Origin: Bacteroidales bacterium
GTDB taxonomy: Bacteria > Bacteroidota > Bacteroidia > Bacteroidales > P3
DNA length: 64,000 nt
Assembly: GCA_045221575.1 (NCBI GenBank)
Contig: JBGUWU010000005.1
Span: 5,433 to 69,432, forward strand
Direction: 5' to 3'
Shown: in pieces, positions 1 to 64,000 of the stretch
Position numbering within the stretch: position 1 is the first letter of the stretch
Layout of the letters: every line of letters starts with the position of its first letter
The notes under the pieces: generated by a model
Seen by the model: only the letters and a program-made list of their open reading frames with translations
What the model was told of the DNA's origin: nothing
Databases searched by the model: none
Program-made: the position numbers and the translations under genes

Positions 1-103
1 CTACAACACAAGAAATATTAACTTCTTTTTTATCCATAAAATATTCAGTAATCTGCTGAACATTGGTGCCGTTTCCAGAAGCGAATAAAGCAATGTTTTT
101 CAT
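1..103 (-). CDS. purN: phosphoribosylglycinamide formyltransferase, first 34 codons only (gene runs off the left edge)
   Basis: Absent from the ORF track because it is truncated by the window edge. Reverse-strand ATG at 103-101 reads MKNIALFASGNGTNVQQITEYFMDKKEVNISCVV, a typical PurN N-terminus (FASGxGTN). Confidence 0.6.
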   Translation of the reverse strand, partial: MKNIALFASGNGTNVQQITEYFMDKKEVNISCVV

Positions 104-136
104 AATAGATTATATTTTGATTTTATCTTATTTGTT

Positions 137-694
137 TTATCTTATTTGTTCTATCTTATTATTTTCTTTTATTATAAATATTGAAGAGGGATTGGAGTTG
201 TTTGCCTCTTCTCTTTGTGCATGACTGACGTAATCGGCTTTTGTTAAAAAAGATTTATCTATATCTGAAAAGTTTTTTGGAGAAGGTGAGCCAGAAAAAT
301 TAGCAGAGGAACTGACGATAGGATAAGGGAATTCACAAAAAAGTTTTTGAAGGAAATCAGTCTTAGCAATACGAATACCTAAATACTCATTAAAAGAAAG
401 ATTTTTCAACGGCAGAACCTTAATACCTTTATAGAGAATAGTTGTAGGGATATTTTTCTTTTCGTTTTCTTCTATTAAATCTATAGCTTGTTGAGGTAGA
501 TGTTCTACATATTGAGATAACATTTGAATATCTTTAACCAAAACAATAAAACTTTTATTTTTATCTCTACCTTTTATCTCCTTTATCTTCTCTATAGCAG
601 AAACATTCAAAGCATCACAACCTATACCCCAGATAGTATCTGTTGGGTATATAAGTATTTCACCCTTTTGTAGTATTTCTGCTTCTTTCATCAT
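137..694 (-). CDS. tsaC: L-threonylcarbamoyladenylate synthase (YrdC/TsaC domain)
   Basis: 185-aa ORF with YrdC-family motifs IYPTDTIWGIGCDA and SSSANFSGSPSP. ATG start confirmed. Confidence 0.85.
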   Translation of the reverse strand: MMKEAEILQKGEILIYPTDTIWGIGCDALNVSAIEKIKEIKGRDKNKSFIVLVKDIQMLSQYVEHLPQQAIDLIEENEKKNIPTTILYKGIKVLPLKNLSFNEYLGIRIAKTDFLQKLFCEFPYPIVSSSANFSGSPSPKNFSDIDKSFLTKADYVSHAQREEANNSNPSSIFIIKENNKIEQIR

Positions 695-697
695 AGG

Positions 698-1009
698 TTA
701 TTTAGCCAATTTTTGCATTAGTTTAGGATTGTCTAAGTATGTTTGCATATCCTTATCATAAACATCTTCAGAAATGTTATAATGTTTTAGTATGCTTTGT
801 TTATATTCTTGCATAAGTTGTTGTCTCTCTTCTTTGCTGAGGTTGTTGTCCATCGTCATACGCTCTGCTTTTGACATATCTGTCATAATCTGTAACATAG
901 TTGCAGGCTGTATGCTTACTTTTGGTAGTTTCTTATCTTTGTTTCCTGAGCAAGCGAACAGAGAAAGGAATATAAATAATAGTAATATGTATTTTATTTT
1001 CGCTATCAT
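698..1009 (-). CDS. small lipoprotein, DUF4296-like
   Basis: 103 aa with lipobox LSLFAC. Its stop lies 3 nt from the tsaC start. Family name is from memory only. Confidence 0.55.
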   Translation of the reverse strand: MIAKIKYILLLFIFLSLFACSGNKDKKLPKVSIQPATMLQIMTDMSKAERMTMDNNLSKEERQQLMQEYKQSILKHYNISEDVYDKDMQTYLDNPKLMQKLAK

Positions 1010-1014
1010 AGAGT

Positions 1015-1896
1015 TTAAAGTCTTTGAAGAACAGTTTCTATAAGAGTATTCATTGATTGGTGATAATCTTTTGCAAAAGAACCTTGAAGCCTATTAGCAA
1101 CTACATTACAAATAGTTAATACATTATGACCAAGACTTTTTCCTAAACAATATAAAGCAGACGTCTCCATTTCATAGTTTGTTGTTGGAACGCCATTATA
1201 AGAGAATAAAGGAAGAAGATTATTTATGTTTTTTTCTCTAAGAGATAAGCGTAGTTCTCTTCCTTGTGGGCCATAGAAACCTGGTGCTGTTATTGTTATT
1301 CCTTTTCTTATATCAAACGCAATTTTATCCAATAGCTCTTGAGAAGCTTTTGCTCCGTATGGAACAGGCAACAAAGCATTCCAATCCATGAAATTAATGA
1401 AAGAGTGTTGCAGTTCTTCTTCTACAACATCGTGATCTAACTCATAAAACCACATCATTCCATCTATACCAACCACATATTCACTACAGATATATGTGTT
1501 TATATCCATATCTTTTTGTAAAGCTCCTGTGGTTCCAAGTCTTATAAGATTGAGAGCAGTCTTTTCTGTCTTTATCTCTCGTGTTTTAAGGTTAATATTC
1601 TTGCAAGCATCTAACTCTGTAAGGACTATATCAATATTATCTACACCCATACCTGTAGAAATAGCCGTAACTCTCTTGCCGTTGTATGTTCCTGTGTGTG
1701 CAGTTATCTCTCTGTTGCTTTTCTTTACCTCTATCGTAGAAAAAAAACTACTAACATTTTCTACACGTCCAGGATCTCCTACAAGGATAACATTTTCTGC
1801 TAACTCCTCAGGAAAAAGTCTTATATGATAAAGACTTCCATCTTCAGCAAGAGTAAGTTCTGAACTTAGAAAATTTTTACTTTCCTTACTTTCCAT
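1015..1896 (-). CDS. nucleoside phosphorylase (PNP/UDP phosphorylase family)
   Basis: 293 aa with ISTGMGVDNIDI and YEMETSALY motifs typical of the family. Substrate cannot be assigned. Confidence 0.75.
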   Translation of the reverse strand: MESKESKNFLSSELTLAEDGSLYHIRLFPEELAENVILVGDPGRVENVSSFFSTIEVKKSNREITAHTGTYNGKRVTAISTGMGVDNIDIVLTELDACKNINLKTREIKTEKTALNLIRLGTTGALQKDMDINTYICSEYVVGIDGMMWFYELDHDVVEEELQHSFINFMDWNALLPVPYGAKASQELLDKIAFDIRKGITITAPGFYGPQGRELRLSLREKNINNLLPLFSYNGVPTTNYEMETSALYCLGKSLGHNVLTICNVVANRLQGSFAKDYHQSMNTLIETVLQRL

Positions 1897-2870
1897 TATC
1901 TATTTCTCTTTAAAAGGTTACGGATAAGAGTTATAAGGTTTTGTTTTCTTTCTCCTTCAACATCTATCTTCTCCACACTCTCTATTGCTTTCTCAGAATA
2001 TTGTTTTATTAAGAACTCCACATCTTTTCTTACCTCATATTTCTCAAACAATCCTTTAACCTCAGCTATTTTCTTTTGAACATCAATATTTTTTTCAGTG
2101 TATAGTTCAATCAAACGTTGTCTATCTTGTTCAGAAGCTTTATCTAATGCAGATAAATATAATATTGTTTTCTTGTTGTCTGCTATGTCAGTACCAGAAA
2201 CCTTGCCGAACTCTTTTAAATCACTCCAACAATCTAAGACATCATCTTGCAATTGGAAAGCAATACCTAAATATAAGCCTACCTCTGCAAGAAGATTCAT
2301 ATTCTCTTTAGAAGCGTTGGCAACAATAGCACCCATTTTCAAAGAACCAGCAAGTAAGATACTTGTCTTTAAGCTTATCATGGTGATGTACTCTTGAATG
2401 CTTACATCATTTCTTGCTTCAAAAGTCATATCGTAAGCTTGTCCTTCGCACACTTTTATCAAAACAGAGGTTATGGTCTTAACTAAAAAAGGAATCTTAT
2501 CTTCTGAACAATTCATAAGTTGTTCGTATGCCATAGCATAGATAACATCGCCTGAGAGAATGGCTTTATTTATACCATATTTTTGATAAACAGTTGGCTT
2601 GCCTCTACGAAGAGGTGATAAGTCCATAATATCATCATGAACTAAGGTAAAGTTATGCAATAACTCTACAGCAATAGCAGGATATTCAGCTTCTTCTAAG
2701 TCATCGCTGAACATATTTGCAGCTAATAACACCAAGAGAGGTCTTATTCTTTTTCCACCTTGATGCATTGCATACTCTATTGGTTCATATAAACTCAAAG
2801 GCTGTTTTTCAAATTTTTTGTTATCTATTATTGTGGTAACTCTATTTTGTAATTCTTCTAAACTATACAT
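1896..2870 (-). CDS. polyprenyl diphosphate synthase
   Basis: 324 aa with both Asp-rich motifs (LVHDDIMD, FQLQDDVLD). 1-nt stop/start overlap with the downstream gene. Confidence 0.9.
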   Translation of the reverse strand: MYSLEELQNRVTTIIDNKKFEKQPLSLYEPIEYAMHQGGKRIRPLLVLLAANMFSDDLEEAEYPAIAVELLHNFTLVHDDIMDLSPLRRGKPTVYQKYGINKAILSGDVIYAMAYEQLMNCSEDKIPFLVKTITSVLIKVCEGQAYDMTFEARNDVSIQEYITMISLKTSILLAGSLKMGAIVANASKENMNLLAEVGLYLGIAFQLQDDVLDCWSDLKEFGKVSGTDIADNKKTILYLSALDKASEQDRQRLIELYTEKNIDVQKKIAEVKGLFEKYEVRKDVEFLIKQYSEKAIESVEKIDVEGERKQNLITLIRNLLKRNR

Positions 2871-2904
2871 ATTACTATTGTCTATTAGTTTGTTTTTTCA
2901 CCTG

Positions 2905-2912
2905 CAAAGATA
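2905..2912 (-). promoter_or_regulatory. Bacteroidota -7 promoter box (TAnnTTTG)
   Basis: Plus-strand caaagata = TATCTTTG on the minus strand, 35 nt upstream of the polyprenyl synthase ATG (2870). Confidence 0.55.
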
Positions 2913-2919
2913 CTATTTT

Positions 2920-3068
2920 AATTAGAAATGAGAGATTAGAAATTTTATTTAATTAGAAATTAGTAATCAGAAATTAAAAATGAGTGGATTAACGATTACA
3001 ATCTTTTAGTCGTTTTGTGTTACTATCAGCAAGGATTTATTCGTAATCACTCATTTCTAATCATTAAT
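2920..3068. repeat. ORF-less copy of the heptad-repeat (AATTAGA/AATGAGA) inverted-arm element
   Basis: aattagaaatgagagattagaaatttt and aattagaaattagtaatcagaaattaaaaatgagtggattaacga on the left. tcgtaatcactcatttctaatcattaat on the right. The arms aaatgagtggattaacga and tcgtaatcactcattt are imperfectly complementary. Confidence 0.7.
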
Positions 3069-3105
3069 AAAAAAAGGGGATAAGATAAATTAATTATCTT
3101 ACCCC
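3069..3105 (-). terminator. rho-independent terminator of iorA
   Basis: Hairpin ggggataagata/tatcttacccc at 3076-3105, followed on the minus strand by a 7-T run (plus-strand A69-A75). Lies 26 nt after the iorA stop. Confidence 0.7.
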
Positions 3106-3130
3106 ATGATATGAAAAATACATTAAAAGT

Positions 3131-4744
3131 TTATTTTCCTTCAGCTAATTTTTGTAATCTACGTTTCTTTTGTCCCCAAACGATACAATCTCTTCTTGGA
3201 ATGATAACGCTGACACCTTTATAAGCTATCTCTTCTTTCATAACTTTGACATTTTCTTCGTGGTTCTTTGCCAAAGGATTGATAACTCTTATGTGTTCTT
3301 TCTCAACTCCAAGACCCATGCAGATACTTTCTATCTTGCCTGTTGCAGAAGACTTTTGAGCTCCTGTCATTGCAGTAATATCATTGTCCAAAATAATAAC
3401 AGTAACAGCAATATTATCGTTGCAGCAATCCAAAAGGCCTGTCATACCACTGTGAGTGAAAGTACTATCTCCGATAACAGCAACAGTTGGTTTAAGGTCT
3501 GCTTCTTGAGCTCCTTTTGCCATAGTTATACTTGCACCCATATCAACAGTAGTATAGATAGCGTTGAATGGAGGTAAAGCACCTAAAGTATAACAACCTA
3601 TATCAGAAAATACTCTACTATCGCCAAAGTCTTTCATTGCTTCGTTAAGAGCAAGGTAAGAATCTCTGTGAGGACAACCATCACAAAGCTTTGGAGGACG
3701 AGGAGCAACCAATTCAGGAATTTCAAATCCTTCTGGTACTTCTACTCCGACAGCTTTACCAACTGAGTTTGGAGAAAGTTCGCCATCTCTTTGAATAGTT
3801 CCGTCTAATCTTCCGTGAATAGGTTTAGAAATATGTAACAAACCTTTGATAAGTCTTTCATATATAGGTTGTCCTTCTTCAACAACAAGAAGTTCATCAC
3901 TTTCGTTGTAAAGTTTTTTCAACAAACCTTCTGGCATAGGATATTGAGAAACTTTCAAAACAGAATAAGGACATTCTTTATCTTTGAAGTTTTCCATTAA
4001 ATAGTTATAAGCTAAACCACAAGCCACAATACCAAGTTTTTTGTCCTTACCTTCGTATAGGTGGTTAAACTCTGATGTTTCGCTTTCTTTAAGGAAATCT
4101 TCTTGTTTTTTGATAAGAGATTTGTAATGACGTTTAGCATTAACAGGCAATAAAATATATTGACGTTTGTCTTCAGGAAGAGTAAGATTGTTTTGTTTTC
4201 TAACAACATCTTTTCTTTCTACTGCTGCACGAGAGTGAGCCAAACGAGTAGTTACTCTAATCATTACAGGGATATGGTATCTTTCTGATAATTCAAAACC
4301 ATAATGTACCATATTATAAGCCTCTTGTTGATTGCTTGGTTCAAGACAAGGAATCATAGCAAAGTCTGCATATTGACGAGAATCTTGTTCATCTTGAGAA
4401 GAGTGCATACTTGGGTCATCTGCAGCAATGTAGATAAGACCACCATTTGCTCCTGTAATAGCAGAGTTCATAAATGGGTCAGCAGCAACATTCATACCAA
4501 CGTGTTTACAGCAGAACATTGCACGTTTTCCTGCATAAGACATACCTATAGCAGCCTCCATAGCAGTTTTTTCATTTGCAGCCCAATTGCTTCTTATTCC
4601 TAATTCTCTTGCTTGTTTTGAATCTTGTATATATTCTGTTATTTCTGTAGAAGGTGTGCCTGGATAAGCAAAGACACCTGACAAACCAGCATCAATAGCT
4701 GCCTGTGCAATAGCCTCATCACCTAATAAAAGTAATTTATTCAT
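3131..4744 (-). CDS. iorA: indolepyruvate:ferredoxin oxidoreductase alpha subunit (TPP enzyme)
   Basis: 537 aa with TPP-binding region GDSTFTHSG, DIGCYTLG and CDGCPHRDSY. Layout as in Bacteroidales IorA. Confidence 0.8.
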   Translation of the reverse strand: MNKLLLLGDEAIAQAAIDAGLSGVFAYPGTPSTEITEYIQDSKQARELGIRSNWAANEKTAMEAAIGMSYAGKRAMFCCKHVGMNVAADPFMNSAITGANGGLIYIAADDPSMHSSQDEQDSRQYADFAMIPCLEPSNQQEAYNMVHYGFELSERYHIPVMIRVTTRLAHSRAAVERKDVVRKQNNLTLPEDKRQYILLPVNAKRHYKSLIKKQEDFLKESETSEFNHLYEGKDKKLGIVACGLAYNYLMENFKDKECPYSVLKVSQYPMPEGLLKKLYNESDELLVVEEGQPIYERLIKGLLHISKPIHGRLDGTIQRDGELSPNSVGKAVGVEVPEGFEIPELVAPRPPKLCDGCPHRDSYLALNEAMKDFGDSRVFSDIGCYTLGALPPFNAIYTTVDMGASITMAKGAQEADLKPTVAVIGDSTFTHSGMTGLLDCCNDNIAVTVIILDNDITAMTGAQKSSATGKIESICMGLGVEKEHIRVINPLAKNHEENVKVMKEEIAYKGVSVIIPRRDCIVWGQKKRRLQKLAEGK

Positions 4745-4797
4745 AGATATGTATTTTTTTTATGATTGTTCCTTTGATTTTTTTTACTTTGAAAACG

Positions 4798-4805
4798 CAA
4801 AATTA
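4798..4805 (-). promoter_or_regulatory. Bacteroidota -7 promoter box (TAnnTTTG)
   Basis: Plus-strand caaaatta = TAATTTTG on the minus strand, 54 nt upstream of the iorA ATG (4744). Confidence 0.5.
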
Positions 4806-4850
4806 TAAACATTTTTTTATTTATGCAAATTATCTATCAAATAATTATTG

Positions 4851-5879
4851 TTATTGTTTATCGTATTCTAAAACGTCTTCACAGAAAAAATCTAATTGTA
4901 TTCCTGCTTGAGCAAACATTTCTTCTGTTTCTTGACCTGAATGATATTTATTTTGACAGACAACTCTCTTTATTCCACAATTGATAATCATCATAGCACA
5001 AGTACGACAAGGAGTCATTGTGCAATAGAGAGTGGCTCCTTCTAAAGCTATGCCTCTTTTTGCTGCTTGACAGATAGCATTTTGTTCTGCATGTACTGTA
5101 CGAACACAATGATTAGATATGTTTCCTTCTTCGTCTATTTGTTTTCTAAAAAGATGTCCTACCTCATCGCAATGAGGTAATCCTGTTGGAGAACCAACAT
5201 AACCAGTTACAAGTATTTGTTTATTTTTTACTATAACACAACCACTTCTTCCTCTATTGCAAGTAGCTCGTTTTGCTACTGTTTTAACTATCTCCAAAAA
5301 ATATTTGTCCCAAGGTGGTCTTGTCTTGTTTTGAACTCTATCTAAAACATGTTCTACTTGTTTTCTGAGAGTTGTTATATCTCCGTCATTATTAAAAGAA
5401 AAGTCAGATAATTGCATACAAGCTTTTATATTTTGCTTGTTTTCATCTTTAGAATCCATCTCTCTCTGTTCGTTTTGTTGAAATGTTTCAAAGCTGACAT
5501 TATCTGTCTCACTCTTCCTTTGAGTTATACGTTCGTATCTCGTCTTTATATCTGCATCAACAGAGAATAAAAGAAACTCGGAGTTTTCTTTCAAATATTT
5601 TATTTCTTTTACGTTGCGTATGCTTTCTATTATACAGTTTTTACCCTCTTTCTTAGCCATAGCAAGCAGACCTTTTGCAATAAAATCTGCTCCCTCTTTT
5701 TCTCTTTCTTGATTTGCAACCATAGTCATAGTATCTCTGTTGCTTTCAAGCCCAAGTTCTTTTATTCTTTTGTTAAGAAAATCCCTTGCAGAGAAATGAA
5801 TGAATCCTTTCTCTTTCAAATACTCCACTATAGTGCCTTTTCCTGCTCCTAAAGTGCCGGTTATTCCTATTACTATCAT
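4851..5879 (-). CDS. fusion protein: N-terminal P-loop nucleotide-kinase-like domain + C-terminal dCMP/CMP deaminase (ComEB type)
   Basis: 342 aa. Walker A GITGTLGAGKGT at residues 5-16. Zinc-deaminase motifs HAEQNAI and PCRTCA in the C-terminal ~150 aa. Confidence 0.8.
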   Translation of the reverse strand: MIVIGITGTLGAGKGTIVEYLKEKGFIHFSARDFLNKRIKELGLESNRDTMTMVANQEREKEGADFIAKGLLAMAKKEGKNCIIESIRNVKEIKYLKENSEFLLFSVDADIKTRYERITQRKSETDNVSFETFQQNEQREMDSKDENKQNIKACMQLSDFSFNNDGDITTLRKQVEHVLDRVQNKTRPPWDKYFLEIVKTVAKRATCNRGRSGCVIVKNKQILVTGYVGSPTGLPHCDEVGHLFRKQIDEEGNISNHCVRTVHAEQNAICQAAKRGIALEGATLYCTMTPCRTCAMMIINCGIKRVVCQNKYHSGQETEEMFAQAGIQLDFFCEDVLEYDKQ

Positions 5880-5888
5880 ACCCTCAGT

Positions 5889-5921
5889 AAATTAGAAATT
5901 AGTAATTAGAAATGAGTAATT
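5889..5921. repeat. heptad-repeat arm (left) abutting the stop codon of the four-helix-bundle ORF
   Basis: aaattagaaattagtaattagaaatgagtaatt, made of 7-nt units AATTAGA/AATTAGT/AATGAGT. Its last base overlaps the TAA stop codon of the ORF (5920-5922). Confidence 0.8.
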
Positions 5922-6285
5922 ATTGTTGATTATTTATTTTCTGTGTTTTTGTTATTGACACTAATAATTTAATAATCTCAGAACACTTATCTTTTAATTC
6001 ATGAAATGTAATATCGTCTATATAATCACTTTCATATAACAATTCCAACCAATACTCTGTCTCTCCTGCTTCTTTCGTTGCAATATATAACTTAGTATAA
6101 AAATCAGGCTTACTTTGTGCGTAAATAGATTCCTTTACATTTGCACCAATGCTTGTTCCACTTCGTAATATTTGCTTTGATAAAACATATTCATTTTTTG
6201 TTTCGCATAAATACTTATATAGTCTAATAATTGTCAAAGCAAAACTTTTTGTTTTTATCAAAACTATATTATTGGGCTGAAACAT
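5920..6285 (-). CDS. four-helix-bundle protein (23S rRNA intervening-sequence protein / Avd-like family)
   Basis: 121 aa. QILRSGTSIGANVKESIYAQSKPDFYTKLYIATKEAGETEYWLELL matches the family signature (RxxxSIxxNIxEG...F...A..S..E). Confidence 0.9.
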   Translation of the reverse strand: MFQPNNIVLIKTKSFALTIIRLYKYLCETKNEYVLSKQILRSGTSIGANVKESIYAQSKPDFYTKLYIATKEAGETEYWLELLYESDYIDDITFHELKDKCSEIIKLLVSITKTQKINNQQ

Positions 6286-6320
6286 AATTTCTAATTTCTC
6301 ATTACTAATTTCTCATTAAA
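6286..6320. repeat. heptad-repeat arm (right) starting 1 nt after the start codon of the four-helix-bundle ORF
   Basis: aatttctaatttctcattactaatttctcattaaa. Its reverse complement aatgagaaattagtaatgagaaattagaaatt is about 85 percent identical, unit by unit, to the left arm. Confidence 0.8.
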
Positions 6321-6330
6321 ATAGTTTAAA

Positions 6331-6837
6331 TTAATTTGTTTTATGTTTAAATTGTATTTTTGAAAATTCTTCGTTGGCTTTTACAATCTTTTCTTTCAAA
6401 GACTGTTTATAAGCGTGCATTTTTTTGTTTATATCTTCATCAGTTAAAGCAAGTATTTCCATAGCCATAATTGCTGCGTTCAAAGATCCATTAACTGCCA
6501 TCACACTTACAGGAACAGCAGGAGGCATTTGCAACATAGAAAGCACAGAGTCCATTCCTTCAAAAGAAGATTTAACAGGCACACCAATAACAGGCAATGT
6601 TGTCTCTGCTGCTATTGCTCCCGGAAGAGCGGCAGCCATTCCTGCGGCAGCTATTATCACTTTTATTCCTCTACCTTCTGCATTTTGTGCAAACTCACTT
6701 ACTTCCTTAGGAGTACGATGAGCAGACAAAGCATTTATTTCAAAAGGTATCTCTTGTTGATCAAGGAAAAGGGCAGCCTTCTCCATTACTGAGTAATCAG
6801 AAGTGCTGCCCATTATTATACTAACCAAAGGTTTCAT
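6331..6837 (-). CDS. purE: 5-(carboxyamino)imidazole ribonucleotide mutase
   Basis: 168 aa with IIMGSTSDY and the AAGMAAALPG core typical of PurE. Confidence 0.95.
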   Translation of the reverse strand: MKPLVSIIMGSTSDYSVMEKAALFLDQQEIPFEINALSAHRTPKEVSEFAQNAEGRGIKVIIAAAGMAAALPGAIAAETTLPVIGVPVKSSFEGMDSVLSMLQMPPAVPVSVMAVNGSLNAAIMAMEILALTDEDINKKMHAYKQSLKEKIVKANEEFSKIQFKHKTN

Positions 6838-6846
6838 ATCAAGTTA

Positions 6847-8085
6847 TTATTCTTTTGGTTCTACTTTTGGAAAATCTGTATGGAATGTTGGATAAGTGTA
6901 GTTATCTCCAAGTATATGAGTTAAGAAATCTTTATACATTGGAGTAAAGCACAATGTTTCTGCATCAAAGTACTCTTCTGGTAAAGGACGATTGCCTATC
7001 TTACCCATATCTATTGCAGAACAGTTGTATTCTTCCAACTCATCAAAGTTGCAAACCTTGTTCAATACAGGCATTTTGCCATAATCTTCTCTTAGAAGTA
7101 AATCAACAGCTTTATCAGCCAAAGCTTGTGTCATTCTTCTATCATAAGCTGAACACATACCGCTTCTTGGATAATAACCTGTTATTTGAGCGCGTGCATC
7201 TATCTTAAGTTTTGCAGATATTTCACTTGCTATTGTTCCACTGACTCCTCCCAAACGAGCATGACCATACTCATCTTGTTCTGTAGAAGCATAGACTACA
7301 TCTGTTGTTCCTGTTTGTTCATTATACCAACGCACACCTTCACTTACAGGAATAATCAATGCACCATCAGGACTTTCCTTATATGCTTTCTGAACCAAGT
7401 CAAAGAAATGTTCTTTCTTCTCCTTTGTCATTTCAACCTCAGGAATAAGGCTTAAACAAGCACCTCCAAAAGTAGCAGTACCTGTTAGCCAACCTGCATC
7501 TCTTCCCATTACTTCCATAACCATTATTCTTGCATGAGATTCTGCTGTAGTCTTCAATCTTGCTGCAAAATCTGCAACGCCTAATGCTGCTGAAGGGAAT
7601 CCAGGACAAGTAACGGCATCTATTTTTTTACCATTGAACTCATGCCAAGTAAGAGTTCTAAGGTCGTTATCTATTGTTTTTGGGAAACCTATTACAGGTA
7701 TTCCTTCCTGTTCGTATAAACGTTTTGCAGCTCCATTTGTGTCATCACCACCAATAGTAACCAATACGTCTATGCCATATCTTTTAAGGTTACGCATTAC
7801 TTGAGGAACTCTATCTTCAGGATTTTTCTTTGATGGGAAAGGATTAGTACGTGAAGAACGTAATGCTGTACCACCATAAAGAGGATTGTAAGGCTTTTGT
7901 GTTAAATCTACAACATCACCATCTCCCAAAAGACCTTTCCAACCACGTTTTATACCATAAACTTTAAAACCAAGCATAGTAGCACGGTTTCTAACTGACT
8001 CTATACTGCTGTTTATTGCTGGAGTATCACCACCTCCTGAAAGTATGGCAAGAGTTTTGCCCTTAAAAAGTTTTTCTTCTCTCAT
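6847..8085 (-). CDS. pfp: pyrophosphate-type 6-phosphofructokinase (PFK family)
   Basis: GGDDTNGAA and PKTIDND are the PPi-PFK variants of GGDG/PGTIDND. The track ORF reaches 8145, but the ATG at 8085 (MREEKLF...) lies downstream of the -7 box at 8143-8150, so the 20-codon extension is rejected. Confidence 0.8.
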   Translation of the reverse strand: MREEKLFKGKTLAILSGGGDTPAINSSIESVRNRATMLGFKVYGIKRGWKGLLGDGDVVDLTQKPYNPLYGGTALRSSRTNPFPSKKNPEDRVPQVMRNLKRYGIDVLVTIGGDDTNGAAKRLYEQEGIPVIGFPKTIDNDLRTLTWHEFNGKKIDAVTCPGFPSAALGVADFAARLKTTAESHARIMVMEVMGRDAGWLTGTATFGGACLSLIPEVEMTKEKKEHFFDLVQKAYKESPDGALIIPVSEGVRWYNEQTGTTDVVYASTEQDEYGHARLGGVSGTIASEISAKLKIDARAQITGYYPRSGMCSAYDRRMTQALADKAVDLLLREDYGKMPVLNKVCNFDELEEYNCSAIDMGKIGNRPLPEEYFDAETLCFTPMYKDFLTHILGDNYTYPTFHTDFPKVEPKE

Positions 8086-8142
8086 TTTAATATATTTTTT
8101 GATTATTATTTCTTTTTTTTGCCTAAACAAACTTAAACGTTG

Positions 8143-8150
8143 CAAAGATA
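8143..8150 (-). promoter_or_regulatory. Bacteroidota -7 promoter box (TAnnTTTG)
   Basis: Plus-strand caaagata = TATCTTTG on the minus strand, 58 nt upstream of the pfp ATG at 8085. Confidence 0.55.
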
Positions 8151-8423
8151 TAAAGTTTTTATTTTATAACAAAATAAACTTGATTAATATTGATTATCTT
8201 GTCTTCTTTTTATGTTTTTAGGAATACATATATGCAAAATTCTTTTACTTTTTTTCAAAATAGAAACCCTATTTTAGAAAACTAACGACAATTTGCTATA
8301 AGCGAAAAAAAGAATTATAGAATTTTATTGTCTTTGAATAGTTGTATAATTTTTTTGCAAACAAAACTGTCTTTTATAAGAAAAAATAATAGTTTGTTTA
8401 TCAATGTTTTATATCTACAGAAA

Positions 8424-8459
8424 AAAGATCAACTTTTAATTTTTTAAAAGTTGATCTTT
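8424..8459. repeat. perfect 14-bp-stem hairpin (aaagatcaactttt / aaaagttgatcttt)
   Basis: Read directly. The loop is aatttttt. It shares the core aattttttaaaagttg with the adjacent unit at 8465-8506. Confidence 0.8.
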
Positions 8460-8464
8460 GAGGT

Positions 8465-8506
8465 AAAAAGAGTTGATTTTAATTTTTTAAAAGTTGCTCT
8501 TTTTTT
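8465..8506. repeat. dispersed intergenic repeat containing the 16-mer AAAAAGAGTTGATTTT
   Basis: aaaaagagttgatttt at 8465-8480 is the exact reverse complement of the 16-mers at 44752-44767 and 55633-55648. ttgattttaattttttaaaagttg resembles 44800-44823 with 2 mismatches. Confidence 0.8.
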
Positions 8507-8536
8507 ACAATAATCAAAAAGTATAAATCTAAAATT

Positions 8537-8564
8537 AAAAAAAGAGATGAAATTATTTCATCTC
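8537..8564 (-). terminator. rho-independent terminator after the three-gene AT-rich cassette
   Basis: Hairpin gagatgaaa-tta-tttcatctc at 8544-8564 with a 7-T run on the minus strand (plus-strand A37-A43). There is also a T run on the plus side, so it is potentially bidirectional. Confidence 0.65.
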
Positions 8565-8660
8565 CCTTTTTTGATTGCTTTTAATTCTTATTTAGAATCT
8601 TTTGTTAAAGTGTAAATTCCTGCTGTTTACATTCCTTTTCCTAAAATATTTTTGTAAATA

Positions 8661-9041
8661 TTATTTATCCATTAACATTACAATAGGAACTGTTTTAACA
8701 ACACCACTATTTGCAGTATATTTATATATACCTACTTGTCTAAAACACTTGTTCCCTGTTGCATTTATAACTTGGTCATCATAATATGGACTACCTTCTT
8801 CATTATATATAAGAACTGTTAAACCTAAATACAAACCATCTTCTTTTCCTCTTGCAAGTGCAGTACCATTGTCCAGTGCTTGAAATACCTCAAAACTTGT
8901 TTCATTCATTTTCTTTCCTGTTTGTTCAAAGAAAGTCATTCCCGATTTTGAATTAATCGCTAATGAAATAACAAATAACACTAAAAAAGTGAAAACAATA
9001 CCCGTTAATACCCCGAGTAAATAAACCCAAATTTTTTTCAT
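8661..9041 (-). CDS. single-pass membrane protein of unknown function
   Basis: 126 aa. N-terminal TM helix IWVYLLGVLTGIVFTFLVLFVISLAI followed by a ~90-aa soluble domain. Last gene of the cassette. Confidence 0.7.
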   Translation of the reverse strand: MKKIWVYLLGVLTGIVFTFLVLFVISLAINSKSGMTFFEQTGKKMNETSFEVFQALDNGTALARGKEDGLYLGLTVLIYNEEGSPYYDDQVINATGNKCFRQVGIYKYTANSGVVKTVPIVMLMDK

Positions 9042-9081
9042 AAGACAAAATGTTTTTAATTATTAATTTTTGTATAAGCTT

Positions 9082-10188
9082 TTATTTAACTGATTTTTTA
9101 TACTCAAAAATATTTTCTCTTTTTTCTTTATCATATACACAAATATTTTTTGATTTTTCATATAAAATTAAATTTTGTTTTGAATCAATGTTTTCGTTTA
9201 AAGAATAAACACCATTATAATAACTTTTTTCTATTCCAAAAAACAAACTCTTTTTTTTATCGGGATTAGATTTAAATATTGGACAATAAAGTGCTTGTGT
9301 CAATAGATGTTTTATAACTACTTTTTTTCTACATTTTTTAGATGTATCTTCATAGTATTCACATCTATAGCAGTGTCTTTTAGATATTATTTCATAACTA
9401 ATGTTTTTTGAATGAACTTCAATAGGAAATGGATAATGTCTTTTTATTTTATAATTATGGCAATCGTTATACTTTTTACTTTGCAAAATATCATTATTTA
9501 TGTGCCAAATATAATAACTTTGTAATTGTAGAGGTTTTTTTGAAAATATGTTCTCTTCAAAATTATGAAAAACTACTTCTATCTCTGTTTTGTTATAGTT
9601 TTTTATTTCGTTTTTTATTAAATTTTTTACATCTATTTCTTTATTTTTGAGACTTATTTCGATAATCCGAAAACCTAAAAGTATCTTTTCCTCCTCACAC
9701 TTATGAGTAACAGCGATTTCTATAAATATAGGCGGTTCTAATAGATTATTTTTATTGTATATCTTCAAGTCTGCGGTAAAATCATTACCTTCATTATATT
9801 TAGATTCTAATTCGCAGGTATCGTAATATTTTTTAATATCAACTCTCTTTAATTTTGTGATTTTGCAAACAGAATCATAGTTAATTCTGTATTTACAATT
9901 GTTATGATTGCAACATATTTTAGGTATTTGGTAAGAAATATAAAACTCTTTGCTTGTATCGAAAACTTGTTTTATGTAATTTTTTGCATAATTATGTAGA
10001 TATGTTTCACCATTACATTCACAATCTTCTTTATGTCTGAAATGATGTTCTCTTTTGTCTCCAAGAACAGGAATCATTTCTCTCTCGCAACCAATACAAA
10101 AATATTGTTCATGTCTACTTTCTCCAGTAACCTTATCAATATTAACTATAGTACCTATTTTGTTTTTTGCATTAGAATAAGTTATCAT
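9082..10188 (-). CDS. CoiA-like Zn-ribbon + PD-(D/E)xK nuclease-fold protein with extra Cys clusters
   Basis: 368 aa. YFCIGCEREMIPVLGDKREHHFRHK (CxxC...HFxH ribbon), ETYLHNYAK helix, then DFTADLKIY...IFIEIAVTHK (D...ExK-like core). Additional CCNHNNC and CYRCEYYEDTSKKC clusters. Assignment is by motif only. Confidence 0.55.
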   Translation of the reverse strand: MITYSNAKNKIGTIVNIDKVTGESRHEQYFCIGCEREMIPVLGDKREHHFRHKEDCECNGETYLHNYAKNYIKQVFDTSKEFYISYQIPKICCNHNNCKYRINYDSVCKITKLKRVDIKKYYDTCELESKYNEGNDFTADLKIYNKNNLLEPPIFIEIAVTHKCEEEKILLGFRIIEISLKNKEIDVKNLIKNEIKNYNKTEIEVVFHNFEENIFSKKPLQLQSYYIWHINNDILQSKKYNDCHNYKIKRHYPFPIEVHSKNISYEIISKRHCYRCEYYEDTSKKCRKKVVIKHLLTQALYCPIFKSNPDKKKSLFFGIEKSYYNGVYSLNENIDSKQNLILYEKSKNICVYDKEKRENIFEYKKSVK

Positions 10189-10222
10189 AATAATGTTTAT
10201 TTTTTCTAATTTATATGTAAAA

Positions 10223-10963
10223 CTAAAGAGTTGATTGGGAAAAATCTAAATTATATTTAACATTTCCTATTTTATCTACAAATAATTTACAAACACAAAT
10301 TAATTCGGTAGGAGTATCATTGGTCCAAAAAGGAATAGAAATTTCAGATTGTTCTGTCATATCGATAATTTCTACCAATGTTTTTGCTTTTTGTTTACAT
10401 AATTTTTCTAATTTATTGCTATTATCGTCATTTTTTCCAAAAGAATATTTTTGTTTAGGGCTATAGAATATTTTTTTCTTAGAATAATCTTTTTCTTTCT
10501 TTTCTTCTTTAGGAACAAAATCTAGTCTCATATTAAAACATTCTGCAATCCTATTCAAAATGTCTATGCCTACAGAAAGTTGTCCTTTTTCTATTCTACT
10601 TAAATTTCCAGCATCTATTCTTATTGTTTGTGCAAGTGCTTTAGCAGTCAATCCTTTTTCTTTCCTCAAATCCTTAATTTTTTCTCCAAGTCTTTGCCGT
10701 TCTTTAAATATTTCATCTTTTTTAACCCATAGGAAACCTTCAAAATTTTCTTTATACATTTCTCTTGCTATGTCATTCCAAATAGATTTTATAGTTCCGT
10801 CATAATACTTATCAAACAAGGCAGAGAGTTTTTTTATAAAATAGTTTTTATTCTTTTCATTGATTTGATAGTTTAAATCACTTAAATATCCAATATAATA
10901 AACCTCATCCTCTTTTGCAATAACTTTTATTTGTTTCCTATTTTCAAATTTTATTTCTGTCAT
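10223..10963 (-). CDS. XRE-family helix-turn-helix protein with unknown N- and C-terminal domains
   Basis: 246 aa. HTH LRKEKGLTAKALAQTIRIDAGNLSRIEKGQLSVGIDILNRIAECFNMRLDF at about residues 98-150. The flanking ~90-aa domains have no motif I recognise. Confidence 0.75.
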   Translation of the reverse strand: MTEIKFENRKQIKVIAKEDEVYYIGYLSDLNYQINEKNKNYFIKKLSALFDKYYDGTIKSIWNDIAREMYKENFEGFLWVKKDEIFKERQRLGEKIKDLRKEKGLTAKALAQTIRIDAGNLSRIEKGQLSVGIDILNRIAECFNMRLDFVPKEEKKEKDYSKKKIFYSPKQKYSFGKNDDNSNKLEKLCKQKAKTLVEIIDMTEQSEISIPFWTNDTPTELICVCKLFVDKIGNVKYNLDFSQSTL

Positions 10964-11000
10964 ATTTTTATTTACTTTTTTAGTATTTAATTTTATTCTG

Positions 11001-11008
11001 CAAAATTA
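11001..11008 (-). promoter_or_regulatory. Bacteroidota -7 promoter box (TAnnTTTG) of the cassette, with -33 TTTG at 11029-11032
   Basis: Plus-strand caaaatta = TAATTTTG on the minus strand, 38 nt upstream of the HTH gene ATG (10963). CAAA at 11029-11032 gives about 20-nt spacing. Confidence 0.55.
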
Positions 11009-11048
11009 TAGTAAATATATAAATTAAACAAATTTTTTAATAAAAAAA

Positions 11049-11062
11049 TGTATTATAATACA
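11049..11062. promoter_or_regulatory. perfect 14-bp palindrome TGTATTATAATACA (operator-like site 1)
   Basis: Read directly. Self-complementary. An identical copy lies 22 bp away, centre to centre. Confidence 0.6.
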
Positions 11063-11070
11063 AAAAAAAT

Positions 11071-11084
11071 TGTATTATAATACA
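11071..11084. promoter_or_regulatory. perfect 14-bp palindrome TGTATTATAATACA (operator-like site 2)
   Basis: Identical to 11049-11062. The pair sits just upstream of the -33 element of the HTH-gene promoter. Confidence 0.6.
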
Positions 11085-11159
11085 TTATAAATTGTTTTAT
11101 TTAACAAGAATAAACTTTATTTACAAATCTTCTCCGTTTGCTTTATTTTAATTATCATT

Positions 11160-11747
11160 TTATAAGTCTTCTATAGCATTTACTTTCCCTTTATTGTAGT
11201 TAATATTATCCATATAATATAGCGATACATAACTATAAAAAGTCATTACATTTGCAATTGAAACTGTTATTATATTTCCATTCACATTAAAAGATGTTTG
11301 ATAAACACATCTATTCATATGAACTTCATGCATCTTACTATTATCATCCTTTGGCGTTGAATAACTATTCCATTCTTCTGTTTCCATTATTGGCGCCCCA
11401 TATTTTTGCATTAGCATTGTCTTTATATCCAAATAATTTGTATATAGTACTTGCCAAGTATCTGCATAATCAAATGAAACTCCAACTACTTGAACTTTTT
11501 TCTCTACATTTGGGAAAACATATATTCGACAGTTTGAATAACCTGCAAAGTTTCCCTTCAATGCTATAGCATCATCTGTTTTTGTTTCATATTTAAGTCC
11601 TTTTTGTTTTAATTTCTCTACAAATGTATTAACATTCATATCCATAGAAATTCCCAAAAATTTTAAATGTTCTTCTTTTTGTGCCATTGTGTTGCTTGCA
11701 CCTAAAAGAGTTAAAAGTGCAAAAAATAATAAAAATATTCTTTTCAT
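11160..11747 (-). CDS. secreted hypothetical protein
   Basis: 195 aa with signal peptide MKRIFLLFFALLTLLGASNTMAQ. No recognisable catalytic motif. Confidence 0.65.
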   Translation of the reverse strand: MKRIFLLFFALLTLLGASNTMAQKEEHLKFLGISMDMNVNTFVEKLKQKGLKYETKTDDAIALKGNFAGYSNCRIYVFPNVEKKVQVVGVSFDYADTWQVLYTNYLDIKTMLMQKYGAPIMETEEWNSYSTPKDDNSKMHEVHMNRCVYQTSFNVNGNIITVSIANVMTFYSYVSLYYMDNINYNKGKVNAIEDL

Positions 11748-11866
11748 AGTTTTTATTTGTTTGTTAATTTTTGCAAATTTAGTAATTTTTCTATTAAGTG
11801 CAAGGGTTTTAGGGTATTATTTTAAGTTCTATTTTTAAAATTTATGAACAGTCTGATGAAATTTTG

Positions 11867-11874
11867 TATTTTTG
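11867..11874 (+). promoter_or_regulatory. Bacteroidota -7 promoter box (TAnnTTTG)
   Basis: tatttttg, 22 nt upstream of the glycosyltransferase ATG at 11896. Confidence 0.55.
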
Positions 11875-11895
11875 CAAAAGGAAAAAATCAATAAG

Positions 11896-13065
11896 ATGAA
11901 AGAAGTGCAAACAATAGGTTATGATGCCAAAAGAATAGTCAGCAATGCTACAGGATTAGGTTCTTATAGTAGAACACTATTAGAGAGTTTAGCGAACTAT
12001 GATAAACAATTTTTATTATATGCCCCAAATAAAGGCAGAGAAGAACTTTATTCTTCACTATTAGATAAGGAAAATCTTATTTTTAAGTTCCCACATAAAA
12101 ACAATGGTAACATAGTTAGCAATAAAATACTTCAAAGACTATGGAGAGAAAAAGGAGTTGTTAAAGATTTACTAAAAGATAATGTAGAGGTTTTTCATGG
12201 TCTTACCGGACAGTTACCAAAAGGAATTAATAAGTCTGGTGTTAAATCTGTTGTTACTATTCATGACCTTATATTTTTTCCTCACCCTGAATGGTATTCA
12301 AAAATAGATGTCTTTATTTACAAGCAAAAGTTTTTCCGAACGATAAAAGAAGCTGATAAAATCATAGCTATAAGTGAATGTACTAAGAATGATATTATAA
12401 AGTATGGCAATGTTGAGGAAAGTAAAATAGAAGTAATCTATCAATCATATAATTCTATTTTTACTCAAGACATTTCACAAGAAGAAAAACAAAAGGTAAA
12501 ACAAAGATACTCTTTACCAGAGCATTTTATATTAAATGTAGGTACAATAGAAAGAAGAAAGAATGTCTTGCTTGCAGTTAAAGCATTGAAAGAGATTGTT
12601 CTTAACAATCCTTTGACAGAGCAACATCTTGTTATTGTAGGAAGAAAGACAGCTTATGCTAAAGAAGTAGAACAATATATAGAACAAAACAACTTAACAG
12701 ATAGAGTACATATTATTAATGGTGTTTTGTTTGATGAGTTGAAAGTATTGTATTCTTTAGCAGATTTATTTGTCTATCCGTCTATTTACGAAGGTTTTGG
12801 TATTCCTATTATAGAAGCTATTGCCAATCGTTTGCCTGTTGTTGCTTGCACAGGTTCTTGTTTAGAAGAGGCAGGAGGGGAATATTCCTTATACGTTGAT
12901 CCTACAGATGTAAAGGCGATGGCTGAAGCAATTCAAACATTACTTTATAATCAAGAAAAACGTAGTCTTGCAATAGAAAAAGGGCTACAACATATTCAAA
13001 GATTTGCGAATAATGATGTAGCCTTAAAACATATTCAACTATATAATCAACTGCTTAACAGTTAA
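11896..13065 (+). CDS. glycosyltransferase family 4 (GT-B, retaining)
   Basis: PSIYEGFGIPIIEAIA (E-x7-E region) and the GT4 N-terminal domain. The track start at 11872 is a TTG inside the promoter box, so I use the ATG at 11896. Confidence 0.85.
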   Translation: MKEVQTIGYDAKRIVSNATGLGSYSRTLLESLANYDKQFLLYAPNKGREELYSSLLDKENLIFKFPHKNNGNIVSNKILQRLWREKGVVKDLLKDNVEVFHGLTGQLPKGINKSGVKSVVTIHDLIFFPHPEWYSKIDVFIYKQKFFRTIKEADKIIAISECTKNDIIKYGNVEESKIEVIYQSYNSIFTQDISQEEKQKVKQRYSLPEHFILNVGTIERRKNVLLAVKALKEIVLNNPLTEQHLVIVGRKTAYAKEVEQYIEQNNLTDRVHIINGVLFDELKVLYSLADLFVYPSIYEGFGIPIIEAIANRLPVVACTGSCLEEAGGEYSLYVDPTDVKAMAEAIQTLLYNQEKRSLAIEKGLQHIQRFANNDVALKHIQLYNQLLNS

Positions 13066-13071
13066 AGAAAG

Positions 13072-14124
13072 TTATTCTTTCTTTATCGCTTTCATTATAA
13101 TATGGAACTGTTCATTGTTTTGAATAACTCCATGAAAGTTTTCACTACCTGGACCTTCTGCATATATAATAATAGGTGCAGCAGTATGGCCTGTTGTTGT
13201 CCATTTGCAAGTATCCATATCTTTTCCCGCAACAGGAAGTGTGAGACCTCCTGTCTCATGGTCTGCAGTTACAACAACTAAGGTGTTTTTGTCTTTACGT
13301 GCAAAGTCAAGGGCTATGCCTACACAAGCGTCAAAGTCTAAGGCTTCATCTATCATTTCAGCGAAATGGTTGTCATGTGCCTGCATGTCTATCTGAGAAC
13401 CCTCCAACATTATGAAAAAGCCGTCGGGATTGTCTTTGAATTTCTCTATTGTGGTCGTTAATGCCGTCTGCATTATCTTGCCACGCTCCCGATATAATGG
13501 TAAGTGGCTCTCTGCAAAAAAGCCCGCTATCTTATCGGTTTTTGTTCTCAATAGTTCGTTTTCATTATACACTATTTCATAGCCGAAGTTTTTTAACTCT
13601 TTTATTAAGTTGCGTTTGTCGGCTCTGTCGTCAAAGTTTTTCTTGCCACCGCCTAAGAAAATGTCGCAGTTCTCGGTGAGATAGTATTCGGCTATCTGTT
13701 CATACATTTCCCTATCTTTAACGTGAGCGATAAAAGAACCTGGTGTGGCGTGGTTGAGATTGCAAGAGACTATTATTCCGGTTTTCTTGCCCATTGTTTT
13801 ACATATCTCTAACATCGTTGGTAAAGGTATCGTGTCTTTATCTACGCCTATTGCACGATAATAAGTTTTCTCTCCACAAGAGATAGCAGTGCCTCCTGCT
13901 CCCGAATCAGTAACCCGTCTATCAGCACAGTTGGTTATGGATAATGCTGTATAAGGCATTGTGTAGATATTTAAATAACGGTTGTTGGCTTCGTATGTTG
14001 AATACAGTTGGGTTAAACCTGTGCCATCGCCAATAAGAAGAATAACATTCTTTGCTGGTTGTGATGATAAATTGCCTACTGTGATGATAAAGAAGGCTAA
14101 AAGTAAAGTCTTTATTGTTTTCAT
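13072..14124 (-). CDS. alkaline phosphatase
   Basis: 350 aa with a signal peptide. Motifs IGDGTG, VTDSGAGGTA (Ser nucleophile region) and TADHETGG. Confidence 0.9.
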   Translation of the reverse strand: MKTIKTLLLAFFIITVGNLSSQPAKNVILLIGDGTGLTQLYSTYEANNRYLNIYTMPYTALSITNCADRRVTDSGAGGTAISCGEKTYYRAIGVDKDTIPLPTMLEICKTMGKKTGIIVSCNLNHATPGSFIAHVKDREMYEQIAEYYLTENCDIFLGGGKKNFDDRADKRNLIKELKNFGYEIVYNENELLRTKTDKIAGFFAESHLPLYRERGKIMQTALTTTIEKFKDNPDGFFIMLEGSQIDMQAHDNHFAEMIDEALDFDACVGIALDFARKDKNTLVVVTADHETGGLTLPVAGKDMDTCKWTTTGHTAAPIIIYAEGPGSENFHGVIQNNEQFHIIMKAIKKE

Positions 14125-14135
14125 TTCTTATTTTT

Positions 14136-14645
14136 TTATGCTTTTTTTCTGTAAAAGATGGTATCTAATACTATTATGATTATCATTGTTACTATCACAC
14201 TCACAATACAACGCAATAGTATATGCAATATCTCGGAAAAAGAAAAAACGCCAATTAAAAAACAAAGAAAATGATGTAAGAAAACAAGAATAAAACTATA
14301 TGATAAATAGTTCGCAAAGCCTAAACGTGATATGCTTGGTCGCTGTGAAGTGTTTTCTATCGTGCCGGAATACATTCCCAATATATATGGACGGACAAAG
14401 CCAATGAAGGTTGAAGAAAAAGCATGTACGCCCGTCTGCCCTGCAAAGATATCTATGCCAACACCAAGTAAAAAAGAAGATAAAAGAAGTAACCAGCGTG
14501 AAGTATTATACGGCAATAAGACTACAAACCAAATATAAACAAATGGTGTGCAGAAACCCCAAAGACTGATATTGTCTAAGATTAATACTTGAAACAATAT
14601 CAATAAAATGTACTGTACAATAGATATTATTAGGTCTTTTATCAT
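14136..14645 (-). CDS. mreD: rod shape-determining protein MreD
   Basis: 169-aa polytopic membrane protein. 4-nt ATGA overlap with the mreC stop. Assigned mainly by position and topology. Confidence 0.7.
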   Translation of the reverse strand: MIKDLIISIVQYILLILFQVLILDNISLWGFCTPFVYIWFVVLLPYNTSRWLLLLSSFLLGVGIDIFAGQTGVHAFSSTFIGFVRPYILGMYSGTIENTSQRPSISRLGFANYLSYSFILVFLHHFLCFLIGVFSFSEILHILLRCIVSVIVTMIIIIVLDTIFYRKKA

Positions 14646-15496
14646 CTTATGTCCTCCTTTGTATTAGTTGTTGTGTCTATATCTTTCAATAGTCTTTCTT
14701 GTTCTATCTTGAAGAAGTTCTTTATAGCATAGACGTATTCAAGTTTATTATAATCGGTGAAGAAGTTTATATCTATATTATAAAAACCTGTGCCTTTATC
14801 TTTACTATACTTTTTTATTGTTCCTACAGGTATTCCCTCAGGGAAGTTACGTGAAAAACCACTTGTTACAATTGTATCTCCTTTCTTGACAGCTATTGAT
14901 GATGGCATATCTACTATTTGTCCTACTGCGTAATGATGTCCATTCCAAACTAATGTGCCTGTGGTCTTAGTGCGTTCATTTCTAACATTTAATTTACTAT
15001 CTTGGTGAAGAACACTCATAACTAACGAAAAATTTTCGGTCGTCTTTACTACAACTCCTACAACTCCATTTGGAGACATAACACCCATATCTACTTCTAT
15101 TCCTGAGGAACTACCCTTGTTTAACATAAAAAAGTTGTTGCGGTGATTGACGGTTTTGGAGATTACTCTACAATCTATAAAGGAAAACATCTGCTTATAT
15201 ACGGTGTCTTCTTGCTGATGAATTGTATTAACAATCTTTACGTATGAGGTTTCCACCATATGACGTAAGCGTAAATTTTCTTCTACAAGGGCTTTGTTAT
15301 TGCTCTTTAAATAAAAATAGGAAGTAAAACTATCTAAAGAACCATAAACACTACCAGAAATATTGTTTGCTATGCTTGTTATTGCACTACCTTGACGATA
15401 TGAATTGCGAGTAAGAAAATATATGCTCAACAACTCTAAAAGGATAAACAAAAAAATATGATAATATCGCTTTAAAAATCTTAGTAATTCTGTCAT
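14642..15496 (-). CDS. mreC: rod shape-determining protein MreC
   Basis: 284 aa with an N-terminal TM anchor and coiled coil, then a beta-rich domain (GVVGVV, GDTIVTSG...FPEGIPVG) typical of MreC. Confidence 0.85.
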   Translation of the reverse strand: MTELLRFLKRYYHIFLFILLELLSIYFLTRNSYRQGSAITSIANNISGSVYGSLDSFTSYFYLKSNNKALVEENLRLRHMVETSYVKIVNTIHQQEDTVYKQMFSFIDCRVISKTVNHRNNFFMLNKGSSSGIEVDMGVMSPNGVVGVVVKTTENFSLVMSVLHQDSKLNVRNERTKTTGTLVWNGHHYAVGQIVDMPSSIAVKKGDTIVTSGFSRNFPEGIPVGTIKKYSKDKGTGFYNIDINFFTDYNKLEYVYAIKNFFKIEQERLLKDIDTTTNTKEDIR

Positions 15497-15508
15497 AATT
15501 CTTTCCGT

Positions 15509-16153
15509 TTATTTTGAAGTATTGTTTAACATAGGTACAAAAGTAAATGTGCCAAATTCTTCTTTCGCATATTCTGTTTCAGATGTCTTTGTAATACGTA
15601 ACATAGTCTGTACATTTTCTCCTACAGGCACAACCATAATACCACCAACTTTTAACTGATGAAAAAGTTCTACAGGTATTTTATTCGCTCCACATGTAAC
15701 AAGTATTCTATCAAAAGGTGCAAAACCAGGTAAGCCAGCATATCCATCGCCAAAAAAACAATGAGGACGGATATTTAAAAGATGAAACATTTGTTTGGCT
15801 TGATCATATAAGTCTTTTTGACGTTCTATTGTATATAATCTAACGTTAAAACGGTGCAACACTGCTGTTTGATAACCACTTCCTGTTCCGATCTCTAACA
15901 CTTTCATTCGTGGTTCTACTTTTAATAACTGTGTTTGAAGAGCAACAGTTGATGGTTGAGATATTGTTTGTAGGCAAGATATTTGTAAGGCTCTATCTTC
16001 GTATGCTATATTATCAAAAGAAGAATCTAAGAAAAAATGTCTTGGAACACTATTCATAGCATTTAACACTTTTTCATCTTTTATCCCTTTTGCTATAAGG
16101 GATTCTATCATTCTTTTTCTTAAACCTTTATGTCTATATGTATCAGTGGGCAT
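15509..16153 (-). CDS. pcm: protein-L-isoaspartate O-methyltransferase
   Basis: 214 aa with QTISQPS and SAM motif VLEIGTGSGYQTAVL. Confidence 0.9.
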   Translation of the reverse strand: MPTDTYRHKGLRKRMIESLIAKGIKDEKVLNAMNSVPRHFFLDSSFDNIAYEDRALQISCLQTISQPSTVALQTQLLKVEPRMKVLEIGTGSGYQTAVLHRFNVRLYTIERQKDLYDQAKQMFHLLNIRPHCFFGDGYAGLPGFAPFDRILVTCGANKIPVELFHQLKVGGIMVVPVGENVQTMLRITKTSETEYAKEEFGTFTFVPMLNNTSK

Positions 16154-16189
16154 CGTTCAGTTTAAAATTTTTATTGCTAAAATTTTTGG

Positions 16190-16197
16190 CAAAGATA
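16190..16197 (-). promoter_or_regulatory. Bacteroidota -7 promoter box (TAnnTTTG)
   Basis: Plus-strand caaagata = TATCTTTG on the minus strand, 37 nt upstream of the pcm ATG (16153). Confidence 0.55.
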
Positions 16198-16205
16198 TAA
16201 CATTT

Positions 16206-16457
16206 TTATGGAACAGGGTCATATCCACTTCCTCCCCATGGGTTACAACGTAATATTCTTTTAAAAGAAAGCCAGCCTCCTTTTAATGGACCATATTTTT
16301 TTATAGCCTCTAAAGCATACTGAGAACAAGTAGGAGTAAAACGACAAGAGGGAGGTGTAAGAGGAGAGATACAATATCTATAAAACTGTATCAACAAAAG
16401 AAATATACTTTTCAACAGCCATAAGAATGGGAATAATATCTTACGAATTATCTTCAT
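16206..16457 (-). CDS. yidD: membrane protein insertion efficiency factor YidD
   Basis: [37 protein letters not shown] is the YidD signature. The track start at 16460 is a TTG, so the adjacent ATG at 16457 is used. Confidence 0.9.
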
Positions 16458-16529
16458 CAACCAAAAATTATTTTACTAATAACGAAAAACCTCTCATTTT
16501 AGTTTAAATTTAGTTACTAAAAATTATTG

Positions 16530-16537
16530 TAACTTTG
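16530..16537 (+). promoter_or_regulatory. Bacteroidota -7 promoter box (TAnnTTTG)
   Basis: taactttg, 17 nt upstream of the ATG at 16554. Confidence 0.55.
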
Positions 16538-16553
16538 CAATAAAAAATTTAAG

Positions 16554-17750
16554 ATGAAAAAAATATTATCAATAGTTTTATTTGCGTGCTTTATTCAAAT
16601 AATAGATGCTCAAAACACTGATACTTTATACTACAAAGCCGATTTGAATATTGATAACAACACCTCTCTTATTATCACTTTAAAGAAAATAGAACAAAAA
16701 GACACTGTTCTCTATCTGTTAGGCTCTCCTATGCAGACAAAAGAATTAATTTCTCCTTCAAAGGTAAAATACATAGGAGATACTCTTTCTTTAGGTTTTA
16801 AGCAATTGAATGCTGTTATAAAAATAAACCAGAAAACACTACATGGTACTTTCAAACAAGGATCATTAAAGAAAGATATTCAATTTAAAGAACAAGATTA
16901 TTCTTTTGACTTTAGAAGACCTCAAACACCTATAGCACCATTTCCGTACGAGAGTAAAGAACTGACATTCACTAATCCTAATACGGATTATATCTTTCAC
17001 GGAACACTGACTTATCCAAAAGGTAAAGATAAATATCCTCTTGTTGTTTTAGTTTCAGGCAGTGGCTGTCAAAATAGAGATGAAGAGATTTTTGAACATA
17101 AACCTTTCTTTGTTATAGCAGATTTTCTTTCTCGTAACGGAGTTGCAGTATTTAGGTATGACGATAGAGGTTGGGGAGAAAAAGAAGAAAAAATGTACAA
17201 AGGCACTACTATGGATTTTGCCGAAGATACTCGTCAAGCTATTCAGAGGATAAAAAAAGAAGAGCTTATTGACACCAATCTTATAGGTATTATTGGACAT
17301 AGTGAAGGCGGAATGATTGCACAGATACTTGCAAATGAAGTAAATTTCATTGTTATGTTGGCTGCTCCTGCTATCAAAGGTAAAGATATTCTTATTTCTC
17401 AAGGTGCAGACCTTAGTAACTATAATTTTGATACTACAAAAATAAATGACTATTGGTTGAAATATTTTTATGATTATGAACCTAAAGATAATTTAACTAA
17501 AATAACTGTTCCTACATTAGTACTTCAAGGGAGTAAAGATCATCAAGTTTTTGCTGAAGAGAATATCTCTCGTATGAAAGAACTACTTTCTCACTCCGTT
17601 AAAAGAGAGATAAAAGAATATCCTAATCTTAATCATCTGTTTCAAAATTGCGAAACAGGAGAAGTTAGAGAATATGCTCTAATAGAAGAAACCATTGATA
17701 AACAGGTTCTAAAAGATATTCTTGAATTCATAAAACTAATTAGAAATTAG
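16554..17750 (+). CDS. secreted alpha/beta hydrolase
   Basis: 398 aa with a signal peptide and nucleophile elbow GHSEGG. The last four codons (LIRN) and the stop lie inside the heptad-repeat arm at 17738-17770. Confidence 0.75.
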   Translation: MKKILSIVLFACFIQIIDAQNTDTLYYKADLNIDNNTSLIITLKKIEQKDTVLYLLGSPMQTKELISPSKVKYIGDTLSLGFKQLNAVIKINQKTLHGTFKQGSLKKDIQFKEQDYSFDFRRPQTPIAPFPYESKELTFTNPNTDYIFHGTLTYPKGKDKYPLVVLVSGSGCQNRDEEIFEHKPFFVIADFLSRNGVAVFRYDDRGWGEKEEKMYKGTTMDFAEDTRQAIQRIKKEELIDTNLIGIIGHSEGGMIAQILANEVNFIVMLAAPAIKGKDILISQGADLSNYNFDTTKINDYWLKYFYDYEPKDNLTKITVPTLVLQGSKDHQVFAEENISRMKELLSHSVKREIKEYPNLNHLFQNCETGEVREYALIEETIDKQVLKDILEFIKLIRN

Positions 17751-17770
17751 TGTTTAGAAATTAGAAATTA
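17738..17770. repeat. heptad-repeat arm (left) of an ORF-less element
   Basis: aattagaaattagtgtttagaaattagaaatta. Overlaps the hydrolase stop codon TAG at 17748-17750. Confidence 0.8.
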
Positions 17771-17807
17771 CACATAGCAACTAAATTTTTTTTAGCGTTA
17801 ATTCGAT

Positions 17808-17840
17808 AATTTCTAATTTCTAATTTCTAATTTCTAATTA
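17808..17840. repeat. heptad-repeat arm (right): four perfect AATTTCT units plus a partial unit
   Basis: aatttctaatttctaatttctaatttctaatta, complementary to the AGAAATT units of the left arm. Ends 7 nt before the lpxD -7 box. Confidence 0.85.
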
Positions 17841-17846
17841 AAATAG

Positions 17847-17854
17847 TATCTTTG
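17847..17854 (+). promoter_or_regulatory. Bacteroidota -7 promoter box (TAnnTTTG)
   Basis: tatctttg, 28 nt upstream of the lpxD ATG at 17882. Confidence 0.55.
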
Positions 17855-17881
17855 CAGGATAAAACAATAAAAAATATTGAT

Positions 17882-18910
17882 ATGGAATTTAAAGCAGAAC
17901 AAATAGCAGAGTTTCTCAAAGGAAGAGTAGAAGGGAATAAGGACGTTGTAGTCAGAGAACTTTGTAAAATAGAAGAAGGTAAAGCAGGTGCGTTGGCTTT
18001 TCTTGCTAATCCGAAATATACTCAATATATCTACACTACAGAAGCCTCTGTAGTTATTATTAATGAAGATTTTCATTTAGAACAACCTACAAAAGCAACC
18101 CTTATAAGAGTTAAAGACGCTTACTCTTCTTTTGCTACCTTATTGGAAATTTATAATCAATATAGGTTTATGCGTAGTGGTGTCAGCTCACTTGCATTCA
18201 TTAATGAAAAAGCAACAGTAGGGCAAAACGTATATGTTGGTGAGTTTTCTGTGGTAGAAAAAGACGCTGTTATAGGAGATAATTGCAAGATATATCCTCA
18301 AGTGTTTATTGGAGAAAATGTTAAAATAGGTAATAATGTAACTATCTATGCTGGTGTTAAGATATATCATGATACTGTAATCGGAGATAACTGCATATTG
18401 CATAGCGGTTGTGTGTTAGGCGCTGATGGTTTTGGCTTTGCTCCTTTGGAAGATGGTTCATTTAAAAAGATACCACAAGTAGGTAATGTTATTATTGAAA
18501 GCGATGTGGAGATTGGAGCAAACACTTGTGTAGATCGCTCTACTATGGGTTCTACTATAATAAGTAAAGGAACTAAGTTAGATAATCTATGTCAGATTGC
18601 TCATAATGTAAAGGTTGGGAAAAATACTGCAATGTCTGCTATGACAGGAGTAGCAGGCTCAACCTCTATTGGAGATAACTGTTTCTTTGGTGGTCAAAGC
18701 GGTTTCGCTAATTCTTTGAAGATAGGTAATAGAGTTAAAGTAGGTGCAAAGACAGGTGTATTCAAAAATATGAAAGATGATTCTGTTTTGATGGGTTACC
18801 CTGCTTTTAACTTCAGAGAGTTTATGAAAAGTACAGCAATTTTCCAACACTTACCTGAATTGGAAAAAAGAGTACGCGACTTAGAAAAGAAACTCAAAGA
18901 AAAAGAGTAA
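17882..18910 (+). CDS. lpxD: UDP-3-O-acylglucosamine N-acyltransferase
   Basis: N-terminal LpxD domain followed by left-handed beta-helix hexapeptide repeats ([31 protein letters not shown]...). The track start at 17852 is a TTG inside the promoter box, so I use the ATG at 17882. Confidence 0.9.
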
Positions 18911-18932
18911 ACAAATTTGATTTAAATTTTGC

Positions 18933-18966
18933 AAAACTAAGTTTCGGTCGCGCCAAACTTGGTTTT
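18933..18966 (+). terminator. putative terminator hairpin after lpxD
   Basis: 12-bp stem aaaactaagttt / aaacttggtttt (one G-U pair) with GC-rich loop cggtcgcgcc. The 3' arm ends in UUUU. Confidence 0.45.
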
Positions 18967-19111
18967 CATAATGAAAAAAACTATTTTTTGACTAAAAAAA
19001 TAGTTTTTTTTTATGCAAAAAATAGTTTTTGGGAGAACAAACTCTTGATTTGACAAAAGCAAAACGAAGAGTGGCGACAAGTAATTAGCAATTAGCGTAT
19101 TAAATGTCTTT

Positions 19112-19966
19112 TTATAAAAATTCGGTTTTCATTCCTTGATGTTTCAAAGGAATACATACAACAGGAATCTTTGCAAAACGGACTATATCTTGAGCTCTTG
19201 GGTCAGCAGCAAAGTCTGTTGATTCATCTCTTCCCATAACCATGCAAAGATCTACGTGATTACTTTCGTCATTTATATATTTTATTACCTCATCAGCGTA
19301 ATCTTTGCTTGTCTTTAGGCCTTCTAAGGTAACTATATCGCAATTTACTTCTTTGTCTAAAAGGAATTTCTGTACGCCTGAGCCTATTACTTTTATTTTT
19401 GTTAAGTCTTCGCTATCTTGTCCTTCCCATGTGCCTATCAATAAGGTAACCTTTGCACCAAATTCCTTAGCCCATTTGATAGCATAAGGAACTTTTTGAC
19501 GAGAAGACAAATACAGTTCTATTGGAAGTACGATATTCTTTATAGGTTTTGGTTCAATAGCAATATTAACTGTCATAATTGGGTAATCAGTAGTACGAAT
19601 AAGTCTGTGAGTATTTGCTCCTATAACATTAACACTTGTATTTGAAGTGCCGGCAACCATTAAATCAATATCAATTTCCTTTGCGAATAGATTGATTTGT
19701 TCAGTTACAGAACCTTTTCTTATATATGGTTTTACGTCAAGGTCGTAAAGTTTTTTGATATTCTTCTTTAATTCTTCCAATTGCAGTTCTTGGTACTCAG
19801 GAGCCTTTTCTTGTTGTCCCAAAAGGCGGGCGAAGAATCCAATTTGCTCACTTACATGCAACAGATAATACTCTGTTGTTAAGTCATTGAACATATATTT
19901 ACAGAAACGTAAGCAAGCGTTCAAAGATAAATCATTGAAATCTGTTGTGATTAAAACTTTTTTCAT
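19112..19966 (-). CDS. universal stress protein family protein (tandem Usp domains)
   Basis: 284 aa with two Usp-like halves (VLITTDF...DLMVAGTS and NIVLPIE...DLCMVMGRD). Confidence 0.7.
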   Translation of the reverse strand: MKKVLITTDFNDLSLNACLRFCKYMFNDLTTEYYLLHVSEQIGFFARLLGQQEKAPEYQELQLEELKKNIKKLYDLDVKPYIRKGSVTEQINLFAKEIDIDLMVAGTSNTSVNVIGANTHRLIRTTDYPIMTVNIAIEPKPIKNIVLPIELYLSSRQKVPYAIKWAKEFGAKVTLLIGTWEGQDSEDLTKIKVIGSGVQKFLLDKEVNCDIVTLEGLKTSKDYADEVIKYINDESNHVDLCMVMGRDESTDFAADPRAQDIVRFAKIPVVCIPLKHQGMKTEFL

Positions 19967-20017
19967 AAGTCTCTATATCTATTTCTTAATATCGCTTAAT
20001 TATTCCTTTAACTTTTG

Positions 20018-20025
20018 CAAAATTA
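20018..20025 (-). promoter_or_regulatory. Bacteroidota -7 promoter box (TAnnTTTG)
   Basis: Plus-strand caaaatta = TAATTTTG on the minus strand, 52 nt upstream of the usp ATG (19966). Confidence 0.5.
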
Positions 20026-20078
20026 CACTAAAACATTGAATTAACAAAAAGAAAAAGAGGTTTTTATATAACCAAAGA

Positions 20079-20825
20079 CTAACGTATTCTTCTTATGCTT
20101 TGCAAATAGTGAGAATATTCTCTTGTGTCGTGATCTATTATTCCTTTACTATCCACTATGTCAATTCTTACTCTACCGCTTGAATGAATGCAATATTGTT
20201 TTTCAAGAAAGATACCTACATGAGTGATATGTTGTTTGTTCTTGCCGAAAAATAATAGGTCGCCCTCTTTTGCTGTGCTTAGGTTTTTTACTTTCTTTCC
20301 TTGCAGACATTGTTTTGAGGCATCTCTTTCTAAGTTTATTCCAAAGATACTAAAAACCACTTGAGTAAAACCCGAACAATCTATACCCATTACGCTCTTT
20401 CCTCCCCAAAGATAAGGAGTATTCAAAAAAGGAAGCACTATTTCTCTTAGGTTTTCTTTGTTTAGAGGTTTTATTTCGCTTAGTTCGGTGTTTTTTACAG
20501 AGAAATGATGCCCTGCAATAGTGAAATCTTTGCTTATAATCTTAGAACCAAAAGGGATAGCAATGAGTTCTTTATCCATTTGGATATAAGAGAACATAGA
20601 GGTTGAGAAATACTTGTTTTTTCTCGTCCTTTGCAGAGGGAGAATGTTTCTATTGTCAATATATCCTTGGTAGTTGTCGCTGAGATTAGTAATCTTTGCC
20701 CAACCATTACTTTGTTCTGTAACTAAGACACAATCTCCAAACAAAAGTTGAGTAACTTGTTCGCTAAGACTTGTAGGTTCTTTTCTTACAGGACAAACAC
20801 CAACAAAACAATAACCATATTTCAT
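20079..20825 (-). CDS. NlpC/P60 (C40) peptidoglycan hydrolase with N-terminal SH3-like domain
   Basis: 248 aa. Catalytic Cys in GIDCSGF and His in HVGIF. Confidence 0.85.
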   Translation of the reverse strand: MKYGYCFVGVCPVRKEPTSLSEQVTQLLFGDCVLVTEQSNGWAKITNLSDNYQGYIDNRNILPLQRTRKNKYFSTSMFSYIQMDKELIAIPFGSKIISKDFTIAGHHFSVKNTELSEIKPLNKENLREIVLPFLNTPYLWGGKSVMGIDCSGFTQVVFSIFGINLERDASKQCLQGKKVKNLSTAKEGDLLFFGKNKQHITHVGIFLEKQYCIHSSGRVRIDIVDSKGIIDHDTREYSHYLQSIRRIR

Positions 20826-20839
20826 CTATCTAACATTTG

Positions 20840-21427
20840 TTATAGTTTGCCGTTATCTATACAATAGACTATGCGGTCTATCATTCTGTCTTCTTCGTTG
20901 TTCATTGGGTCAAAAGTAGTGTTGAGGTTGATACCCATAGCCTTGGTCGTAAGGTTAATGAACATCGTCTTTGTTCCTCCTGCGAAGTTTTTTATAAGAG
21001 AATAAGAACTTCTGCCTGTTTGTCTATGGATAAGTTTAACAAGAATCTTGCCTTGGCTTTTCTTTAGTTTTTTTATCTCACCAGAGAATTTGCTTTCTAT
21101 GTCTTTCATCGCTTGTTTGCGAATCTTCTCTTTTTGTGAATCGTTTTGTGCATTAGCAATCAAGTTAGAATAACTATTTAATATACTCTCAACTCTTTTT
21201 GCGTAAGGATAAGCTTTTCTTACATCGCGTATAAGTTTTGCATATTGTGCCTGTTCTTGAGGAGTAAGGGGATTGATATAAGAAGTTACTAACACAGGGT
21301 CAAGATATGCCATTGGAATAGTGTCTCCTTGATATATAGTTCCAAAAACTGTTATTCCTCTTTCTGTTTGTGCTTTTACAAAGCCTAAAGATAGAACTAA
21401 TATTATTACTAACAAAACTTTTTTCAT
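20840..21427 (-). CDS. DUF4294-like secreted protein
   Basis: 195 aa with a signal peptide. VRKAYPYAK and SQGKILVKLIHRQTG resemble DUF4294 as I remember it. Confidence 0.6.
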   Translation of the reverse strand: MKKVLLVIILVLSLGFVKAQTERGITVFGTIYQGDTIPMAYLDPVLVTSYINPLTPQEQAQYAKLIRDVRKAYPYAKRVESILNSYSNLIANAQNDSQKEKIRKQAMKDIESKFSGEIKKLKKSQGKILVKLIHRQTGRSSYSLIKNFAGGTKTMFINLTTKAMGINLNTTFDPMNNEEDRMIDRIVYCIDNGKL

Positions 21428-21432
21428 GGCTG

Positions 21433-22680
21433 TTATTTTTTTATTTTCAATAGATTAGTATCTAAAACCTCTTGTGCATATTTCTTGGTTATGACAACCT
21501 CTTTGGTCTTCTTGTCAGTAGGGATAGAGAACATCAAATCGTTCATAACATTCTCCATAATAGAACGCAAACCTCTTGCTCCCAAAGAATAATCTAAAGC
21601 AGTTTGAACAAAATAGTCTAAAGCTTCTTCTTCAAAAGTTAGTTTTTTGTTATCCATTTCAAATAACTTTTGGTATTGTTTGGTTATAGCGTTCTTAGGT
21701 TCAACAAGAATTCTCTTTAAAGCTTTTGCGTCAAGTTTATCTAAAGAAGTCAGAACAGGGAAACGACCAATAAGCTCTGGTATAAGTCCAAACTTTTTAA
21801 GGTCCTGCGGTTGTGCATATTTGAGAAACTCGTCTGTGTCTATATTATCTCTTTGTTGTGATTCATTAAAGCCAATAGCGTAAGAATTCATACGAGAAGC
21901 AATGTTTCTTTCTATGCCGTCAAAAGCACCAGCAGCGATAAATAGAATATTTTTGGTATTTACTTGTATAAACTGCTGCTCAGGGTGTTTTCTTCCTCCC
22001 TCTGGTGGAACATTTACAAGAGTTCCTTCTAAAATCTTCAATAAAGATTGTTGCACACCCTCACCACTGACGTCACGGGTGATAGAAGGGTTATCTCCTT
22101 TGCGAGCAATCTTGTCTATTTCATCAATAAAGACAATACCTCTTTCAGCATTGGCTACGTCATAGTTAGCGTTCTGAAGAAGACGAGTAAGTATATTTTC
22201 TACATCTTCTCCTACATAGCCTGCTTGAGTAAGAGTTGTTGCATCGGCAATACAAAAAGGAACATTCAAAAGGTTTGCTATTGTACGAGCAAGAAGAGTT
22301 TTTCCTGTTCCTGTTTCTCCTATCATTATGATATTTGATTTGTCTAACTCAACATCATCAGTATTTTCTCCTTTTGCAAGATAATTCAAACGTTTATAAT
22401 GATTATATACAGCTACAGAAAGTATTTTCTTAGCCCTGTCTTGTCCTATTACATATTGATTAAGAAAAGAAAATATTTCTTGAGGAGTCTTTAAGTCAAG
22501 AGAAGCTTTTTCAGATGAATGACCTGAATGTTGATGAGCTTTTGCCATGGCTTTATTAACCTGGCTTAAACATTCATCACAAATACCTAAGCCCTCAAAC
22601 ATAGAAGGAACAAAGACATTTAACTTATCTATTGGTCTGCCACAAAAAGCACAAATATCATTTATTTTTTTATTATTCAT
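21433..22680 (-). CDS. clpX: ATP-dependent Clp protease ATP-binding subunit ClpX
   Basis: 415 aa. N-terminal Zn finger CAFCG...CDEC, Walker A GETGTGKT, Walker B VFIDEIDK. Confidence 0.97.
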
Positions 22681-22690
22681 TTCTGATTAT

Positions 22691-23932
22691 TTATTTTTGT
22701 TTTCCTACTTTGTAGCCTTTGATAGCGTAATACAAAATAAATAGGTAGCAAGGTAGGAATAATATATAAGGGATATGAGTGTTATGCAATAAATCTGATA
22801 ATCCTCCATAAACTAATGGGATTAATGCACCTCCTACTATAGCCATTATCAATAAAGCTGAAGCAAAGGAAGTATTTTTCCCAAGTTTATCTATAGCTAA
22901 AGCCCATATAGCTCCCCACATAACAGCATTTGAGAATGAAAGCAGGATTAAAAAGATTAAGGAGGTAACACCTGTACTACACAAAGAAATAATAACAAAT
23001 ATCAAAGAAAGAACAGAACAATAAATAAGAGCTTTTCGTTGAGATAGATATTTTGGTATAAGTACAATAGTTGAAATATAGCCTAATAAAAGAGCAGCCA
23101 AAGCAAACATTCCTATCTTTGTGTAGATAGTATCAGGTAATCCTATTGATTTACTATAAGGTACAAGAGTATCTATAGCCATTACTTCTGCACCTTCATA
23201 AAAGAATAAAGCAAGAACACCTAACCATAGATAAAGAGGAAGTTTATGAGTCTGTTTTTCTTGATTATTATCGTCATCAGTTGAATTCACATCAGGTAGT
23301 TTTGCTAAATAAACCATAAGAGCAATAAGAACCAATCCACAAGCCATAACAATGTATGGTAAGATTATTCTATGTGCTAAGTCATTAAGTAATATTGTTT
23401 GAGCATCGCCTGTTACGTTGCTAATATTCTCAGATATAGAATCGAAATTAGATAACAAAGCCTTAGAAAAGATGTAAATACCTACAATGCCAGCGATTTT
23501 GTTAAACAAACCCATGATACACATTCTCTGAGTGGCAGATTCTATAGGTCCAAGTATGGTTACGTAAGGATTAGCAGCCGTTTGTAAGAGTGCTAAGCCT
23601 GTACCTTGAACAAATAATCCAATAAGGAAAACAATATAGTTTCTACTCAATGCTGCAGGTATAAATATCAGACAACCTAAAGCCATAACTAATAAACCAA
23701 ATGACATTCCTTTGGCAAAACCTGTTTTCTTTAATATACCAGCGGAAGGTAAGGCCATAACGAAATAAGAAATGTAGAAAGCAAAGGTAACTAAGTAAGC
23801 TTGAGTGTCGGATAATTGACAAGCTGTTTTAAGGAAAGGTATCAATTGATTGTTTAGCCAAGTGATAAAACCAAAAACAAAGTACAGAATACCAATAATG
23901 GTAAGGCTAAAAGCATAACTATTTTTTTTCAT
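22691..23932 (-). CDS. sugar MFS transporter (FucP / glucose-galactose transporter family)
   Basis: 413 aa with 12 predicted TM segments. N-terminal FVFGFITWLNNQLIPFLK is typical of the FHS family. Confidence 0.8.
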   Translation of the reverse strand: MKKNSYAFSLTIIGILYFVFGFITWLNNQLIPFLKTACQLSDTQAYLVTFAFYISYFVMALPSAGILKKTGFAKGMSFGLLVMALGCLIFIPAALSRNYIVFLIGLFVQGTGLALLQTAANPYVTILGPIESATQRMCIMGLFNKIAGIVGIYIFSKALLSNFDSISENISNVTGDAQTILLNDLAHRIILPYIVMACGLVLIALMVYLAKLPDVNSTDDDNNQEKQTHKLPLYLWLGVLALFFYEGAEVMAIDTLVPYSKSIGLPDTIYTKIGMFALAALLLGYISTIVLIPKYLSQRKALIYCSVLSLIFVIISLCSTGVTSLIFLILLSFSNAVMWGAIWALAIDKLGKNTSFASALLIMAIVGGALIPLVYGGLSDLLHNTHIPYILFLPCYLFILYYAIKGYKVGKQK

Positions 23933-23958
23933 ATCTTCTCGTTTTTATTATCAGAATG

Positions 23959-23966
23959 CAAATTTA
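23959..23966 (-). promoter_or_regulatory. Bacteroidota -7 promoter box (TAnnTTTG)
   Basis: Plus-strand caaattta = TAAATTTG on the minus strand, 27 nt upstream of the transporter ATG (23932). Confidence 0.5.
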
Positions 23967-23976
23967 CACAAAAAAC

Positions 23977-24741
23977 TTATATTGTAGATTTCTTTACTAT
24001 GTTTTCAATGATAGAAAGCAGGAGATACAATATTATTATCAGAGGCATAGAGTACAGACCTAAGAGAACAAGCATAAAGAAAGCACAAATCAAAAAGATA
24101 AATTTTATTTCATTACCATGCCAATCGAGTTTTTTGAACTTCAAAGAGAACAGAGGCAATTCACTAACCAAAAGTATAGCAAGAATAACAGAGATGATAA
24201 GTATAAAATAAGGATTATTCATTGTGCTAAACAAAAAACTATGTAGTTCATCAGAATTTATTCCCCAAAGATGTATGTTATTCGTGTGAAGATGGTTTAT
24301 TATAGGAATGCTTAACCAAACTATTGCATTGGCAGGTGTAGGCAATCCAATAAAAGATAAGCTTTGTCTTTCGTCAATGTTGAATTTTGCCAAACGATAA
24401 CAAGACATAATAGCCATAAACAAAGGAATATAACACACAAAACCTCCTAAGTAATTCAAAAAATCATAATTGCTTTTGTTTTCCAATAATAAGGAAGTAG
24501 CGATCAACGATGGTGCAACACCAAATGAAACAACATCAGCTAATGAGTCTAACTCCTTACCTATAGCTCCGCTAACTTTTAATGCTCTTGCTGTCAAACC
24601 ATCACAAAAATCAAATAATGCACCGCAGATTATAAATAAAGAAGCAAGCAAAGGTTGTTTCCACAATAGAAGAGCTACAATAGATAACACTCCACAAAGG
24701 AAATTCATTAAGGTAATAGTGTTTGGTATCTGTTTTTTCAT
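23977..24741 (-). CDS. pssA: CDP-alcohol phosphatidyltransferase, probably CDP-diacylglycerol--serine O-phosphatidyltransferase
   Basis: 254 aa. Family motif DFCDGLTARALKVSGAIGKELDSLADVVSFG (DGx2ARx8Gx3Dx3D). The choice of serine as substrate is inferred from size and topology only. Confidence 0.7.
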   Translation of the reverse strand: MKKQIPNTITLMNFLCGVLSIVALLLWKQPLLASLFIICGALFDFCDGLTARALKVSGAIGKELDSLADVVSFGVAPSLIATSLLLENKSNYDFLNYLGGFVCYIPLFMAIMSCYRLAKFNIDERQSLSFIGLPTPANAIVWLSIPIINHLHTNNIHLWGINSDELHSFLFSTMNNPYFILIISVILAILLVSELPLFSLKFKKLDWHGNEIKFIFLICAFFMLVLLGLYSMPLIIILYLLLSIIENIVKKSTI

Positions 24742-24789
24742 AAAATATAATGTTTAATGCTCAAAAATAAAATTAAAAAGTAAATATAA

Positions 24790-25950
24790 TTACAAGATAT
24801 AGTCTTTACGACAACGATTCTTTACTTCTTCGTCTGTAATAAAGTAGTCTTCCATGCTTGGATTAGCGATAAATGAAGACTCTTTCATCGCTTTTTCTAT
24901 TATTTTTGGTATATCCAAAAACGATATGCTACCTTTTAAAAACTCCTCTACAGCTATCTCGTTTGCGGCGTTCATTATGCAAGGCATATTCCCACCTTTC
25001 TCTATTGCAGAAAAAGCAAGCGAAAGACAAGGGAAAGTTTCCATATCGGGTTTATAGAAATCTAAACTACCTATTTCAAATAAATTGAGTTCTTTTTGCT
25101 TTGTTGGAATACGGAAAGGATAGGACAGAGCATAAAGTATTGGCAAACGCATATCGGGTACAGACATTTGAGCCTTAATGCTTCCGTCTTCAAATTCAAC
25201 CATTGAATGTATTATGCTTTGAGGGTGAATTATAGGAGTGATGTTTGAAGCCTCTACTCCAAAAAGCCACTTAGCTTCTATAACTTCCAATCCTTTATTC
25301 ATAAGGGTAGCACTATCTATTGTTACTTTTTTCCCCATAGACCAATTAGGGTTTTGAAGTGCTTGCTTGACAGTTATATTTTCTAACTCATGTTTCTTCT
25401 TTCCTCTAAAAGCGCCTCCTGAAGCAGTAAGTAAAATCTTCTTTATTTTATTATGATATTCTCCTTGTAAGCATTGAAATATTGCAGAATGTTCACTATC
25501 TACAGGAAGTATAGGCACATTGTTTTCATTTGCAAGACGAGTAATCAAATCTCCGGCAACGACAAGCGTTTCTTTGTTAGATAAGGCTATGGTTTTCTTT
25601 GCTTTTATTGCAGAAAGAGTAGGCTTTAATCCAGCAAAACCAACTAAAGCTGTCAATACAATGTCTATGTCGTCAAACTCAACAACTTCTTCTATTGACT
25701 TTGAGCCAGCGAAAACTTTGATAAAAGTATCTTTTAAAGCTTGTTTTACTAACTCATATTTTGTTTGATCAGCTATAACAACAGCATTTGGTTCAAATTC
25801 TAATGCTTGTTGTATTAATAAATCTGCATTTGTTCCTGCAGTAAGCACCTCTACAACAAACTCATCTTTGTGTTCTCTAACAATATCCAAAGTTTGTGTT
25901 CCGATAGACCCAGTAGAACCAAGTAAAGCAATATGTTTCTTTTTCTGCAT
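24790..25950 (-). CDS. dxr: 1-deoxy-D-xylulose-5-phosphate reductoisomerase
   Basis: LGSTGSIGTQTL, LANKE-like SNKETLV, DSEHSAIFQC. The track start at 25959 is a TTG, so I use the ATG at 25950 (MQKKKHIALLG). Confidence 0.95.
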   Translation of the reverse strand: MQKKKHIALLGSTGSIGTQTLDIVREHKDEFVVEVLTAGTNADLLIQQALEFEPNAVVIADQTKYELVKQALKDTFIKVFAGSKSIEEVVEFDDIDIVLTALVGFAGLKPTLSAIKAKKTIALSNKETLVVAGDLITRLANENNVPILPVDSEHSAIFQCLQGEYHNKIKKILLTASGGAFRGKKKHELENITVKQALQNPNWSMGKKVTIDSATLMNKGLEVIEAKWLFGVEASNITPIIHPQSIIHSMVEFEDGSIKAQMSVPDMRLPILYALSYPFRIPTKQKELNLFEIGSLDFYKPDMETFPCLSLAFSAIEKGGNMPCIMNAANEIAVEEFLKGSISFLDIPKIIEKAMKESSFIANPSMEDYFITDEEVKNRCRKDYIL

Positions 25951-25972
25951 CGTGTTCAATAAGTTTAGTTTG

Positions 25973-25980
25973 CAAAGTTA
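25973..25980 (-). promoter_or_regulatory. Bacteroidota -7 promoter box (TAnnTTTG)
   Basis: Plus-strand caaagtta = TAACTTTG on the minus strand, 23 nt upstream of the dxr ATG (25950). Confidence 0.5.
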
Positions 25981-26122
25981 TAACTTTTTTGTGAAATAGA
26001 TATGTTTATATATTCTTCTTTTCTTAGTGAAAAACATTATGGTTTTTATGTAAAAATCAAGACTTTTATTTATTATTCATCAATAAAAGAAACCAAATAC
26101 TGTTTATTTCATAAAAAATGTG

Positions 26123-26130
26123 TAAATTTG
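26123..26130 (+). promoter_or_regulatory. Bacteroidota -7 promoter box (TAnnTTTG)
   Basis: taaatttg, 39 nt upstream of the frr ATG (26169). Confidence 0.55.
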
Positions 26131-26168
26131 CACTTGTAAGTAAGGAATAATAAAATACTAAATAAGAT

Positions 26169-26741
26169 ATGAATGCACAAATAAAAAATTTATTAGAAGA
26201 GACTTCTGTAGCTATGTCATCAGCAACAGATTTCTTAGAAAAAGATCTTAAAAAACTTAGAGCAGGAAAGGCCTCTCCACAGATGTTAGAAGGAGTTAAA
26301 GTCGATTATTACGGAACTCTTACACCAATAGAGCAAGTAGGAAACATAAATACTCCTGCTGCAAATCAAATAACAATACAACCTTGGGATAAATCCGCAA
26401 TAGGACCTATAAACAAGGCTATTATTGATGCCAATCTTGGCTTTACTCCAAAAGTAGAAGCAGATTTACTAAGAATAACTCTTCCTCCTTTAACAGAAGA
26501 GAGAAGAAAAGATATAATGAAAAACGTCAAGAAATCTGCAGAAGACTCAAAAGTTTCAATAAGAAATATTCGTCGTAACTATATAGACAAAATAAAAAAG
26601 ACTAAGGATAATAAAGAAAATCCTGCAACAGAAGACGAAATCAAACAAGCAGAAAAAGATGTTCAAGATTTAACAGATAAGTTTATTAAACAGGTAGATG
26701 ATATTATTGCAAACAAAGAAAAAGAAGTAATGACTGTTTAA
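26169..26741 (+). CDS. frr: ribosome recycling factor
   Basis: 190 aa. LRAGKASPQMLEGVKVDYYG and LPPLTEERRKD are classic RRF motifs. Confidence 0.97.
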   Translation: MNAQIKNLLEETSVAMSSATDFLEKDLKKLRAGKASPQMLEGVKVDYYGTLTPIEQVGNINTPAANQITIQPWDKSAIGPINKAIIDANLGFTPKVEADLLRITLPPLTEERRKDIMKNVKKSAEDSKVSIRNIRRNYIDKIKKTKDNKENPATEDEIKQAEKDVQDLTDKFIKQVDDIIANKEKEVMTV

Positions 26742-26763
26742 AAAGACTTAAATATATTTTAAT

Positions 26764-26804
26764 CAAGGTTGTTTAAAAATAAAGTTAAACAACCTTGTTT
26801 TTTT
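26764..26804 (+). terminator. rho-independent terminator of frr
   Basis: 13-bp stem caaggttgtttaa / ttaaacaaccttg followed by a 7-T run. Confidence 0.8.
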
Positions 26805-26815
26805 AGAAAAATTTG

Positions 26816-26823
26816 TACTTTTG
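26816..26823 (+). promoter_or_regulatory. Bacteroidota -7 promoter box (TAnnTTTG)
   Basis: tacttttg, 26 nt upstream of the ATG at 26849. Confidence 0.5.
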
Positions 26824-26848
26824 CAACCGAAGTATAAATAAAAATAGA

Positions 26849-28984
26849 ATGCGTATGAAAAGGAATATAATTTTTGGCATTATTTCTTTAATGCTTTTTA
26901 TAGTGGTTTTCTTGCCTCAAGTCTTAGCACAAAACGAATGTTGGCGATGGAAAACGTTTGAAGAAAATGGGAAATATGGTTTTAAGGATGCTTATGGCAA
27001 AGTAGTAATCAAACCTAAGTGGTTGTGGGCAAATGGTTTTAGTTCTCCTGAAGGATTGGCTTGTGTCAAAGGAGATGATGGAAGATATGGCTTCATAGAT
27101 ACAACTGGTAGAGTTGTTATTCCTATAAAATCTAAAGGTAATGGTCTATTTAGAGAAGGGTTAGCAAGTTTTACTGATGAATATAGTAAAGTCGGTTTTA
27201 TAAATACAAAAGGTGTAATAGTTATTCCATGCCAATGGGGTTCAGTAGGCAATTTCCGTGATGGATTGGCAAGTGTTTATGATTATTCCAGGAAACCTGC
27301 TTCCGCAGGAGTCATTGATAAAAGAGGAAATCTGGTAATACCATATAAGTTTAAGCATATCAGTGAATTTAGTGAAGGACTTGCTGCAACTCAAGATGTG
27401 AATGAGAAGTGGGGGTATATTGATAAGACGGGTAAATATATTATACCTCCACAATATAAACGTACATATAATTTTTATAATGGTAAAGCAACAGTAGAGA
27501 CTTTTGACGGAGAAAAAATAAAGATAAATCTTAGTGATTATGTTACTTCTCCTTTAGCAACAACAGAGTCAATAACAAAAGACAATACCGGTGATAAAGT
27601 GTTTTCATCTCCTAATAATCAAACTAAAAAAAGACAACCCGCAAGAATATATACTACAGAAGAATTGGCTAAATTAGAACTAAATCCTGTTAAAGAAGAT
27701 GGATATTACGGATTTGAAACAAAAGATAAAGAATTAATTTTACCTTGTGTTTGGGAATATGTAGGATATTTTTCTGATGGTTTTGCATATGTAAAAAAAG
27801 ATGGTAAATATGGTTTTATAGACAAAACAGGGAAAATAGTCATTCCTTGTAAATATGATAATGTTTGGCCTTTTTCTGAAGGTTTGGCAGCTGTTATAGA
27901 TGAAAATCAAAAATGGGGGTTCATAGACAAAACAGGGAAAATAGTTCTTCCTTTTAAATGGACTGGAGCAGGAATTTTTTCTCAAGGATATTGTGCTGTT
28001 GCAGACAACGATGGTTACTATGGTTACATAGACAAAACAGGAAAAATAGTTATTCCTTGCAAATGGATGGATGCTAAACAATTTTCAGAGGGTTTAGCTC
28101 GAGTATATAATAACTTAAAAAAAGTTGGTTATATCAATAAAACAGGGAAACTCGTTGTCGCTTGTACTTGGAAAGATGGATTTAATTTTTCCGAAGGTTT
28201 GGTAGCAGTAAAAGGGGATAATAATCTTTGGGGATTTATTAATAAAAATGGTAAAATAGTGAGAAGTTGCCAATGGAAAACAGTTACTTCTTTTAAAGAT
28301 GGTTGGGCTTGGGTTAGTACTGAAAATGATGAATATGATAAAATAAAGAATGTTCCAGAAGAAGAACTTTGGGAAGTTGTTTATAAAGATGGTCGTGCTG
28401 GATTTGAGAATGAAGAAGGAGAATTAGTTATTCCTATGAAATGGGTGAGTGTTTGGCCTTTTACAGAAGGAGTAGCAGGAGTAGAAAATGCACAGGGGAA
28501 ATGGGGATTTATTAATAAGTCAGGTCAATTGGTTATCCCTTGTACTTTTGCTAATGCACGTCCCTTTTCAGAAGGTTTATCACGAGTAATAAATAATAAT
28601 GGCAAGTGTGGTTATATAAACAAAAAGGGTACATTAGTTATCCCATTTAAGTATGAAGATGGAGATAATTTTAATGAAGGTTATGCTGCAGTGCAAAACA
28701 TAGAAAACAAGTGGGGCTTTATTGATAAGACAGGAAAACTTATTGTAGGTTATAAATGGAAATTTGTTACTTGTTACTATCAGGGTGTTGCACCAGTAAA
28801 AAACTTTCAAGATAAATGGGGGCTTATTGACAAGAAAGGACAAATTGTTGTTATGTGTCAATACAAAGATATTTATTATAATTATACTGCTGAAACATAT
28901 GTAGTTGAAACTTTTGATGGATATATAAAATCAATAGATATTAAAGGTAATTTTACAGGTAAAATAAACAAGAAGGCGAATTAA
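26849..28984 (+). CDS. WG (KWG) repeat-containing secreted protein
   Basis: About 16 copies of the unit (K)WGFIDKTGKIVIPCKW...FSEGLA in three blocks (5+6+5). The track start at 26813 is a TTG in the promoter, so I use the ATG at 26849 (MRMKRNIIFG, signal peptide). Confidence 0.85.
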   Translation: MRMKRNIIFGIISLMLFIVVFLPQVLAQNECWRWKTFEENGKYGFKDAYGKVVIKPKWLWANGFSSPEGLACVKGDDGRYGFIDTTGRVVIPIKSKGNGLFREGLASFTDEYSKVGFINTKGVIVIPCQWGSVGNFRDGLASVYDYSRKPASAGVIDKRGNLVIPYKFKHISEFSEGLAATQDVNEKWGYIDKTGKYIIPPQYKRTYNFYNGKATVETFDGEKIKINLSDYVTSPLATTESITKDNTGDKVFSSPNNQTKKRQPARIYTTEELAKLELNPVKEDGYYGFETKDKELILPCVWEYVGYFSDGFAYVKKDGKYGFIDKTGKIVIPCKYDNVWPFSEGLAAVIDENQKWGFIDKTGKIVLPFKWTGAGIFSQGYCAVADNDGYYGYIDKTGKIVIPCKWMDAKQFSEGLARVYNNLKKVGYINKTGKLVVACTWKDGFNFSEGLVAVKGDNNLWGFINKNGKIVRSCQWKTVTSFKDGWAWVSTENDEYDKIKNVPEEELWEVVYKDGRAGFENEEGELVIPMKWVSVWPFTEGVAGVENAQGKWGFINKSGQLVIPCTFANARPFSEGLSRVINNNGKCGYINKKGTLVIPFKYEDGDNFNEGYAAVQNIENKWGFIDKTGKLIVGYKWKFVTCYYQGVAPVKNFQDKWGLIDKKGQIVVMCQYKDIYYNYTAETYVVETFDGYIKSIDIKGNFTGKINKKAN

Positions 28985-28987
28985 ATA

Positions 28988-29533
28988 GTGGACAAAAAAC
29001 AACTAAGAAAACAAATAAGAGAAAAGAAAAAAGAGTTTTCTCTATCTGAAAAAAGAGAACTGTCAAAACCTATCTTTGAAAAGATAAAGAAAGAAGACTT
29101 TTTTGAAAAAGCAAAAGTAATTCTATTGTATTATTCTATGGACGATGAGGTATATACTCATGATTTTGTAGAAGAGTATTATAAAAGTAAGACTATTCTT
29201 TTACCTTGTGTTGATGGTGATGACCTTATTCTAAGACAATATCTTGGAATAGAAAGTATGAAAGCCGGCGAACAGTTTGGTATACTTGAACCTATAGGCA
29301 AAGAGTTTTTGGATTTAGATAAAATAGACCTTATGATTATTCCTGGAGTTGCTTTTGATAAGGATAAAAACCGATTGGGAAGAGGAAGAGGTTTCTATGA
29401 TAGATTATTGAAAACAGTTAATGCAACAAAAATAGGAGTTTGTTTTGATTTTCAGGTAGTAGAACATGTTCCAACAGAGGCTTTTGATGTAAAAATGGAT
29501 ATTGTAGTTTCCACAACAAATATTTATAGATAG
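28988..29533 (+). CDS. 5-formyltetrahydrofolate cyclo-ligase
   Basis: 181 aa with GVAFDKDKNRLGRGRGFYDR, the family motif. GTG start 3 nt after the preceding stop. Confidence 0.85.
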   Translation: MDKKQLRKQIREKKKEFSLSEKRELSKPIFEKIKKEDFFEKAKVILLYYSMDDEVYTHDFVEEYYKSKTILLPCVDGDDLILRQYLGIESMKAGEQFGILEPIGKEFLDLDKIDLMIIPGVAFDKDKNRLGRGRGFYDRLLKTVNATKIGVCFDFQVVEHVPTEAFDVKMDIVVSTTNIYR

Positions 29534-29543
29534 ATTTTTTATT

Positions 29544-31154
29544 ATGACAAAAAAGAAATTATGGCTTTTGGCCTTGCTTTCTGGGCTTTTGCAATCATTG
29601 GCTTGGTTTCATACTATGTTGTTAGCTCCTGTTATGTTAATTGCTTTAGTACCTTTGTTGAAGATAGAGGATTATGTATTGCAAAATCAAGAGAAGTTTT
29701 CCAAAGGTGCTGTTTTTACATATACTTATCCTGCTTTCTTGTTATTTTCTCTTTCTCAGACATGGTGGATATGCAAATCAACGATGATAGGGCTTATAGT
29801 TCCTTTTTATGAAGCTTGTTTTATGTCCTTGGTTTTTTTGTCGTATCATTTTTGTAGAAAGGTCTCAAAATACAATGCTGGTTCTTATTTCTTCCTTATC
29901 TTGTTTTGGATTTTATTTGAGTTTGTTCAGTTCCGTTGGGACGTCAATTTCCCATGGCTAAATCTTGGAAACACGTTTGCATCTTATCCTTTATTTGTTC
30001 AATGGTATAGTGTAACAGGTATGGAAGGAGGTACAATATGGGTTCTTCTTTGCAATATAGTTATATATCTTTGCATTAAAAACAGAAGACAATATTTTAT
30101 TCCTGCACTTATCACGTTTTTAGTTCCAATAACTTTGTCTATTGTTATGTGGTTTGCTTATAGCGATGATAATAAAAACAATACTACAGATGTTATAGCT
30201 GTTCAACCTAATCTTAACCCTTATACAGAACAATATGTTTTGCCTCCAAGACAGGTAGTAGAGAGAACACTAAACCTTATTGCTCCTTTGATGGACGATA
30301 AGGTAGATTATGTACTGATGCCAGAGAGTGCTATACAAGAGTATGCGTGGGAAGAATATATAGACAGCGTTCCAAGTGTTATAAGTCTTAATGCTTTTGT
30401 CAATAAGTATAAGAGAGCAGAAGTTATTGCAGGACTTTCTTCTCGGAGACTTTTACCTAAGGGAGTGAAAACAGAAGCAGCACGTGCTTTTGTTGATGCT
30501 CCAGATGAATATTTTGAGTCGTGTAATATAGCAATAGATATTCCTCGTAGTGGAAGAAAAGAAGATTTTCAAATACATCATAAATCTGTTTTAACTGTGG
30601 GTGTAGAGAAGATGCCTTTTAAAAAGTATCTTTCTTTTGTAGAAAAGTTTGCTTTGAACCTCGGAGGAACTATTGGAACATTAGGGATAGACACTAATGT
30701 TGTTGTTTTTCCATCTAAGACAAAGGATATTTGTATAGGTGTTGCTATCTGTTATGAGTCAGTAGATGGTAACTACATAAGGGAATTTGCAAACAATGGA
30801 GCTAATGTTCTTTTCATTATTACCAATGATGGTTGGTGGGGTAACACAGCAGGATATAAACAACATCTTGCTTTTTCACGACTTAGAGCAATAGAGAATC
30901 GTAGATATATTGCACGTTCTGCAAATACAGGTATCTCTGCTTTCATATCACCACGAGGAGAGATAATAAAGAAAACTCCTTATTGGCAACAAACAGCAAT
31001 AAAACAGAGTATTCCTCTTCAAAGTTCTAAAACAATATTCACTAAATATGGAGATTTATTTAGCAAACCATTATCGTTCTTTGCTATTTTGTTGCTATTG
31101 TACTCTATTGTAACCAATATAATCAAGAAAAAAGAGGTAAAAAGTAATCTATAA
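29544..31154 (+). CDS. lnt: apolipoprotein N-acyltransferase
   Basis: 536 aa. N-terminal polytopic membrane region plus CN-hydrolase domain (MPESA, AICYES, NDGWWGNT). Confidence 0.85.
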   Translation: MTKKKLWLLALLSGLLQSLAWFHTMLLAPVMLIALVPLLKIEDYVLQNQEKFSKGAVFTYTYPAFLLFSLSQTWWICKSTMIGLIVPFYEACFMSLVFLSYHFCRKVSKYNAGSYFFLILFWILFEFVQFRWDVNFPWLNLGNTFASYPLFVQWYSVTGMEGGTIWVLLCNIVIYLCIKNRRQYFIPALITFLVPITLSIVMWFAYSDDNKNNTTDVIAVQPNLNPYTEQYVLPPRQVVERTLNLIAPLMDDKVDYVLMPESAIQEYAWEEYIDSVPSVISLNAFVNKYKRAEVIAGLSSRRLLPKGVKTEAARAFVDAPDEYFESCNIAIDIPRSGRKEDFQIHHKSVLTVGVEKMPFKKYLSFVEKFALNLGGTIGTLGIDTNVVVFPSKTKDICIGVAICYESVDGNYIREFANNGANVLFIITNDGWWGNTAGYKQHLAFSRLRAIENRRYIARSANTGISAFISPRGEIIKKTPYWQQTAIKQSIPLQSSKTIFTKYGDLFSKPLSFFAILLLLYSIVTNIIKKKEVKSNL

Positions 31155-31166
31155 TAATATTATTCT

Positions 31167-31174
31167 TATTTTTG
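31167..31174 (+). promoter_or_regulatory. Bacteroidota -7 promoter box (TAnnTTTG)
   Basis: tatttttg, 29 nt upstream of the sod ATG (31203). Confidence 0.55.
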
Positions 31175-31202
31175 CAAAAATAAACAAATAAAAATAACAG
31201 AT

Positions 31203-31781
31203 ATGGCACAGTTTAATTTACCTGAGCTTCCTTTTGCAAAAAATGCTTTGGAACCTCATATTAGCGAAAGAACATTAGAATTTCATTATGGCAAACATCA
31301 TCAAGCCTATGTAAATACTCTTAATACCTTAATAGAGGGTACTAATTATGAAAATAAATCTTTAGAAGAGATAATAAAATCTTCTGATGGAGGTATTTTC
31401 AATAATGCAGCACAAGTTTGGAATCATACTTTCTATTGGAACTGTCTTGCTCCTAAACACAAGGCTACACCTGAGGGAAGTTTGAAAAAAGCGATAGAAG
31501 AGGCTTTTGGCTCTTTTGATAACTTCAAAGATGAATTTACAAAGAAAAGCATTGGCTTGTTTGGTTCTGGTTGGTGTTGGTTAGTCAAAGACAATGAAGG
31601 AAAACTTTCTATTATCCAGAAATCAAATGCAGGTAATCCAATAACAGAAGGATTAACACCTATTATGGTTTGCGATGTTTGGGAACATGCTTACTATCTT
31701 GACAAACAAAACGCAAGACCAAAATATATGGAATCTTTTTGGGAACTTGTAAATTGGGACTTTGCAGAAAAACAATACTAA
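31203..31781 (+). CDS. sodB: Fe/Mn superoxide dismutase
   Basis: 192 aa. HHxKHHxxYV-type FHYGKHHQAYV and DVWEHAYYL. Metal specificity not determinable. Confidence 0.9.
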   Translation: MAQFNLPELPFAKNALEPHISERTLEFHYGKHHQAYVNTLNTLIEGTNYENKSLEEIIKSSDGGIFNNAAQVWNHTFYWNCLAPKHKATPEGSLKKAIEEAFGSFDNFKDEFTKKSIGLFGSGWCWLVKDNEGKLSIIQKSNAGNPITEGLTPIMVCDVWEHAYYLDKQNARPKYMESFWELVNWDFAEKQY

Positions 31782-31827
31782 TTCCTAAAGAATATCAAAA
31801 GTCTTCGTTAAATAGGAGTATTAAATA

Positions 31828-33738
31828 CTAATCTTCTAATTCTTGAGCTAAGGTTTCCCATTGATTCATAAGAGATGAAAGTTGGTCTTTCTTTGCTTGA
31901 TATTCGGAGTAAAAGTCATTGGCTTGTACTCCGCTTGAGAGTTTTTGTTCCATAATGCTGAGAGTACTTTCCAAGTCTTCTATCTCTTTTTCTATTTTTT
32001 GAAGATTGTTTTTCTTTTTTCTCAGTTCGCGCTCTTTCTCTTTATTTTGTTCAAATTGGCGTTTGTTGTCGCTAATGGTTTTTTCTTTCTCTTTCTTTGT
32101 GGAGTCAAGATTCATTTCATCTAACTGAGAGATTTTTTTCATTGCTAAGAAATCAAAGATATCACAATGATATTCTTTAATATTATGGTCTTTAAATTCA
32201 TAAAGAATATCCGGTAATCCTTGTAAGAAATCTCTGTCATGGGAAACTAAAATACAAGTGCCGTCATATCTAAGCAAAGCATTTTTAAGAATATCCTTAG
32301 AATCCATATCCAAATGGTTAGTAGGCTCATCCAAAACCAAAAGATTGACTTCAGAAAGAAGTAGTTTTGCAAGTGCTAAACGAGTCTTCTCACCTCCAGA
32401 AAGAACTTTCACTTTTTTGTCAATATCTTCTTCATCAAAAAGAAAACTACCTAAGATAGTTCTTATCCTTGTTCTGACATCACCTTTTGCTATTTTGTCA
32501 ATAGTTTCAAAAACAGTTTTTTCTCCATCTAAGAGTGCTGCTTGATTTTGAGCGAAATAACCTATGGAAACGTTGGCTCCAAGCGAACATTTGCCCTCAT
32601 AGTCAGGTATTTCTCCAACAATGATTTTTGAAAGAGTGGATTTACCTTCTCCATTTCTTCCAATGAAAGCGACTTTCTTTCCTTTTTCGATTAATAAATC
32701 AATGTTTGAAAGAACATTATTTGTTCCGTATGATTTGGAAAGACCTTTTATATCTACAACTATTTTCCCGGAGTGAGGAGCAGGAGGAAACTGAAAATGG
32801 ATAGAAGAAGTGTCAATATCATCTATGGTAATACGTTCCATCTTATCAAGCATCTTTATTTTGCTTTGAACTTGACGAGCCTTAGTTGCCTTGTAACGAA
32901 ATCGTTCAATGAACTTTTCCACTTCAGCAATCTGCCTTTGCTGGTTTATCATTTGTGAGTTTTGGCTTTCTATTCTTTGTCTATGTAGTTCAACATAAGA
33001 AGAGTAATTTACTTTATAGTCATATATCTTACCAGCAGTTATTTCTATTGTTCGTTTTGTAATATTATCAAGAAAACATCTGTCGTGTGAAACCAAGACA
33101 ACAGCTCCGTAGTACTGAATAAGAAAATCTTCTAACCAAGCAATAGACTCTATGTCTAAGTGGTTAGTAGGTTCGTCTAAAAGAATAAGGTTAGGTTTTC
33201 TGAGAAGTATCTTTGCTAATTCAACTCTCATCTGCCAACCACTGCTAAACTCAGTCATATTTCTGTTGAAGTCGCTGTGTTTAAATCCCAAACCAAGTAA
33301 TACTTTTTCTGTTTGAGGTTGCGCATTGCTTTCATCTAATAAGATTAGTTTCTCGGTTAATTCATTTTGTTCTATGATGAGGTTTTCGTATTCTTTACTT
33401 TCATAATCTTCTCTTTGTGATAACTCTAAACCAATGTTTTCTATGCGTTGAGATATGTTTTTGATATCATCGAAAGCCTTCATAGCTTCCTGTAAAACGG
33501 TGGTAGAACAAGAGGGTATCATTTCTTGAGGCAGGTATCCTATTGTTTGACTTTTACTGCTGATTATTTCGCCTTTGTCTGCTTCTTGTCTCTTACAAAG
33601 AATCTTGAGCAAAGTAGATTTTCCAGCTCCGTTCTTGCCGACTAAGCCAATCCTATCTTTGTCACCAATAGTGAAAGAAACATTATCAAAGAGTTTGTTT
33701 CCATTAAAAGAAATAGAGAGATTATTTATTGTTATCAT
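31828..33738 (-). CDS. ABC-F family ATPase (two ABC domains, C-terminal coiled coil)
   Basis: 636 aa. Walker A GKNGAGKST and GRNGEGKST, signatures FSSGWQMR and LSGGEKTR. No TM domain. Confidence 0.9.
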   Translation of the reverse strand: MITINNLSISFNGNKLFDNVSFTIGDKDRIGLVGKNGAGKSTLLKILCKRQEADKGEIISSKSQTIGYLPQEMIPSCSTTVLQEAMKAFDDIKNISQRIENIGLELSQREDYESKEYENLIIEQNELTEKLILLDESNAQPQTEKVLLGLGFKHSDFNRNMTEFSSGWQMRVELAKILLRKPNLILLDEPTNHLDIESIAWLEDFLIQYYGAVVLVSHDRCFLDNITKRTIEITAGKIYDYKVNYSSYVELHRQRIESQNSQMINQQRQIAEVEKFIERFRYKATKARQVQSKIKMLDKMERITIDDIDTSSIHFQFPPAPHSGKIVVDIKGLSKSYGTNNVLSNIDLLIEKGKKVAFIGRNGEGKSTLSKIIVGEIPDYEGKCSLGANVSIGYFAQNQAALLDGEKTVFETIDKIAKGDVRTRIRTILGSFLFDEEDIDKKVKVLSGGEKTRLALAKLLLSEVNLLVLDEPTNHLDMDSKDILKNALLRYDGTCILVSHDRDFLQGLPDILYEFKDHNIKEYHCDIFDFLAMKKISQLDEMNLDSTKKEKEKTISDNKRQFEQNKEKERELRKKKNNLQKIEKEIEDLESTLSIMEQKLSSGVQANDFYSEYQAKKDQLSSLMNQWETLAQELED

Positions 33739-33770
33739 ATCTTTGTGTGCTTTCTTGTTTTTTAAATATT

Positions 33771-33803
33771 AAAAAGACGAGAGCGTATTAACACGTTCCC
33801 GTC
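33771..33803 (-). terminator. putative terminator after tonB
   Basis: Imperfect hairpin gacgagagcg / cgttcccgtc at 33776-33803 with a 5-T run on the minus strand (A71-A75). Confidence 0.4.
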
Positions 33804-33844
33804 AAATTATTATTTATTTTCTCTTACCTTTGTACTTTTCTGTT

Positions 33845-34540
33845 TTATTGAAGGACAAATCTAACAGGTAAGTTAAATTGTTGTCTAACAGCTTTACCTC
33901 TTTGTTTTGCAGGTTTCCACTTAGGCATCATCTTTACAACTCTAATAGCTTCTTCACCACAACCAGAACCTATATCACGCAAAACCTTTATATCTGTGAT
34001 GCTACCGTCTTTCTCAACAACGAATGTTACATAAACAATACCTTGAGTTCCTGTCTCTCTTGCTTGCGCAGGATATTTAATATTGGAAGCTAAAAACTCA
34101 TTCAACTTAGCAACGCCACCAGGAAACTCACTTGATTGTTCAACAACAGTGAAGATAACTCTTTCAGAGTCGTCTTCTTCCTCCTCTTGTACCTTTACTT
34201 CTACTTTAGGAATATTAACTTCTGTGTTTCCTTCGTTTGCAAAATTATCCAAACTGAAAGCATTCTTCAATTCTTGATCATCATCAACAATTTCAAAGTC
34301 CATGCTTTGTTGTTGTTCAACTTCTTGTTGTGGAGGTTCAGGCTCATCTTGTTTTGTTTGAATAATCATTTCCTCAACCTGAGCAACGTTCTCTGTTATT
34401 TCAGCGACTTCCGCTTTTTTGTCGTATGTTTTCCACTCAAAAGCACAGATTATAATTGCAAGTGCAAGAATTAAACCAGCTTCGACAAACAAGCCTTTGG
34501 TCTTTTCCAAATTCGCTTTTTCAGATTTTTTTGCTTCCAT
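33845..34540 (-). CDS. tonB: energy transducer TonB
   Basis: 231 aa. N-terminal TM anchor, E/P/Q-rich linker, C-terminal TonB domain (EFPGG...YPAQARETGTQGIVYVTFVVEKDGSI). Confidence 0.85.
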   Translation of the reverse strand: MEAKKSEKANLEKTKGLFVEAGLILALAIIICAFEWKTYDKKAEVAEITENVAQVEEMIIQTKQDEPEPPQQEVEQQQSMDFEIVDDDQELKNAFSLDNFANEGNTEVNIPKVEVKVQEEEEDDSERVIFTVVEQSSEFPGGVAKLNEFLASNIKYPAQARETGTQGIVYVTFVVEKDGSITDIKVLRDIGSGCGEEAIRVVKMMPKWKPAKQRGKAVRQQFNLPVRFVLQ

Positions 34541-34727
34541 TATATTTCGTTTTTTTACGTTATTATCTTAATATATTTCAGTTCGCTAAATTAGTATTTT
34601 TATACAACATTGCAAATATTTCACAAATATTTTTTTGTTCTTATGTAATTAAATATTTAAAAATAAGTATAATACGCTTTATTTTTCTTTTTCTCTTTGT
34701 GGAAGTTTTTAACAAACAACGCACATT

Positions 34728-36386
34728 TTAATAAGAAAAACTACTTCCGCCAAGAAATTCTCTCATTATTGAAGTAGGAGGAATGCTTTGACTTGAAATA
34801 GGAGTAAAGTTATCCAAAAATTGTTTTAATCTACGAGCATTTGCAAAGGCAGGAGAAGTTTGAGGGACTTGTACAAGCAAAGGATAACAATATGTTCTTA
34901 ATACTCCAATCTCATACAATAAAGAAGAATTAAAAATACTGTCAGCATTTTCTTGATAAGGGAAGATATGTCTTTCTTCTCCGTTTCTTACATTATTCCA
35001 CATCAAAAGAGTTCTCTCTGCAGAAGAACCTCTGTAGTTATAATCTCTAACTATCCTTCTGATTAAACGATTATCGCTTGTGCTTATTAAGTTTTGAGAA
35101 TCTAAAGCAAGTTGAGTTAATGCAGAAACAAAGACAAGATATTTGTTTTTTCTACTTATTTGTTTGGAAAGTTTAGGATTTAAAGCATGTATGCCTTCTA
35201 CAATAAGGATAGAATTGTCTGTAAGTTGTATCTTTTTATTGCTTTTTTCTCTTTGACCACTAACAAAGTTAAACCTTGGAAGTTCTATCTCTTTTCCGTC
35301 CAAAAGTTCTTGCATTTGTTGACCAAAAAATTCTAAATCTAAGGCTTCTAAACATTCAAAATCATAGTTACCATTTTCATCTTTTGGAGTATGTTCTCTG
35401 TCAAGAAAATAATCATCTAAAGAAATCATCAAAGGTTTTATTCCTAAGACAGCTAAATGCACAGCTATTCTTTTGCAAGATGTTGTTTTTCCAGAAGAAG
35501 AAGGACCAGCAAGAAAAACAAATTTTATATTATCCTTCTTTTTATAGATAGCATCAGCGATAGCAGCGTATTTCTTTTCGTGCAAGGCTTCGGAAACTTG
35601 GATTATTTGTTTTTCATAACCCTGTTTCACTGCTTCATTTAGTTTAGGGAGATAAGGTGTTTTTAAAATCTCAACCCAGTTCTTATGTTCCTGGAAGATA
35701 GAAAATAGTTTTGGTTGTAGATGTAAAGTAGTAGGTTCTTTGTAACCTTTTTCCGCATCGGGTAAAAGAAGAATAAATCCTTTTTCATAAACTTCAAGGT
35801 CAAAAACACTTAGGTAGGAAGTAGAAGGAACTTTTTCGGAGTACAAAACATCAATGGTTCCATCTAAAATATCCACATCTACATATAGTTTTTGTTTTGA
35901 TTTGAATAGTTCTGCACTTGAAGTTAATCCCACTTTTGAAAACAGTTCTATTGCATCTGGTGTAGAATATGTTTTACTCTCAAAAGGAATATCCTTTTCA
36001 ACAAGTTCTTTCATTCTCTTTTTAATAGAATCGCATAGGTCTTGTTGAGGGATCTCTATGTTTTGTAATTCTATATAGTAACCCCCTATCATAGAATGCT
36101 TTACTTTCATCTCTGCCTTTGGATACGAGTCTTTAACGGCTTTATACATTAACATAATAAGAGAAGAGACGTAGATCTTCATGCCAATAGAAGAACGAAT
36201 GTCAAAGAACTCTATTCTCTTTGGGCTATAACACTTATAGTTAAGGTTACGTATCTTGTTATTTACATACGCTCCTAAGAATGTTTTGCTATCTTCTAAT
36301 CCGGCATACTCTATTATTTGTTTCGCACTTGTAGAATAAGGAACAAGAAAAGTCTTGTCGTTATTTACACAATATATCTCTATCAT
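34728..36386 (-). CDS. nucleoside/uridine kinase-family protein with N-terminal extension
   Basis: 552 aa. P-loop AGPSSSGKTT in a PRK/uridine-kinase-like C-terminal half. N-terminal TGS-like region. Substrate not assignable. Confidence 0.7.
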   Translation of the reverse strand: MIEIYCVNNDKTFLVPYSTSAKQIIEYAGLEDSKTFLGAYVNNKIRNLNYKCYSPKRIEFFDIRSSIGMKIYVSSLIMLMYKAVKDSYPKAEMKVKHSMIGGYYIELQNIEIPQQDLCDSIKKRMKELVEKDIPFESKTYSTPDAIELFSKVGLTSSAELFKSKQKLYVDVDILDGTIDVLYSEKVPSTSYLSVFDLEVYEKGFILLLPDAEKGYKEPTTLHLQPKLFSIFQEHKNWVEILKTPYLPKLNEAVKQGYEKQIIQVSEALHEKKYAAIADAIYKKKDNIKFVFLAGPSSSGKTTSCKRIAVHLAVLGIKPLMISLDDYFLDREHTPKDENGNYDFECLEALDLEFFGQQMQELLDGKEIELPRFNFVSGQREKSNKKIQLTDNSILIVEGIHALNPKLSKQISRKNKYLVFVSALTQLALDSQNLISTSDNRLIRRIVRDYNYRGSSAERTLLMWNNVRNGEERHIFPYQENADSIFNSSLLYEIGVLRTYCYPLLVQVPQTSPAFANARRLKQFLDNFTPISSQSIPPTSIMREFLGGSSFSY

Positions 36387-36506
36387 TTCGTTTGTTATTA
36401 AATTAACTAACTCTTAGAACGCAAAAAAGACTATTTAATTGTAGAGAATGAGAGGACAATAATTCAAAAAAATTGTCAAACAATAATGTAGTGTATTATT
36501 TTTTTG

Positions 36507-36514
36507 TAAATTTG
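36507..36514 (+). promoter_or_regulatory. Bacteroidota -7 promoter box (TAnnTTTG)
   Basis: taaatttg, 27 nt upstream of the ATG at 36541. Confidence 0.55.
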
Positions 36515-36540
36515 CACCTCAATATAAAATAATATCTGAT

Positions 36541-36849
36541 ATGAAAAGACAATTATTAACAATAGGTATTTTGTTTTTAAGTTTTGCATTGACTTCTTGT
36601 TCAAAGAGTGATGATTGCGAATGCGAAACAACTGATTACTTGTTCTATCAAGAAACAAAAACTGTTGAAGATGAAGAATCAGGAGAAGAATATGTTGATA
36701 CTATAGACAGGTATAACCCAATATCAAGAAGAGATTTCTTATTTGAGGAATGGGGAGAAGACTGCAAAGATATAACTTTGCAAGATATTCCTGAGAATGC
36801 TAATTTGTTGTTTGCAGATTCTTGTAGTATAACTTGTAAAAGTAAATAA
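36541..36849 (+). CDS. small acidic lipoprotein, unknown function
   Basis: 102 aa with lipobox FALTSC and six further Cys. The promoter box just upstream and hutI 9 nt downstream support it over the two overlapping minus-strand ORFs. Confidence 0.6.
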   Translation: MKRQLLTIGILFLSFALTSCSKSDDCECETTDYLFYQETKTVEDEESGEEYVDTIDRYNPISRRDFLFEEWGEDCKDITLQDIPENANLLFADSCSITCKSK

Positions 36850-36857
36850 AATAAGTA

Positions 36858-38093
36858 ATGAAAACAGTTGTAAAGAATATAAAAAGCCTTGTTCAAGTAG
36901 AGGACAAGGCTCGTAAGTTTGTACGTGGCAAAGAAATGTCTGAGGTTAAGACCATAGACAATGCTTATCTATTAATAGAAGACGATAAAATAGCAGACTT
37001 TGGTACAATGGACAATTGTCCAAAAGCAGACAAAGAAATAGATGCAACAGACAGAATGGTTTTGCCTGCTTTCTGTGATTCACATACTCATTTAGTTTAT
37101 GCAGGAAGCAGAGAGATAGAATATATAGATAAGATTAAAGGCCTGTCATACGAAGAAATAGCAGAGAGAGGTGGAGGTATCATTAATTCAGCTTTGCGTT
37201 TGCAACAAACTTCGGAAGAAAAACTGTATGAAGATGCAATGCAAAGACTGAATACTATAATGAAATATGGTACAGGTGCTGTTGAGATAAAATCAGGCTA
37301 TGGTTTCACAACAGAAGCAGAACTAAAGATGCTTAGAGTTATAAGACGTTTGAAAGAAAACTCTCCTCTTACAATCAAAGCTAACTTCCTTGGGGCTCAC
37401 GGAATACCTTTGGAATACAAAAACAATGTTGATGCTTTTGTAGATAAGATAATAAATGAAATGATTCCAAAGGTTGCAGACGAAGGATTAGCAGACTTTA
37501 TTGATGTATTCTGTGACAGAGGTTTCTTTACAGTAGAACAAACAGACAGAATGCTTGAGGCAGGAGTGAAACGTGGTTTAAAGCCAAAGATTCACGCTAA
37601 TGAACTTGCAGCATCAGGCGGAATACAAGTAGGAGTAAAGTACGATGCTTTAAGTGTTGATCATTTAGAATACACAGGCGATGAAGAGATAAAATGTTTG
37701 CTTGATTCTAATACAATGCCAACAATACTTCCAGGAGCAGCCTTTTTCCTTAATATGCAATATGCTCCTGCAAGAAAGATGATAGAAGCTGGTTTGCCTA
37801 TCGCTATGGCTTCTGATTATAATCCTGGTAGTAGTCCAAGCGGAAATATGCAGCTTGTACTTACTTTTGCATGCGTTAATTATAAACTATTACCACAAGA
37901 AGCTATAAATGCTACAACAATAAACACAGCATATGCTATGGACGTTGTGGATTGTTTAGGTTCTATATGCAGAGGCAAGAGAGCCAATTTCTATATCACA
38001 ACAAAAATACCTACTTTAGAATATCTACCTTACGCATACGGAGAAAACAAAGTATATAAGACTTTCCTTAATGGGAAAGAAGTCGTTTGTTAA
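36858..38093 (+). CDS. hutI: imidazolonepropionase
   Basis: 411 aa. Amidohydrolase motifs DSHTHLVYAG, KIHANE and ASDYNPGS. Confidence 0.9.
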   Translation: MKTVVKNIKSLVQVEDKARKFVRGKEMSEVKTIDNAYLLIEDDKIADFGTMDNCPKADKEIDATDRMVLPAFCDSHTHLVYAGSREIEYIDKIKGLSYEEIAERGGGIINSALRLQQTSEEKLYEDAMQRLNTIMKYGTGAVEIKSGYGFTTEAELKMLRVIRRLKENSPLTIKANFLGAHGIPLEYKNNVDAFVDKIINEMIPKVADEGLADFIDVFCDRGFFTVEQTDRMLEAGVKRGLKPKIHANELAASGGIQVGVKYDALSVDHLEYTGDEEIKCLLDSNTMPTILPGAAFFLNMQYAPARKMIEAGLPIAMASDYNPGSSPSGNMQLVLTFACVNYKLLPQEAINATTINTAYAMDVVDCLGSICRGKRANFYITTKIPTLEYLPYAYGENKVYKTFLNGKEVVC

Positions 38094-38118
38094 TACAAGA
38101 ACTAAAAGTATTTTACAT

Positions 38119-38157
38119 AAAAAGGGGACAATCTAAATGATTATCCCCTTTGTTTTT
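38119..38157. terminator. bidirectional terminator between convergent hutI and the M6 protease gene
   Basis: Hairpin aaggggacaatc / gattatcccctt (1 mismatch), flanked by an A run on the left and a T run on the right. Confidence 0.7.
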
Positions 38158-38175
38158 ATTCAGTGAAGGTTTAAA

Positions 38176-41100
38176 CTATTCTATTATTAGTTTTTTGTTT
38201 GTATTGCCTATTCTGATATAATAAACACCAGAAGAAAATTCTGTAACATTTATTGTTATCTTATTATCTCCCTGATGTAAAACAGAAGTATAGCGTATTC
38301 TTCCAAACTCATCTACTATTGTTAGAGTTTCTTTTGCTTTAAGTCCCTGAGCAGATATTGATACATAGTCTTTTGCTGGGTTTGGTAAGATATTTACTAC
38401 TATATCGTTCTTTAGCTCATTTAAAGAAGAAGTCCAATAATGATTATATATGGTTACAGTGCTATCACAACCATAGATACTTGACAATGTTAAGACAGTA
38501 GTGTCTATTTGCTCTGTATTACCTGATGAATAAGTAGTATCGTGTATAATTATATCATAAGTAGGCATAACATTAAGAGAAAGTATTATAATTGTGTCGC
38601 AAGCATTAGCATGTCGTATTGTATCATAATATACTCCTGTTTGAGTTTGTCCCATATATGATTCACCTTCACAAATTGTCTGCTCAATAGGAATAGTAAC
38701 CACACAAGGATTGGATCCTGTGCTTGAAGTGTCTAATGTAGTGAAGGTTATTACTGCTGTTGGACCTTGAACTTCATTAGCATTGAATGGGAAGACATAT
38801 ACCTTGTATTCAGTGTTAGGAATCAGTTCTTCCATACTGAAGGACATTGGGTTGTAAGTTTTTGTCCAACCATTGTCCAAACAATATTGTAGAATTAAAT
38901 TGTCATTTGTAAGTCCTAAGTTAGTAAAGGCTGTTGTTGAACCTTGAACTTCATAATAATAATTAGTTTGATCGTTTATAGTAATGCCAATATCTGCACT
39001 TGTTGTTGTTATGTTAGAAACATTAAGTGTTGCTATTGCAGTGCCTATTCCTCCTTGTGTTAATAAAATATTATAAGAAGTTTTTATAAACACTGTATCT
39101 CCGTAACCTATTGCCCATACGACAATTTCATAATCTGTATTTGGGTTTGTGTAATAAGCTACTGTATCGTTCTGTGTATATTCATCAATGTAGTTGTTCT
39201 GTATTAAATAACGCAAAACTTCATTCATAGACAAATTGTATTGATTTGCAAAATTCTCAATAGTATTATCTGCATAACGCGTTGCATAGTATTTTTGACA
39301 ACTTTCATTCATAGTATAAGACCATTGAGAAACTAAAGAACCATTATAATAGAATGTATCCACATCTGATATTGTTACATAAGGAGCAGTTATTACTGAA
39401 TCTAATGTTGTGAATGTTATATGATGAGGAGTACCCATTGTTCCGCTTGCGTTGAAAGGTATTGCCCAAAGAGTATATTCTCTGTTAGGTATCAAATCAG
39501 TCATACTTAAAGAAAGGTCATCGTATGTCTTTGCCCAATCATTGTCGATACAAAACTGAACAATATCTGTTGCTGTGGTAAGATTGTTGTTAGTAAAGGC
39601 TGTTGTTGTGCCTTGTATATAATAATAGTAAAACGTTTCACTGTTCTTTGTTACAGCAACATCTGCAGAAGTAGAGGTAATATTTGAAACGCTTATATTA
39701 GCGGTTGCAAGTCCTGTTCCTCCTTGACTAAATGGAATATTAAATGTTTGTTTAATAAATACTGTATCTCCATTTCCTATCGCCCAAATGATTATTTCGT
39801 AATCTGTATTATAGTCAGCATAGTAAGCAACAGTGTCATTTGCTGTTCTTTGTGTTATATAATTATGTTGGATTAAATAGTTTAACACCTCATTCGCCGT
39901 AAGGTTATTAGCAGAAGCGAAGTCTTCAATTACATTATCTTGATAGAAACCTGCATAATAACTTTGACAATTTTCATTCATAGTATAAGACCATTGAGCA
40001 ACCAAAGAGTTGTTATAATAGAAAGTGTCTATAGTTGAAATATCTACATTTGGAGCGTAAGGGTTTGGAGCGATGAATGTCTTTGTGTAAATAACAGAGT
40101 CCCCTGCTGTAGTTATAACCATTAAATCCAATTCATATTCTTGTCCAACGGTTAAGTTAGACCACCACCAGTTCCATGTGTCCAAAGAAGTTATGTTACT
40201 ATAAGAACCATTAACAAAGTAGTTCATAACATAAGGACGTGTCTCATCCCAATAAGTAGCATAGTCATTTAACCAATTAGGATACCAAAGATAACGAGTA
40301 AATTTACTCGCATTAGAGTAAGGAGTAAAATCAAAGTGGGTATAAACTGTTCCATCTTCTCCTATTGTTACGTAAGGCTCTGAAATATCCATAGCTCTTG
40401 TATTAACAGATTTGATAGAAGAAAGCATTAATGTTCCATCAACATAAGCAAAAGCACGATAGTAATATTTACCTGAACTTAGATTAGAGACCAGTACAGA
40501 TATTTCTTCACCGTTGCTATTGTCATAAATGGCATTGTTACTATTAAAAGGACAAGACGCATTGGTTGAATAAACAATACCTTTGGAAGTAACATTATGA
40601 GAACCTACATTTTCTAAGTATCCTGTAGCAAGGAAACCATCAGGATAAGTATCTCCAGTAGGTGTTTCATTAACTTCTATTTCTAAATTAGAAGAATTGT
40701 AGTTAAACGCCATAGTATTATTAGAAGTATAATGAATACTTGTAACGCTGAGGTTAGGTATTAGTGTACCATCATTAAGTTGAGGAGCATTAGGCGAATT
40801 AGGAGAGAACGAATTAATATTAGATATAGAACCAAAAGGAGCGTATGCATTTGTGCCATCATTATAAACGCCTGTAGAAGGTTCAATAAACCAGCCTCTT
40901 TCACTTGGAGTAACGTTTATTGTATTGTTTCCGTATGTTAGCCAATTATTAATCTTTACCCTATCTCCATGATATATAAGCATACCTTCACCAGGTATAA
41001 ATAAATCCCAGCCAGCTTTTTTTCTCATTTCAAAGATAAAGAACTCATCACTGTTAGGTACTCCCACATAATATCCTGTATCTGCTGTTCCATTTATTGC

Positions 41101-42249
41101 CCTAAGTCTTGCATTATCTCTTGGAGAAGAAAGAGTGTCAACAGTAACCCAATTGGTTATTATCTTTTCTCCAACAGAAAGATAAGGAGGAGTATCACCA
41201 TTATTATTGTAAGAACCACTTGCCATTAAATCATAAGAACCTGTAGATACTGAGTTTCCGTTTGATCCTTCATAGTCTGTATCATAGTTGTCTGGAAAAC
41301 CAAGAACATGACCAAATTCATGACACATTGTTCCTATTCCGTCCATTTGAGTAGAGTTTCTTTTCTCGGCAGAACATGAATAAGTCCAGATAAGAGTATT
41401 ATCTTTATACACTTGATACATCCACAAAGCCCAACGATGAGGCCAAATTTCATCATCGTTACCTGTGGAAGATTCCGGAGTGCCTGCATAGATAATATGT
41501 ATTCCATCAACTTCTCCATCATTATCATTATCAAAGTGAGAAAAATCTACATCTGGGTCCGCTAAATCTATAACATCTCTAACAAAATTTTGAAGGTTTT
41601 CATCTTCATTGACATTGCTTCCATAGTAAGCCATAGTGTTTGATAAAGTGTAAGGACCTACAACTCTAATAGCCATATTGAATTGATTGTTAGAGTTATC
41701 AAGATAGTAATCTCTTACACTTCCATAGCCATTGTAATTAGGTTGTGAAACCAAATTAACAAAGTTTTGGTTAGTATAAGTAAAAGGAACATCAGAAAAA
41801 CCAACTAAAATAACCAAAAGACTATCTGTTCCAATAGAAGGAAAATTATTTGTTCTTAAAGGAGAGCCTTGAGGTGCATTCCATTGGTTTATTTTGTTTG
41901 TTATCTGAGTAGAAGAGAAACATAAATTCCTACTAATATTTGAAACAAAGGCTAATTCATTAGCATCTCTTTCTTCTGCATTACTTGCAAGAACAGAAGA
42001 TGCGATCATATTACCTCTTTCATCTAAAACAGCATAAACAAAATCTCCATTAGCATTCTTTAAAAGAGAATAGCCATCAAGAGTTTTTGCCCAATGAACT
42101 TTTTCATCTCCTTGAAGAATAAAGGAAAGAGTCTTCCCATTGCTTTGTTTAACAGTTATTGCTTTTTGTTTTGCAGGAATAGCAAGAAGCGAAGATACGC
42201 TAAAAAGCAAAACCATGACAAACGTAAAAAATAATTTTGTTGTTTTCAT
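38176..42249 (-). CDS. secreted M6-family (immune inhibitor A-like) zinc metalloprotease with tandem internal repeats and T9SS C-terminal sorting domain
   Basis: 1357 aa with a signal peptide and zincin motif HEFGHVLGFPDNYD. Two ~220-aa tandem repeats. C-terminal LPNPAKDYVSI...SGVYYIRIGNTNKKLIIE is a type A T9SS CTD. Confidence 0.8.
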   Translation of the reverse strand: MKTTKLFFTFVMVLLFSVSSLLAIPAKQKAITVKQSNGKTLSFILQGDEKVHWAKTLDGYSLLKNANGDFVYAVLDERGNMIASSVLASNAEERDANELAFVSNISRNLCFSSTQITNKINQWNAPQGSPLRTNNFPSIGTDSLLVILVGFSDVPFTYTNQNFVNLVSQPNYNGYGSVRDYYLDNSNNQFNMAIRVVGPYTLSNTMAYYGSNVNEDENLQNFVRDVIDLADPDVDFSHFDNDNDGEVDGIHIIYAGTPESSTGNDDEIWPHRWALWMYQVYKDNTLIWTYSCSAEKRNSTQMDGIGTMCHEFGHVLGFPDNYDTDYEGSNGNSVSTGSYDLMASGSYNNNGDTPPYLSVGEKIITNWVTVDTLSSPRDNARLRAINGTADTGYYVGVPNSDEFFIFEMRKKAGWDLFIPGEGMLIYHGDRVKINNWLTYGNNTINVTPSERGWFIEPSTGVYNDGTNAYAPFGSISNINSFSPNSPNAPQLNDGTLIPNLSVTSIHYTSNNTMAFNYNSSNLEIEVNETPTGDTYPDGFLATGYLENVGSHNVTSKGIVYSTNASCPFNSNNAIYDNSNGEEISVLVSNLSSGKYYYRAFAYVDGTLMLSSIKSVNTRAMDISEPYVTIGEDGTVYTHFDFTPYSNASKFTRYLWYPNWLNDYATYWDETRPYVMNYFVNGSYSNITSLDTWNWWWSNLTVGQEYELDLMVITTAGDSVIYTKTFIAPNPYAPNVDISTIDTFYYNNSLVAQWSYTMNENCQSYYAGFYQDNVIEDFASANNLTANEVLNYLIQHNYITQRTANDTVAYYADYNTDYEIIIWAIGNGDTVFIKQTFNIPFSQGGTGLATANISVSNITSTSADVAVTKNSETFYYYYIQGTTTAFTNNNLTTATDIVQFCIDNDWAKTYDDLSLSMTDLIPNREYTLWAIPFNASGTMGTPHHITFTTLDSVITAPYVTISDVDTFYYNGSLVSQWSYTMNESCQKYYATRYADNTIENFANQYNLSMNEVLRYLIQNNYIDEYTQNDTVAYYTNPNTDYEIVVWAIGYGDTVFIKTSYNILLTQGGIGTAIATLNVSNITTTSADIGITINDQTNYYYEVQGSTTAFTNLGLTNDNLILQYCLDNGWTKTYNPMSFSMEELIPNTEYKVYVFPFNANEVQGPTAVITFTTLDTSSTGSNPCVVTIPIEQTICEGESYMGQTQTGVYYDTIRHANACDTIIILSLNVMPTYDIIIHDTTYSSGNTEQIDTTVLTLSSIYGCDSTVTIYNHYWTSSLNELKNDIVVNILPNPAKDYVSISAQGLKAKETLTIVDEFGRIRYTSVLHQGDNKITINVTEFSSGVYYIRIGNTNKKLIIE
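38731..40056 (-). repeat. intragenic tandem duplication (2 x ~220 aa) in the M6 protease gene
   Basis: Unit 1 starts APNVDISTIDTFYYNNSLVAQWSYTMNENCQ (40056 downward). Unit 2 starts APYVTISDVDTFYYNGSLVSQWSYTMNESCQ (39387 downward). The offset is 669 nt = 223 codons. Both end ...ITFTTLD. Confidence 0.85.
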
Positions 42250-42274
42250 TGTTACTTATTTTTTTATTTGTTTG

Positions 42275-42282
42275 CAAAGATA
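42275..42282 (-). promoter_or_regulatory. Bacteroidota -7 promoter box (TAnnTTTG)
   Basis: Plus-strand caaagata = TATCTTTG on the minus strand, 26 nt upstream of the M6 protease ATG (42249). Confidence 0.55.
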
Positions 42283-42321
42283 ATATATTCAAGTGTAACA
42301 CACTACTTTTTTGCAAAAAAG

Positions 42322-43572
42322 TTATTTAGTGATAATGTTTTCTGCACAGAGTTTGGCAGTAGAGAAAGCTATTTGCAGGTTGTAGCCTCCTGTGTCTGCG
42401 TCTAAGTCTATCACTTCTCCACAAAACGATAGGCCTTTTACTAATTTGCTCTGCATATTTTGAGGATTTATCTCCTTTAGGTTTATTCCTCCCATAGTGA
42501 TAATAGCTTCTTTCCAACCCATATCGCCAACGATAATCTGTTTTCTTTCTTTCATATACCAAACAAGAGTGTTGTAGTCTTCTTCTTTTAGGTTCTTAGC
42601 CATTGATTTGCCATTGAATTTACATACTTGTAAAACGTCTTTAACCAAAGGCTTTGCGAACCATTTCCTTAATACTGAAGCTATATCTTCTGTTCTTCTT
42701 TGTGAGAAAACTTGGCGAATCTCCTGCAAAAGTTTTTCTTTACTTATTTTAGGTTTAAAGTCCAAACAGAGAAATAGTTTTGCTCCTCTGTTTAAGTCTT
42801 TTGCTACAATACGAGAAAGGGAAAGCATAACAGGACCGCTTAATCCATATTCATCTAAATAAACATCACCAAAAAGTTTGGCTACAAGTCTTTTTTTGTC
42901 ATCGCTTATGCTTACCTCACAGTTTTTAACTAAAAAATCTTGTAACTCTCTTGGGTATCCATTAGATGTTCTTAGTCCAACCAAAGCAGGCAAAGGCTCA
43001 ACAATACTATGTCCTAATTCTTCTGCAAGATAATAACCATCACCTGTTGAACCTGTAGAAGGATAGGTTGCCCCTCCTGTAGCCACAACAACATGTTCTC
43101 CAAAAAAACTTCCAATAGAAGTATTTACACCAACAACTCTATTTTTTCTAACTATAAGATGTTCTACCTCGCAATTCTTTTCTATATGGACAAGAGGACT
43201 CTCTTCCAAAGGTTTCAAAAGAGTGAGGAAAACATCTAAGGCTTTACCACTCTTAGGAAATATTCTTCCGCCTCTTTCTTCCACAAGTTCTAAACCTCTT
43301 TTTTCAAAAAAAGAAATTATGTCTTTATTTGTTAAAGAATCAAAAGCAGGTTCAAAAAACTTAGGCGAAGAGATATGTTGAAAATACTCTTGTTTTGCTT
43401 TTGAGTTAGTTATGTTGCAACGACCTTTACCTGTTATCCTAAGTTTTAGTCCCGCTTGATGTTTTTTCTCTAAAAGGATAACATTCTTGCCTCTTTGCAT
43501 TAAGATATTAGAAGCAAAAAGACCTGCAGCACCTGCTCCGACTACTATTATGCTATTGTTGTTGGTATCCAA
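42322..43572 (-). CDS. FAD-dependent oxidoreductase, HI0933/YhiN-like flavoprotein
   Basis: 416 aa. Dinucleotide fold IIVVGAGAAGLF at residues 8-19 and GRCNITN. Apparent TTG start. 20-nt overlap with the era 3' end. Confidence 0.75.
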   Translation of the reverse strand: MDTNNNSIIVVGAGAAGLFASNILMQRGKNVILLEKKHQAGLKLRITGKGRCNITNSKAKQEYFQHISSPKFFEPAFDSLTNKDIISFFEKRGLELVEERGGRIFPKSGKALDVFLTLLKPLEESPLVHIEKNCEVEHLIVRKNRVVGVNTSIGSFFGEHVVVATGGATYPSTGSTGDGYYLAEELGHSIVEPLPALVGLRTSNGYPRELQDFLVKNCEVSISDDKKRLVAKLFGDVYLDEYGLSGPVMLSLSRIVAKDLNRGAKLFLCLDFKPKISKEKLLQEIRQVFSQRRTEDIASVLRKWFAKPLVKDVLQVCKFNGKSMAKNLKEEDYNTLVWYMKERKQIIVGDMGWKEAIITMGGINLKEINPQNMQSKLVKGLSFCGEVIDLDADTGGYNLQIAFSTAKLCAENIITK

Positions 43573-44431
43573 AGTGTTTTAAATCTTTAAGATTGTTTCG
43601 CCAATTCTCTTTAACTTTGACAAAGAGTTTAAGATAACATTTTTTATTGATAAACTTTTCTATGTCTTTTCTCGCCTCAGTGCCAAGTTTTTTTATCATC
43701 TGTCCTTGATGTCCGAGTATTATCCCTTTTTGACTCTCACGTTCTACATATATAACGGCAGAAATATAGTCGGTGTCTTCTTTCTCCTTGTATTCATCAA
43801 TAGAAACCTCACAAGAATAAGGTATCTCTTTATTATAGTAAAGCAAAATTTTCTCTCTTATTATCTCAGAAGCAAAGAAACGCATGCTTTTATCAGTTAG
43901 CTCATCTTTAGGGAAGTAAGGAGGATTCTCGGGCAGAAGTTCCATTATTGTTTCAAATATCTTGTCTAAGTTGAACTTCTCTGTAGCAGAACAAGGTATA
44001 ACCTTAGCTCTTGGAATAATATTCTGCCAATAAGATACCTTTTCGTTTATTCTCTCTTGCGAAGAAAGGTCTATCTTGTTTATTATTAAAATAACAGGAA
44101 CTTTGGAATTAATGATGTATTCCAATGTCTTCTCATTCTTTAGGCTTTCTCCAACTTCGGTAACCAAAAGAAATATATCCGCATCTTTCAAAGCTGAAGA
44201 AACAAAAGCCATCATCTGCTCATGTAACTTATAATGAGGATTAACTATGCCAGGAGTATCAGAATAAACTATCTGAAAATCATCGCCATTGGCTATACCC
44301 ATAATCCTATGTCTTGTGGTTTGAGCCTTGAATGTTGTTATTGAAAGGTTCTCCCCTACTAAAGCATTCATAAGAGTACTTTTGCCAACATTGGGATTGC
44401 CTATGATATTTACAAAACCAGCCTTATGCAT
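43553..44431 (-). CDS. era: GTPase Era
   Basis: 292 aa. G1 GNPNVGKST, G3 DTPG, G4 NKID, C-terminal KH domain. Confidence 0.95.
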   Translation of the reverse strand: MHKAGFVNIIGNPNVGKSTLMNALVGENLSITTFKAQTTRHRIMGIANGDDFQIVYSDTPGIVNPHYKLHEQMMAFVSSALKDADIFLLVTEVGESLKNEKTLEYIINSKVPVILIINKIDLSSQERINEKVSYWQNIIPRAKVIPCSATEKFNLDKIFETIMELLPENPPYFPKDELTDKSMRFFASEIIREKILLYYNKEIPYSCEVSIDEYKEKEDTDYISAVIYVERESQKGIILGHQGQMIKKLGTEARKDIEKFINKKCYLKLFVKVKENWRNNLKDLKHFGYQQQ

Positions 44432-44449
44432 AAATAAATATTATATTAA

Positions 44450-44492
44450 AACCTATAAAGGCTTCAAATCCTCAAAGGATTTTGAAGCCTTT
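44450..44492 (-). terminator. putative terminator downstream of tRNA-His
   Basis: Hairpin aaggcttcaaatcc / ggattttgaagcctt (1-nt bulge) at 44458-44491, followed on the minus strand by a T-rich tract. Confidence 0.55.
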
Positions 44493-44501
44493 TCCCCTAA
44501 G

Positions 44502-44576
44502 GGTACCTTGTGAGATTCGAACTCACGACCTTCGGAACCACAATCCGACGTTCTAACCAACTGAACTAAAGATACC
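44502..44576 (-). tRNA. tRNA-His (anticodon GTG)
   Basis: Reverse complement GGTATCTTTAGTTCAGTTGGTTAGAACGTCGGATTGTGGTTCCGAAGGTCGTGAGTTCGAATCTCACAAGGTACCC folds as a cloverleaf by hand. It has a 7-bp acceptor stem, D stem GTTC/GAAC, anticodon stem TCGGA/TCCGA with loop TTGTGGT, T arm GTGAG-TTCGAATC-CTCAC, and the His-specific extra 5' G(-1) opposite C73. No encoded CCA. Confidence 0.9.
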
Positions 44577-44594
44577 ATCTCTAAAATCAGTTTG

Positions 44595-44602
44595 CAAAAT
44601 TA
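44595..44602 (-). promoter_or_regulatory. Bacteroidota -7 promoter box (TAnnTTTG) for tRNA-His
   Basis: Plus-strand caaaatta = TAATTTTG on the minus strand, 19 nt upstream of the tRNA 5' end. Confidence 0.55.
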
Positions 44603-44751
44603 TAAAGTTTTATTTAATTGACAAATTTTTTTCTCTTCTTTTTTAATAAATGGAGGAAATATTTTTTAATTACAAGGCTATTTTCTTTTGTTTTTATAAA
44701 TTTTCTTCTCACTTTTTATTAATGAATATGAACATTTGATTATAAAAAATT

Positions 44752-44785
44752 AAAATCAACTCTTTTTAGCAAAAAGAGTTGATTC
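44752..44785. repeat. palindromic copy of the 16-mer repeat (AAAATCAACTCTTTTT-agc-AAAAAGAGTTGATT)
   Basis: 14-bp perfect stem aatcaactcttttt / aaaaagagttgatt with a 3-nt loop. The 16-mer is identical to 55633-55648 and to the reverse complement of 8465-8480. Confidence 0.85.
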
Positions 44786-44794
44786 TAGAAAAAT

Positions 44795-44828
44795 AAAACT
44801 TGATTTTAATTTATTAAAACTTGATTTT
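44795..44828. repeat. direct repeat AAAACTTGATTTT x2 (8-nt spacer)
   Basis: Copies at 44795-44807 and 44816-44828. ttgattttaatttattaaaacttg resembles 8473-8496. Confidence 0.75.
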
Positions 44829-44848
44829 TTTTTTGAAGCTTAAAAGTC

Positions 44849-44894
44849 CGCATACATAATAATGATTTTCTTATAGGGGGAAATTATGTATGCG
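44849..44894. repeat. 46-bp inverted repeat, left copy (itself a 13-bp-stem hairpin)
   Basis: cgcatacataataatgattttcttatagggggaaattatgtatgcg matches the reverse complement of 45282-45327 at 44 of 46 positions. Confidence 0.85.
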
Positions 44895-45281
44895 GATAAC
44901 TTTTTGATTATCAGGTATAATAGAATTTTACTCGCATAAAGAAATATTTTTTTGAACTCAGTATATTATGTAATTGTTTTTTTAAAGTTAGTATTCTTTA
45001 TATCAATACTTTACAAACGCTATCTATATTTATGCTATAGTCTGGCTTTATATTAAAGGTTTTAAAGAGATAAAAGATAAAATAACTTGAACTTTTTCCC
45101 TTTTGTTTTTTTTGTATAAAGATTTTAATTTATTAATAATCTGTAGTTGTCGTTCTTCATCTTAAGTATAGGATTTGTTAAGAATTGTTTTGAGATTGTA
45201 TTATTAAATCTTCAGTAAGAACAACGATAATTTTTTTTATGCGGGTATATTTTTTATCTATAAGAGAATCAGTGTTTTGCT

Positions 45282-45327
45282 CGCATACATAATTTTCCCC
45301 TATAAGAGAATCATTATTATGTATGCG
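45282..45327. repeat. 46-bp inverted repeat, right copy
   Basis: cgcatacataattttcccctataagagaatcattattatgtatgcg. The two copies are separated by 386 nt of AT-rich sequence with no ORF. Confidence 0.85.
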
Positions 45328-45560
45328 AGTGAATTTTTCTAAATTTTTAATAAATCTTGCAACAAAAAGTATTTTTTTAGTAATACAAGAAATAATTCTT
45401 CTGTCATTATATCCTTAAAAAAATGCAAAAAAATGTAAAATTTTCTTAGTGTAAATCAATAGGTTATAAAAAAATACAAAAAAAGTTTTATTTTTTCTGC
45501 GAACTTTTGAGTTTTTTGCGTATTAATAATATAGAATAGTATTATTACAACAAAAAGTAG

Positions 45561-45860
45561 ATGTTTAAAAAGAAACAATATAGAGCAAAGGATTGGAGAA
45601 ATGCGTTTTTATATCAAAATACACCTAATCCATTTAACCAAACAACAGAGATAAAATATTTTCTACCTGAAAACGTTAGTAATGCAAAGATATATGTATT
45701 TGATATGCAAGGAGCATTACAAATGACATTTTCTTTGACAGAAACAGGTTTTGGGATAATATCAATAAGTGCTTCACAACTAAATGCAGGAATGTATTTT
45801 TATACTCTTGTTGTAGATAATAAAGAAGTAGAAACTAAGAAAATGATACTAACAAATTAA
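45561..45860 (+). CDS. orphan T9SS C-terminal sorting domain ORF (possible remnant of a larger gene)
   Basis: 99 aa. Residues ~17-99 (LYQNTPNPFNQTTEIKYFLPENV...GMYFYTLVVDNKEVETKKMILTN) form a complete type A CTD. There is no signal peptide or passenger domain, and no coding potential is visible upstream. Confidence 0.5.
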   Translation: MFKKKQYRAKDWRNAFLYQNTPNPFNQTTEIKYFLPENVSNAKIYVFDMQGALQMTFSLTETGFGIISISASQLNAGMYFYTLVVDNKEVETKKMILTN

Positions 45861-45870
45861 AAAGAGAGTA

Positions 45871-48204
45871 ATGTTTATGAAAAAAACAATAATGTTGATA
45901 GTTAGTATTATCTATCTTTCACCCTTTCTATTTGCTCAAGAACGTATAAAGTGTAACCTATCATTTTCAGGATACACCATAGATAGTGTAGTATTAGGAA
46001 CATCTATCTATAGTACTGTTAGACTGGATAGCATAGAAAATACAATTGATGGAGGTTATCCTGAACTGCCTGTAAAATATGTGCGGTTGTTGTTGCCGAA
46101 AGGTACTACATTAAAAAATTTATCAACCAGGGTGGGAGAAGAGTCTACTCAAGTTTTACCATATACCATAAAAATAACAGAAACTCCTATAAGTATAGGT
46201 AGTGGCACTATTTCAGCAGACACATTAGACAACGCTTCGGATTCATATCCATCAAATAGAACAAAAATAATGAGTGTTGAACATTTTAGAGGTAATACTA
46301 TAGTCACAATAGCAGTTTATCCAATACTTTATTTTCCTAAAACGAATACCATATCTTTTGTGAATAGACTCTCATTAGCATTGACTTATAGTAGGGAGGT
46401 AAAGTATAAACCTAATGATATGTATTTTGATGAGGAAGATAGATACGTATTATCGACAATGGTAGATAATGCAAGTAATGTATCTAATTTTTCTCCTCTT
46501 AATATTATTCCTCCTATAAGCACAAATAGTTGTGAGTATGTAATTGTTACCCAAAGACGATTTATTAAAGCATTTAATGAGTTTATGGATTGGAAAAGGA
46601 GAAAGGGAGTAAGTATTACTGCTATTGCTATTGAAGACATACTAAGCAACCCACTTTATAGTGGTGACTTGATTTCGGGAATTTATGATGATGCAGGAAA
46701 ACTAAGACAATTTTTATATAATTCTTATCAAAATGGAATGAAGTATGTATTATTGGCTGGTGATAGTATACCAATAAGATTTGCTGATAGAAGATATAGT
46801 ACAGATTCAATAGATAATCATAGAATAATTCCTGCAGATTTATATTTTTCGGAATTTGATGGTAATTGGGATTCTAATAATGATGGCTGGTATGGCACAT
46901 CTACAGACAATGTGGATTTTACTTCTGAAGTCTATATTGGCAGAATTATGCCTCGTAATGAAAGGGAAGTAAAGAATTGGATTCGAAAAATATTTACCTA
47001 TGAAATAAATCCAGGAAATGGAGATGGTGAATATTTAACAAGAATGTTTTTTACTCAAGCAGACCATATGCGGGAGAATGGTGGTGAAGTAGATCAATAT
47101 TGGAAACCAAATATATCATGGATGAGTCCTAATGATTATACTGTATGGGATGAAATAGATAGTGAAGAATTACCTATTTCCCCTAAAGGATCAGAGGTGA
47201 TAAATGAGTTTAATACTCATTATGGTGTTTCTTCTTTCTTGGCCCACGGAGGGGCTAATAATGTTGCTGTATCTACTGCAGGAGAGAATGATGATAGCAA
47301 ACCAAAGTACAAAATAACTTCTTTTGATAGTGATTATTCTTTTCAAATAATACAAGAAGAAGGTAATGGCTTTGATAATATGACAAATTATTGCTATCCC
47401 ACCATCTTTTATTCTATGTCCTGTACAACAATGCCATTTGATTATAGCACACCAGATATTTCAGATTTTCTCATTGATTCAAGAACTATGGGAGATGCTT
47501 ATACTTGTGTGGTGAAGGGTGGTGGTCCTGCATATCTTGGTAATACAAGATATGGGCATGTTGTTTTATCATCTAATATGGCAGGTAAGTTTTTATCCGC
47601 TACTTCTATGAACTATTTTTATAATTTGGGGAAATTAGAAAGTTATTCGAAATCTAATACAAATGATAGTTTTATTAAATTTTCTCATAATCTTATGGGT
47701 TGTCCAGAGACGGAATTATGGACGGCAATACCAGAACAAATAAACAATCCCACTTGTTATTATGATGAAACAACAAACAAGTTATATCTTATATCTGGGA
47801 CTTCGGGTGTTAAAGTTTGTGTTAAAAGTGCATTGGATAATGGTAACTCATATTATAATGTAGTAAATATGTCAAATAATTCATCCTTAATTCTAAATAA
47901 TGTGCCTAAGTATTATAATGCTACATTTACCAAACATAACTATTTACCTTTTATTGTTAATCCTGAGAATATTTTCATACAAAATGTCACATGGAATGAT
48001 GATAGAGTTATTAGTTCTGATAAATTTAGCATAGGTACTCAAGTGACAGATTTAGAACCGTATGGAGATGTTGTGATAGATTCTTCATCTAATATTTTAT
48101 TAAAGATGGAAGACTATGTAGAAATATTTAATAATTTTGAAGTAAAATTAGGAGCAAATTTTGAAATAAAGAAAGGAGCAAACTATGAAATCAGTTGCGA
48201 ATAA
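45871..48204 (+). CDS. peptidase C25 (gingipain-like cysteine protease) family protein
   Basis: 777 aa with a signal peptide and a C25 propeptide-like N-terminus (GYPELPVKYVRLLLP). Further motifs are YVIVTQRRF...WKRRKGV, YVLLAGD..IP, catalytic-type His in FLAHGG and Cys in YSMSCTT. It ends in the repeat GANFEIKKGANYEI and has no recognisable T9SS CTD. Confidence 0.8.
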   Translation: MFMKKTIMLIVSIIYLSPFLFAQERIKCNLSFSGYTIDSVVLGTSIYSTVRLDSIENTIDGGYPELPVKYVRLLLPKGTTLKNLSTRVGEESTQVLPYTIKITETPISIGSGTISADTLDNASDSYPSNRTKIMSVEHFRGNTIVTIAVYPILYFPKTNTISFVNRLSLALTYSREVKYKPNDMYFDEEDRYVLSTMVDNASNVSNFSPLNIIPPISTNSCEYVIVTQRRFIKAFNEFMDWKRRKGVSITAIAIEDILSNPLYSGDLISGIYDDAGKLRQFLYNSYQNGMKYVLLAGDSIPIRFADRRYSTDSIDNHRIIPADLYFSEFDGNWDSNNDGWYGTSTDNVDFTSEVYIGRIMPRNEREVKNWIRKIFTYEINPGNGDGEYLTRMFFTQADHMRENGGEVDQYWKPNISWMSPNDYTVWDEIDSEELPISPKGSEVINEFNTHYGVSSFLAHGGANNVAVSTAGENDDSKPKYKITSFDSDYSFQIIQEEGNGFDNMTNYCYPTIFYSMSCTTMPFDYSTPDISDFLIDSRTMGDAYTCVVKGGGPAYLGNTRYGHVVLSSNMAGKFLSATSMNYFYNLGKLESYSKSNTNDSFIKFSHNLMGCPETELWTAIPEQINNPTCYYDETTNKLYLISGTSGVKVCVKSALDNGNSYYNVVNMSNNSSLILNNVPKYYNATFTKHNYLPFIVNPENIFIQNVTWNDDRVISSDKFSIGTQVTDLEPYGDVVIDSSSNILLKMEDYVEIFNNFEVKLGANFEIKKGANYEISCE

Positions 48205-49087
48205 AATGATGTTATGTTTAGTGCTTGGCATACTATGTTTAAACCTTAAAGCACAAGATTATGAGTATAAACCATTAGTAAAGTCTAATGCTTATTGGGT
48301 ATGGGATCAGAATAGTGGCAACAATGTATATTATCGTACTGTCAGAATTTTAGATGAAGATACAATTATAAATGATGTATCGTACAAAAAAGTTGTTTAT
48401 TATGAATACGGTTGTAATTATTTCACAGGCAGCGTTATCAGAGAAGAAGAATATGCGCTTGGAATGAGAGAAGAAGATTCGAAAGTATATCGTACTTTTC
48501 CACATGGGGATGGAGAACAACTATTGTATGACTTTTCACTTTCTGTTGGTGATAGTATGGATATAGTTGAGAGTGAAGGCTTATTTTACTTACGTTTGGT
48601 ATCTATTGAAGATACAATCTTAAACAACAACATATACAAACGTTTTAACTTTACTTATTGTTGCTCGGAGGAGGATTGTACTAACGATGTTATTGTTTGT
48701 TCTTGGATAGAAGGAATAGGTAATATTGACGGTCTTTTCTATAATCTGATATATTATGTCATTCCATCAGATGATGGAGGTAATTTGCGTTGTTATGAAT
48801 ATGATGGAGATTTGGTATATCATAATAGCGATTGGTATGATGGTTGCGAAAATTATTTAGAAATAAAAGGAGTAGAAGAAGATGAAATAGTTTTTTATCC
48901 AAATCCAGCAAAAGAGTACATAACTTTAGAAGCAGAAGATGATATATTTATTTTTAATTCTCTTGGGCAAGAAGTAAAGCAAGTAAGAGCTACAAAAGGA
49001 AAAATAACAATAAATATTTCAAATTTTCCACAAGGAATCTACTACCTAAAAGCAGGAAACAAAAGACAAAAACTTGTTAAACAATAA
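48185..49087 (+). CDS. secreted hypothetical protein with T9SS C-terminal sorting domain
   Basis: 300 aa with a signal peptide and C-terminal FYPNPAKEYITLEA...QGIYYLKAGNKRQKLVKQ. 20-nt overlap with the C25 gene. Confidence 0.75.
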   Translation: MKSVANKMMLCLVLGILCLNLKAQDYEYKPLVKSNAYWVWDQNSGNNVYYRTVRILDEDTIINDVSYKKVVYYEYGCNYFTGSVIREEEYALGMREEDSKVYRTFPHGDGEQLLYDFSLSVGDSMDIVESEGLFYLRLVSIEDTILNNNIYKRFNFTYCCSEEDCTNDVIVCSWIEGIGNIDGLFYNLIYYVIPSDDGGNLRCYEYDGDLVYHNSDWYDGCENYLEIKGVEEDEIVFYPNPAKEYITLEAEDDIFIFNSLGQEVKQVRATKGKITINISNFPQGIYYLKAGNKRQKLVKQ

Positions 49088-49096
49088 ATCCTTAAC

Positions 49097-49134
49097 AAAA
49101 AAGCGACTATTAAATAAAAATAGTCGCTTTTTTA
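49097..49134. terminator. bidirectional terminator between convergent genes
   Basis: Stem agcgactat / atagtcgct with a 9-nt loop, an A run on the left and a T run on the right. Confidence 0.75.
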
Positions 49135-49148
49135 TATTTGATAACAGA

Positions 49149-49709
49149 TTACTCTTGTGGAGTTAGGTTAAAACCTTCAGGGTGTTTTGCACTTATCCCT
49201 CTGTAAAAATTTTCTATAGCAACAAAATCTTCAGCGTAGTTGCCTGTAGGATATATAGGCGTTGGGTTTATACCACATTCTTTCTTCTTGTAGTCTATCC
49301 AAGCCATAAAGATAGGTTTATTGCTTTGTTGTGCTATAAAATAATATCCTTTCTTCCAATTATTAGTACGTTTTCTTGTACCCTCTGGAGTAAGGACAAG
49401 AGAGAAGTTTTTATTATCTTTCAGTTCTTTAATAATATCATCAAAGAAACCTTTGCCGTCTTTACCTCTATTTACAGGCACTGCACCTAAGCCTCTAAGC
49501 ACAAAGCCAAGAGGAAAGAAAAATAACTCTTTCTTTATAAGGAAGTGGCAGTTTATACCTAAACCCCAAAGACCTGCTCTGCCAATAACAAAGTCCCACA
49601 TAGAAGTATGAGGAGCTTCAATAATAACGGCGTTTTTCATCTTTACGTCAAAATCTCCATAAAGACGAAAACCGCCGAGTTTTAAAATAAATCTACCTAA
49701 TCGTTTCAT
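49149..49709 (-). CDS. lysophospholipid (1-acyl-sn-glycerol-3-phosphate-type) acyltransferase family protein
   Basis: 186 aa with HX4D motif HTSMWD and TPEGTR. Confidence 0.75.
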   Translation of the reverse strand: MKRLGRFILKLGGFRLYGDFDVKMKNAVIIEAPHTSMWDFVIGRAGLWGLGINCHFLIKKELFFFPLGFVLRGLGAVPVNRGKDGKGFFDDIIKELKDNKNFSLVLTPEGTRKRTNNWKKGYYFIAQQSNKPIFMAWIDYKKKECGINPTPIYPTGNYAEDFVAIENFYRGISAKHPEGFNLTPQE

Positions 49710-50911
49710 TATTTTGAAAGTTCGTAGGTGTCTTTTGCGATAACATATTCTTCATCTGTTGTTACAGAAAGAATCTTCACTGTACTTTCAGGTGTAGAGA
49801 TAACGCCATCTTGTCCTGCCATTTGTTCATTAACTTTCTTGTCAATGATAGCACCAAGGAACTCTAAGCCATTGCAAATCTCTTGTCTTTGCCACCAAGC
49901 GTTTTCTCCGATGCCTCCTGTGAAAAGGATAATATCTACACCACCCATAGCAGCAGCATAAGCACCAATATATTTCTTTACTCTGTAAGCAAAGACATCA
50001 AAAGCATTGCTTTCTCTTTCTTTACCCTCTCGTTTAGCAGCCATAATATCTCTCATATCTACTACGCCACCTGTCAAACCTTTTAAACCACATTGTTTGT
50101 TAAGGAAGTTGTTAGTTTGTTTGTAATCCCAACCTTCTTTTTCTGCAATGTATAACAAAGCTCCAACATCTAAATCACCACAACGAGAACCCATAACCAA
50201 ACCTTCCAATGGAGTAAATCCCATAGAAGTGTCTATACTTTCACCATTCTTTACTGCACATATAGAAGCACCACTACCAAGATGGCAAGAAATAATCTTA
50301 GCATTTTTTACGTCCATGCCAACCATTTTAGCTGCTTTTGGAGCAACAAAACGGTGTGATGTTCCGTGAAAACCGTATCTACGTATTCTGTCGTTTAGAT
50401 AATATTCATAAGGAATACCATAAAGAAAAGCTTCTTTTGGCATAGTGTGATGGAAAGCTGTATCAAATACTGCTACCTGTGGTTTGCCAGGAAGAAGAGC
50501 TTGCATAGCTTCAATACCTGCAAGGTTGCCAGGAGTATGCAAAGGAGCCAAAGGAGTAAGTTCTCTGATGCTGTTCTTTACATCGTCATTAACAAGAACA
50601 CTCTTAGTGAATTTTTCTCCACCATGTGCTACTCTATGTCCGCAAGCTTGAATCTCGTCCAAAGATTTGATAACTCCTAATTTTTCATCAGTAAGAGCCT
50701 TTAGAACAATGTTGATTCCTGCTTTGTGATCAGCGATAGGCAATTGTTCATAATGTTTTTCTCCATTGGCTTTGTGAGTAAATTCTCCCATCTCTAAGCC
50801 AATTCTTTCCAAAAGACCTTTTGCCAAAAGTTTTGACTCATTGTCATTGATAATATCTATCAACTGGTATTTGATAGATGAACTTCCGCAATTTAAAACA
50901 AGTATTTTCAT
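49709..50911 (-). CDS. ackA: acetate kinase
   Basis: MKILVLNCGSSSIKYQL, GHRVAHGG, FHGTSH. The track ORF reaches 50956 and would overlap the ychF 3' end, so I use the ATG at 50911. Confidence 0.95.
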   Translation of the reverse strand: MKILVLNCGSSSIKYQLIDIINDNESKLLAKGLLERIGLEMGEFTHKANGEKHYEQLPIADHKAGINIVLKALTDEKLGVIKSLDEIQACGHRVAHGGEKFTKSVLVNDDVKNSIRELTPLAPLHTPGNLAGIEAMQALLPGKPQVAVFDTAFHHTMPKEAFLYGIPYEYYLNDRIRRYGFHGTSHRFVAPKAAKMVGMDVKNAKIISCHLGSGASICAVKNGESIDTSMGFTPLEGLVMGSRCGDLDVGALLYIAEKEGWDYKQTNNFLNKQCGLKGLTGGVVDMRDIMAAKREGKERESNAFDVFAYRVKKYIGAYAAAMGGVDIILFTGGIGENAWWQRQEICNGLEFLGAIIDKKVNEQMAGQDGVISTPESTVKILSVTTDEEYVIAKDTYELSK

Positions 50912-50948
50912 TATCGTATTTTTTTTGATTTGTTTAATATTAAGGTTT

Positions 50949-52052
50949 CTAAACATTAAATCTGAAGTGCATTATATCGCCATCTTGAACAACATAATCT
51001 TTTCCTTCTATGGCTATCTTGCCAGCCTCTTTGCAAGCAGCCTCACTTCTATAATGTACATAGTCATCATACTTTATCACTTCTGCACGTATAAATCCTT
51101 TTTCAAAGTCAGAGTGTATTACTCCGGCACATTGAGGGGCTTTATCTCCCTTGTGGAAAGTCCAAGCACGAGTCTCTTTTGGTCCAGTGGTAAGAAAAGT
51201 CTCAAGGTTCAACATCTTGTAAGCAGATTTTATCAAACGATTTACTCCACTTTCTTTTAAACCTAACTCTTCTAAGAACATAAGTTTTTCTTCGTAAGTA
51301 TCTAACTCAGCGATGTCTTCTTCTGTTTTGGCTGCTATGATAAGAACTTCTGCATGTTCTTTTTCTGCCATGGCTTTCACGCTATCAACGTAAGCATTGC
51401 CTTCTTTGCAACTTTTTTCATCAACATTGCAAACATATAATATAGGCTTTGCAGTAAGTAGGCATAGTTCTTTGGCTGCAAGTGTTAGATCTTTATTGTC
51501 AAAAGTTATCTCTCTTGCATTCTTTCCTTGTTCTAATATTTCTTTATATGCTTTGATAACTTCAAAACTATCTTTGGCTTTCTTATCTCCTCCAACCTTA
51601 GCAATCTTTTCTGTTTTTGCATAACGAGATTCTATTGTTTCCAAATCCTTAAGTTGAAGTTCCATATCTATTATTTCCTTATCTCTGATAGGATCAACAC
51701 TTCCATCTACATGAACAATATTGTCATCGTCAAAACAACGTAAAACCTCTATTATAGCATCGCACTCTCTTATGTTTCCTAAGAATTTGTTTCCTAATCC
51801 TTCACCTTTGCTTGCTCCTTTAACCAAGCCAGCAATATCTACGATTTCTACTGTTGTAGGAACTATTTTTTCAGGTTTATCTATCTCAGCTAAGATATTC
51901 AAACGTTCGTCTGGTACGCTTATCATACCAACGTTTGGCTCAATAGTGCAGAAAGGAAAATTTGCAGACTGAGCCTTGGAGTTACTTAGACAATTAAATA
52001 AAGTTGATTTGCCTACATTAGGCAAACCAACTATACCACACTTTAATGACAT
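50949..52052 (-). CDS. ychF: redox-regulated ATPase YchF
   Basis: 367 aa. GIVGLPNVGKSTLFN, TGS-like C-terminus (VQDGDIMHFRFNV). Confidence 0.95.
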   Translation of the reverse strand: MSLKCGIVGLPNVGKSTLFNCLSNSKAQSANFPFCTIEPNVGMISVPDERLNILAEIDKPEKIVPTTVEIVDIAGLVKGASKGEGLGNKFLGNIRECDAIIEVLRCFDDDNIVHVDGSVDPIRDKEIIDMELQLKDLETIESRYAKTEKIAKVGGDKKAKDSFEVIKAYKEILEQGKNAREITFDNKDLTLAAKELCLLTAKPILYVCNVDEKSCKEGNAYVDSVKAMAEKEHAEVLIIAAKTEEDIAELDTYEEKLMFLEELGLKESGVNRLIKSAYKMLNLETFLTTGPKETRAWTFHKGDKAPQCAGVIHSDFEKGFIRAEVIKYDDYVHYRSEAACKEAGKIAIEGKDYVVQDGDIMHFRFNV

Positions 52053-52064
52053 ATTAATAATGTA

Positions 52065-53465
52065 TTATTTTTTATCAGATTTCTTTGCTGACTCATCGGC
52101 TTTTTGTACTTCTTTGATAAATTCGTCTGAATTTACTTTCTTAACATTTACAGAAGTCTTGTCTTTTAGTATTTGAGTCATTTGTCTGTCAAGTAAGAAA
52201 TTATAAACTTGTTGAGTTTGTTCTCTCTCATTTAACATATCTTTTGCAATCTTGTCTAACCTTTGGTCAAACTCTTTCTGTTGTTCTTCTGTTTGGTCAG
52301 GCATAGGAGGGAAATAGTTAGGTAAAAGTTCTGTTTTATAATAATTGATTATATCTTCATCTTTTACTTTTATGTCGTTTTCCTCTATTATCTTACCCTC
52401 TATAAGTTGCCATTTAACACCATCAAGATATTTGTCAGCATCTTTTTCTATTGTTTCCTTAGTCATCTTACCTTCAGATGTCTCAACTAACCAACGTTTC
52501 AAAAATTCTTCAGGAAGATCTATCTTAGTATTCTTTACAAGCTGTTCACTAACTTTATTAAGGAAGTAGTTATCAGATTGTTGAGTGTATGTCTTGCAAA
52601 TATCTTCTTTTGCTACTTGAACAAATTCTGCCTCAGTTTTAATATCTTTGTCTTTGTAAGCACGTTTAAAGAACTCTTCGTTCATTTCTGCCATATTCAT
52701 TCTTTGAATATTGTCTATAGTGTATGAACAGTCTGAAGTAAATTCTTTGCATTCCTCTGCTGTCTTATGTAAAACAGTAGCAAGTTGATTAACGTCTTTG
52801 AATGCTTTGTGAGGTTTGAATGTTATTTTAGCATCTTTCTTTTTTCCAATGAATTTGTCTTTTATAGTCTTTAAAGCTATACGATCTACAAAGATAGTAG
52901 CGTTAGTGTCTATTCCGTTTTCTTTCTTTGTACCATCTTCTTCTAATTCCTCTAAATGACCATAAAGCATATCTTTTTCACCCACTGTTTCAGGATTTTC
53001 TAATTTACCATAACGTAAACGAATATCCTCAACAAACTTATTTAGGTTTTCTTCTGTAGGCTCTATTTCGAAAAGAGTTGTCTTTTCTTTCTTTAAATCA
53101 AGGGTGAATTCTGGTTGAACAGCAATATCAAAATAAAAAGCAAAAGTTGTATCAGTGTCCCAATCAATCTTTGGAGTCTTTTCATTGTTTGCCAATGGAG
53201 AACCTAATACCTTGATCTTATTGTCTGAAATATATTTGTAAAGATTATCAGACATTAGTCTTTCTACTTCTTGTGCCTTGATAGGAGTTTCATACATTTT
53301 CTTAACCATTGCTAAAGGCACTTGACCAGGACGGAAACCTGGCATATTTACTTTTTTTCTTTGATCTTTAAGTTGTTTTTCTACTTGCTCTCTATAGTCG
53401 CTCTCCTGTAATTCTATTTTCAAAGAGAAAGTTAAATCTCCTGTTTTTTCTTGACTTACGTTCAT
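52065..53465 (-). CDS. tig: trigger factor
   Basis: 466 aa. N-terminal ribosome-binding motif GFRPGQVP. Size and charge pattern typical of Bacteroidota Tig. Confidence 0.9.
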   Translation of the reverse strand: MNVSQEKTGDLTFSLKIELQESDYREQVEKQLKDQRKKVNMPGFRPGQVPLAMVKKMYETPIKAQEVERLMSDNLYKYISDNKIKVLGSPLANNEKTPKIDWDTDTTFAFYFDIAVQPEFTLDLKKEKTTLFEIEPTEENLNKFVEDIRLRYGKLENPETVGEKDMLYGHLEELEEDGTKKENGIDTNATIFVDRIALKTIKDKFIGKKKDAKITFKPHKAFKDVNQLATVLHKTAEECKEFTSDCSYTIDNIQRMNMAEMNEEFFKRAYKDKDIKTEAEFVQVAKEDICKTYTQQSDNYFLNKVSEQLVKNTKIDLPEEFLKRWLVETSEGKMTKETIEKDADKYLDGVKWQLIEGKIIEENDIKVKDEDIINYYKTELLPNYFPPMPDQTEEQQKEFDQRLDKIAKDMLNEREQTQQVYNFLLDRQMTQILKDKTSVNVKKVNSDEFIKEVQKADESAKKSDKK

Positions 53466-53514
53466 TGTATTAAAAATCTTTTATCTGTTTTATTATTTAT
53501 CTTTTATTTTCGTG

Positions 53515-53522
53515 CAAAATTA
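53515..53522 (-). promoter_or_regulatory. Bacteroidota -7 promoter box (TAnnTTTG)
   Basis: Plus-strand caaaatta = TAATTTTG on the minus strand, 50 nt upstream of the tig ATG (53465). Confidence 0.55.
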
Positions 53523-53552
53523 CAAAGAAATATTGTATTACAAAAAAATTAT

Positions 53553-54584
53553 CTATTCAACAATGGTAATCACTTTCTTTAACTCTATCCAGAAACTGCT
53601 TGACACGTTTGATTGATTGATAACTTTAGAAGCTATATTTCTTGAAGCAAACAAACCATAACCATTACGGATATTAGAATACATAGGTTTGTAGTTCAAA
53701 GAAGTTTGAGCAGCATTGTTAGCAGACATATAATCTGCCATATCCTTGTTACTACCATATACCTTTATAACAAAGTTGTGTGTGGCTGTTGGCTTGATTT
53801 TAGTTTGACCTTTTTTATTTAGTTCTTCTTTTATTTTAAGAATAAGATCATTAATGGTTACACGGATAGAGTTATCTTGTTGTGTTGTTCCGCTTACTGC
53901 TCTTGACATTATAGGCATACTGACAGAATCTACAACGTTTGTTCCATCTTTGCCATAATAGAACACAATATCCATTTGAAAAAACTTTGCTTTGTTTAGT
54001 TCTGATGCACTATTATTACTGTAACCGGTCCAATGAATATCTTTGAAATCATCTAAATGATTAGGACTATTAACGTTCGCTACTTGAAATCTTAAATCTG
54101 AAGAAGTAATCTCAAACTCATTAACCATATAAGTAGAAGAGGAAACTGTTAATCCTGTTTTAAGGTTTTTTATTACAAGTTTATAGAAAGTATAGTTTTG
54201 CAATTCATTTTTAGTTACACAATAATATATAGGGCTGCTTCCGTTAGAATAAAACGTGCCATTGTTTTTTTCTCTTGTAGTATAAGAAAAAGAGAATGTT
54301 TTTTTTGCATTGTTAGTGTCGTCTAAGGTATAAGCATAAAGTTTTACATCTAAATCTCCATCTTGATAATAGATGCTATCTTTGTTACTCGCATATTCAA
54401 CAGCATTACCTTTGCCAAGAAAACATCTTTCTATTCTTACAAATGTTGTATCTGAGTTTTTATCTAAAAGACAATAAACCATCATCTGTTCAGAATAATC
54501 TCCCTCCGGAGAGAACTCTGCTTCACAAGCTGCAAGAGTGAAGAGTATTAAAACCAAAGACAATGCAAAATAAAACTTTTTCAT
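53553..54584 (-). CDS. lipoprotein, DUF4249-like
   Basis: The track ORF starts at a TTG (54638) and overlaps arcC. The in-frame ATG 18 codons downstream gives MKKFYFALSLVLILFTLAAC (lipobox). Family name is from memory of the VYCLLD...FVRIER pattern. The start coordinate is derived from the track frame. Confidence 0.5.
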   Translation of the reverse strand: MKKFYFALSLVLILFTLAACEAEFSPEGDYSEQMMVYCLLDKNSDTTFVRIERCFLGKGNAVEYASNKDSIYYQDGDLDVKLYAYTLDDTNNAKKTFSFSYTTREKNNGTFYSNGSSPIYYCVTKNELQNYTFYKLVIKNLKTGLTVSSSTYMVNEFEITSSDLRFQVANVNSPNHLDDFKDIHWTGYSNNSASELNKAKFFQMDIVFYYGKDGTNVVDSVSMPIMSRAVSGTTQQDNSIRVTINDLILKIKEELNKKGQTKIKPTATHNFVIKVYGSNKDMADYMSANNAAQTSLNYKPMYSNIRNGYGLFASRNIASKVINQSNVSSSFWIELKKVITIVE

Positions 54585-54613
54585 TTTTTCTTTATTTTTT
54601 ACAATAAAATTTG

Positions 54614-55552
54614 TTACCAAATTATTCTTGTACCACAATCTTTATTACCAAGTTGTCCAGCTTCTGTGATGATACATTCTTTACCGCCATTTTTTACATA
54701 GTAAAGAGCTGCTCTTATCTTTGGAGCCATAGAACCTTCTCCAAATTGACCTTGTTCTAAATATTCTTCTGCTTGTTTAACAGTTATTGTGTCTAAGGCC
54801 ATTTCTCCAGGTTTATTATAATTGATGTATACCTTTGGAACATCTGTTAAGATATAAAATTCATCTGCTCCTATCTCTACAGCAGTTAGAGCAGAAGCAA
54901 GGTCTTTGTCTATTACGGCTTCAACACCGCTTATTTTTCCATCTTTATCTATAACAGGAATACCACCACCACCAGCAGTAACAACAACATAACCTTCACA
55001 AGCAAGTTGTTTGGTTAGTTCTACGTTTTCTATTTTTATTGGAGCAGGAGAAGCAACAACTTTTCTCCAACCACCACGTTTAACATCTTCTTTAAATGTT
55101 GCACCAGTAGTTTTTATGTATTCGTCTTTTTGTTCTACAGTATAATAAGGTCCAACAGGTTTAGTAGGGTTTTTAAAACCATTATCGTCTTTATCAACCA
55201 TAACTTGAGTAAGCAAAACAACAACCTCTTTTTGTATGTTTTCTTTTCTCATAACGTTTCTAAGACTTTGATCAATAAGGTATCCTATAGAACCTTGTGT
55301 TTGAGCTCCGCAATAATCCATAGGCATGCTTTCTACATTGAATTGTTTTTTGCCAGCTTCATTTTGCAAAAGAATATTTCCTACTTGAGGACCATTGCCA
55401 TGAGCAATAACTATATTATAATCTTGTTTCAAAAGGTTTGTTATAGCATCACAAGTAGTCATAACATTTTTTATCTGTTCTGCATAAGTACCTTTTTCTT
55501 TACTTCTTATAAGAGCGTTACCACCGAGAGCAACTACTGCTAACTTTTTCAT
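54614..55552 (-). CDS. arcC: carbamate kinase
   Basis: 312 aa. VVALGGNAL, IAHGNGPQVG, TAGGGGIPV. Confidence 0.9.
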   Translation of the reverse strand: MKKLAVVALGGNALIRSKEKGTYAEQIKNVMTTCDAITNLLKQDYNIVIAHGNGPQVGNILLQNEAGKKQFNVESMPMDYCGAQTQGSIGYLIDQSLRNVMRKENIQKEVVVLLTQVMVDKDDNGFKNPTKPVGPYYTVEQKDEYIKTTGATFKEDVKRGGWRKVVASPAPIKIENVELTKQLACEGYVVVTAGGGGIPVIDKDGKISGVEAVIDKDLASALTAVEIGADEFYILTDVPKVYINYNKPGEMALDTITVKQAEEYLEQGQFGEGSMAPKIRAALYYVKNGGKECIITEAGQLGNKDCGTRIIW

Positions 55553-55590
55553 ATCTTGCTATTAATATAATTCGATTTAAAAATAAGCGG

Positions 55591-55598
55591 CAAAAATA
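55591..55598 (-). promoter_or_regulatory. Bacteroidota -7 promoter box (TAnnTTTG)
   Basis: Plus-strand caaaaata = TATTTTTG on the minus strand, 39 nt upstream of the arcC ATG (55552). Confidence 0.55.
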
Positions 55599-55632
55599 CA
55601 AAAAAAATATATACTTACAAGTTTTGAGTACA

Positions 55633-55648
55633 AAAATCAACTCTTTTT
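55633..55648. repeat. third locus carrying the exact 16-mer AAAATCAACTCTTTTT
   Basis: Identical to 44752-44767. Lies in the 400-nt region between arcC and the giant ORF. Confidence 0.8.
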
Positions 55649-55913
55649 CATAAGAATAACAAATTTTACCACAGATAAATACTTGTTTTTATTTTTGAAT
55701 ATATATCTAATTCGCATAAGAAAAGACTTCAATATTTTCTTATAACAATTTATTATTCAAATGTAGTGAAATGATTTTTGCATATCATAAATTAAGGTAA
55801 AACATAATTGTCAAAAACAAAACGAGGTGAAGAAAAACTAATCCCCACATAACTACACAGATAATAGGTTTGAATTTTATTTTAACCTTTTTTGCTATAT
55901 AAATAAATATGTG

Positions 55914-55921
55914 TAACTTTG
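55914..55921 (+). promoter_or_regulatory. Bacteroidota -7 promoter box (TAnnTTTG)
   Basis: taactttg, 34 nt upstream of ATG 55955 and 55 nt upstream of ATG 55976. Confidence 0.55.
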
Positions 55922-55954
55922 CAATTTAAAAATCTTAGAAAAAATAGAAAAATA

Positions 55955-58900
55955 ATGAATAAATTTTGTACACAAATGAAAAAAGTGTTTGTTCTCGTAC
56001 TAATAGCAATAGCTTTTTCTACTATTAGCGCTTGGGGACAGAATACAGCACCATTAACAGAAAGTTTTGAAAATGGAGTTCCGAATGATTGGACTGTTTT
56101 CGGAGTGACAGGAAATGATCCTGTAGAACTTTCTTCCGATTTTAGTAGAACAGGTGATTATTCCATGTATTTTGCTTATGATTGTGATAATGGAGGAGTA
56201 GAAGGATATTTAATTACTTCAAAACTATTTCCAACGGAAACCAATCATACGCTTTCTTTCTATGTATTGTCAGAATATCCCGAATATTCTGATGGAAATA
56301 CATTTACAGTGAAGATTTCTACACAAGGAAGTTCAATAGCAGATTTTACTACTACTCTACAAACAATAACTTTGACAGATGATTGGGTACAAAAAACAAT
56401 AGACTTATCTGCTTATGTTGGTCAAAATGTTTATATAGCATTTCACATGGTTGATGATTGTGGAGCAGGTGCTTATATTGATGACATTTCAGGTGTAGAT
56501 TATGTTCTTCCAGATTGTTCTACTCCTGTTATCTCTTTAGGAAATATAACTGAAAATAGTGCTTCTCTTTCTTGGGAAGGAGATGCAGACTCATACACAG
56601 TAAAATATGGTAAATATGGTAGTAATGAATCGACATGGCAAGAGCAAACAGTTTCTATTAACACTATTACTTTGTCAGGTCTTGAACATTCTACACTATA
56701 TGCTGTTAAAGTAATATCAAACTGTGAATCTGAACAAGAATTATCAGAAACAATAACATTCCGTACTTCATGTTCTACAATCACAAATTTCCCTTACACA
56801 GAAAATTTTGAAACAATGACAACTTCCGACGACTTTGGTTGTTGGACAGATGAAGTTGTTAGTGGCGCTTCTCATTGGGAAATAAAAGAATCTTCTTTAA
56901 GTGGAAAGGCTGCTTTCAGAACTTGGACTGCAGGAGCAAATAATAGACTCGTTTCTCCTGTATTTAATACTTTAAGTTTAACTAATCCACACCTTTCTTA
57001 CAATTGGGAAGTTCATAAAGACAACAATTTGTTAGACTCTATGTATGTTTATTATAGAACATCTGCTGAGGGAGATTGGAATTTACTTGTAGCACATGGA
57101 CCAAATTCAGAAGGTAGCACAGGTTATAATGCAACACAATTCAATGATATTACCTTACCTACAGATGCAATAAGTTCAACATTGCAAGTATCTTTCCTTG
57201 CAGTAGGTCATGGTGGTTATGGAATAGTTATAGATAATATAAGCATAGTCAACGTTGATTGCAATGCTCCTGCTAATGTTACTATAAATAATCCTGCTGG
57301 ACATAGTGCAATTATTGCATGGGAAGGAGATGCTGATGTTTTAGAATATAAGACTGTTGGAACAGATACTTGGACAACAGATGCAAACTTTTCTATGGTT
57401 TCACCTTATACTCTTTCAGGTCTTACACCAGAAACAAATTATCTTATCAGAGTAGGTAAAATATGTAATTCCAATAGCATATCATATTATCCGCAAGTTT
57501 CATTTACTACAGATATCGCTTGTCCTACTCCTGTTATTAGTTTATCAAATCTTACTTCTCAGTCAGCAACAATCTCTTGGACAGGAGACGCAACAAGCTA
57601 CAATTTAAAATACAAACAAGCAAATACAACAGAATACATTACAGAGACTGTTGTATCAGGAAATACTTATTCTTTCACAGATTTAACACCAACAACATCT
57701 TATTCAGTAGAACTACAAGCAAATTGTGGTGATGATGGTAATTCTCAAACAACAACATTTATTTTCTCAACAATGCAAATTTCTGAAACTTTACCTTATT
57801 ATACAGATTTTGCAGAGAATTCAGATCGTGCTTGGTTATTCAACAATTATACAAGTCAAAACTATTGGACAATAGGTTCTCTTGGAGAAGATACCTATGC
57901 AATGTTTATAACCAACGATGGAACAACTTCAGCTTATACTATTTCTAATGCACCAACAAGAGTTTCAGCAGAGAAAACATTCAATGGAGTTCCTTCAGAA
58001 CAAATACATGTAGAGTTTGATGTTAATATTGGTGGTGAAACCAACTGGGATTATTTGAAAGTATTTTTAACTCCTGCTACATGGTCATTCCCTGCATCAG
58101 CAACTGAGAATGAATATTCTACTGTTCTGTATGATATAAATGCTATGGACTTTTCTGATTATCTTTCTCAAACAGATGCTTCTTCTTATCCATTTAAACT
58201 AAACCTTACACGAGGAAATATATTACATATTTCAAAAGATATGACTAACCCAAGCCCTAATGAAGCAATTAAACTTACTTTTGTATGGAGAAATGACCAA
58301 AGCACAGGATCACAACCTGCAGCAGAAATATACAATGTTAGTGTAGTACCTGTTCTTTGTCCAACTCCTTCAGATACTGCCTTTGCTATTAATAATATTG
58401 TTGGACATTCTGCAAAAGTTGTAGTATCACCAACAGACCGTGAATATATTGCATCTTACAAACCAGAAAATTCTACTGAAGATACTTGGACAACAATAAC
58501 GTTTAATAACGACGAAGCTATCATCGCAAATCTTTCTCCAGAAACAAGTTATATTGTAAGATTTGCTTATGATTGTGGAACATCAATTTCTGCATATAAA
58601 ACAAAAACATTTACTACTACTGTTTCTTGTCCTGCTCCTGAAATAGAGGCTTCAAATATTACAGCAACTGAAGCGACTCTTACTTGGAGTGGTGAGGCAG
58701 AATCTTATACCCTATCTTACGGTATTTATAATACAGCCCAATCAACTTGGGCAACAACAAATACAACAGAAAATACTCTTGTTCTACAAAATCTTAACCC
58801 ATCTTCAACATACGGAGTAAATATTGTTGCTAACTGTGGAACAGAGAATTCACAAGCAAGAACAACTATTTTCCGCACATCATGTGAAACAATAGTATTA

Positions 58901-61900
58901 AATAATCAAACTCCATTCAACGAAGATTTTGAAACTTATACTTCTTCTGATTTTGGTTGTTGGACAGATGAGGTTGTTTCAGGAGAGTCAAATTGGGTGA
59001 TACAAACTTCATCAATAAGTGGTAAGGTAGCATATAGAAATTATAGTAATGGAGCAAAAAACAGACTTGTTTCTCCTGTTTTTGATATTACTGCCCTTAC
59101 AGTACCATATCTTTCTTATAATTGGGAAGTACATAAAGATAACTCTCAATTGGACTCTATGTTTGTTTTCTATAGAACTTCGTTAAATGGAGAATGGACA
59201 TTGCTTATGACACATGCACCTAATGCAAATGGAATTACAGGCTACAATCCTACACAATTCACCAGCATAGAATTACCAACAGAAGCAATAAGTTCTACAT
59301 TCCAAATATCATTCTTGGCAGTAGGTCATGGTGGTTGGGGTATGTGTATAGATAATGTTTCTTTGCAAAACATTACTTGTCCTGCACCAACAGATGTTAC
59401 TTTGAGTAACATTTCAGCAACTTCAGCAAATGTTTCTTGGCAGAATGAGGCAGAAAACTTTATCGTAGCTTATAAAACAGCAGAAGAAAATGCTGAATGG
59501 ACAGAAATTACAAATATAACAGATTATACATATACAATTGCAGATCTTATTTCTCAAACTTCATACATAGTAAAAGTTGGTGCTGTTTGTGACAATGAAG
59601 TTTCTTGGTCAGTAGAAAAAACTTTTGCTACAGTTCAAGCTCCTGTTGATTTACCTTATTCAACAAACTTCTCTGGAGAAGGAGAGGCAGGAGATGTAAA
59701 TTGGGTTATGTACAATGCTACAGGCTCAAATCATTGGACAATAGGATCTCTTGAAGCAGATGAAAATGAGCAAACAGAATATGGAATGTTTGTTACTTAC
59801 AATGGTACAACTTCTAATTATAACATTTCTTCTTCATCTGTTGCAGGAACAGAAAAAGTATTCAATGCAACATCTGCAGGTCAAATACATGTAGAGTTTG
59901 ATGTTGAAGTAGGAGGAGAAAGTTCAAGTACTGATGGATATTGCTACGACTATATGAAGGTATTTCTTTCACCAGCTACATGGTCATTTACAGATGTTCA
60001 AAATGCTTATGATTACAACTATTCTACATACGCATTAGATTTTTCAGACTATGCTTCTCTAAGTAATCATACTCATGCTATTCAAAGTCCATACAAGTTT
60101 AATCAAACTGATGGCTTTGTACATATTTCCAAGGATATGACAAATCCTAATCCAGAAGGACCGGTTAAACTTACTTTCCTTTGGAGAAATGATAATACAG
60201 CTGGTAGTCAACCTGCAGCAAAGATTAAAAACCTTGTTGTTTATATGGTATCATGTGCTGCTCCTATAGTTACTCTTACAGAGGTTACACCAGAGACTGC
60301 AACTATTAACGTAACTCCAGCAGATGCAACATACGATGCACAATACAAACCTACATCATCTACTGATGAGTCTTCATGGCTTCCATTGACATTAAATGCA
60401 GATGGTTCTGTAACAATTACCAACCTTATTCCTGCAACATCATACGATGTTAAAGTTGCAACAGTTTGTGATGAAGAAAATTCTATTTACACCAACCTTA
60501 CATTTACTACTTCTTGTACAGATATAACAGAAGCAATGCTTCCAAGAACATGGGATTTTGAAACTGCTAACGTAGGAGGTACATACGTATATCCATTGCC
60601 TGCTTGCTGGAACAGAATATTTACATCTTATTTAGATGAACTTCCTTATGTTTATACAACAAACACTTCTGCCCATAGTGGTAATAAAGTTTTATCTTTT
60701 GAAGGATATATAACAAGTTATGCTGTCCTTCCAGTATTAAGTGAAGATTTGGATATAAATACTCTTCAATTAACATTCCAAGCAATGCATAATAATGGTG
60801 ATTATGCAGACTTTTTGGAAATAGGAGTTATGACTTCTCCAACAGATACTAACACCTTTACTCTTGTTGCTACTACATCACCTTTGAGCCATTTAGCATA
60901 TCAAGTAATAGATGTTCCTTTCTCATCTTACGAAGGTACAGGAAGATATATTGCTATTCGTAATAAAAATAACGGTTATTCTTATTCTCAAGTTTATATT
61001 GATGATGTTACTTTAGATCTAATACCTATTTGTTCTCGTCCTGTAATAACAAGTACAGAAACAACAACATCAACTGCAACTCTTACTTGGACTTCTTCCG
61101 CTTCTACATTTGATATATATTACAAAATAGTTGGTTCTGATGAAGAATATACTCTTTGGACAGGTGATGCTCCAACGCAAGTAGAAGATGCAGAAGAAAC
61201 TTGGACAGTAACTTTAACAGGTTTACAACATTCTGAAGTATATGAATACTACATTTCAGCTATATGTTCAGCAGACAACACTCAGACAAGTAACACAGAA
61301 ACTTTTGTAATGCGATGTGAGGCAGTAACAGATTTACCATACACTCAAAACTTTGATTTAGTTAGTGAGGGTAACTTGCCTAACTGTTGGTCTAAACTAA
61401 TGGAGTATGATGGTTCTCCTGCAGTAGTATCAAATACTGCATATAATACTTACTCTAACAGTGGTTCAAATTCATTAAAGATGAATACTTATGCTTCTGA
61501 ACAATATGCAATACTTCCTGCTTTTGCCGCAGATCTAAATACATTGCAGTTAGCCTTTGCAACAAAGAGAGAAGGTGCTTACTCAGGTACATTATATATA
61601 GGTTATATGACAGACCCAGAAAATGCTTCAACATTTACTTCTGTTTATACTATCTCAGCATCAGACTTAGGTGATGAAAACTATCATAACTATGAAATAT
61701 CATTTGAAAATGTACAACTATCAGGAGAAGAAACTCCTTATATGGCATTCAAATATGTTTCAACTTATTCTTGGTTCTTCTTCATTGACGATGTTGAGGT
61801 CGGTCTTCTTCCAGAATGTTCTCGTCCTGTAATAACAAGTGTAGAACCAACATCTGAATCAGTAACTATTTCTTGGACATCAACAGGAACAAACTTTGAA

Positions 61901-64000
61901 GTTTATTATAAAGAGTCTTCTGCAACAGAGTATGGTACTCCTTTAACTTCTTATGAATCTTTAAGCGAAGATAATGCTTACACAATAACAATCAATAACC
62001 TTAACCCTGCAACAACTTATGACTATTATGTAAAGGTTACTTGTGGAGAAACTGTTCTTCAAAGTTTTGATGCTCATTTCTCTACAATACAACTTGTTGC
62101 AGATCTACCTTATTCAACAGATTTCTCTGGTGATGAACAAACAGGCGACACAGATTGGTTATTTGTTACAGGTTCAAATCAAAACTATTGGACAATAGGT
62201 TCTCTTGATTCTGAAACTTATGGATTGTTTGTAACCAATAATGGCACATCATCAGGTTATGATGTAACTTCTGCTTCAACTGTTGGTGCAGAAAAAACAT
62301 TCAATGTAGGTTCTGAAGGTGAGATTCATATTGAGTTTGATGTTAATGTAGGTGGTGAAGGTTCTGCTTACTCAGCATACGACTATATGAAAGTATTCCT
62401 TTCTCCTGCTACATGGTCATTTACAGAAAGCAACAACTACTATTCAGAAACTTATTCTACCTATGCAATGGACTTCTCAGACTTTTTACCTCAAACATTA
62501 TCTTCTTCTCATCCATATAAGTTTAACTTAACTAATGGCAATACAGTTCATATCTCTACAAACATGACAAATCCAGCACCAAATGAAACTATTAAACTTA
62601 CATTCCTTTGGAGAAATGATAATACTGGTGGAACACAACCTGCTGTAGAGATAACTAATTTCTCTATATCAGCAGTAGAATGTTCAGCTCCAGCAGACTT
62701 TGTTGTCAATGTTACTTCTAATTCTGCATCAGCAGATTTACTTGAAGGTAACGAATATGTAGCAGACTATAAACTATCAAGTGAAGGTGATGATGCTTGG
62801 CAACCTGCAACAGTGGTAGGACAAAATATAACAATTACAGACCTTGAGCCTGCAACATCATACGATTTAAGAGTTGCTCTTATCTGTGGAGATATTTATT
62901 CACCATATAGAACACAAACATTCGTTACTCTTTGTGATGCTGTTATAGAATTCCCTTACTTAGTGGGCTTTGATGATCAAGCACAACTTACTTGTTGGTC
63001 AAAAGAGATAGCTTCAGGTACTAACGATTGGCAAACAACAACTATCAGTGGCAATAGTGTTGCCTACTCTACATATAGTGTAGGAAGAAGAAGACTTATC
63101 TCTCCTTTGATGAATATTACTTCTTTGAGTAATCCTTACTTATCATACGATTATGAGATAAGATCAGATGCTCCAACACAAAGAGACTCTATGTACGTAT
63201 ATTATAGAACAAACGTAGATGAAGAATGGACCCTTCTTGCACAATATGGACCAAATGGTACAGGTTCTTTCTCTGGCACTGAATTATCTCAACACGATTC
63301 TGTTGCTTTACCTGATGCTACCACAACATATCAAGTTATGTTTGAAGGTGTTGGTAACTATGGTTGGGGACAATATCTTGATAATGTACAGGTTTATACA
63401 GCAATAGAGACTACTGATCCAACAATAACAACTCTTGCAGCAACCGATATTACTGAAAATTCTGCAGTTCTTAATGGAGAAATTACAGATGAGGGTAACC
63501 AAACAATCAATTCTTATGGATTTGAATGGAGATTATCTTCAGAAACAAACTATACTGTTCTTCTATTAACAGGAGCAACAGAATTTACAACAACTCTTAC
63601 AGACCTAACACCTAATACTTCTTATACTTATCGTGCATTTGCTCTTACTTCTAATGGTATTCACCGAGGAGAAGATGTTACTTTCACTACGTTAGTTCCT
63701 TGTACTCCTGTTGAGATGACTATCACAGAAACAGTTTGCTACGGTGAAACATATACATTCAACGGACAAACTTATAATACAACAGGAACATACTCTACAG
63801 TAGCTACTGGACAAAATGGAGATTGTGACACTAACTACACAATCAACTTAACTGTTCTTCCACAAAATACAGCAAGTGAGACAATCACAGTATGTGCTGG
63901 AGAGACAGCAACATTCAATGGACAAACACTTGTAGAGGGAGTAAATACAATAACAGTAGCTGGACAAGGTACAGATTGTGATACTCTTTATACAGTAACA
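55955..64000 (+). CDS. giant secreted modular surface protein, 5' 2682 codons (runs off the right edge)
   Basis: Absent from the ORF track because no stop lies within the window. I translated the frame by hand from 55955 to 64000 without meeting a stop. The signal peptide MKKVFVLVLIAIAFSTISAWGQ starts at the second ATG, 55976. Content: about 11 FN3-like ~85-aa modules alternating with three classes of ~165-200-aa jelly-roll-like modules, then Cys-rich CxGExY...CD repeats from ~63700. Confidence 0.9.
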   Translation, partial: MNKFCTQMKKVFVLVLIAIAFSTISAWGQNTAPLTESFENGVPNDWTVFGVTGNDPVELSSDFSRTGDYSMYFAYDCDNGGVEGYLITSKLFPTETNHTLSFYVLSEYPEYSDGNTFTVKISTQGSSIADFTTTLQTITLTDDWVQKTIDLSAYVGQNVYIAFHMVDDCGAGAYIDDISGVDYVLPDCSTPVISLGNITENSASLSWEGDADSYTVKYGKYGSNESTWQEQTVSINTITLSGLEHSTLYAVKVISNCESEQELSETITFRTSCSTITNFPYTENFETMTTSDDFGCWTDEVVSGASHWEIKESSLSGKAAFRTWTAGANNRLVSPVFNTLSLTNPHLSYNWEVHKDNNLLDSMYVYYRTSAEGDWNLLVAHGPNSEGSTGYNATQFNDITLPTDAISSTLQVSFLAVGHGGYGIVIDNISIVNVDCNAPANVTINNPAGHSAIIAWEGDADVLEYKTVGTDTWTTDANFSMVSPYTLSGLTPETNYLIRVGKICNSNSISYYPQVSFTTDIACPTPVISLSNLTSQSATISWTGDATSYNLKYKQANTTEYITETVVSGNTYSFTDLTPTTSYSVELQANCGDDGNSQTTTFIFSTMQISETLPYYTDFAENSDRAWLFNNYTSQNYWTIGSLGEDTYAMFITNDGTTSAYTISNAPTRVSAEKTFNGVPSEQIHVEFDVNIGGETNWDYLKVFLTPATWSFPASATENEYSTVLYDINAMDFSDYLSQTDASSYPFKLNLTRGNILHISKDMTNPSPNEAIKLTFVWRNDQSTGSQPAAEIYNVSVVPVLCPTPSDTAFAINNIVGHSAKVVVSPTDREYIASYKPENSTEDTWTTITFNNDEAIIANLSPETSYIVRFAYDCGTSISAYKTKTFTTTVSCPAPEIEASNITATEATLTWSGEAESYTLSYGIYNTAQSTWATTNTTENTLVLQNLNPSSTYGVNIVANCGTENSQARTTIFRTSCETIVLNNQTPFNEDFETYTSSDFGCWTDEVVSGESNWVIQTSSISGKVAYRNYSNGAKNRLVSPVFDITALTVPYLSYNWEVHKDNSQLDSMFVFYRTSLNGEWTLLMTHAPNANGITGYNPTQFTSIELPTEAISSTFQISFLAVGHGGWGMCIDNVSLQNITCPAPTDVTLSNISATSANVSWQNEAENFIVAYKTAEENAEWTEITNITDYTYTIADLISQTSYIVKVGAVCDNEVSWSVEKTFATVQAPVDLPYSTNFSGEGEAGDVNWVMYNATGSNHWTIGSLEADENEQTEYGMFVTYNGTTSNYNISSSSVAGTEKVFNATSAGQIHVEFDVEVGGESSSTDGYCYDYMKVFLSPATWSFTDVQNAYDYNYSTYALDFSDYASLSNHTHAIQSPYKFNQTDGFVHISKDMTNPNPEGPVKLTFLWRNDNTAGSQPAAKIKNLVVYMVSCAAPIVTLTEVTPETATINVTPADATYDAQYKPTSSTDESSWLPLTLNADGSVTITNLIPATSYDVKVATVCDEENSIYTNLTFTTSCTDITEAMLPRTWDFETANVGGTYVYPLPACWNRIFTSYLDELPYVYTTNTSAHSGNKVLSFEGYITSYAVLPVLSEDLDINTLQLTFQAMHNNGDYADFLEIGVMTSPTDTNTFTLVATTSPLSHLAYQVIDVPFSSYEGTGRYIAIRNKNNGYSYSQVYIDDVTLDLIPICSRPVITSTETTTSTATLTWTSSASTFDIYYKIVGSDEEYTLWTGDAPTQVEDAEETWTVTLTGLQHSEVYEYYISAICSADNTQTSNTETFVMRCEAVTDLPYTQNFDLVSEGNLPNCWSKLMEYDGSPAVVSNTAYNTYSNSGSNSLKMNTYASEQYAILPAFAADLNTLQLAFATKREGAYSGTLYIGYMTDPENASTFTSVYTISASDLGDENYHNYEISFENVQLSGEETPYMAFKYVSTYSWFFFIDDVEVGLLPECSRPVITSVEPTSESVTISWTSTGTNFEVYYKESSATEYGTPLTSYESLSEDNAYTITINNLNPATTYDYYVKVTCGETVLQSFDAHFSTIQLVADLPYSTDFSGDEQTGDTDWLFVTGSNQNYWTIGSLDSETYGLFVTNNGTSSGYDVTSASTVGAEKTFNVGSEGEIHIEFDVNVGGEGSAYSAYDYMKVFLSPATWSFTESNNYYSETYSTYAMDFSDFLPQTLSSSHPYKFNLTNGNTVHISTNMTNPAPNETIKLTFLWRNDNTGGTQPAVEITNFSISAVECSAPADFVVNVTSNSASADLLEGNEYVADYKLSSEGDDAWQPATVVGQNITITDLEPATSYDLRVALICGDIYSPYRTQTFVTLCDAVIEFPYLVGFDDQAQLTCWSKEIASGTNDWQTTTISGNSVAYSTYSVGRRRLISPLMNITSLSNPYLSYDYEIRSDAPTQRDSMYVYYRTNVDEEWTLLAQYGPNGTGSFSGTELSQHDSVALPDATTTYQVMFEGVGNYGWGQYLDNVQVYTAIETTDPTITTLAATDITENSAVLNGEITDEGNQTINSYGFEWRLSSETNYTVLLLTGATEFTTTLTDLTPNTSYTYRAFALTSNGIHRGEDVTFTTLVPCTPVEMTITETVCYGETYTFNGQTYNTTGTYSTVATGQNGDCDTNYTINLTVLPQNTASETITVCAGETATFNGQTLVEGVNTITVAGQGTDCDTLYTVT

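Follow-up and report, generated by a model that had tools for sequence, protein, structure and literature searches.

A regulator-nuclease gene pair inserted in a rumen Bacteroidales genome: a candidate mobile conflict module

The competence protein CoiA has been reported to be an endonuclease of ssDNA that combines an N-terminal C2H2 finger with an atypical PD-(D/E)xK site and a long C-terminal region; it is characteristic of Bacillota, with YraN taking its role elsewhere (bioRxiv 10.1101/2024.02.06.579203). A CoiA-domain protein has also been reported among E. coli anti-phage systems (PMC9519451). The locus described here belongs to a rumen Bacteroidales MAG and lies within a window (the whole stretch of DNA that was analysed) of 64,000 nucleotides. 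A sequence-only reading had described it as an acquired, AT-rich unit of three genes, for an HTH protein, a nuclease, and a membrane protein. Here, window 9068-11119 is tentatively viewed as a compact, self-regulated, horizontally mobile two-gene nuclease conflict module, serving defence or addiction. The features of the region, in window coordinates, are as follows:

9068-11119, minus strand: inserted mobile unit, containing the palindromes, the promoter, the HTH gene, and the nuclease gene (blastn against sister strain L170)
11160-11747, minus strand: exported protein of 195 aa, 'LIPO' family (ORF list, homologue loci)
11120-11148, minus strand: 29-nt relic encoding ..NKANGEDL and a stop (100% match to L170 6797-6825)
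11047-11086, no strand assigned: twin operator-like palindromes (repeat search)
11001-11032, minus strand: candidate Bacteroidetes-type promoter, with -33 TTTG at 11029-11032, a 20-nt spacer, and -7 TAATTTTG at 11001-11008
10223-10963, minus strand: XRE-family HTH protein of 246 aa (Pfam, family alignment)
9082-10188, minus strand: zinc-finger nuclease candidate of 368 aa (40-sequence alignment, CoiA_N, AF2, Foldseek, hhalign)
8661-9041, minus strand: small membrane or exported protein of 126 aa, with one N-terminal hydrophobic segment at about residues 5-28
8537-8571, minus strand: terminator-like hairpin and T-run, within the 98.8% block 9067-8497 common to the empty-site strain

An insertion between two resident genes

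Alignment with the sister strain by blastn locates the insertion precisely. L170 1-6161 matches window 17835-11676 at 96.7% identity, L170 6797-6825 matches 11148-11120 at 100%, and L170 6832-7403 matches 9067-8497 at 98.8%. The 2052 bp of window 9068-11119 have no counterpart in L170, where 6 nt stand in their place between flanks that are 97-99% identical. The region is thus an acquired insertion, as the sequence-only reading had supposed, and it is presence/absence polymorphic between strains; the insertion point is the spacer between the exported-protein gene and the membrane-protein gene. Neither a repeat search nor the L170 comparison revealed an integrase, a transposase, a target-site duplication, or terminal repeats at the insertion.

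The three minus-strand ORFs, 10963->10223 (246 aa), 10188->9082 (368 aa), and 9041->8661 (126 aa), are separated by 34 and 40 nt, and recomputation returned the coordinates and gaps first reported. However, only the HTH and nuclease genes are inserted. The membrane-protein gene is retained at 99% identity in the empty-site strain, and it is resident, outside the mobile unit. Composition divides the genes in the same way. Across the 48 genes in the window, GC averages 33.1% (sd 3.1). The minimum belongs to the nuclease gene (24.0%, z = -3.0) and the next value to the HTH gene (25.9%, z = -2.4), whereas the membrane-protein gene, at 30.4% (z = -0.9), is ordinary, so that the AT-rich character ascribed to the whole cassette applies to two of its genes. 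Likewise, the terminator that had been assigned to the cassette does exist (terminator-like sites number 3 in the region vs 0.5 expected), but it is part of the resident membrane-protein gene and lies outside the inserted unit. The gene calls agree that the flanking genes are housekeeping (PFK/pfp, PurE, GT4, alkaline phosphatase, and MreC) and that no methyltransferase, integrase, or phage gene is found among the genes adjoining the insertion; the sequence-only reading had, however, overlooked the 195-aa exported-protein gene upstream.

The exported protein begins with a signal-peptide-like segment and has no Cys at the expected cleavage site. Its body (11149-11675) has no DNA homology with the sister strain, indicating an allele that differs between strains. 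Directly after the stop of the 195-aa allele, between it and the insertion, lies the relic, whose source is the 3' end of an alternative 244-aa exported-protein allele (the ORF end in L170).

These observations bear on the main rival explanation, which is possible but rather doubtful: a selfish homing-endonuclease-like element whose nuclease would cut an unoccupied site and be copied in by recombinational repair. The site could be the exported/membrane spacer or an HTH-only allele in related genomes, the HTH protein would either regulate its own expression or serve as a distinct subunit for DNA targeting, and benefit to the host would not be needed. The precise presence or absence of the unit at an intergenic spacer of near-identical strains, free of transposition scars, is consistent with homing, as is the AT-rich composition of the inserted genes. 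The replacement of the adjacent exported-protein body by a different allele resembles flanking-marker co-conversion, but a single co-conversion event is hard to reconcile with the relic, which separates the new allele from the insertion.

The exported and membrane proteins form a conserved pair of their own that recurs beside various nucleases. The membrane-protein gene usually lies 11-34 nt after the exported-protein gene; phmmer finds homologues of the two 11-12 nt apart, in this order, in L154 and L159, and in L167 a same-sized 190-aa gene, whose family was not scored, is 12 nt from the membrane-protein homologue. The membrane-protein family has >300 matches, with roughly 50-62% identity among the matches listed, and in several loci it adjoins either this nuclease family or NERD+Zn-ribbon nucleases. 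Exported-protein homologues stand beside HTH-nuclease modules in L003, L071, L093, L135, and L138. The small proteins found beside nucleases comprise a signal-peptide family of 195-245 aa, a single-segment family of 126-148 aa, and a third family, of 130 aa, with a duplicated YxLYPT..WQVQWS motif. This recurrent adjacency of nucleases to exported and membrane protein genes is not accounted for by the conflict-module model.

Gene neighbourhoods of this kind may reflect a looser link between the exported/membrane pair and the nuclease module. A functional tie between the nuclease and the small exported or membrane proteins beside it is, in itself, unlikely, and it could take two forms: (a) envelope-coupled defence or (b) two-component selfish elements. 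Form (a), if true, would mean that a cytoplasmic effector that cuts DNA receives a signal of envelope perturbation, much as in Kiwa or Zorya. Form (b), if true, would define an unrecognised class of selfish nuclease, composed of a regulatory or targeting HTH and a swappable nuclease head, whose members colonise these conserved small genes, both on Bacteroidales chromosomes and on conjugative elements.

The regulator, its control region, and the nuclease

In the 246-aa protein, Pfam detects HTH_3 at residues 96-149 and assigns nothing to either side, in line with the earlier suggestion of additional regions flanking the HTH. The N-terminal domain of about 85 aa is conserved in the family alignment and has no credible PDB match; the C-terminal extension of about 90 aa is present in few relatives and absent from most family members. 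In a PDB profile search, the HTH region matches PezA, SinR, HipB, C.AhdI (E = 3.3e-5), and C.BclI (E = 8.9e-4), and PADLOC control-protein models are matched as well.

Upstream of the HTH gene, the insertion has a leader of 156 nt. The twin perfect palindromes seen in the sequence-only reading are two copies of TGTATTATAATACA, each of 14 bp (11049-11062 and 11071-11084), 22 bp apart centre to centre and both within a perfect 17-nt inverted repeat (11047-11063 / 11070-11086). Many HTH-family members have upstream palindromes at a similar distance, roughly -85 to -125 relative to the start codon, and TTGGCA-N4-6-TGCCAA centred near -93 is recurrent among them. The -33 and -7 elements noted earlier are also present. 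A scan for the Bacteroidetes pattern TTTG-N19-21-TAnnTTTG gives 6 matches in the window vs 2.6 expected, a number reached in 5 of 100 shuffles, and further matches also lie just upstream of genes, such as pfp (8143-8173). The candidate promoter at 11001-11032 is therefore plausible, not proven. Since the palindromes are positioned upstream of the -33 element and do not overlap it, simple repression does not suggest itself as the way in which transcription is controlled.

All of the peptide motifs quoted in the sequence-only reading are found in the 368-aa translation, and the CoiA-type N-terminal finger that it had recognised is borne out by Pfam. CoiA_N (PF25164) falls at residues 25-59, with 26.1 bits vs a cut-off of 26.3, and it is found in 39 of 40 nuclease-family members (best E = 8.5e-13). 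The finger consists of C31, C34, H49, and H52; in the 40 sequences the first three are nearly invariant and H52 is invariant. Conservation of the nuclease-core residues, proposed earlier as a check, is complete: E61, E128, D140, E157, K168, and E177 are invariant in the 40-sequence alignment, with D140 in beta-2 and E157 in beta-3. The protein also carries a Cys-bearing insert in the core (C58, C92, C108) and a C-terminal Cys4 domain (C273, C276, C286, C302). In the core, E-I-A stands in place of the canonical ExK, and therefore the catalytic Lys must come from elsewhere; from the alignment, we infer that K168 is probably the active-site Lys.

The AF2 model has a pLDDT of 78.6 for the whole protein and 88.5 for the core, in which the elements run H8-26, insert, E72-79, E85-92, E102-107, H114-118, and E122-128. 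The invariant E/D/E/K residues together with this predicted alpha-beta-beta-beta-alpha-beta topology fit a restriction-endonuclease-like PD-(D/E)xK core. The top Foldseek matches of the core are PD-(D/E)xK enzymes (SwaI, Hjc, the R2 restriction-like endonuclease, EcoRV, MGME1, and cap-snatching nucleases), but they are not significant, with a best E-value of 0.11 and TM-scores <= 0.34. None of the 40 members matches CoiA_nuc (PF06054) at E <= 0.1. With one PF06054-positive protein, hhalign aligns the E..G[FY][IV]AD..[FI]E[IV]xV[ST] motif over 32 columns only (E = 0.032, probability 1.6%).

The nuclease family is large and uncharacterised, with 1176 clusters at E<=1e-30. The nearest relative of this member is only about 43% identical. 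Its N-terminal half matches 789 plasmids, 660 of them conjugative, and RefSeq records title some of the plasmid homologues 'competence protein CoiA family protein'. Some MAGs have several copies, and there are tandem copies as well (L021, L023/L046, L049/L054); the distribution is patchy, multi-copy, and linked to mobile elements. In 46 of 49 loci from species-representative genomes there is no HTH partner; the regulator is thus not required by the family.

Another proposal is that the protein is a housekeeping counterpart of CoiA in Bacteroidales, which would resolve recombination intermediates of transformation or repair under a local regulator. The CoiA_N match, the RefSeq titles, and the similarity to the reported CoiA layout of finger, atypical PD-(D/E)xK site, and long C-terminal region (bioRxiv 10.1101/2024.02.06.579203) speak for it. 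It is nevertheless very improbable, given that the gene is missing from the sister strain and has the lowest GC in the window, that the family is distributed as mobile DNA is, that PF06054 is matched by 0/40 members, that the closest relative is so distant, and that CoiA is characteristic of Bacillota, with YraN in the role elsewhere (bioRxiv 10.1101/2024.02.06.579203).

Regulator-nuclease pairing across metagenomes

A metagenome scan together with the look-up loci L060-L069 provided 66 distinct HTH proteins, 57 of them judgeable. A nuclease gene follows directly in 45 of the 57 (30 of the HNH_3 family and 15 of this CoiA_N-type family), and another co-directional gene follows in 4. The gaps are -32 to +12 nt for both families, and the nucleases are about 330-390 aa. 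In L070, where the gene caller missed the HTH gene, a CoiA_nuc protein comes after the HTH match, and one HTH is followed by a putative GIY-YIG protein with NUMOD1. HNH_3 and GIY-YIG with NUMOD are classic homing-endonuclease families, and such partners point against the conflict-module model. Judged by gene order, the regulator and the nuclease are a truly conserved pairing. The co-localisation expected for all three genes holds for these two, but no membrane-protein homologue was found in the HTH-centred loci scanned (66 distinct HTH proteins).

HTH proteins that are 76-81% identical carry nucleases of different, unrelated families (hhalign gives a probability of 0.04 between the HNH_3 and CoiA_N-type families). 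In these nuclease-swapped pairs, DNA homology comprises the HTH gene and at most about 160 nt upstream, a limit that matches the 156-nt leader of the window insertion. The settings are conjugative elements, a plasmid, and chromosomal islets. Homologous TraG genes of conjugative elements precede HTH+HNH_3, then BREX, in L065 and HTH+CoiA_N-type nuclease in L125/L144, and HTH+HNH occurs on a Chryseobacterium plasmid. The 98 flanking proteins of related modules include no recurrent partner; defence, mobile, and housekeeping genes are all represented, with only 3 methylase matches. Taken together, the sequence comparisons place the gene pair of the window in a widespread, unstudied module that joins one regulator family to interchangeable nucleases on mobile DNA.

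The swapped pairs weigh on a type II toxin-antitoxin explanation, in which the HTH protein would bind and neutralise the nuclease through its extra domains and repress the operon, and loss of the labile antitoxin would free the nuclease. The antitoxin-first order with tiny gaps or overlaps, the similarity of the HTH to the PezA, HipB, and HigA antitoxins, the carriage by mobile elements, and non-HTH domains that could bind a partner are all consistent with this idea. However, regulators so alike with unrelated nucleases are hard to square with specific neutralisation, the C-terminal extension is absent from most HTH-family members, most nuclease-family members have no such partner, and a 368-aa multidomain nuclease is unlike a typical small toxin. 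The explanation is accordingly quite unlikely.

The homing explanation gains from the partner types, HNH_3 (PADLOC 'HEase', PHROG HNH endonucleases), GIY-YIG-like with NUMOD1, and PD-(D/E)xK-like, all typical of homing families; from the fact that one slot holds different nucleases; from the multiple and tandem copies in some MAGs; and from the several nuclease types that adjoin the same conserved small genes. Against it, flanks beyond the HTH gene are unrelated between module-bearing loci and the contexts are very diverse. Homing requires homologous flanks, and therefore most of the spread has not been by homing. In addition, with a nuclease after 45/57 HTH genes, 'empty' HTH alleles are rare, and gene order with respect to the exported and membrane genes is variable (before, between, or after), which speaks against one common target site. 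Homing-endonuclease genes are usually abundant in viral contigs, but a search of the IMG/VR viral contigs gave no relatives.

Under the conflict-module explanation, the XRE-HTH protein would bind the two TGTATTATAATACA copies that closely precede the -33 element and, much like a C protein, set the transcription of its own gene and of the co-transcribed nuclease gene; the transcript would run on into the resident membrane-protein gene and stop at the terminator of that gene. The 368-aa protein would be a metal-dependent DNA endonuclease, with the C2H2 finger and the C-terminal Cys4 domain positioning a PD-(D/E)xK-like core whose activity relies on D140, E157, and probably K168. As a cognate methyltransferase is missing from the module, two options for the nuclease are most likely. 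One is cleavage of foreign DNA from phage or competing mobile elements, the substrate possibly being modified or structurally distinct; the other is that the nuclease is a restrained toxin, freed when the regulator is lost or inactivated and leading to abortive infection or addiction. Signals would probably be sensed through the extra N- and C-terminal domains of the regulator. The exported- and membrane-protein genes would be resident islet genes rather than mechanistic partners of the cytoplasmic nuclease.

Comparison with described systems

By profile search the module matches no named system, as had been suspected: a PADLOC run found no system. PADLOC-DB v2, which we take to include the systems of the E. 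coli functional screen (Vassallo et al. 2022), gives generic HTH matches for the regulator and nothing for the nuclease, the membrane protein, or the exported protein. The nuclease has no PHROG match either. Five nuclease relatives likewise have no PADLOC match, and the sixth (P0053) has a weak match to the DruB model on the zinc finger only. The CoiA-domain protein of the E. coli screen (Vassallo et al. 2022, PMC9519451) is an earlier example of a CoiA-type domain that acts against phages from mobile DNA, but the nuclease here is not a detectable member of that system.

CoiA itself (PF25164 + PF06054; Streptococcus/Bacillus) shares with the present family a Pfam-detected N-terminal C2H2-type zinc finger, a nuclease core (predicted here) with Asp in beta-2, Glu in beta-3, and the atypical [FI]E[IV]xV[ST] motif, a long C-terminal region, and a length of about 320-370 aa. 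Unlike CoiA, the family here has no PF06054 match, possesses the Cys-bearing core insert and an invariant C-terminal Cys4, and is found in Bacteroidales, plasmids, and conjugative elements, where it is strain-variable and not in a competence regulon.

The C-protein-regulated restriction endonucleases (C.AhdI, C.BclI) resemble the module in having an XRE-type HTH gene directly upstream of a nuclease gene and, by prediction here, co-transcribed with it, paired palindromic boxes upstream of the controller gene, and a mobile arrangement. The module differs in that a methyltransferase neither adjoins the insertion nor recurs in related loci, in its two- to threefold larger regulator with additional domains, and in the placement of the boxes upstream of the -33 element.

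Type II toxin-antitoxin and similar pairs (PezAT, HigBA, HipBA, RosmerTA) also are mobile two-gene operons with the HTH gene first and with overlaps, and RosmerTA, in which RmrA is found with variable toxins, has a swappable partner too. However, the RmrA peptidase domain is missing here, the PADLOC matches span only the HTH, and near-identical regulators with unrelated nucleases speak against specific neutralisation.

Finally, free-standing phage homing endonucleases (Seg/Mob, I-HmuI-like HNH_3, GIY-YIG with NUMOD) belong to the same nuclease families that are seen in sister modules, and they too are AT-rich insertions in intergenic spacers that differ between close relatives and leave no transposition scars. 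In contrast to these, the present nuclease has unrelated flanks from locus to locus, had no relatives in the search of viral contigs, and travels with a dedicated regulator gene.

A two-gene insertion next to resident genes

The three minus-strand ORFs, separated by only 34 and 40 nt, lie as the sequence-only reading had placed them, and the peptide motifs that it quoted are all present in the 368-aa translation of the middle gene. The locus consists of an XRE-type helix-turn-helix regulator (HTH), a candidate nuclease, a membrane protein (TM126), and an exported protein (LIPO), with the following features:

10963->10223, minus strand: HTH gene, 246 aa, HTH_3 (Pfam) at residues 96-149
10188->9082, minus strand: nuclease gene, 368 aa, CoiA_N (Pfam) at residues 25-59
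9041->8661, minus strand: TM126 gene, 126 aa
8537-8571, minus strand: terminator-like hairpin and T-run, from the sequence
11049-11062 and 11071-11084, upstream of the HTH gene: twin palindromes TGTATTATAATACA, perfect 14-bp copies 22 bp apart
11029-11032 (TTTG) and 11001-11008 (TAATTTTG), minus strand: promoter candidate with a 20-nt spacer, by pattern match
9068-11119, minus strand: inserted unit with the palindromes, promoter, HTH gene, and nuclease gene; missing in the sister-strain contig L170
11160-11747, minus strand: LIPO gene, 195 aa, signal-peptide-like N-terminus
11120-11148, minus strand: relic of a 244-aa-type LIPO ORF (its last 29 nt, ..NKANGEDL*), just 3' of the 195-aa-type stop codon

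Pfam leaves the ~90 aa on each side of HTH_3 without an assignment, as had been noted, and finds no match for TM126. The CoiA_N match in the window's own protein is borderline (26.1 bits against a cut-off of 26.3). The palindromes and the promoter-like element were found where they had been described; TTTG, 20 nt, and TAATTTTG fit the promoter pattern described in the literature for Bacteroidetes; the window has 6 matches to it where 2.6 are expected, the other matches likewise sitting just 5' of genes. The AT-richness of the locus was also confirmed, since the nuclease and HTH genes have the lowest GC contents of the 48 window genes (24.0%, z = -3.0, and 25.9%, z = -2.4; mean 33.1%), while TM126 is ordinary (30.4%). 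The neighbouring genes are housekeeping genes, as claimed, and an Rfam scan of 7900-12100 gave no matches.

Elsewhere in the window, a gene at 5920-6285 for a 121-aa member of the '23S rRNA intervening sequence protein' family (PF05635, E = 3.5e-28), placed between purE-like and dCMP-deaminase genes, ranks third lowest in GC (26.4%) and could likewise have been acquired. Upstream of pfp, an AT-rich spacer of 515 bp contains a perfect hairpin (16-nt arms) with a T-run at 8424-8459; a second, imperfect copy is at 8477-8505. Contigs of three other assemblies of the host organism stop within this spacer, at ~8467-8562. These breaks between pfp and TM126 were rejected as a sign of strain polymorphism: they lie in the hairpin-rich region (8424-8571), part of which L170 crosses unbroken, and the far side shows no corresponding break.

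L170, a contig from a different sequencing run that was reached by looking up a 99%-identical TM126 variant, is collinear with the window. Positions 1-6161 correspond to window 17835-11676 at 96.7% identity, 6832-7403 to window 9067-8497 at 98.8%, and a 29-nt block to window 11148-11120 at 100%. In place of window 9068-11119 (2052 bp), L170 has just 6 nt. The insertion thus reaches from 156 nt 5' of the HTH start codon to 14 nt 3' of the nuclease stop codon, and a repeat search around it and a comparison of the junctions with L170 gave no convincing target-site duplication and no convincing terminal repeats, direct or inverted.

The unit is therefore a strain-variable insertion of two genes, not a three-gene cassette. 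That the element is acquired, as had been proposed, and presence/absence-polymorphic was supported, and the HTH and nuclease genes both lie within the insertion; TM126, however, is resident, since it and its terminator are both retained in the empty-site strain. The hairpin regarded as the cassette's own terminator belongs to TM126, and a scan of HTH-centred loci gave no homologue of TM126. Thus, what had been observed in the sequence was borne out, and its interpretation was partly supported. Because the inserted unit lacks a terminator of its own, its transcript would continue into the resident TM126 gene and stop at the TM126 terminator.

The gene on the other side of the insertion also differs between the sister strains. 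The LIPO locus carries two unrelated alleles, of 195 aa in the window (11149-11747) and 244 aa in L170 (6090-6824), which have only the signal-peptide region in common and show no DNA homology in their bodies. That the empty site is clean, that transposition scars are absent, and that the flanking allele is swapped would suit the main rival explanation, a selfish element resembling a homing endonuclease. The position of the 29-nt relic speaks against it.

Exported and membrane proteins beside nucleases

LIPO and TM126 are neighbours in other genomes as well. In comparison loci L154 and L159, phmmer-confirmed homologues of the two adjoin with gaps of only 11 nt, and in L170 the gap is 34 nt; thus, the HTH-nuclease pair was inserted into the LIPO-TM126 spacer. 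The TM126 family gives >300 matches, and all of the named ones are in Bacteroidales MAGs. The relatives listed are roughly 50-62% identical to TM126, a much higher conservation than that of the nuclease, whose closest relative is 43% identical.

Five further TM126 family members were looked up. Three of them have a nuclease directly 3', either a NERD-domain protein with a Zn ribbon (L154; L162-166) or a member of the window's nuclease family (L158-160); the other two have none. A LIPO homologue lies directly 5' in two or three of the five, namely L154, L159, and possibly L167, where a LIPO-sized 190-aa gene, its family not scored, is 12 nt 5' of the TM126 homologue. The NERD protein (L154 4393-5133; L162-L166), with its topoisomerase-type zinc ribbon and an overlap or gap of 3-33 nt, represents a second nuclease type in the position directly after TM126.

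Around the HTH-nuclease modules, LIPO homologues occur in L003, L071, L093, L135, and L138, and a third exported family of ~130 aa adjoins the module, upstream or downstream, in well over a dozen loci (L065 6572-6961; L008, L009, L046, L049, L094-L096, L108, L109, L115, L116, L118, L134, L136). This signal-peptide family has a duplicated motif, Y.LYPT.NMWTF..LD...G..WQVQWS, and no Pfam, PADLOC, or PHROG match; TM126 and LIPO have none in NCBIfam, PHROGs, or PADLOC. The order of the exported and membrane genes relative to the modules varies. Their recurrent adjacency to nucleases is real and is not accounted for by the reading of the module proposed below. Since its hydrophobic segment is at the extreme N-terminus, TM126 probably lies for the most part outside the cytoplasm, which makes direct control of a cytoplasmic nuclease by TM126 unlikely.

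A conserved regulator with interchangeable nucleases

The pairing of the HTH protein with a nuclease is conserved, and the nuclease is interchangeable. Common to the HTH homologues are an N-terminal domain of ~85 aa and the HTH itself, which is very conserved and is the only region matched in a PDB sequence profile search with the regulator; the C-terminal extension is found in only a handful. A metagenome scan found 404 stretches with HTH relatives, from which 80 loci were fetched. Together with look-up loci L060-L069 these yielded 66 distinct HTH proteins, 57 with enough downstream sequence to judge. The next gene encodes an HNH_3 protein (330-365 aa) in 30 of the 57 and a member of the window's nuclease family in 15, in both cases with a gap of -32 to +12 nt; another co-directional gene follows in four, and eight have no adjacent gene. 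Of the four other partners, the one in L071 is a repeat protein of 791 aa with a GIY-YIG-like motif, as read by eye; neither it nor the remaining three has a Pfam match. At one further locus, L070, a 310-aa PF06054 (CoiA_nuc) protein follows an HTH match whose gene was missed by the gene caller.

Comparison by hhalign (probability 0.04) shows no domain common to the HNH_3 family and the window's nuclease family; the two are unrelated. HTH proteins with 76-81% identity to each other, in alignments covering at least 80% of their length, pair with either one, and DNA homology in such swapped pairs is limited to the HTH gene and at most ~160 nt upstream, in agreement with the left boundary of the window insertion (156 nt). 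Many HTH members have a palindrome ~85-125 nt 5' of the start codon. One recurrent form, near -93, is TTGGCA-N4-6-TGCCAA; the window's HTH clade has palindromes of the TTGTA..TACAA type. Among 98 proteins flanking the modules there is no recurrent family and no regular methyltransferase, and a methyltransferase or other fixed third gene was therefore rejected as a part of the module. Literature searches found no description of the HTH family or of its pairing with nucleases.

These partners bear on two rivals. Sister modules carry nucleases of typical homing families, but the flanks of most copies are unrelated and the gene order is variable, and we regard the homing-like element as rather unlikely. 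Less probable still is a classical toxin-antitoxin pair: regulators that are nearly identical go with unrelated nucleases, a pattern that points to control of transcription and away from specific neutralisation of one protein by another.

On Bacteroidales conjugative elements the modules occupy a fixed slot after TraG (L065 5001-10492; L125, L144), so that different modules follow homologous coupling-protein genes. In L065, where the slot comes after a lysozyme gene as well as TraG, the HTH and HNH_3 genes are followed by one for an exported protein of 129 aa and then by a small HTH and BrxA/B/C; in L125 and L144 the order is HTH, the window's nuclease family, and the same small HTH. The small HTH gene 3' of the slot heads a cargo operon, which in L065 is BREX. 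An HTH-HNH pair is also found on a Chryseobacterium plasmid.

Within the nuclease family, 40 homologues (alignment A1) have 16 invariant residues, H52, C58, E61, Y63, H65, C108, E128, D140, E157, H162, K168, E177, C273, C276, C286, and C302; C31, C34, H49, and C92 are nearly invariant. The CoiA-type N-terminal finger was read correctly: it is the only part recognised by Pfam, with CoiA_N matching 39 of the 40 (DUF7828 and DUF7830 overlap the same residues). For the PD-(D/E)xK core, the invariant acidic and Lys residues fit, as does an AlphaFold core model (pLDDT 88.5) with a predicted helix, Cys-bearing insert, three strands, helix, and strand, which puts D140 on the second strand and E157 on the third. 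However, PF06054 matches 0 of the 40 members, and the best Foldseek hit of the core has E = 0.11, below significance, although the top of the list is mostly PD-(D/E)xK proteins (SwaI, Hjc, R2 restriction-like endonuclease, EcoRV, MGME1, and cap-snatching endonucleases). By hhalign, E128/D140/E157 align with EME..GYVAD..FEVQVS of a PF06054-positive protein (E = 0.032). From these residues, the predicted topology, the non-significant Foldseek list, and this alignment, the 368-aa protein is likely a nuclease. Whole-protein Foldseek against the PDB gave nothing useful (best relevant match Can2, E = 1.4), a PDB sequence profile search and comparisons with NCBIfam, PHROGs, and PADLOC gave no matches, and literature searches on DUF7828, DUF7830, and PF25164 found nothing relevant.

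The family is large, with 1176 clusters at E <= 1e-30 and 3622 at E <= 1e-10. A genome scan with the narrower alignment A2, A1 being too diverse, showed that the HTH partner is missing in 46 of 49 species-representative loci; HTH-linked lineages are interspersed among unlinked ones. An IMG/VR scan of viral contigs found no relatives. Three relatives of ~480-500 aa (P0050, P0040, P0052) have a longer C-terminus, which in P0050 matches a SLOG-type domain (YAcAr, PF10686) and in P0040 has no Pfam match; the SLOG domain suggests ligand-regulated variants. Members often occur in arrays with other nucleases, downstream of an HNH protein with RHH-like repeats (L007/L008) or a NUMOD1 protein with a GIY-YIG-like motif read by eye (L014), or with HNH, SAM methyltransferase, and HNH genes on Acinetobacter plasmid NZ_CP048671.1 (L152 1685-6014), where the member is annotated 'CoiA family protein'.

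The N-terminal half of the nuclease matches 789 plasmids (PLSDB records), 660 of them conjugative and mostly from Enterobacteriaceae; RefSeq names some of these homologues 'competence protein CoiA family protein'. In the sole record inspected, Klebsiella IncFIB/IncHI1B plasmid NZ_CP017986.1 (L150 5980-9002), a 328-aa relative with finger and core overlaps by 4 nt a gene for a 679-aa UvrD/GajB-like helicase.

Proposed function and known systems

Tentatively, and at somewhat less than an even chance, we take the HTH-nuclease unit to be a mobile, self-regulated nuclease conflict module. Like a controller protein, the HTH protein would regulate the operon by binding to the twin palindromes, and the nuclease would cut DNA; as the module has no methyltransferase, the target may be foreign DNA, or the nuclease may be a toxin kept in check.

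If the module serves defence or addiction, it would add a nuclease system of wide occurrence to those of gut and rumen Bacteroidales. Two of its traits are unusual: a single conserved regulator is combined with effector nucleases that can be exchanged, and the module keeps to one position on conjugative elements, in one case immediately 5' of a BREX operon. It would further provide a first way into the function of the large CoiA_N-domain family outside competence, of its relatives on the 789 plasmids (paired with a UvrD-like helicase in the Klebsiella record), and of several unannotated exported-protein families of Bacteroidales. The empty-site and occupied-site strains provide a natural experiment on mobility and phenotype.

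That no named system corresponds to the module, as the sequence-only reading had it, agrees with PADLOC, which gives none. CoiA and the window nuclease have the finger and probably the active-site type in common, but the latter lacks a PF06054 match and the biological context of CoiA, and thus should not be filed as CoiA. A housekeeping role like that of CoiA is very unlikely in view of the strain polymorphism, base composition, and association with mobile elements. Phage defence in E. coli has been reported for a CoiA-domain protein (PMC9519451); the window nuclease, however, has no detectable similarity to any PADLOC model. The nuclease-helicase pair of the Klebsiella plasmid resembles Gabija, but its nuclease differs and PADLOC does not recognise it as a system. 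C-protein-controlled endonucleases are similar in arrangement, but a methyltransferase is absent from the window module. The HTH-nuclease unit would belong with the regulator-controlled nuclease modules found on mobile DNA.
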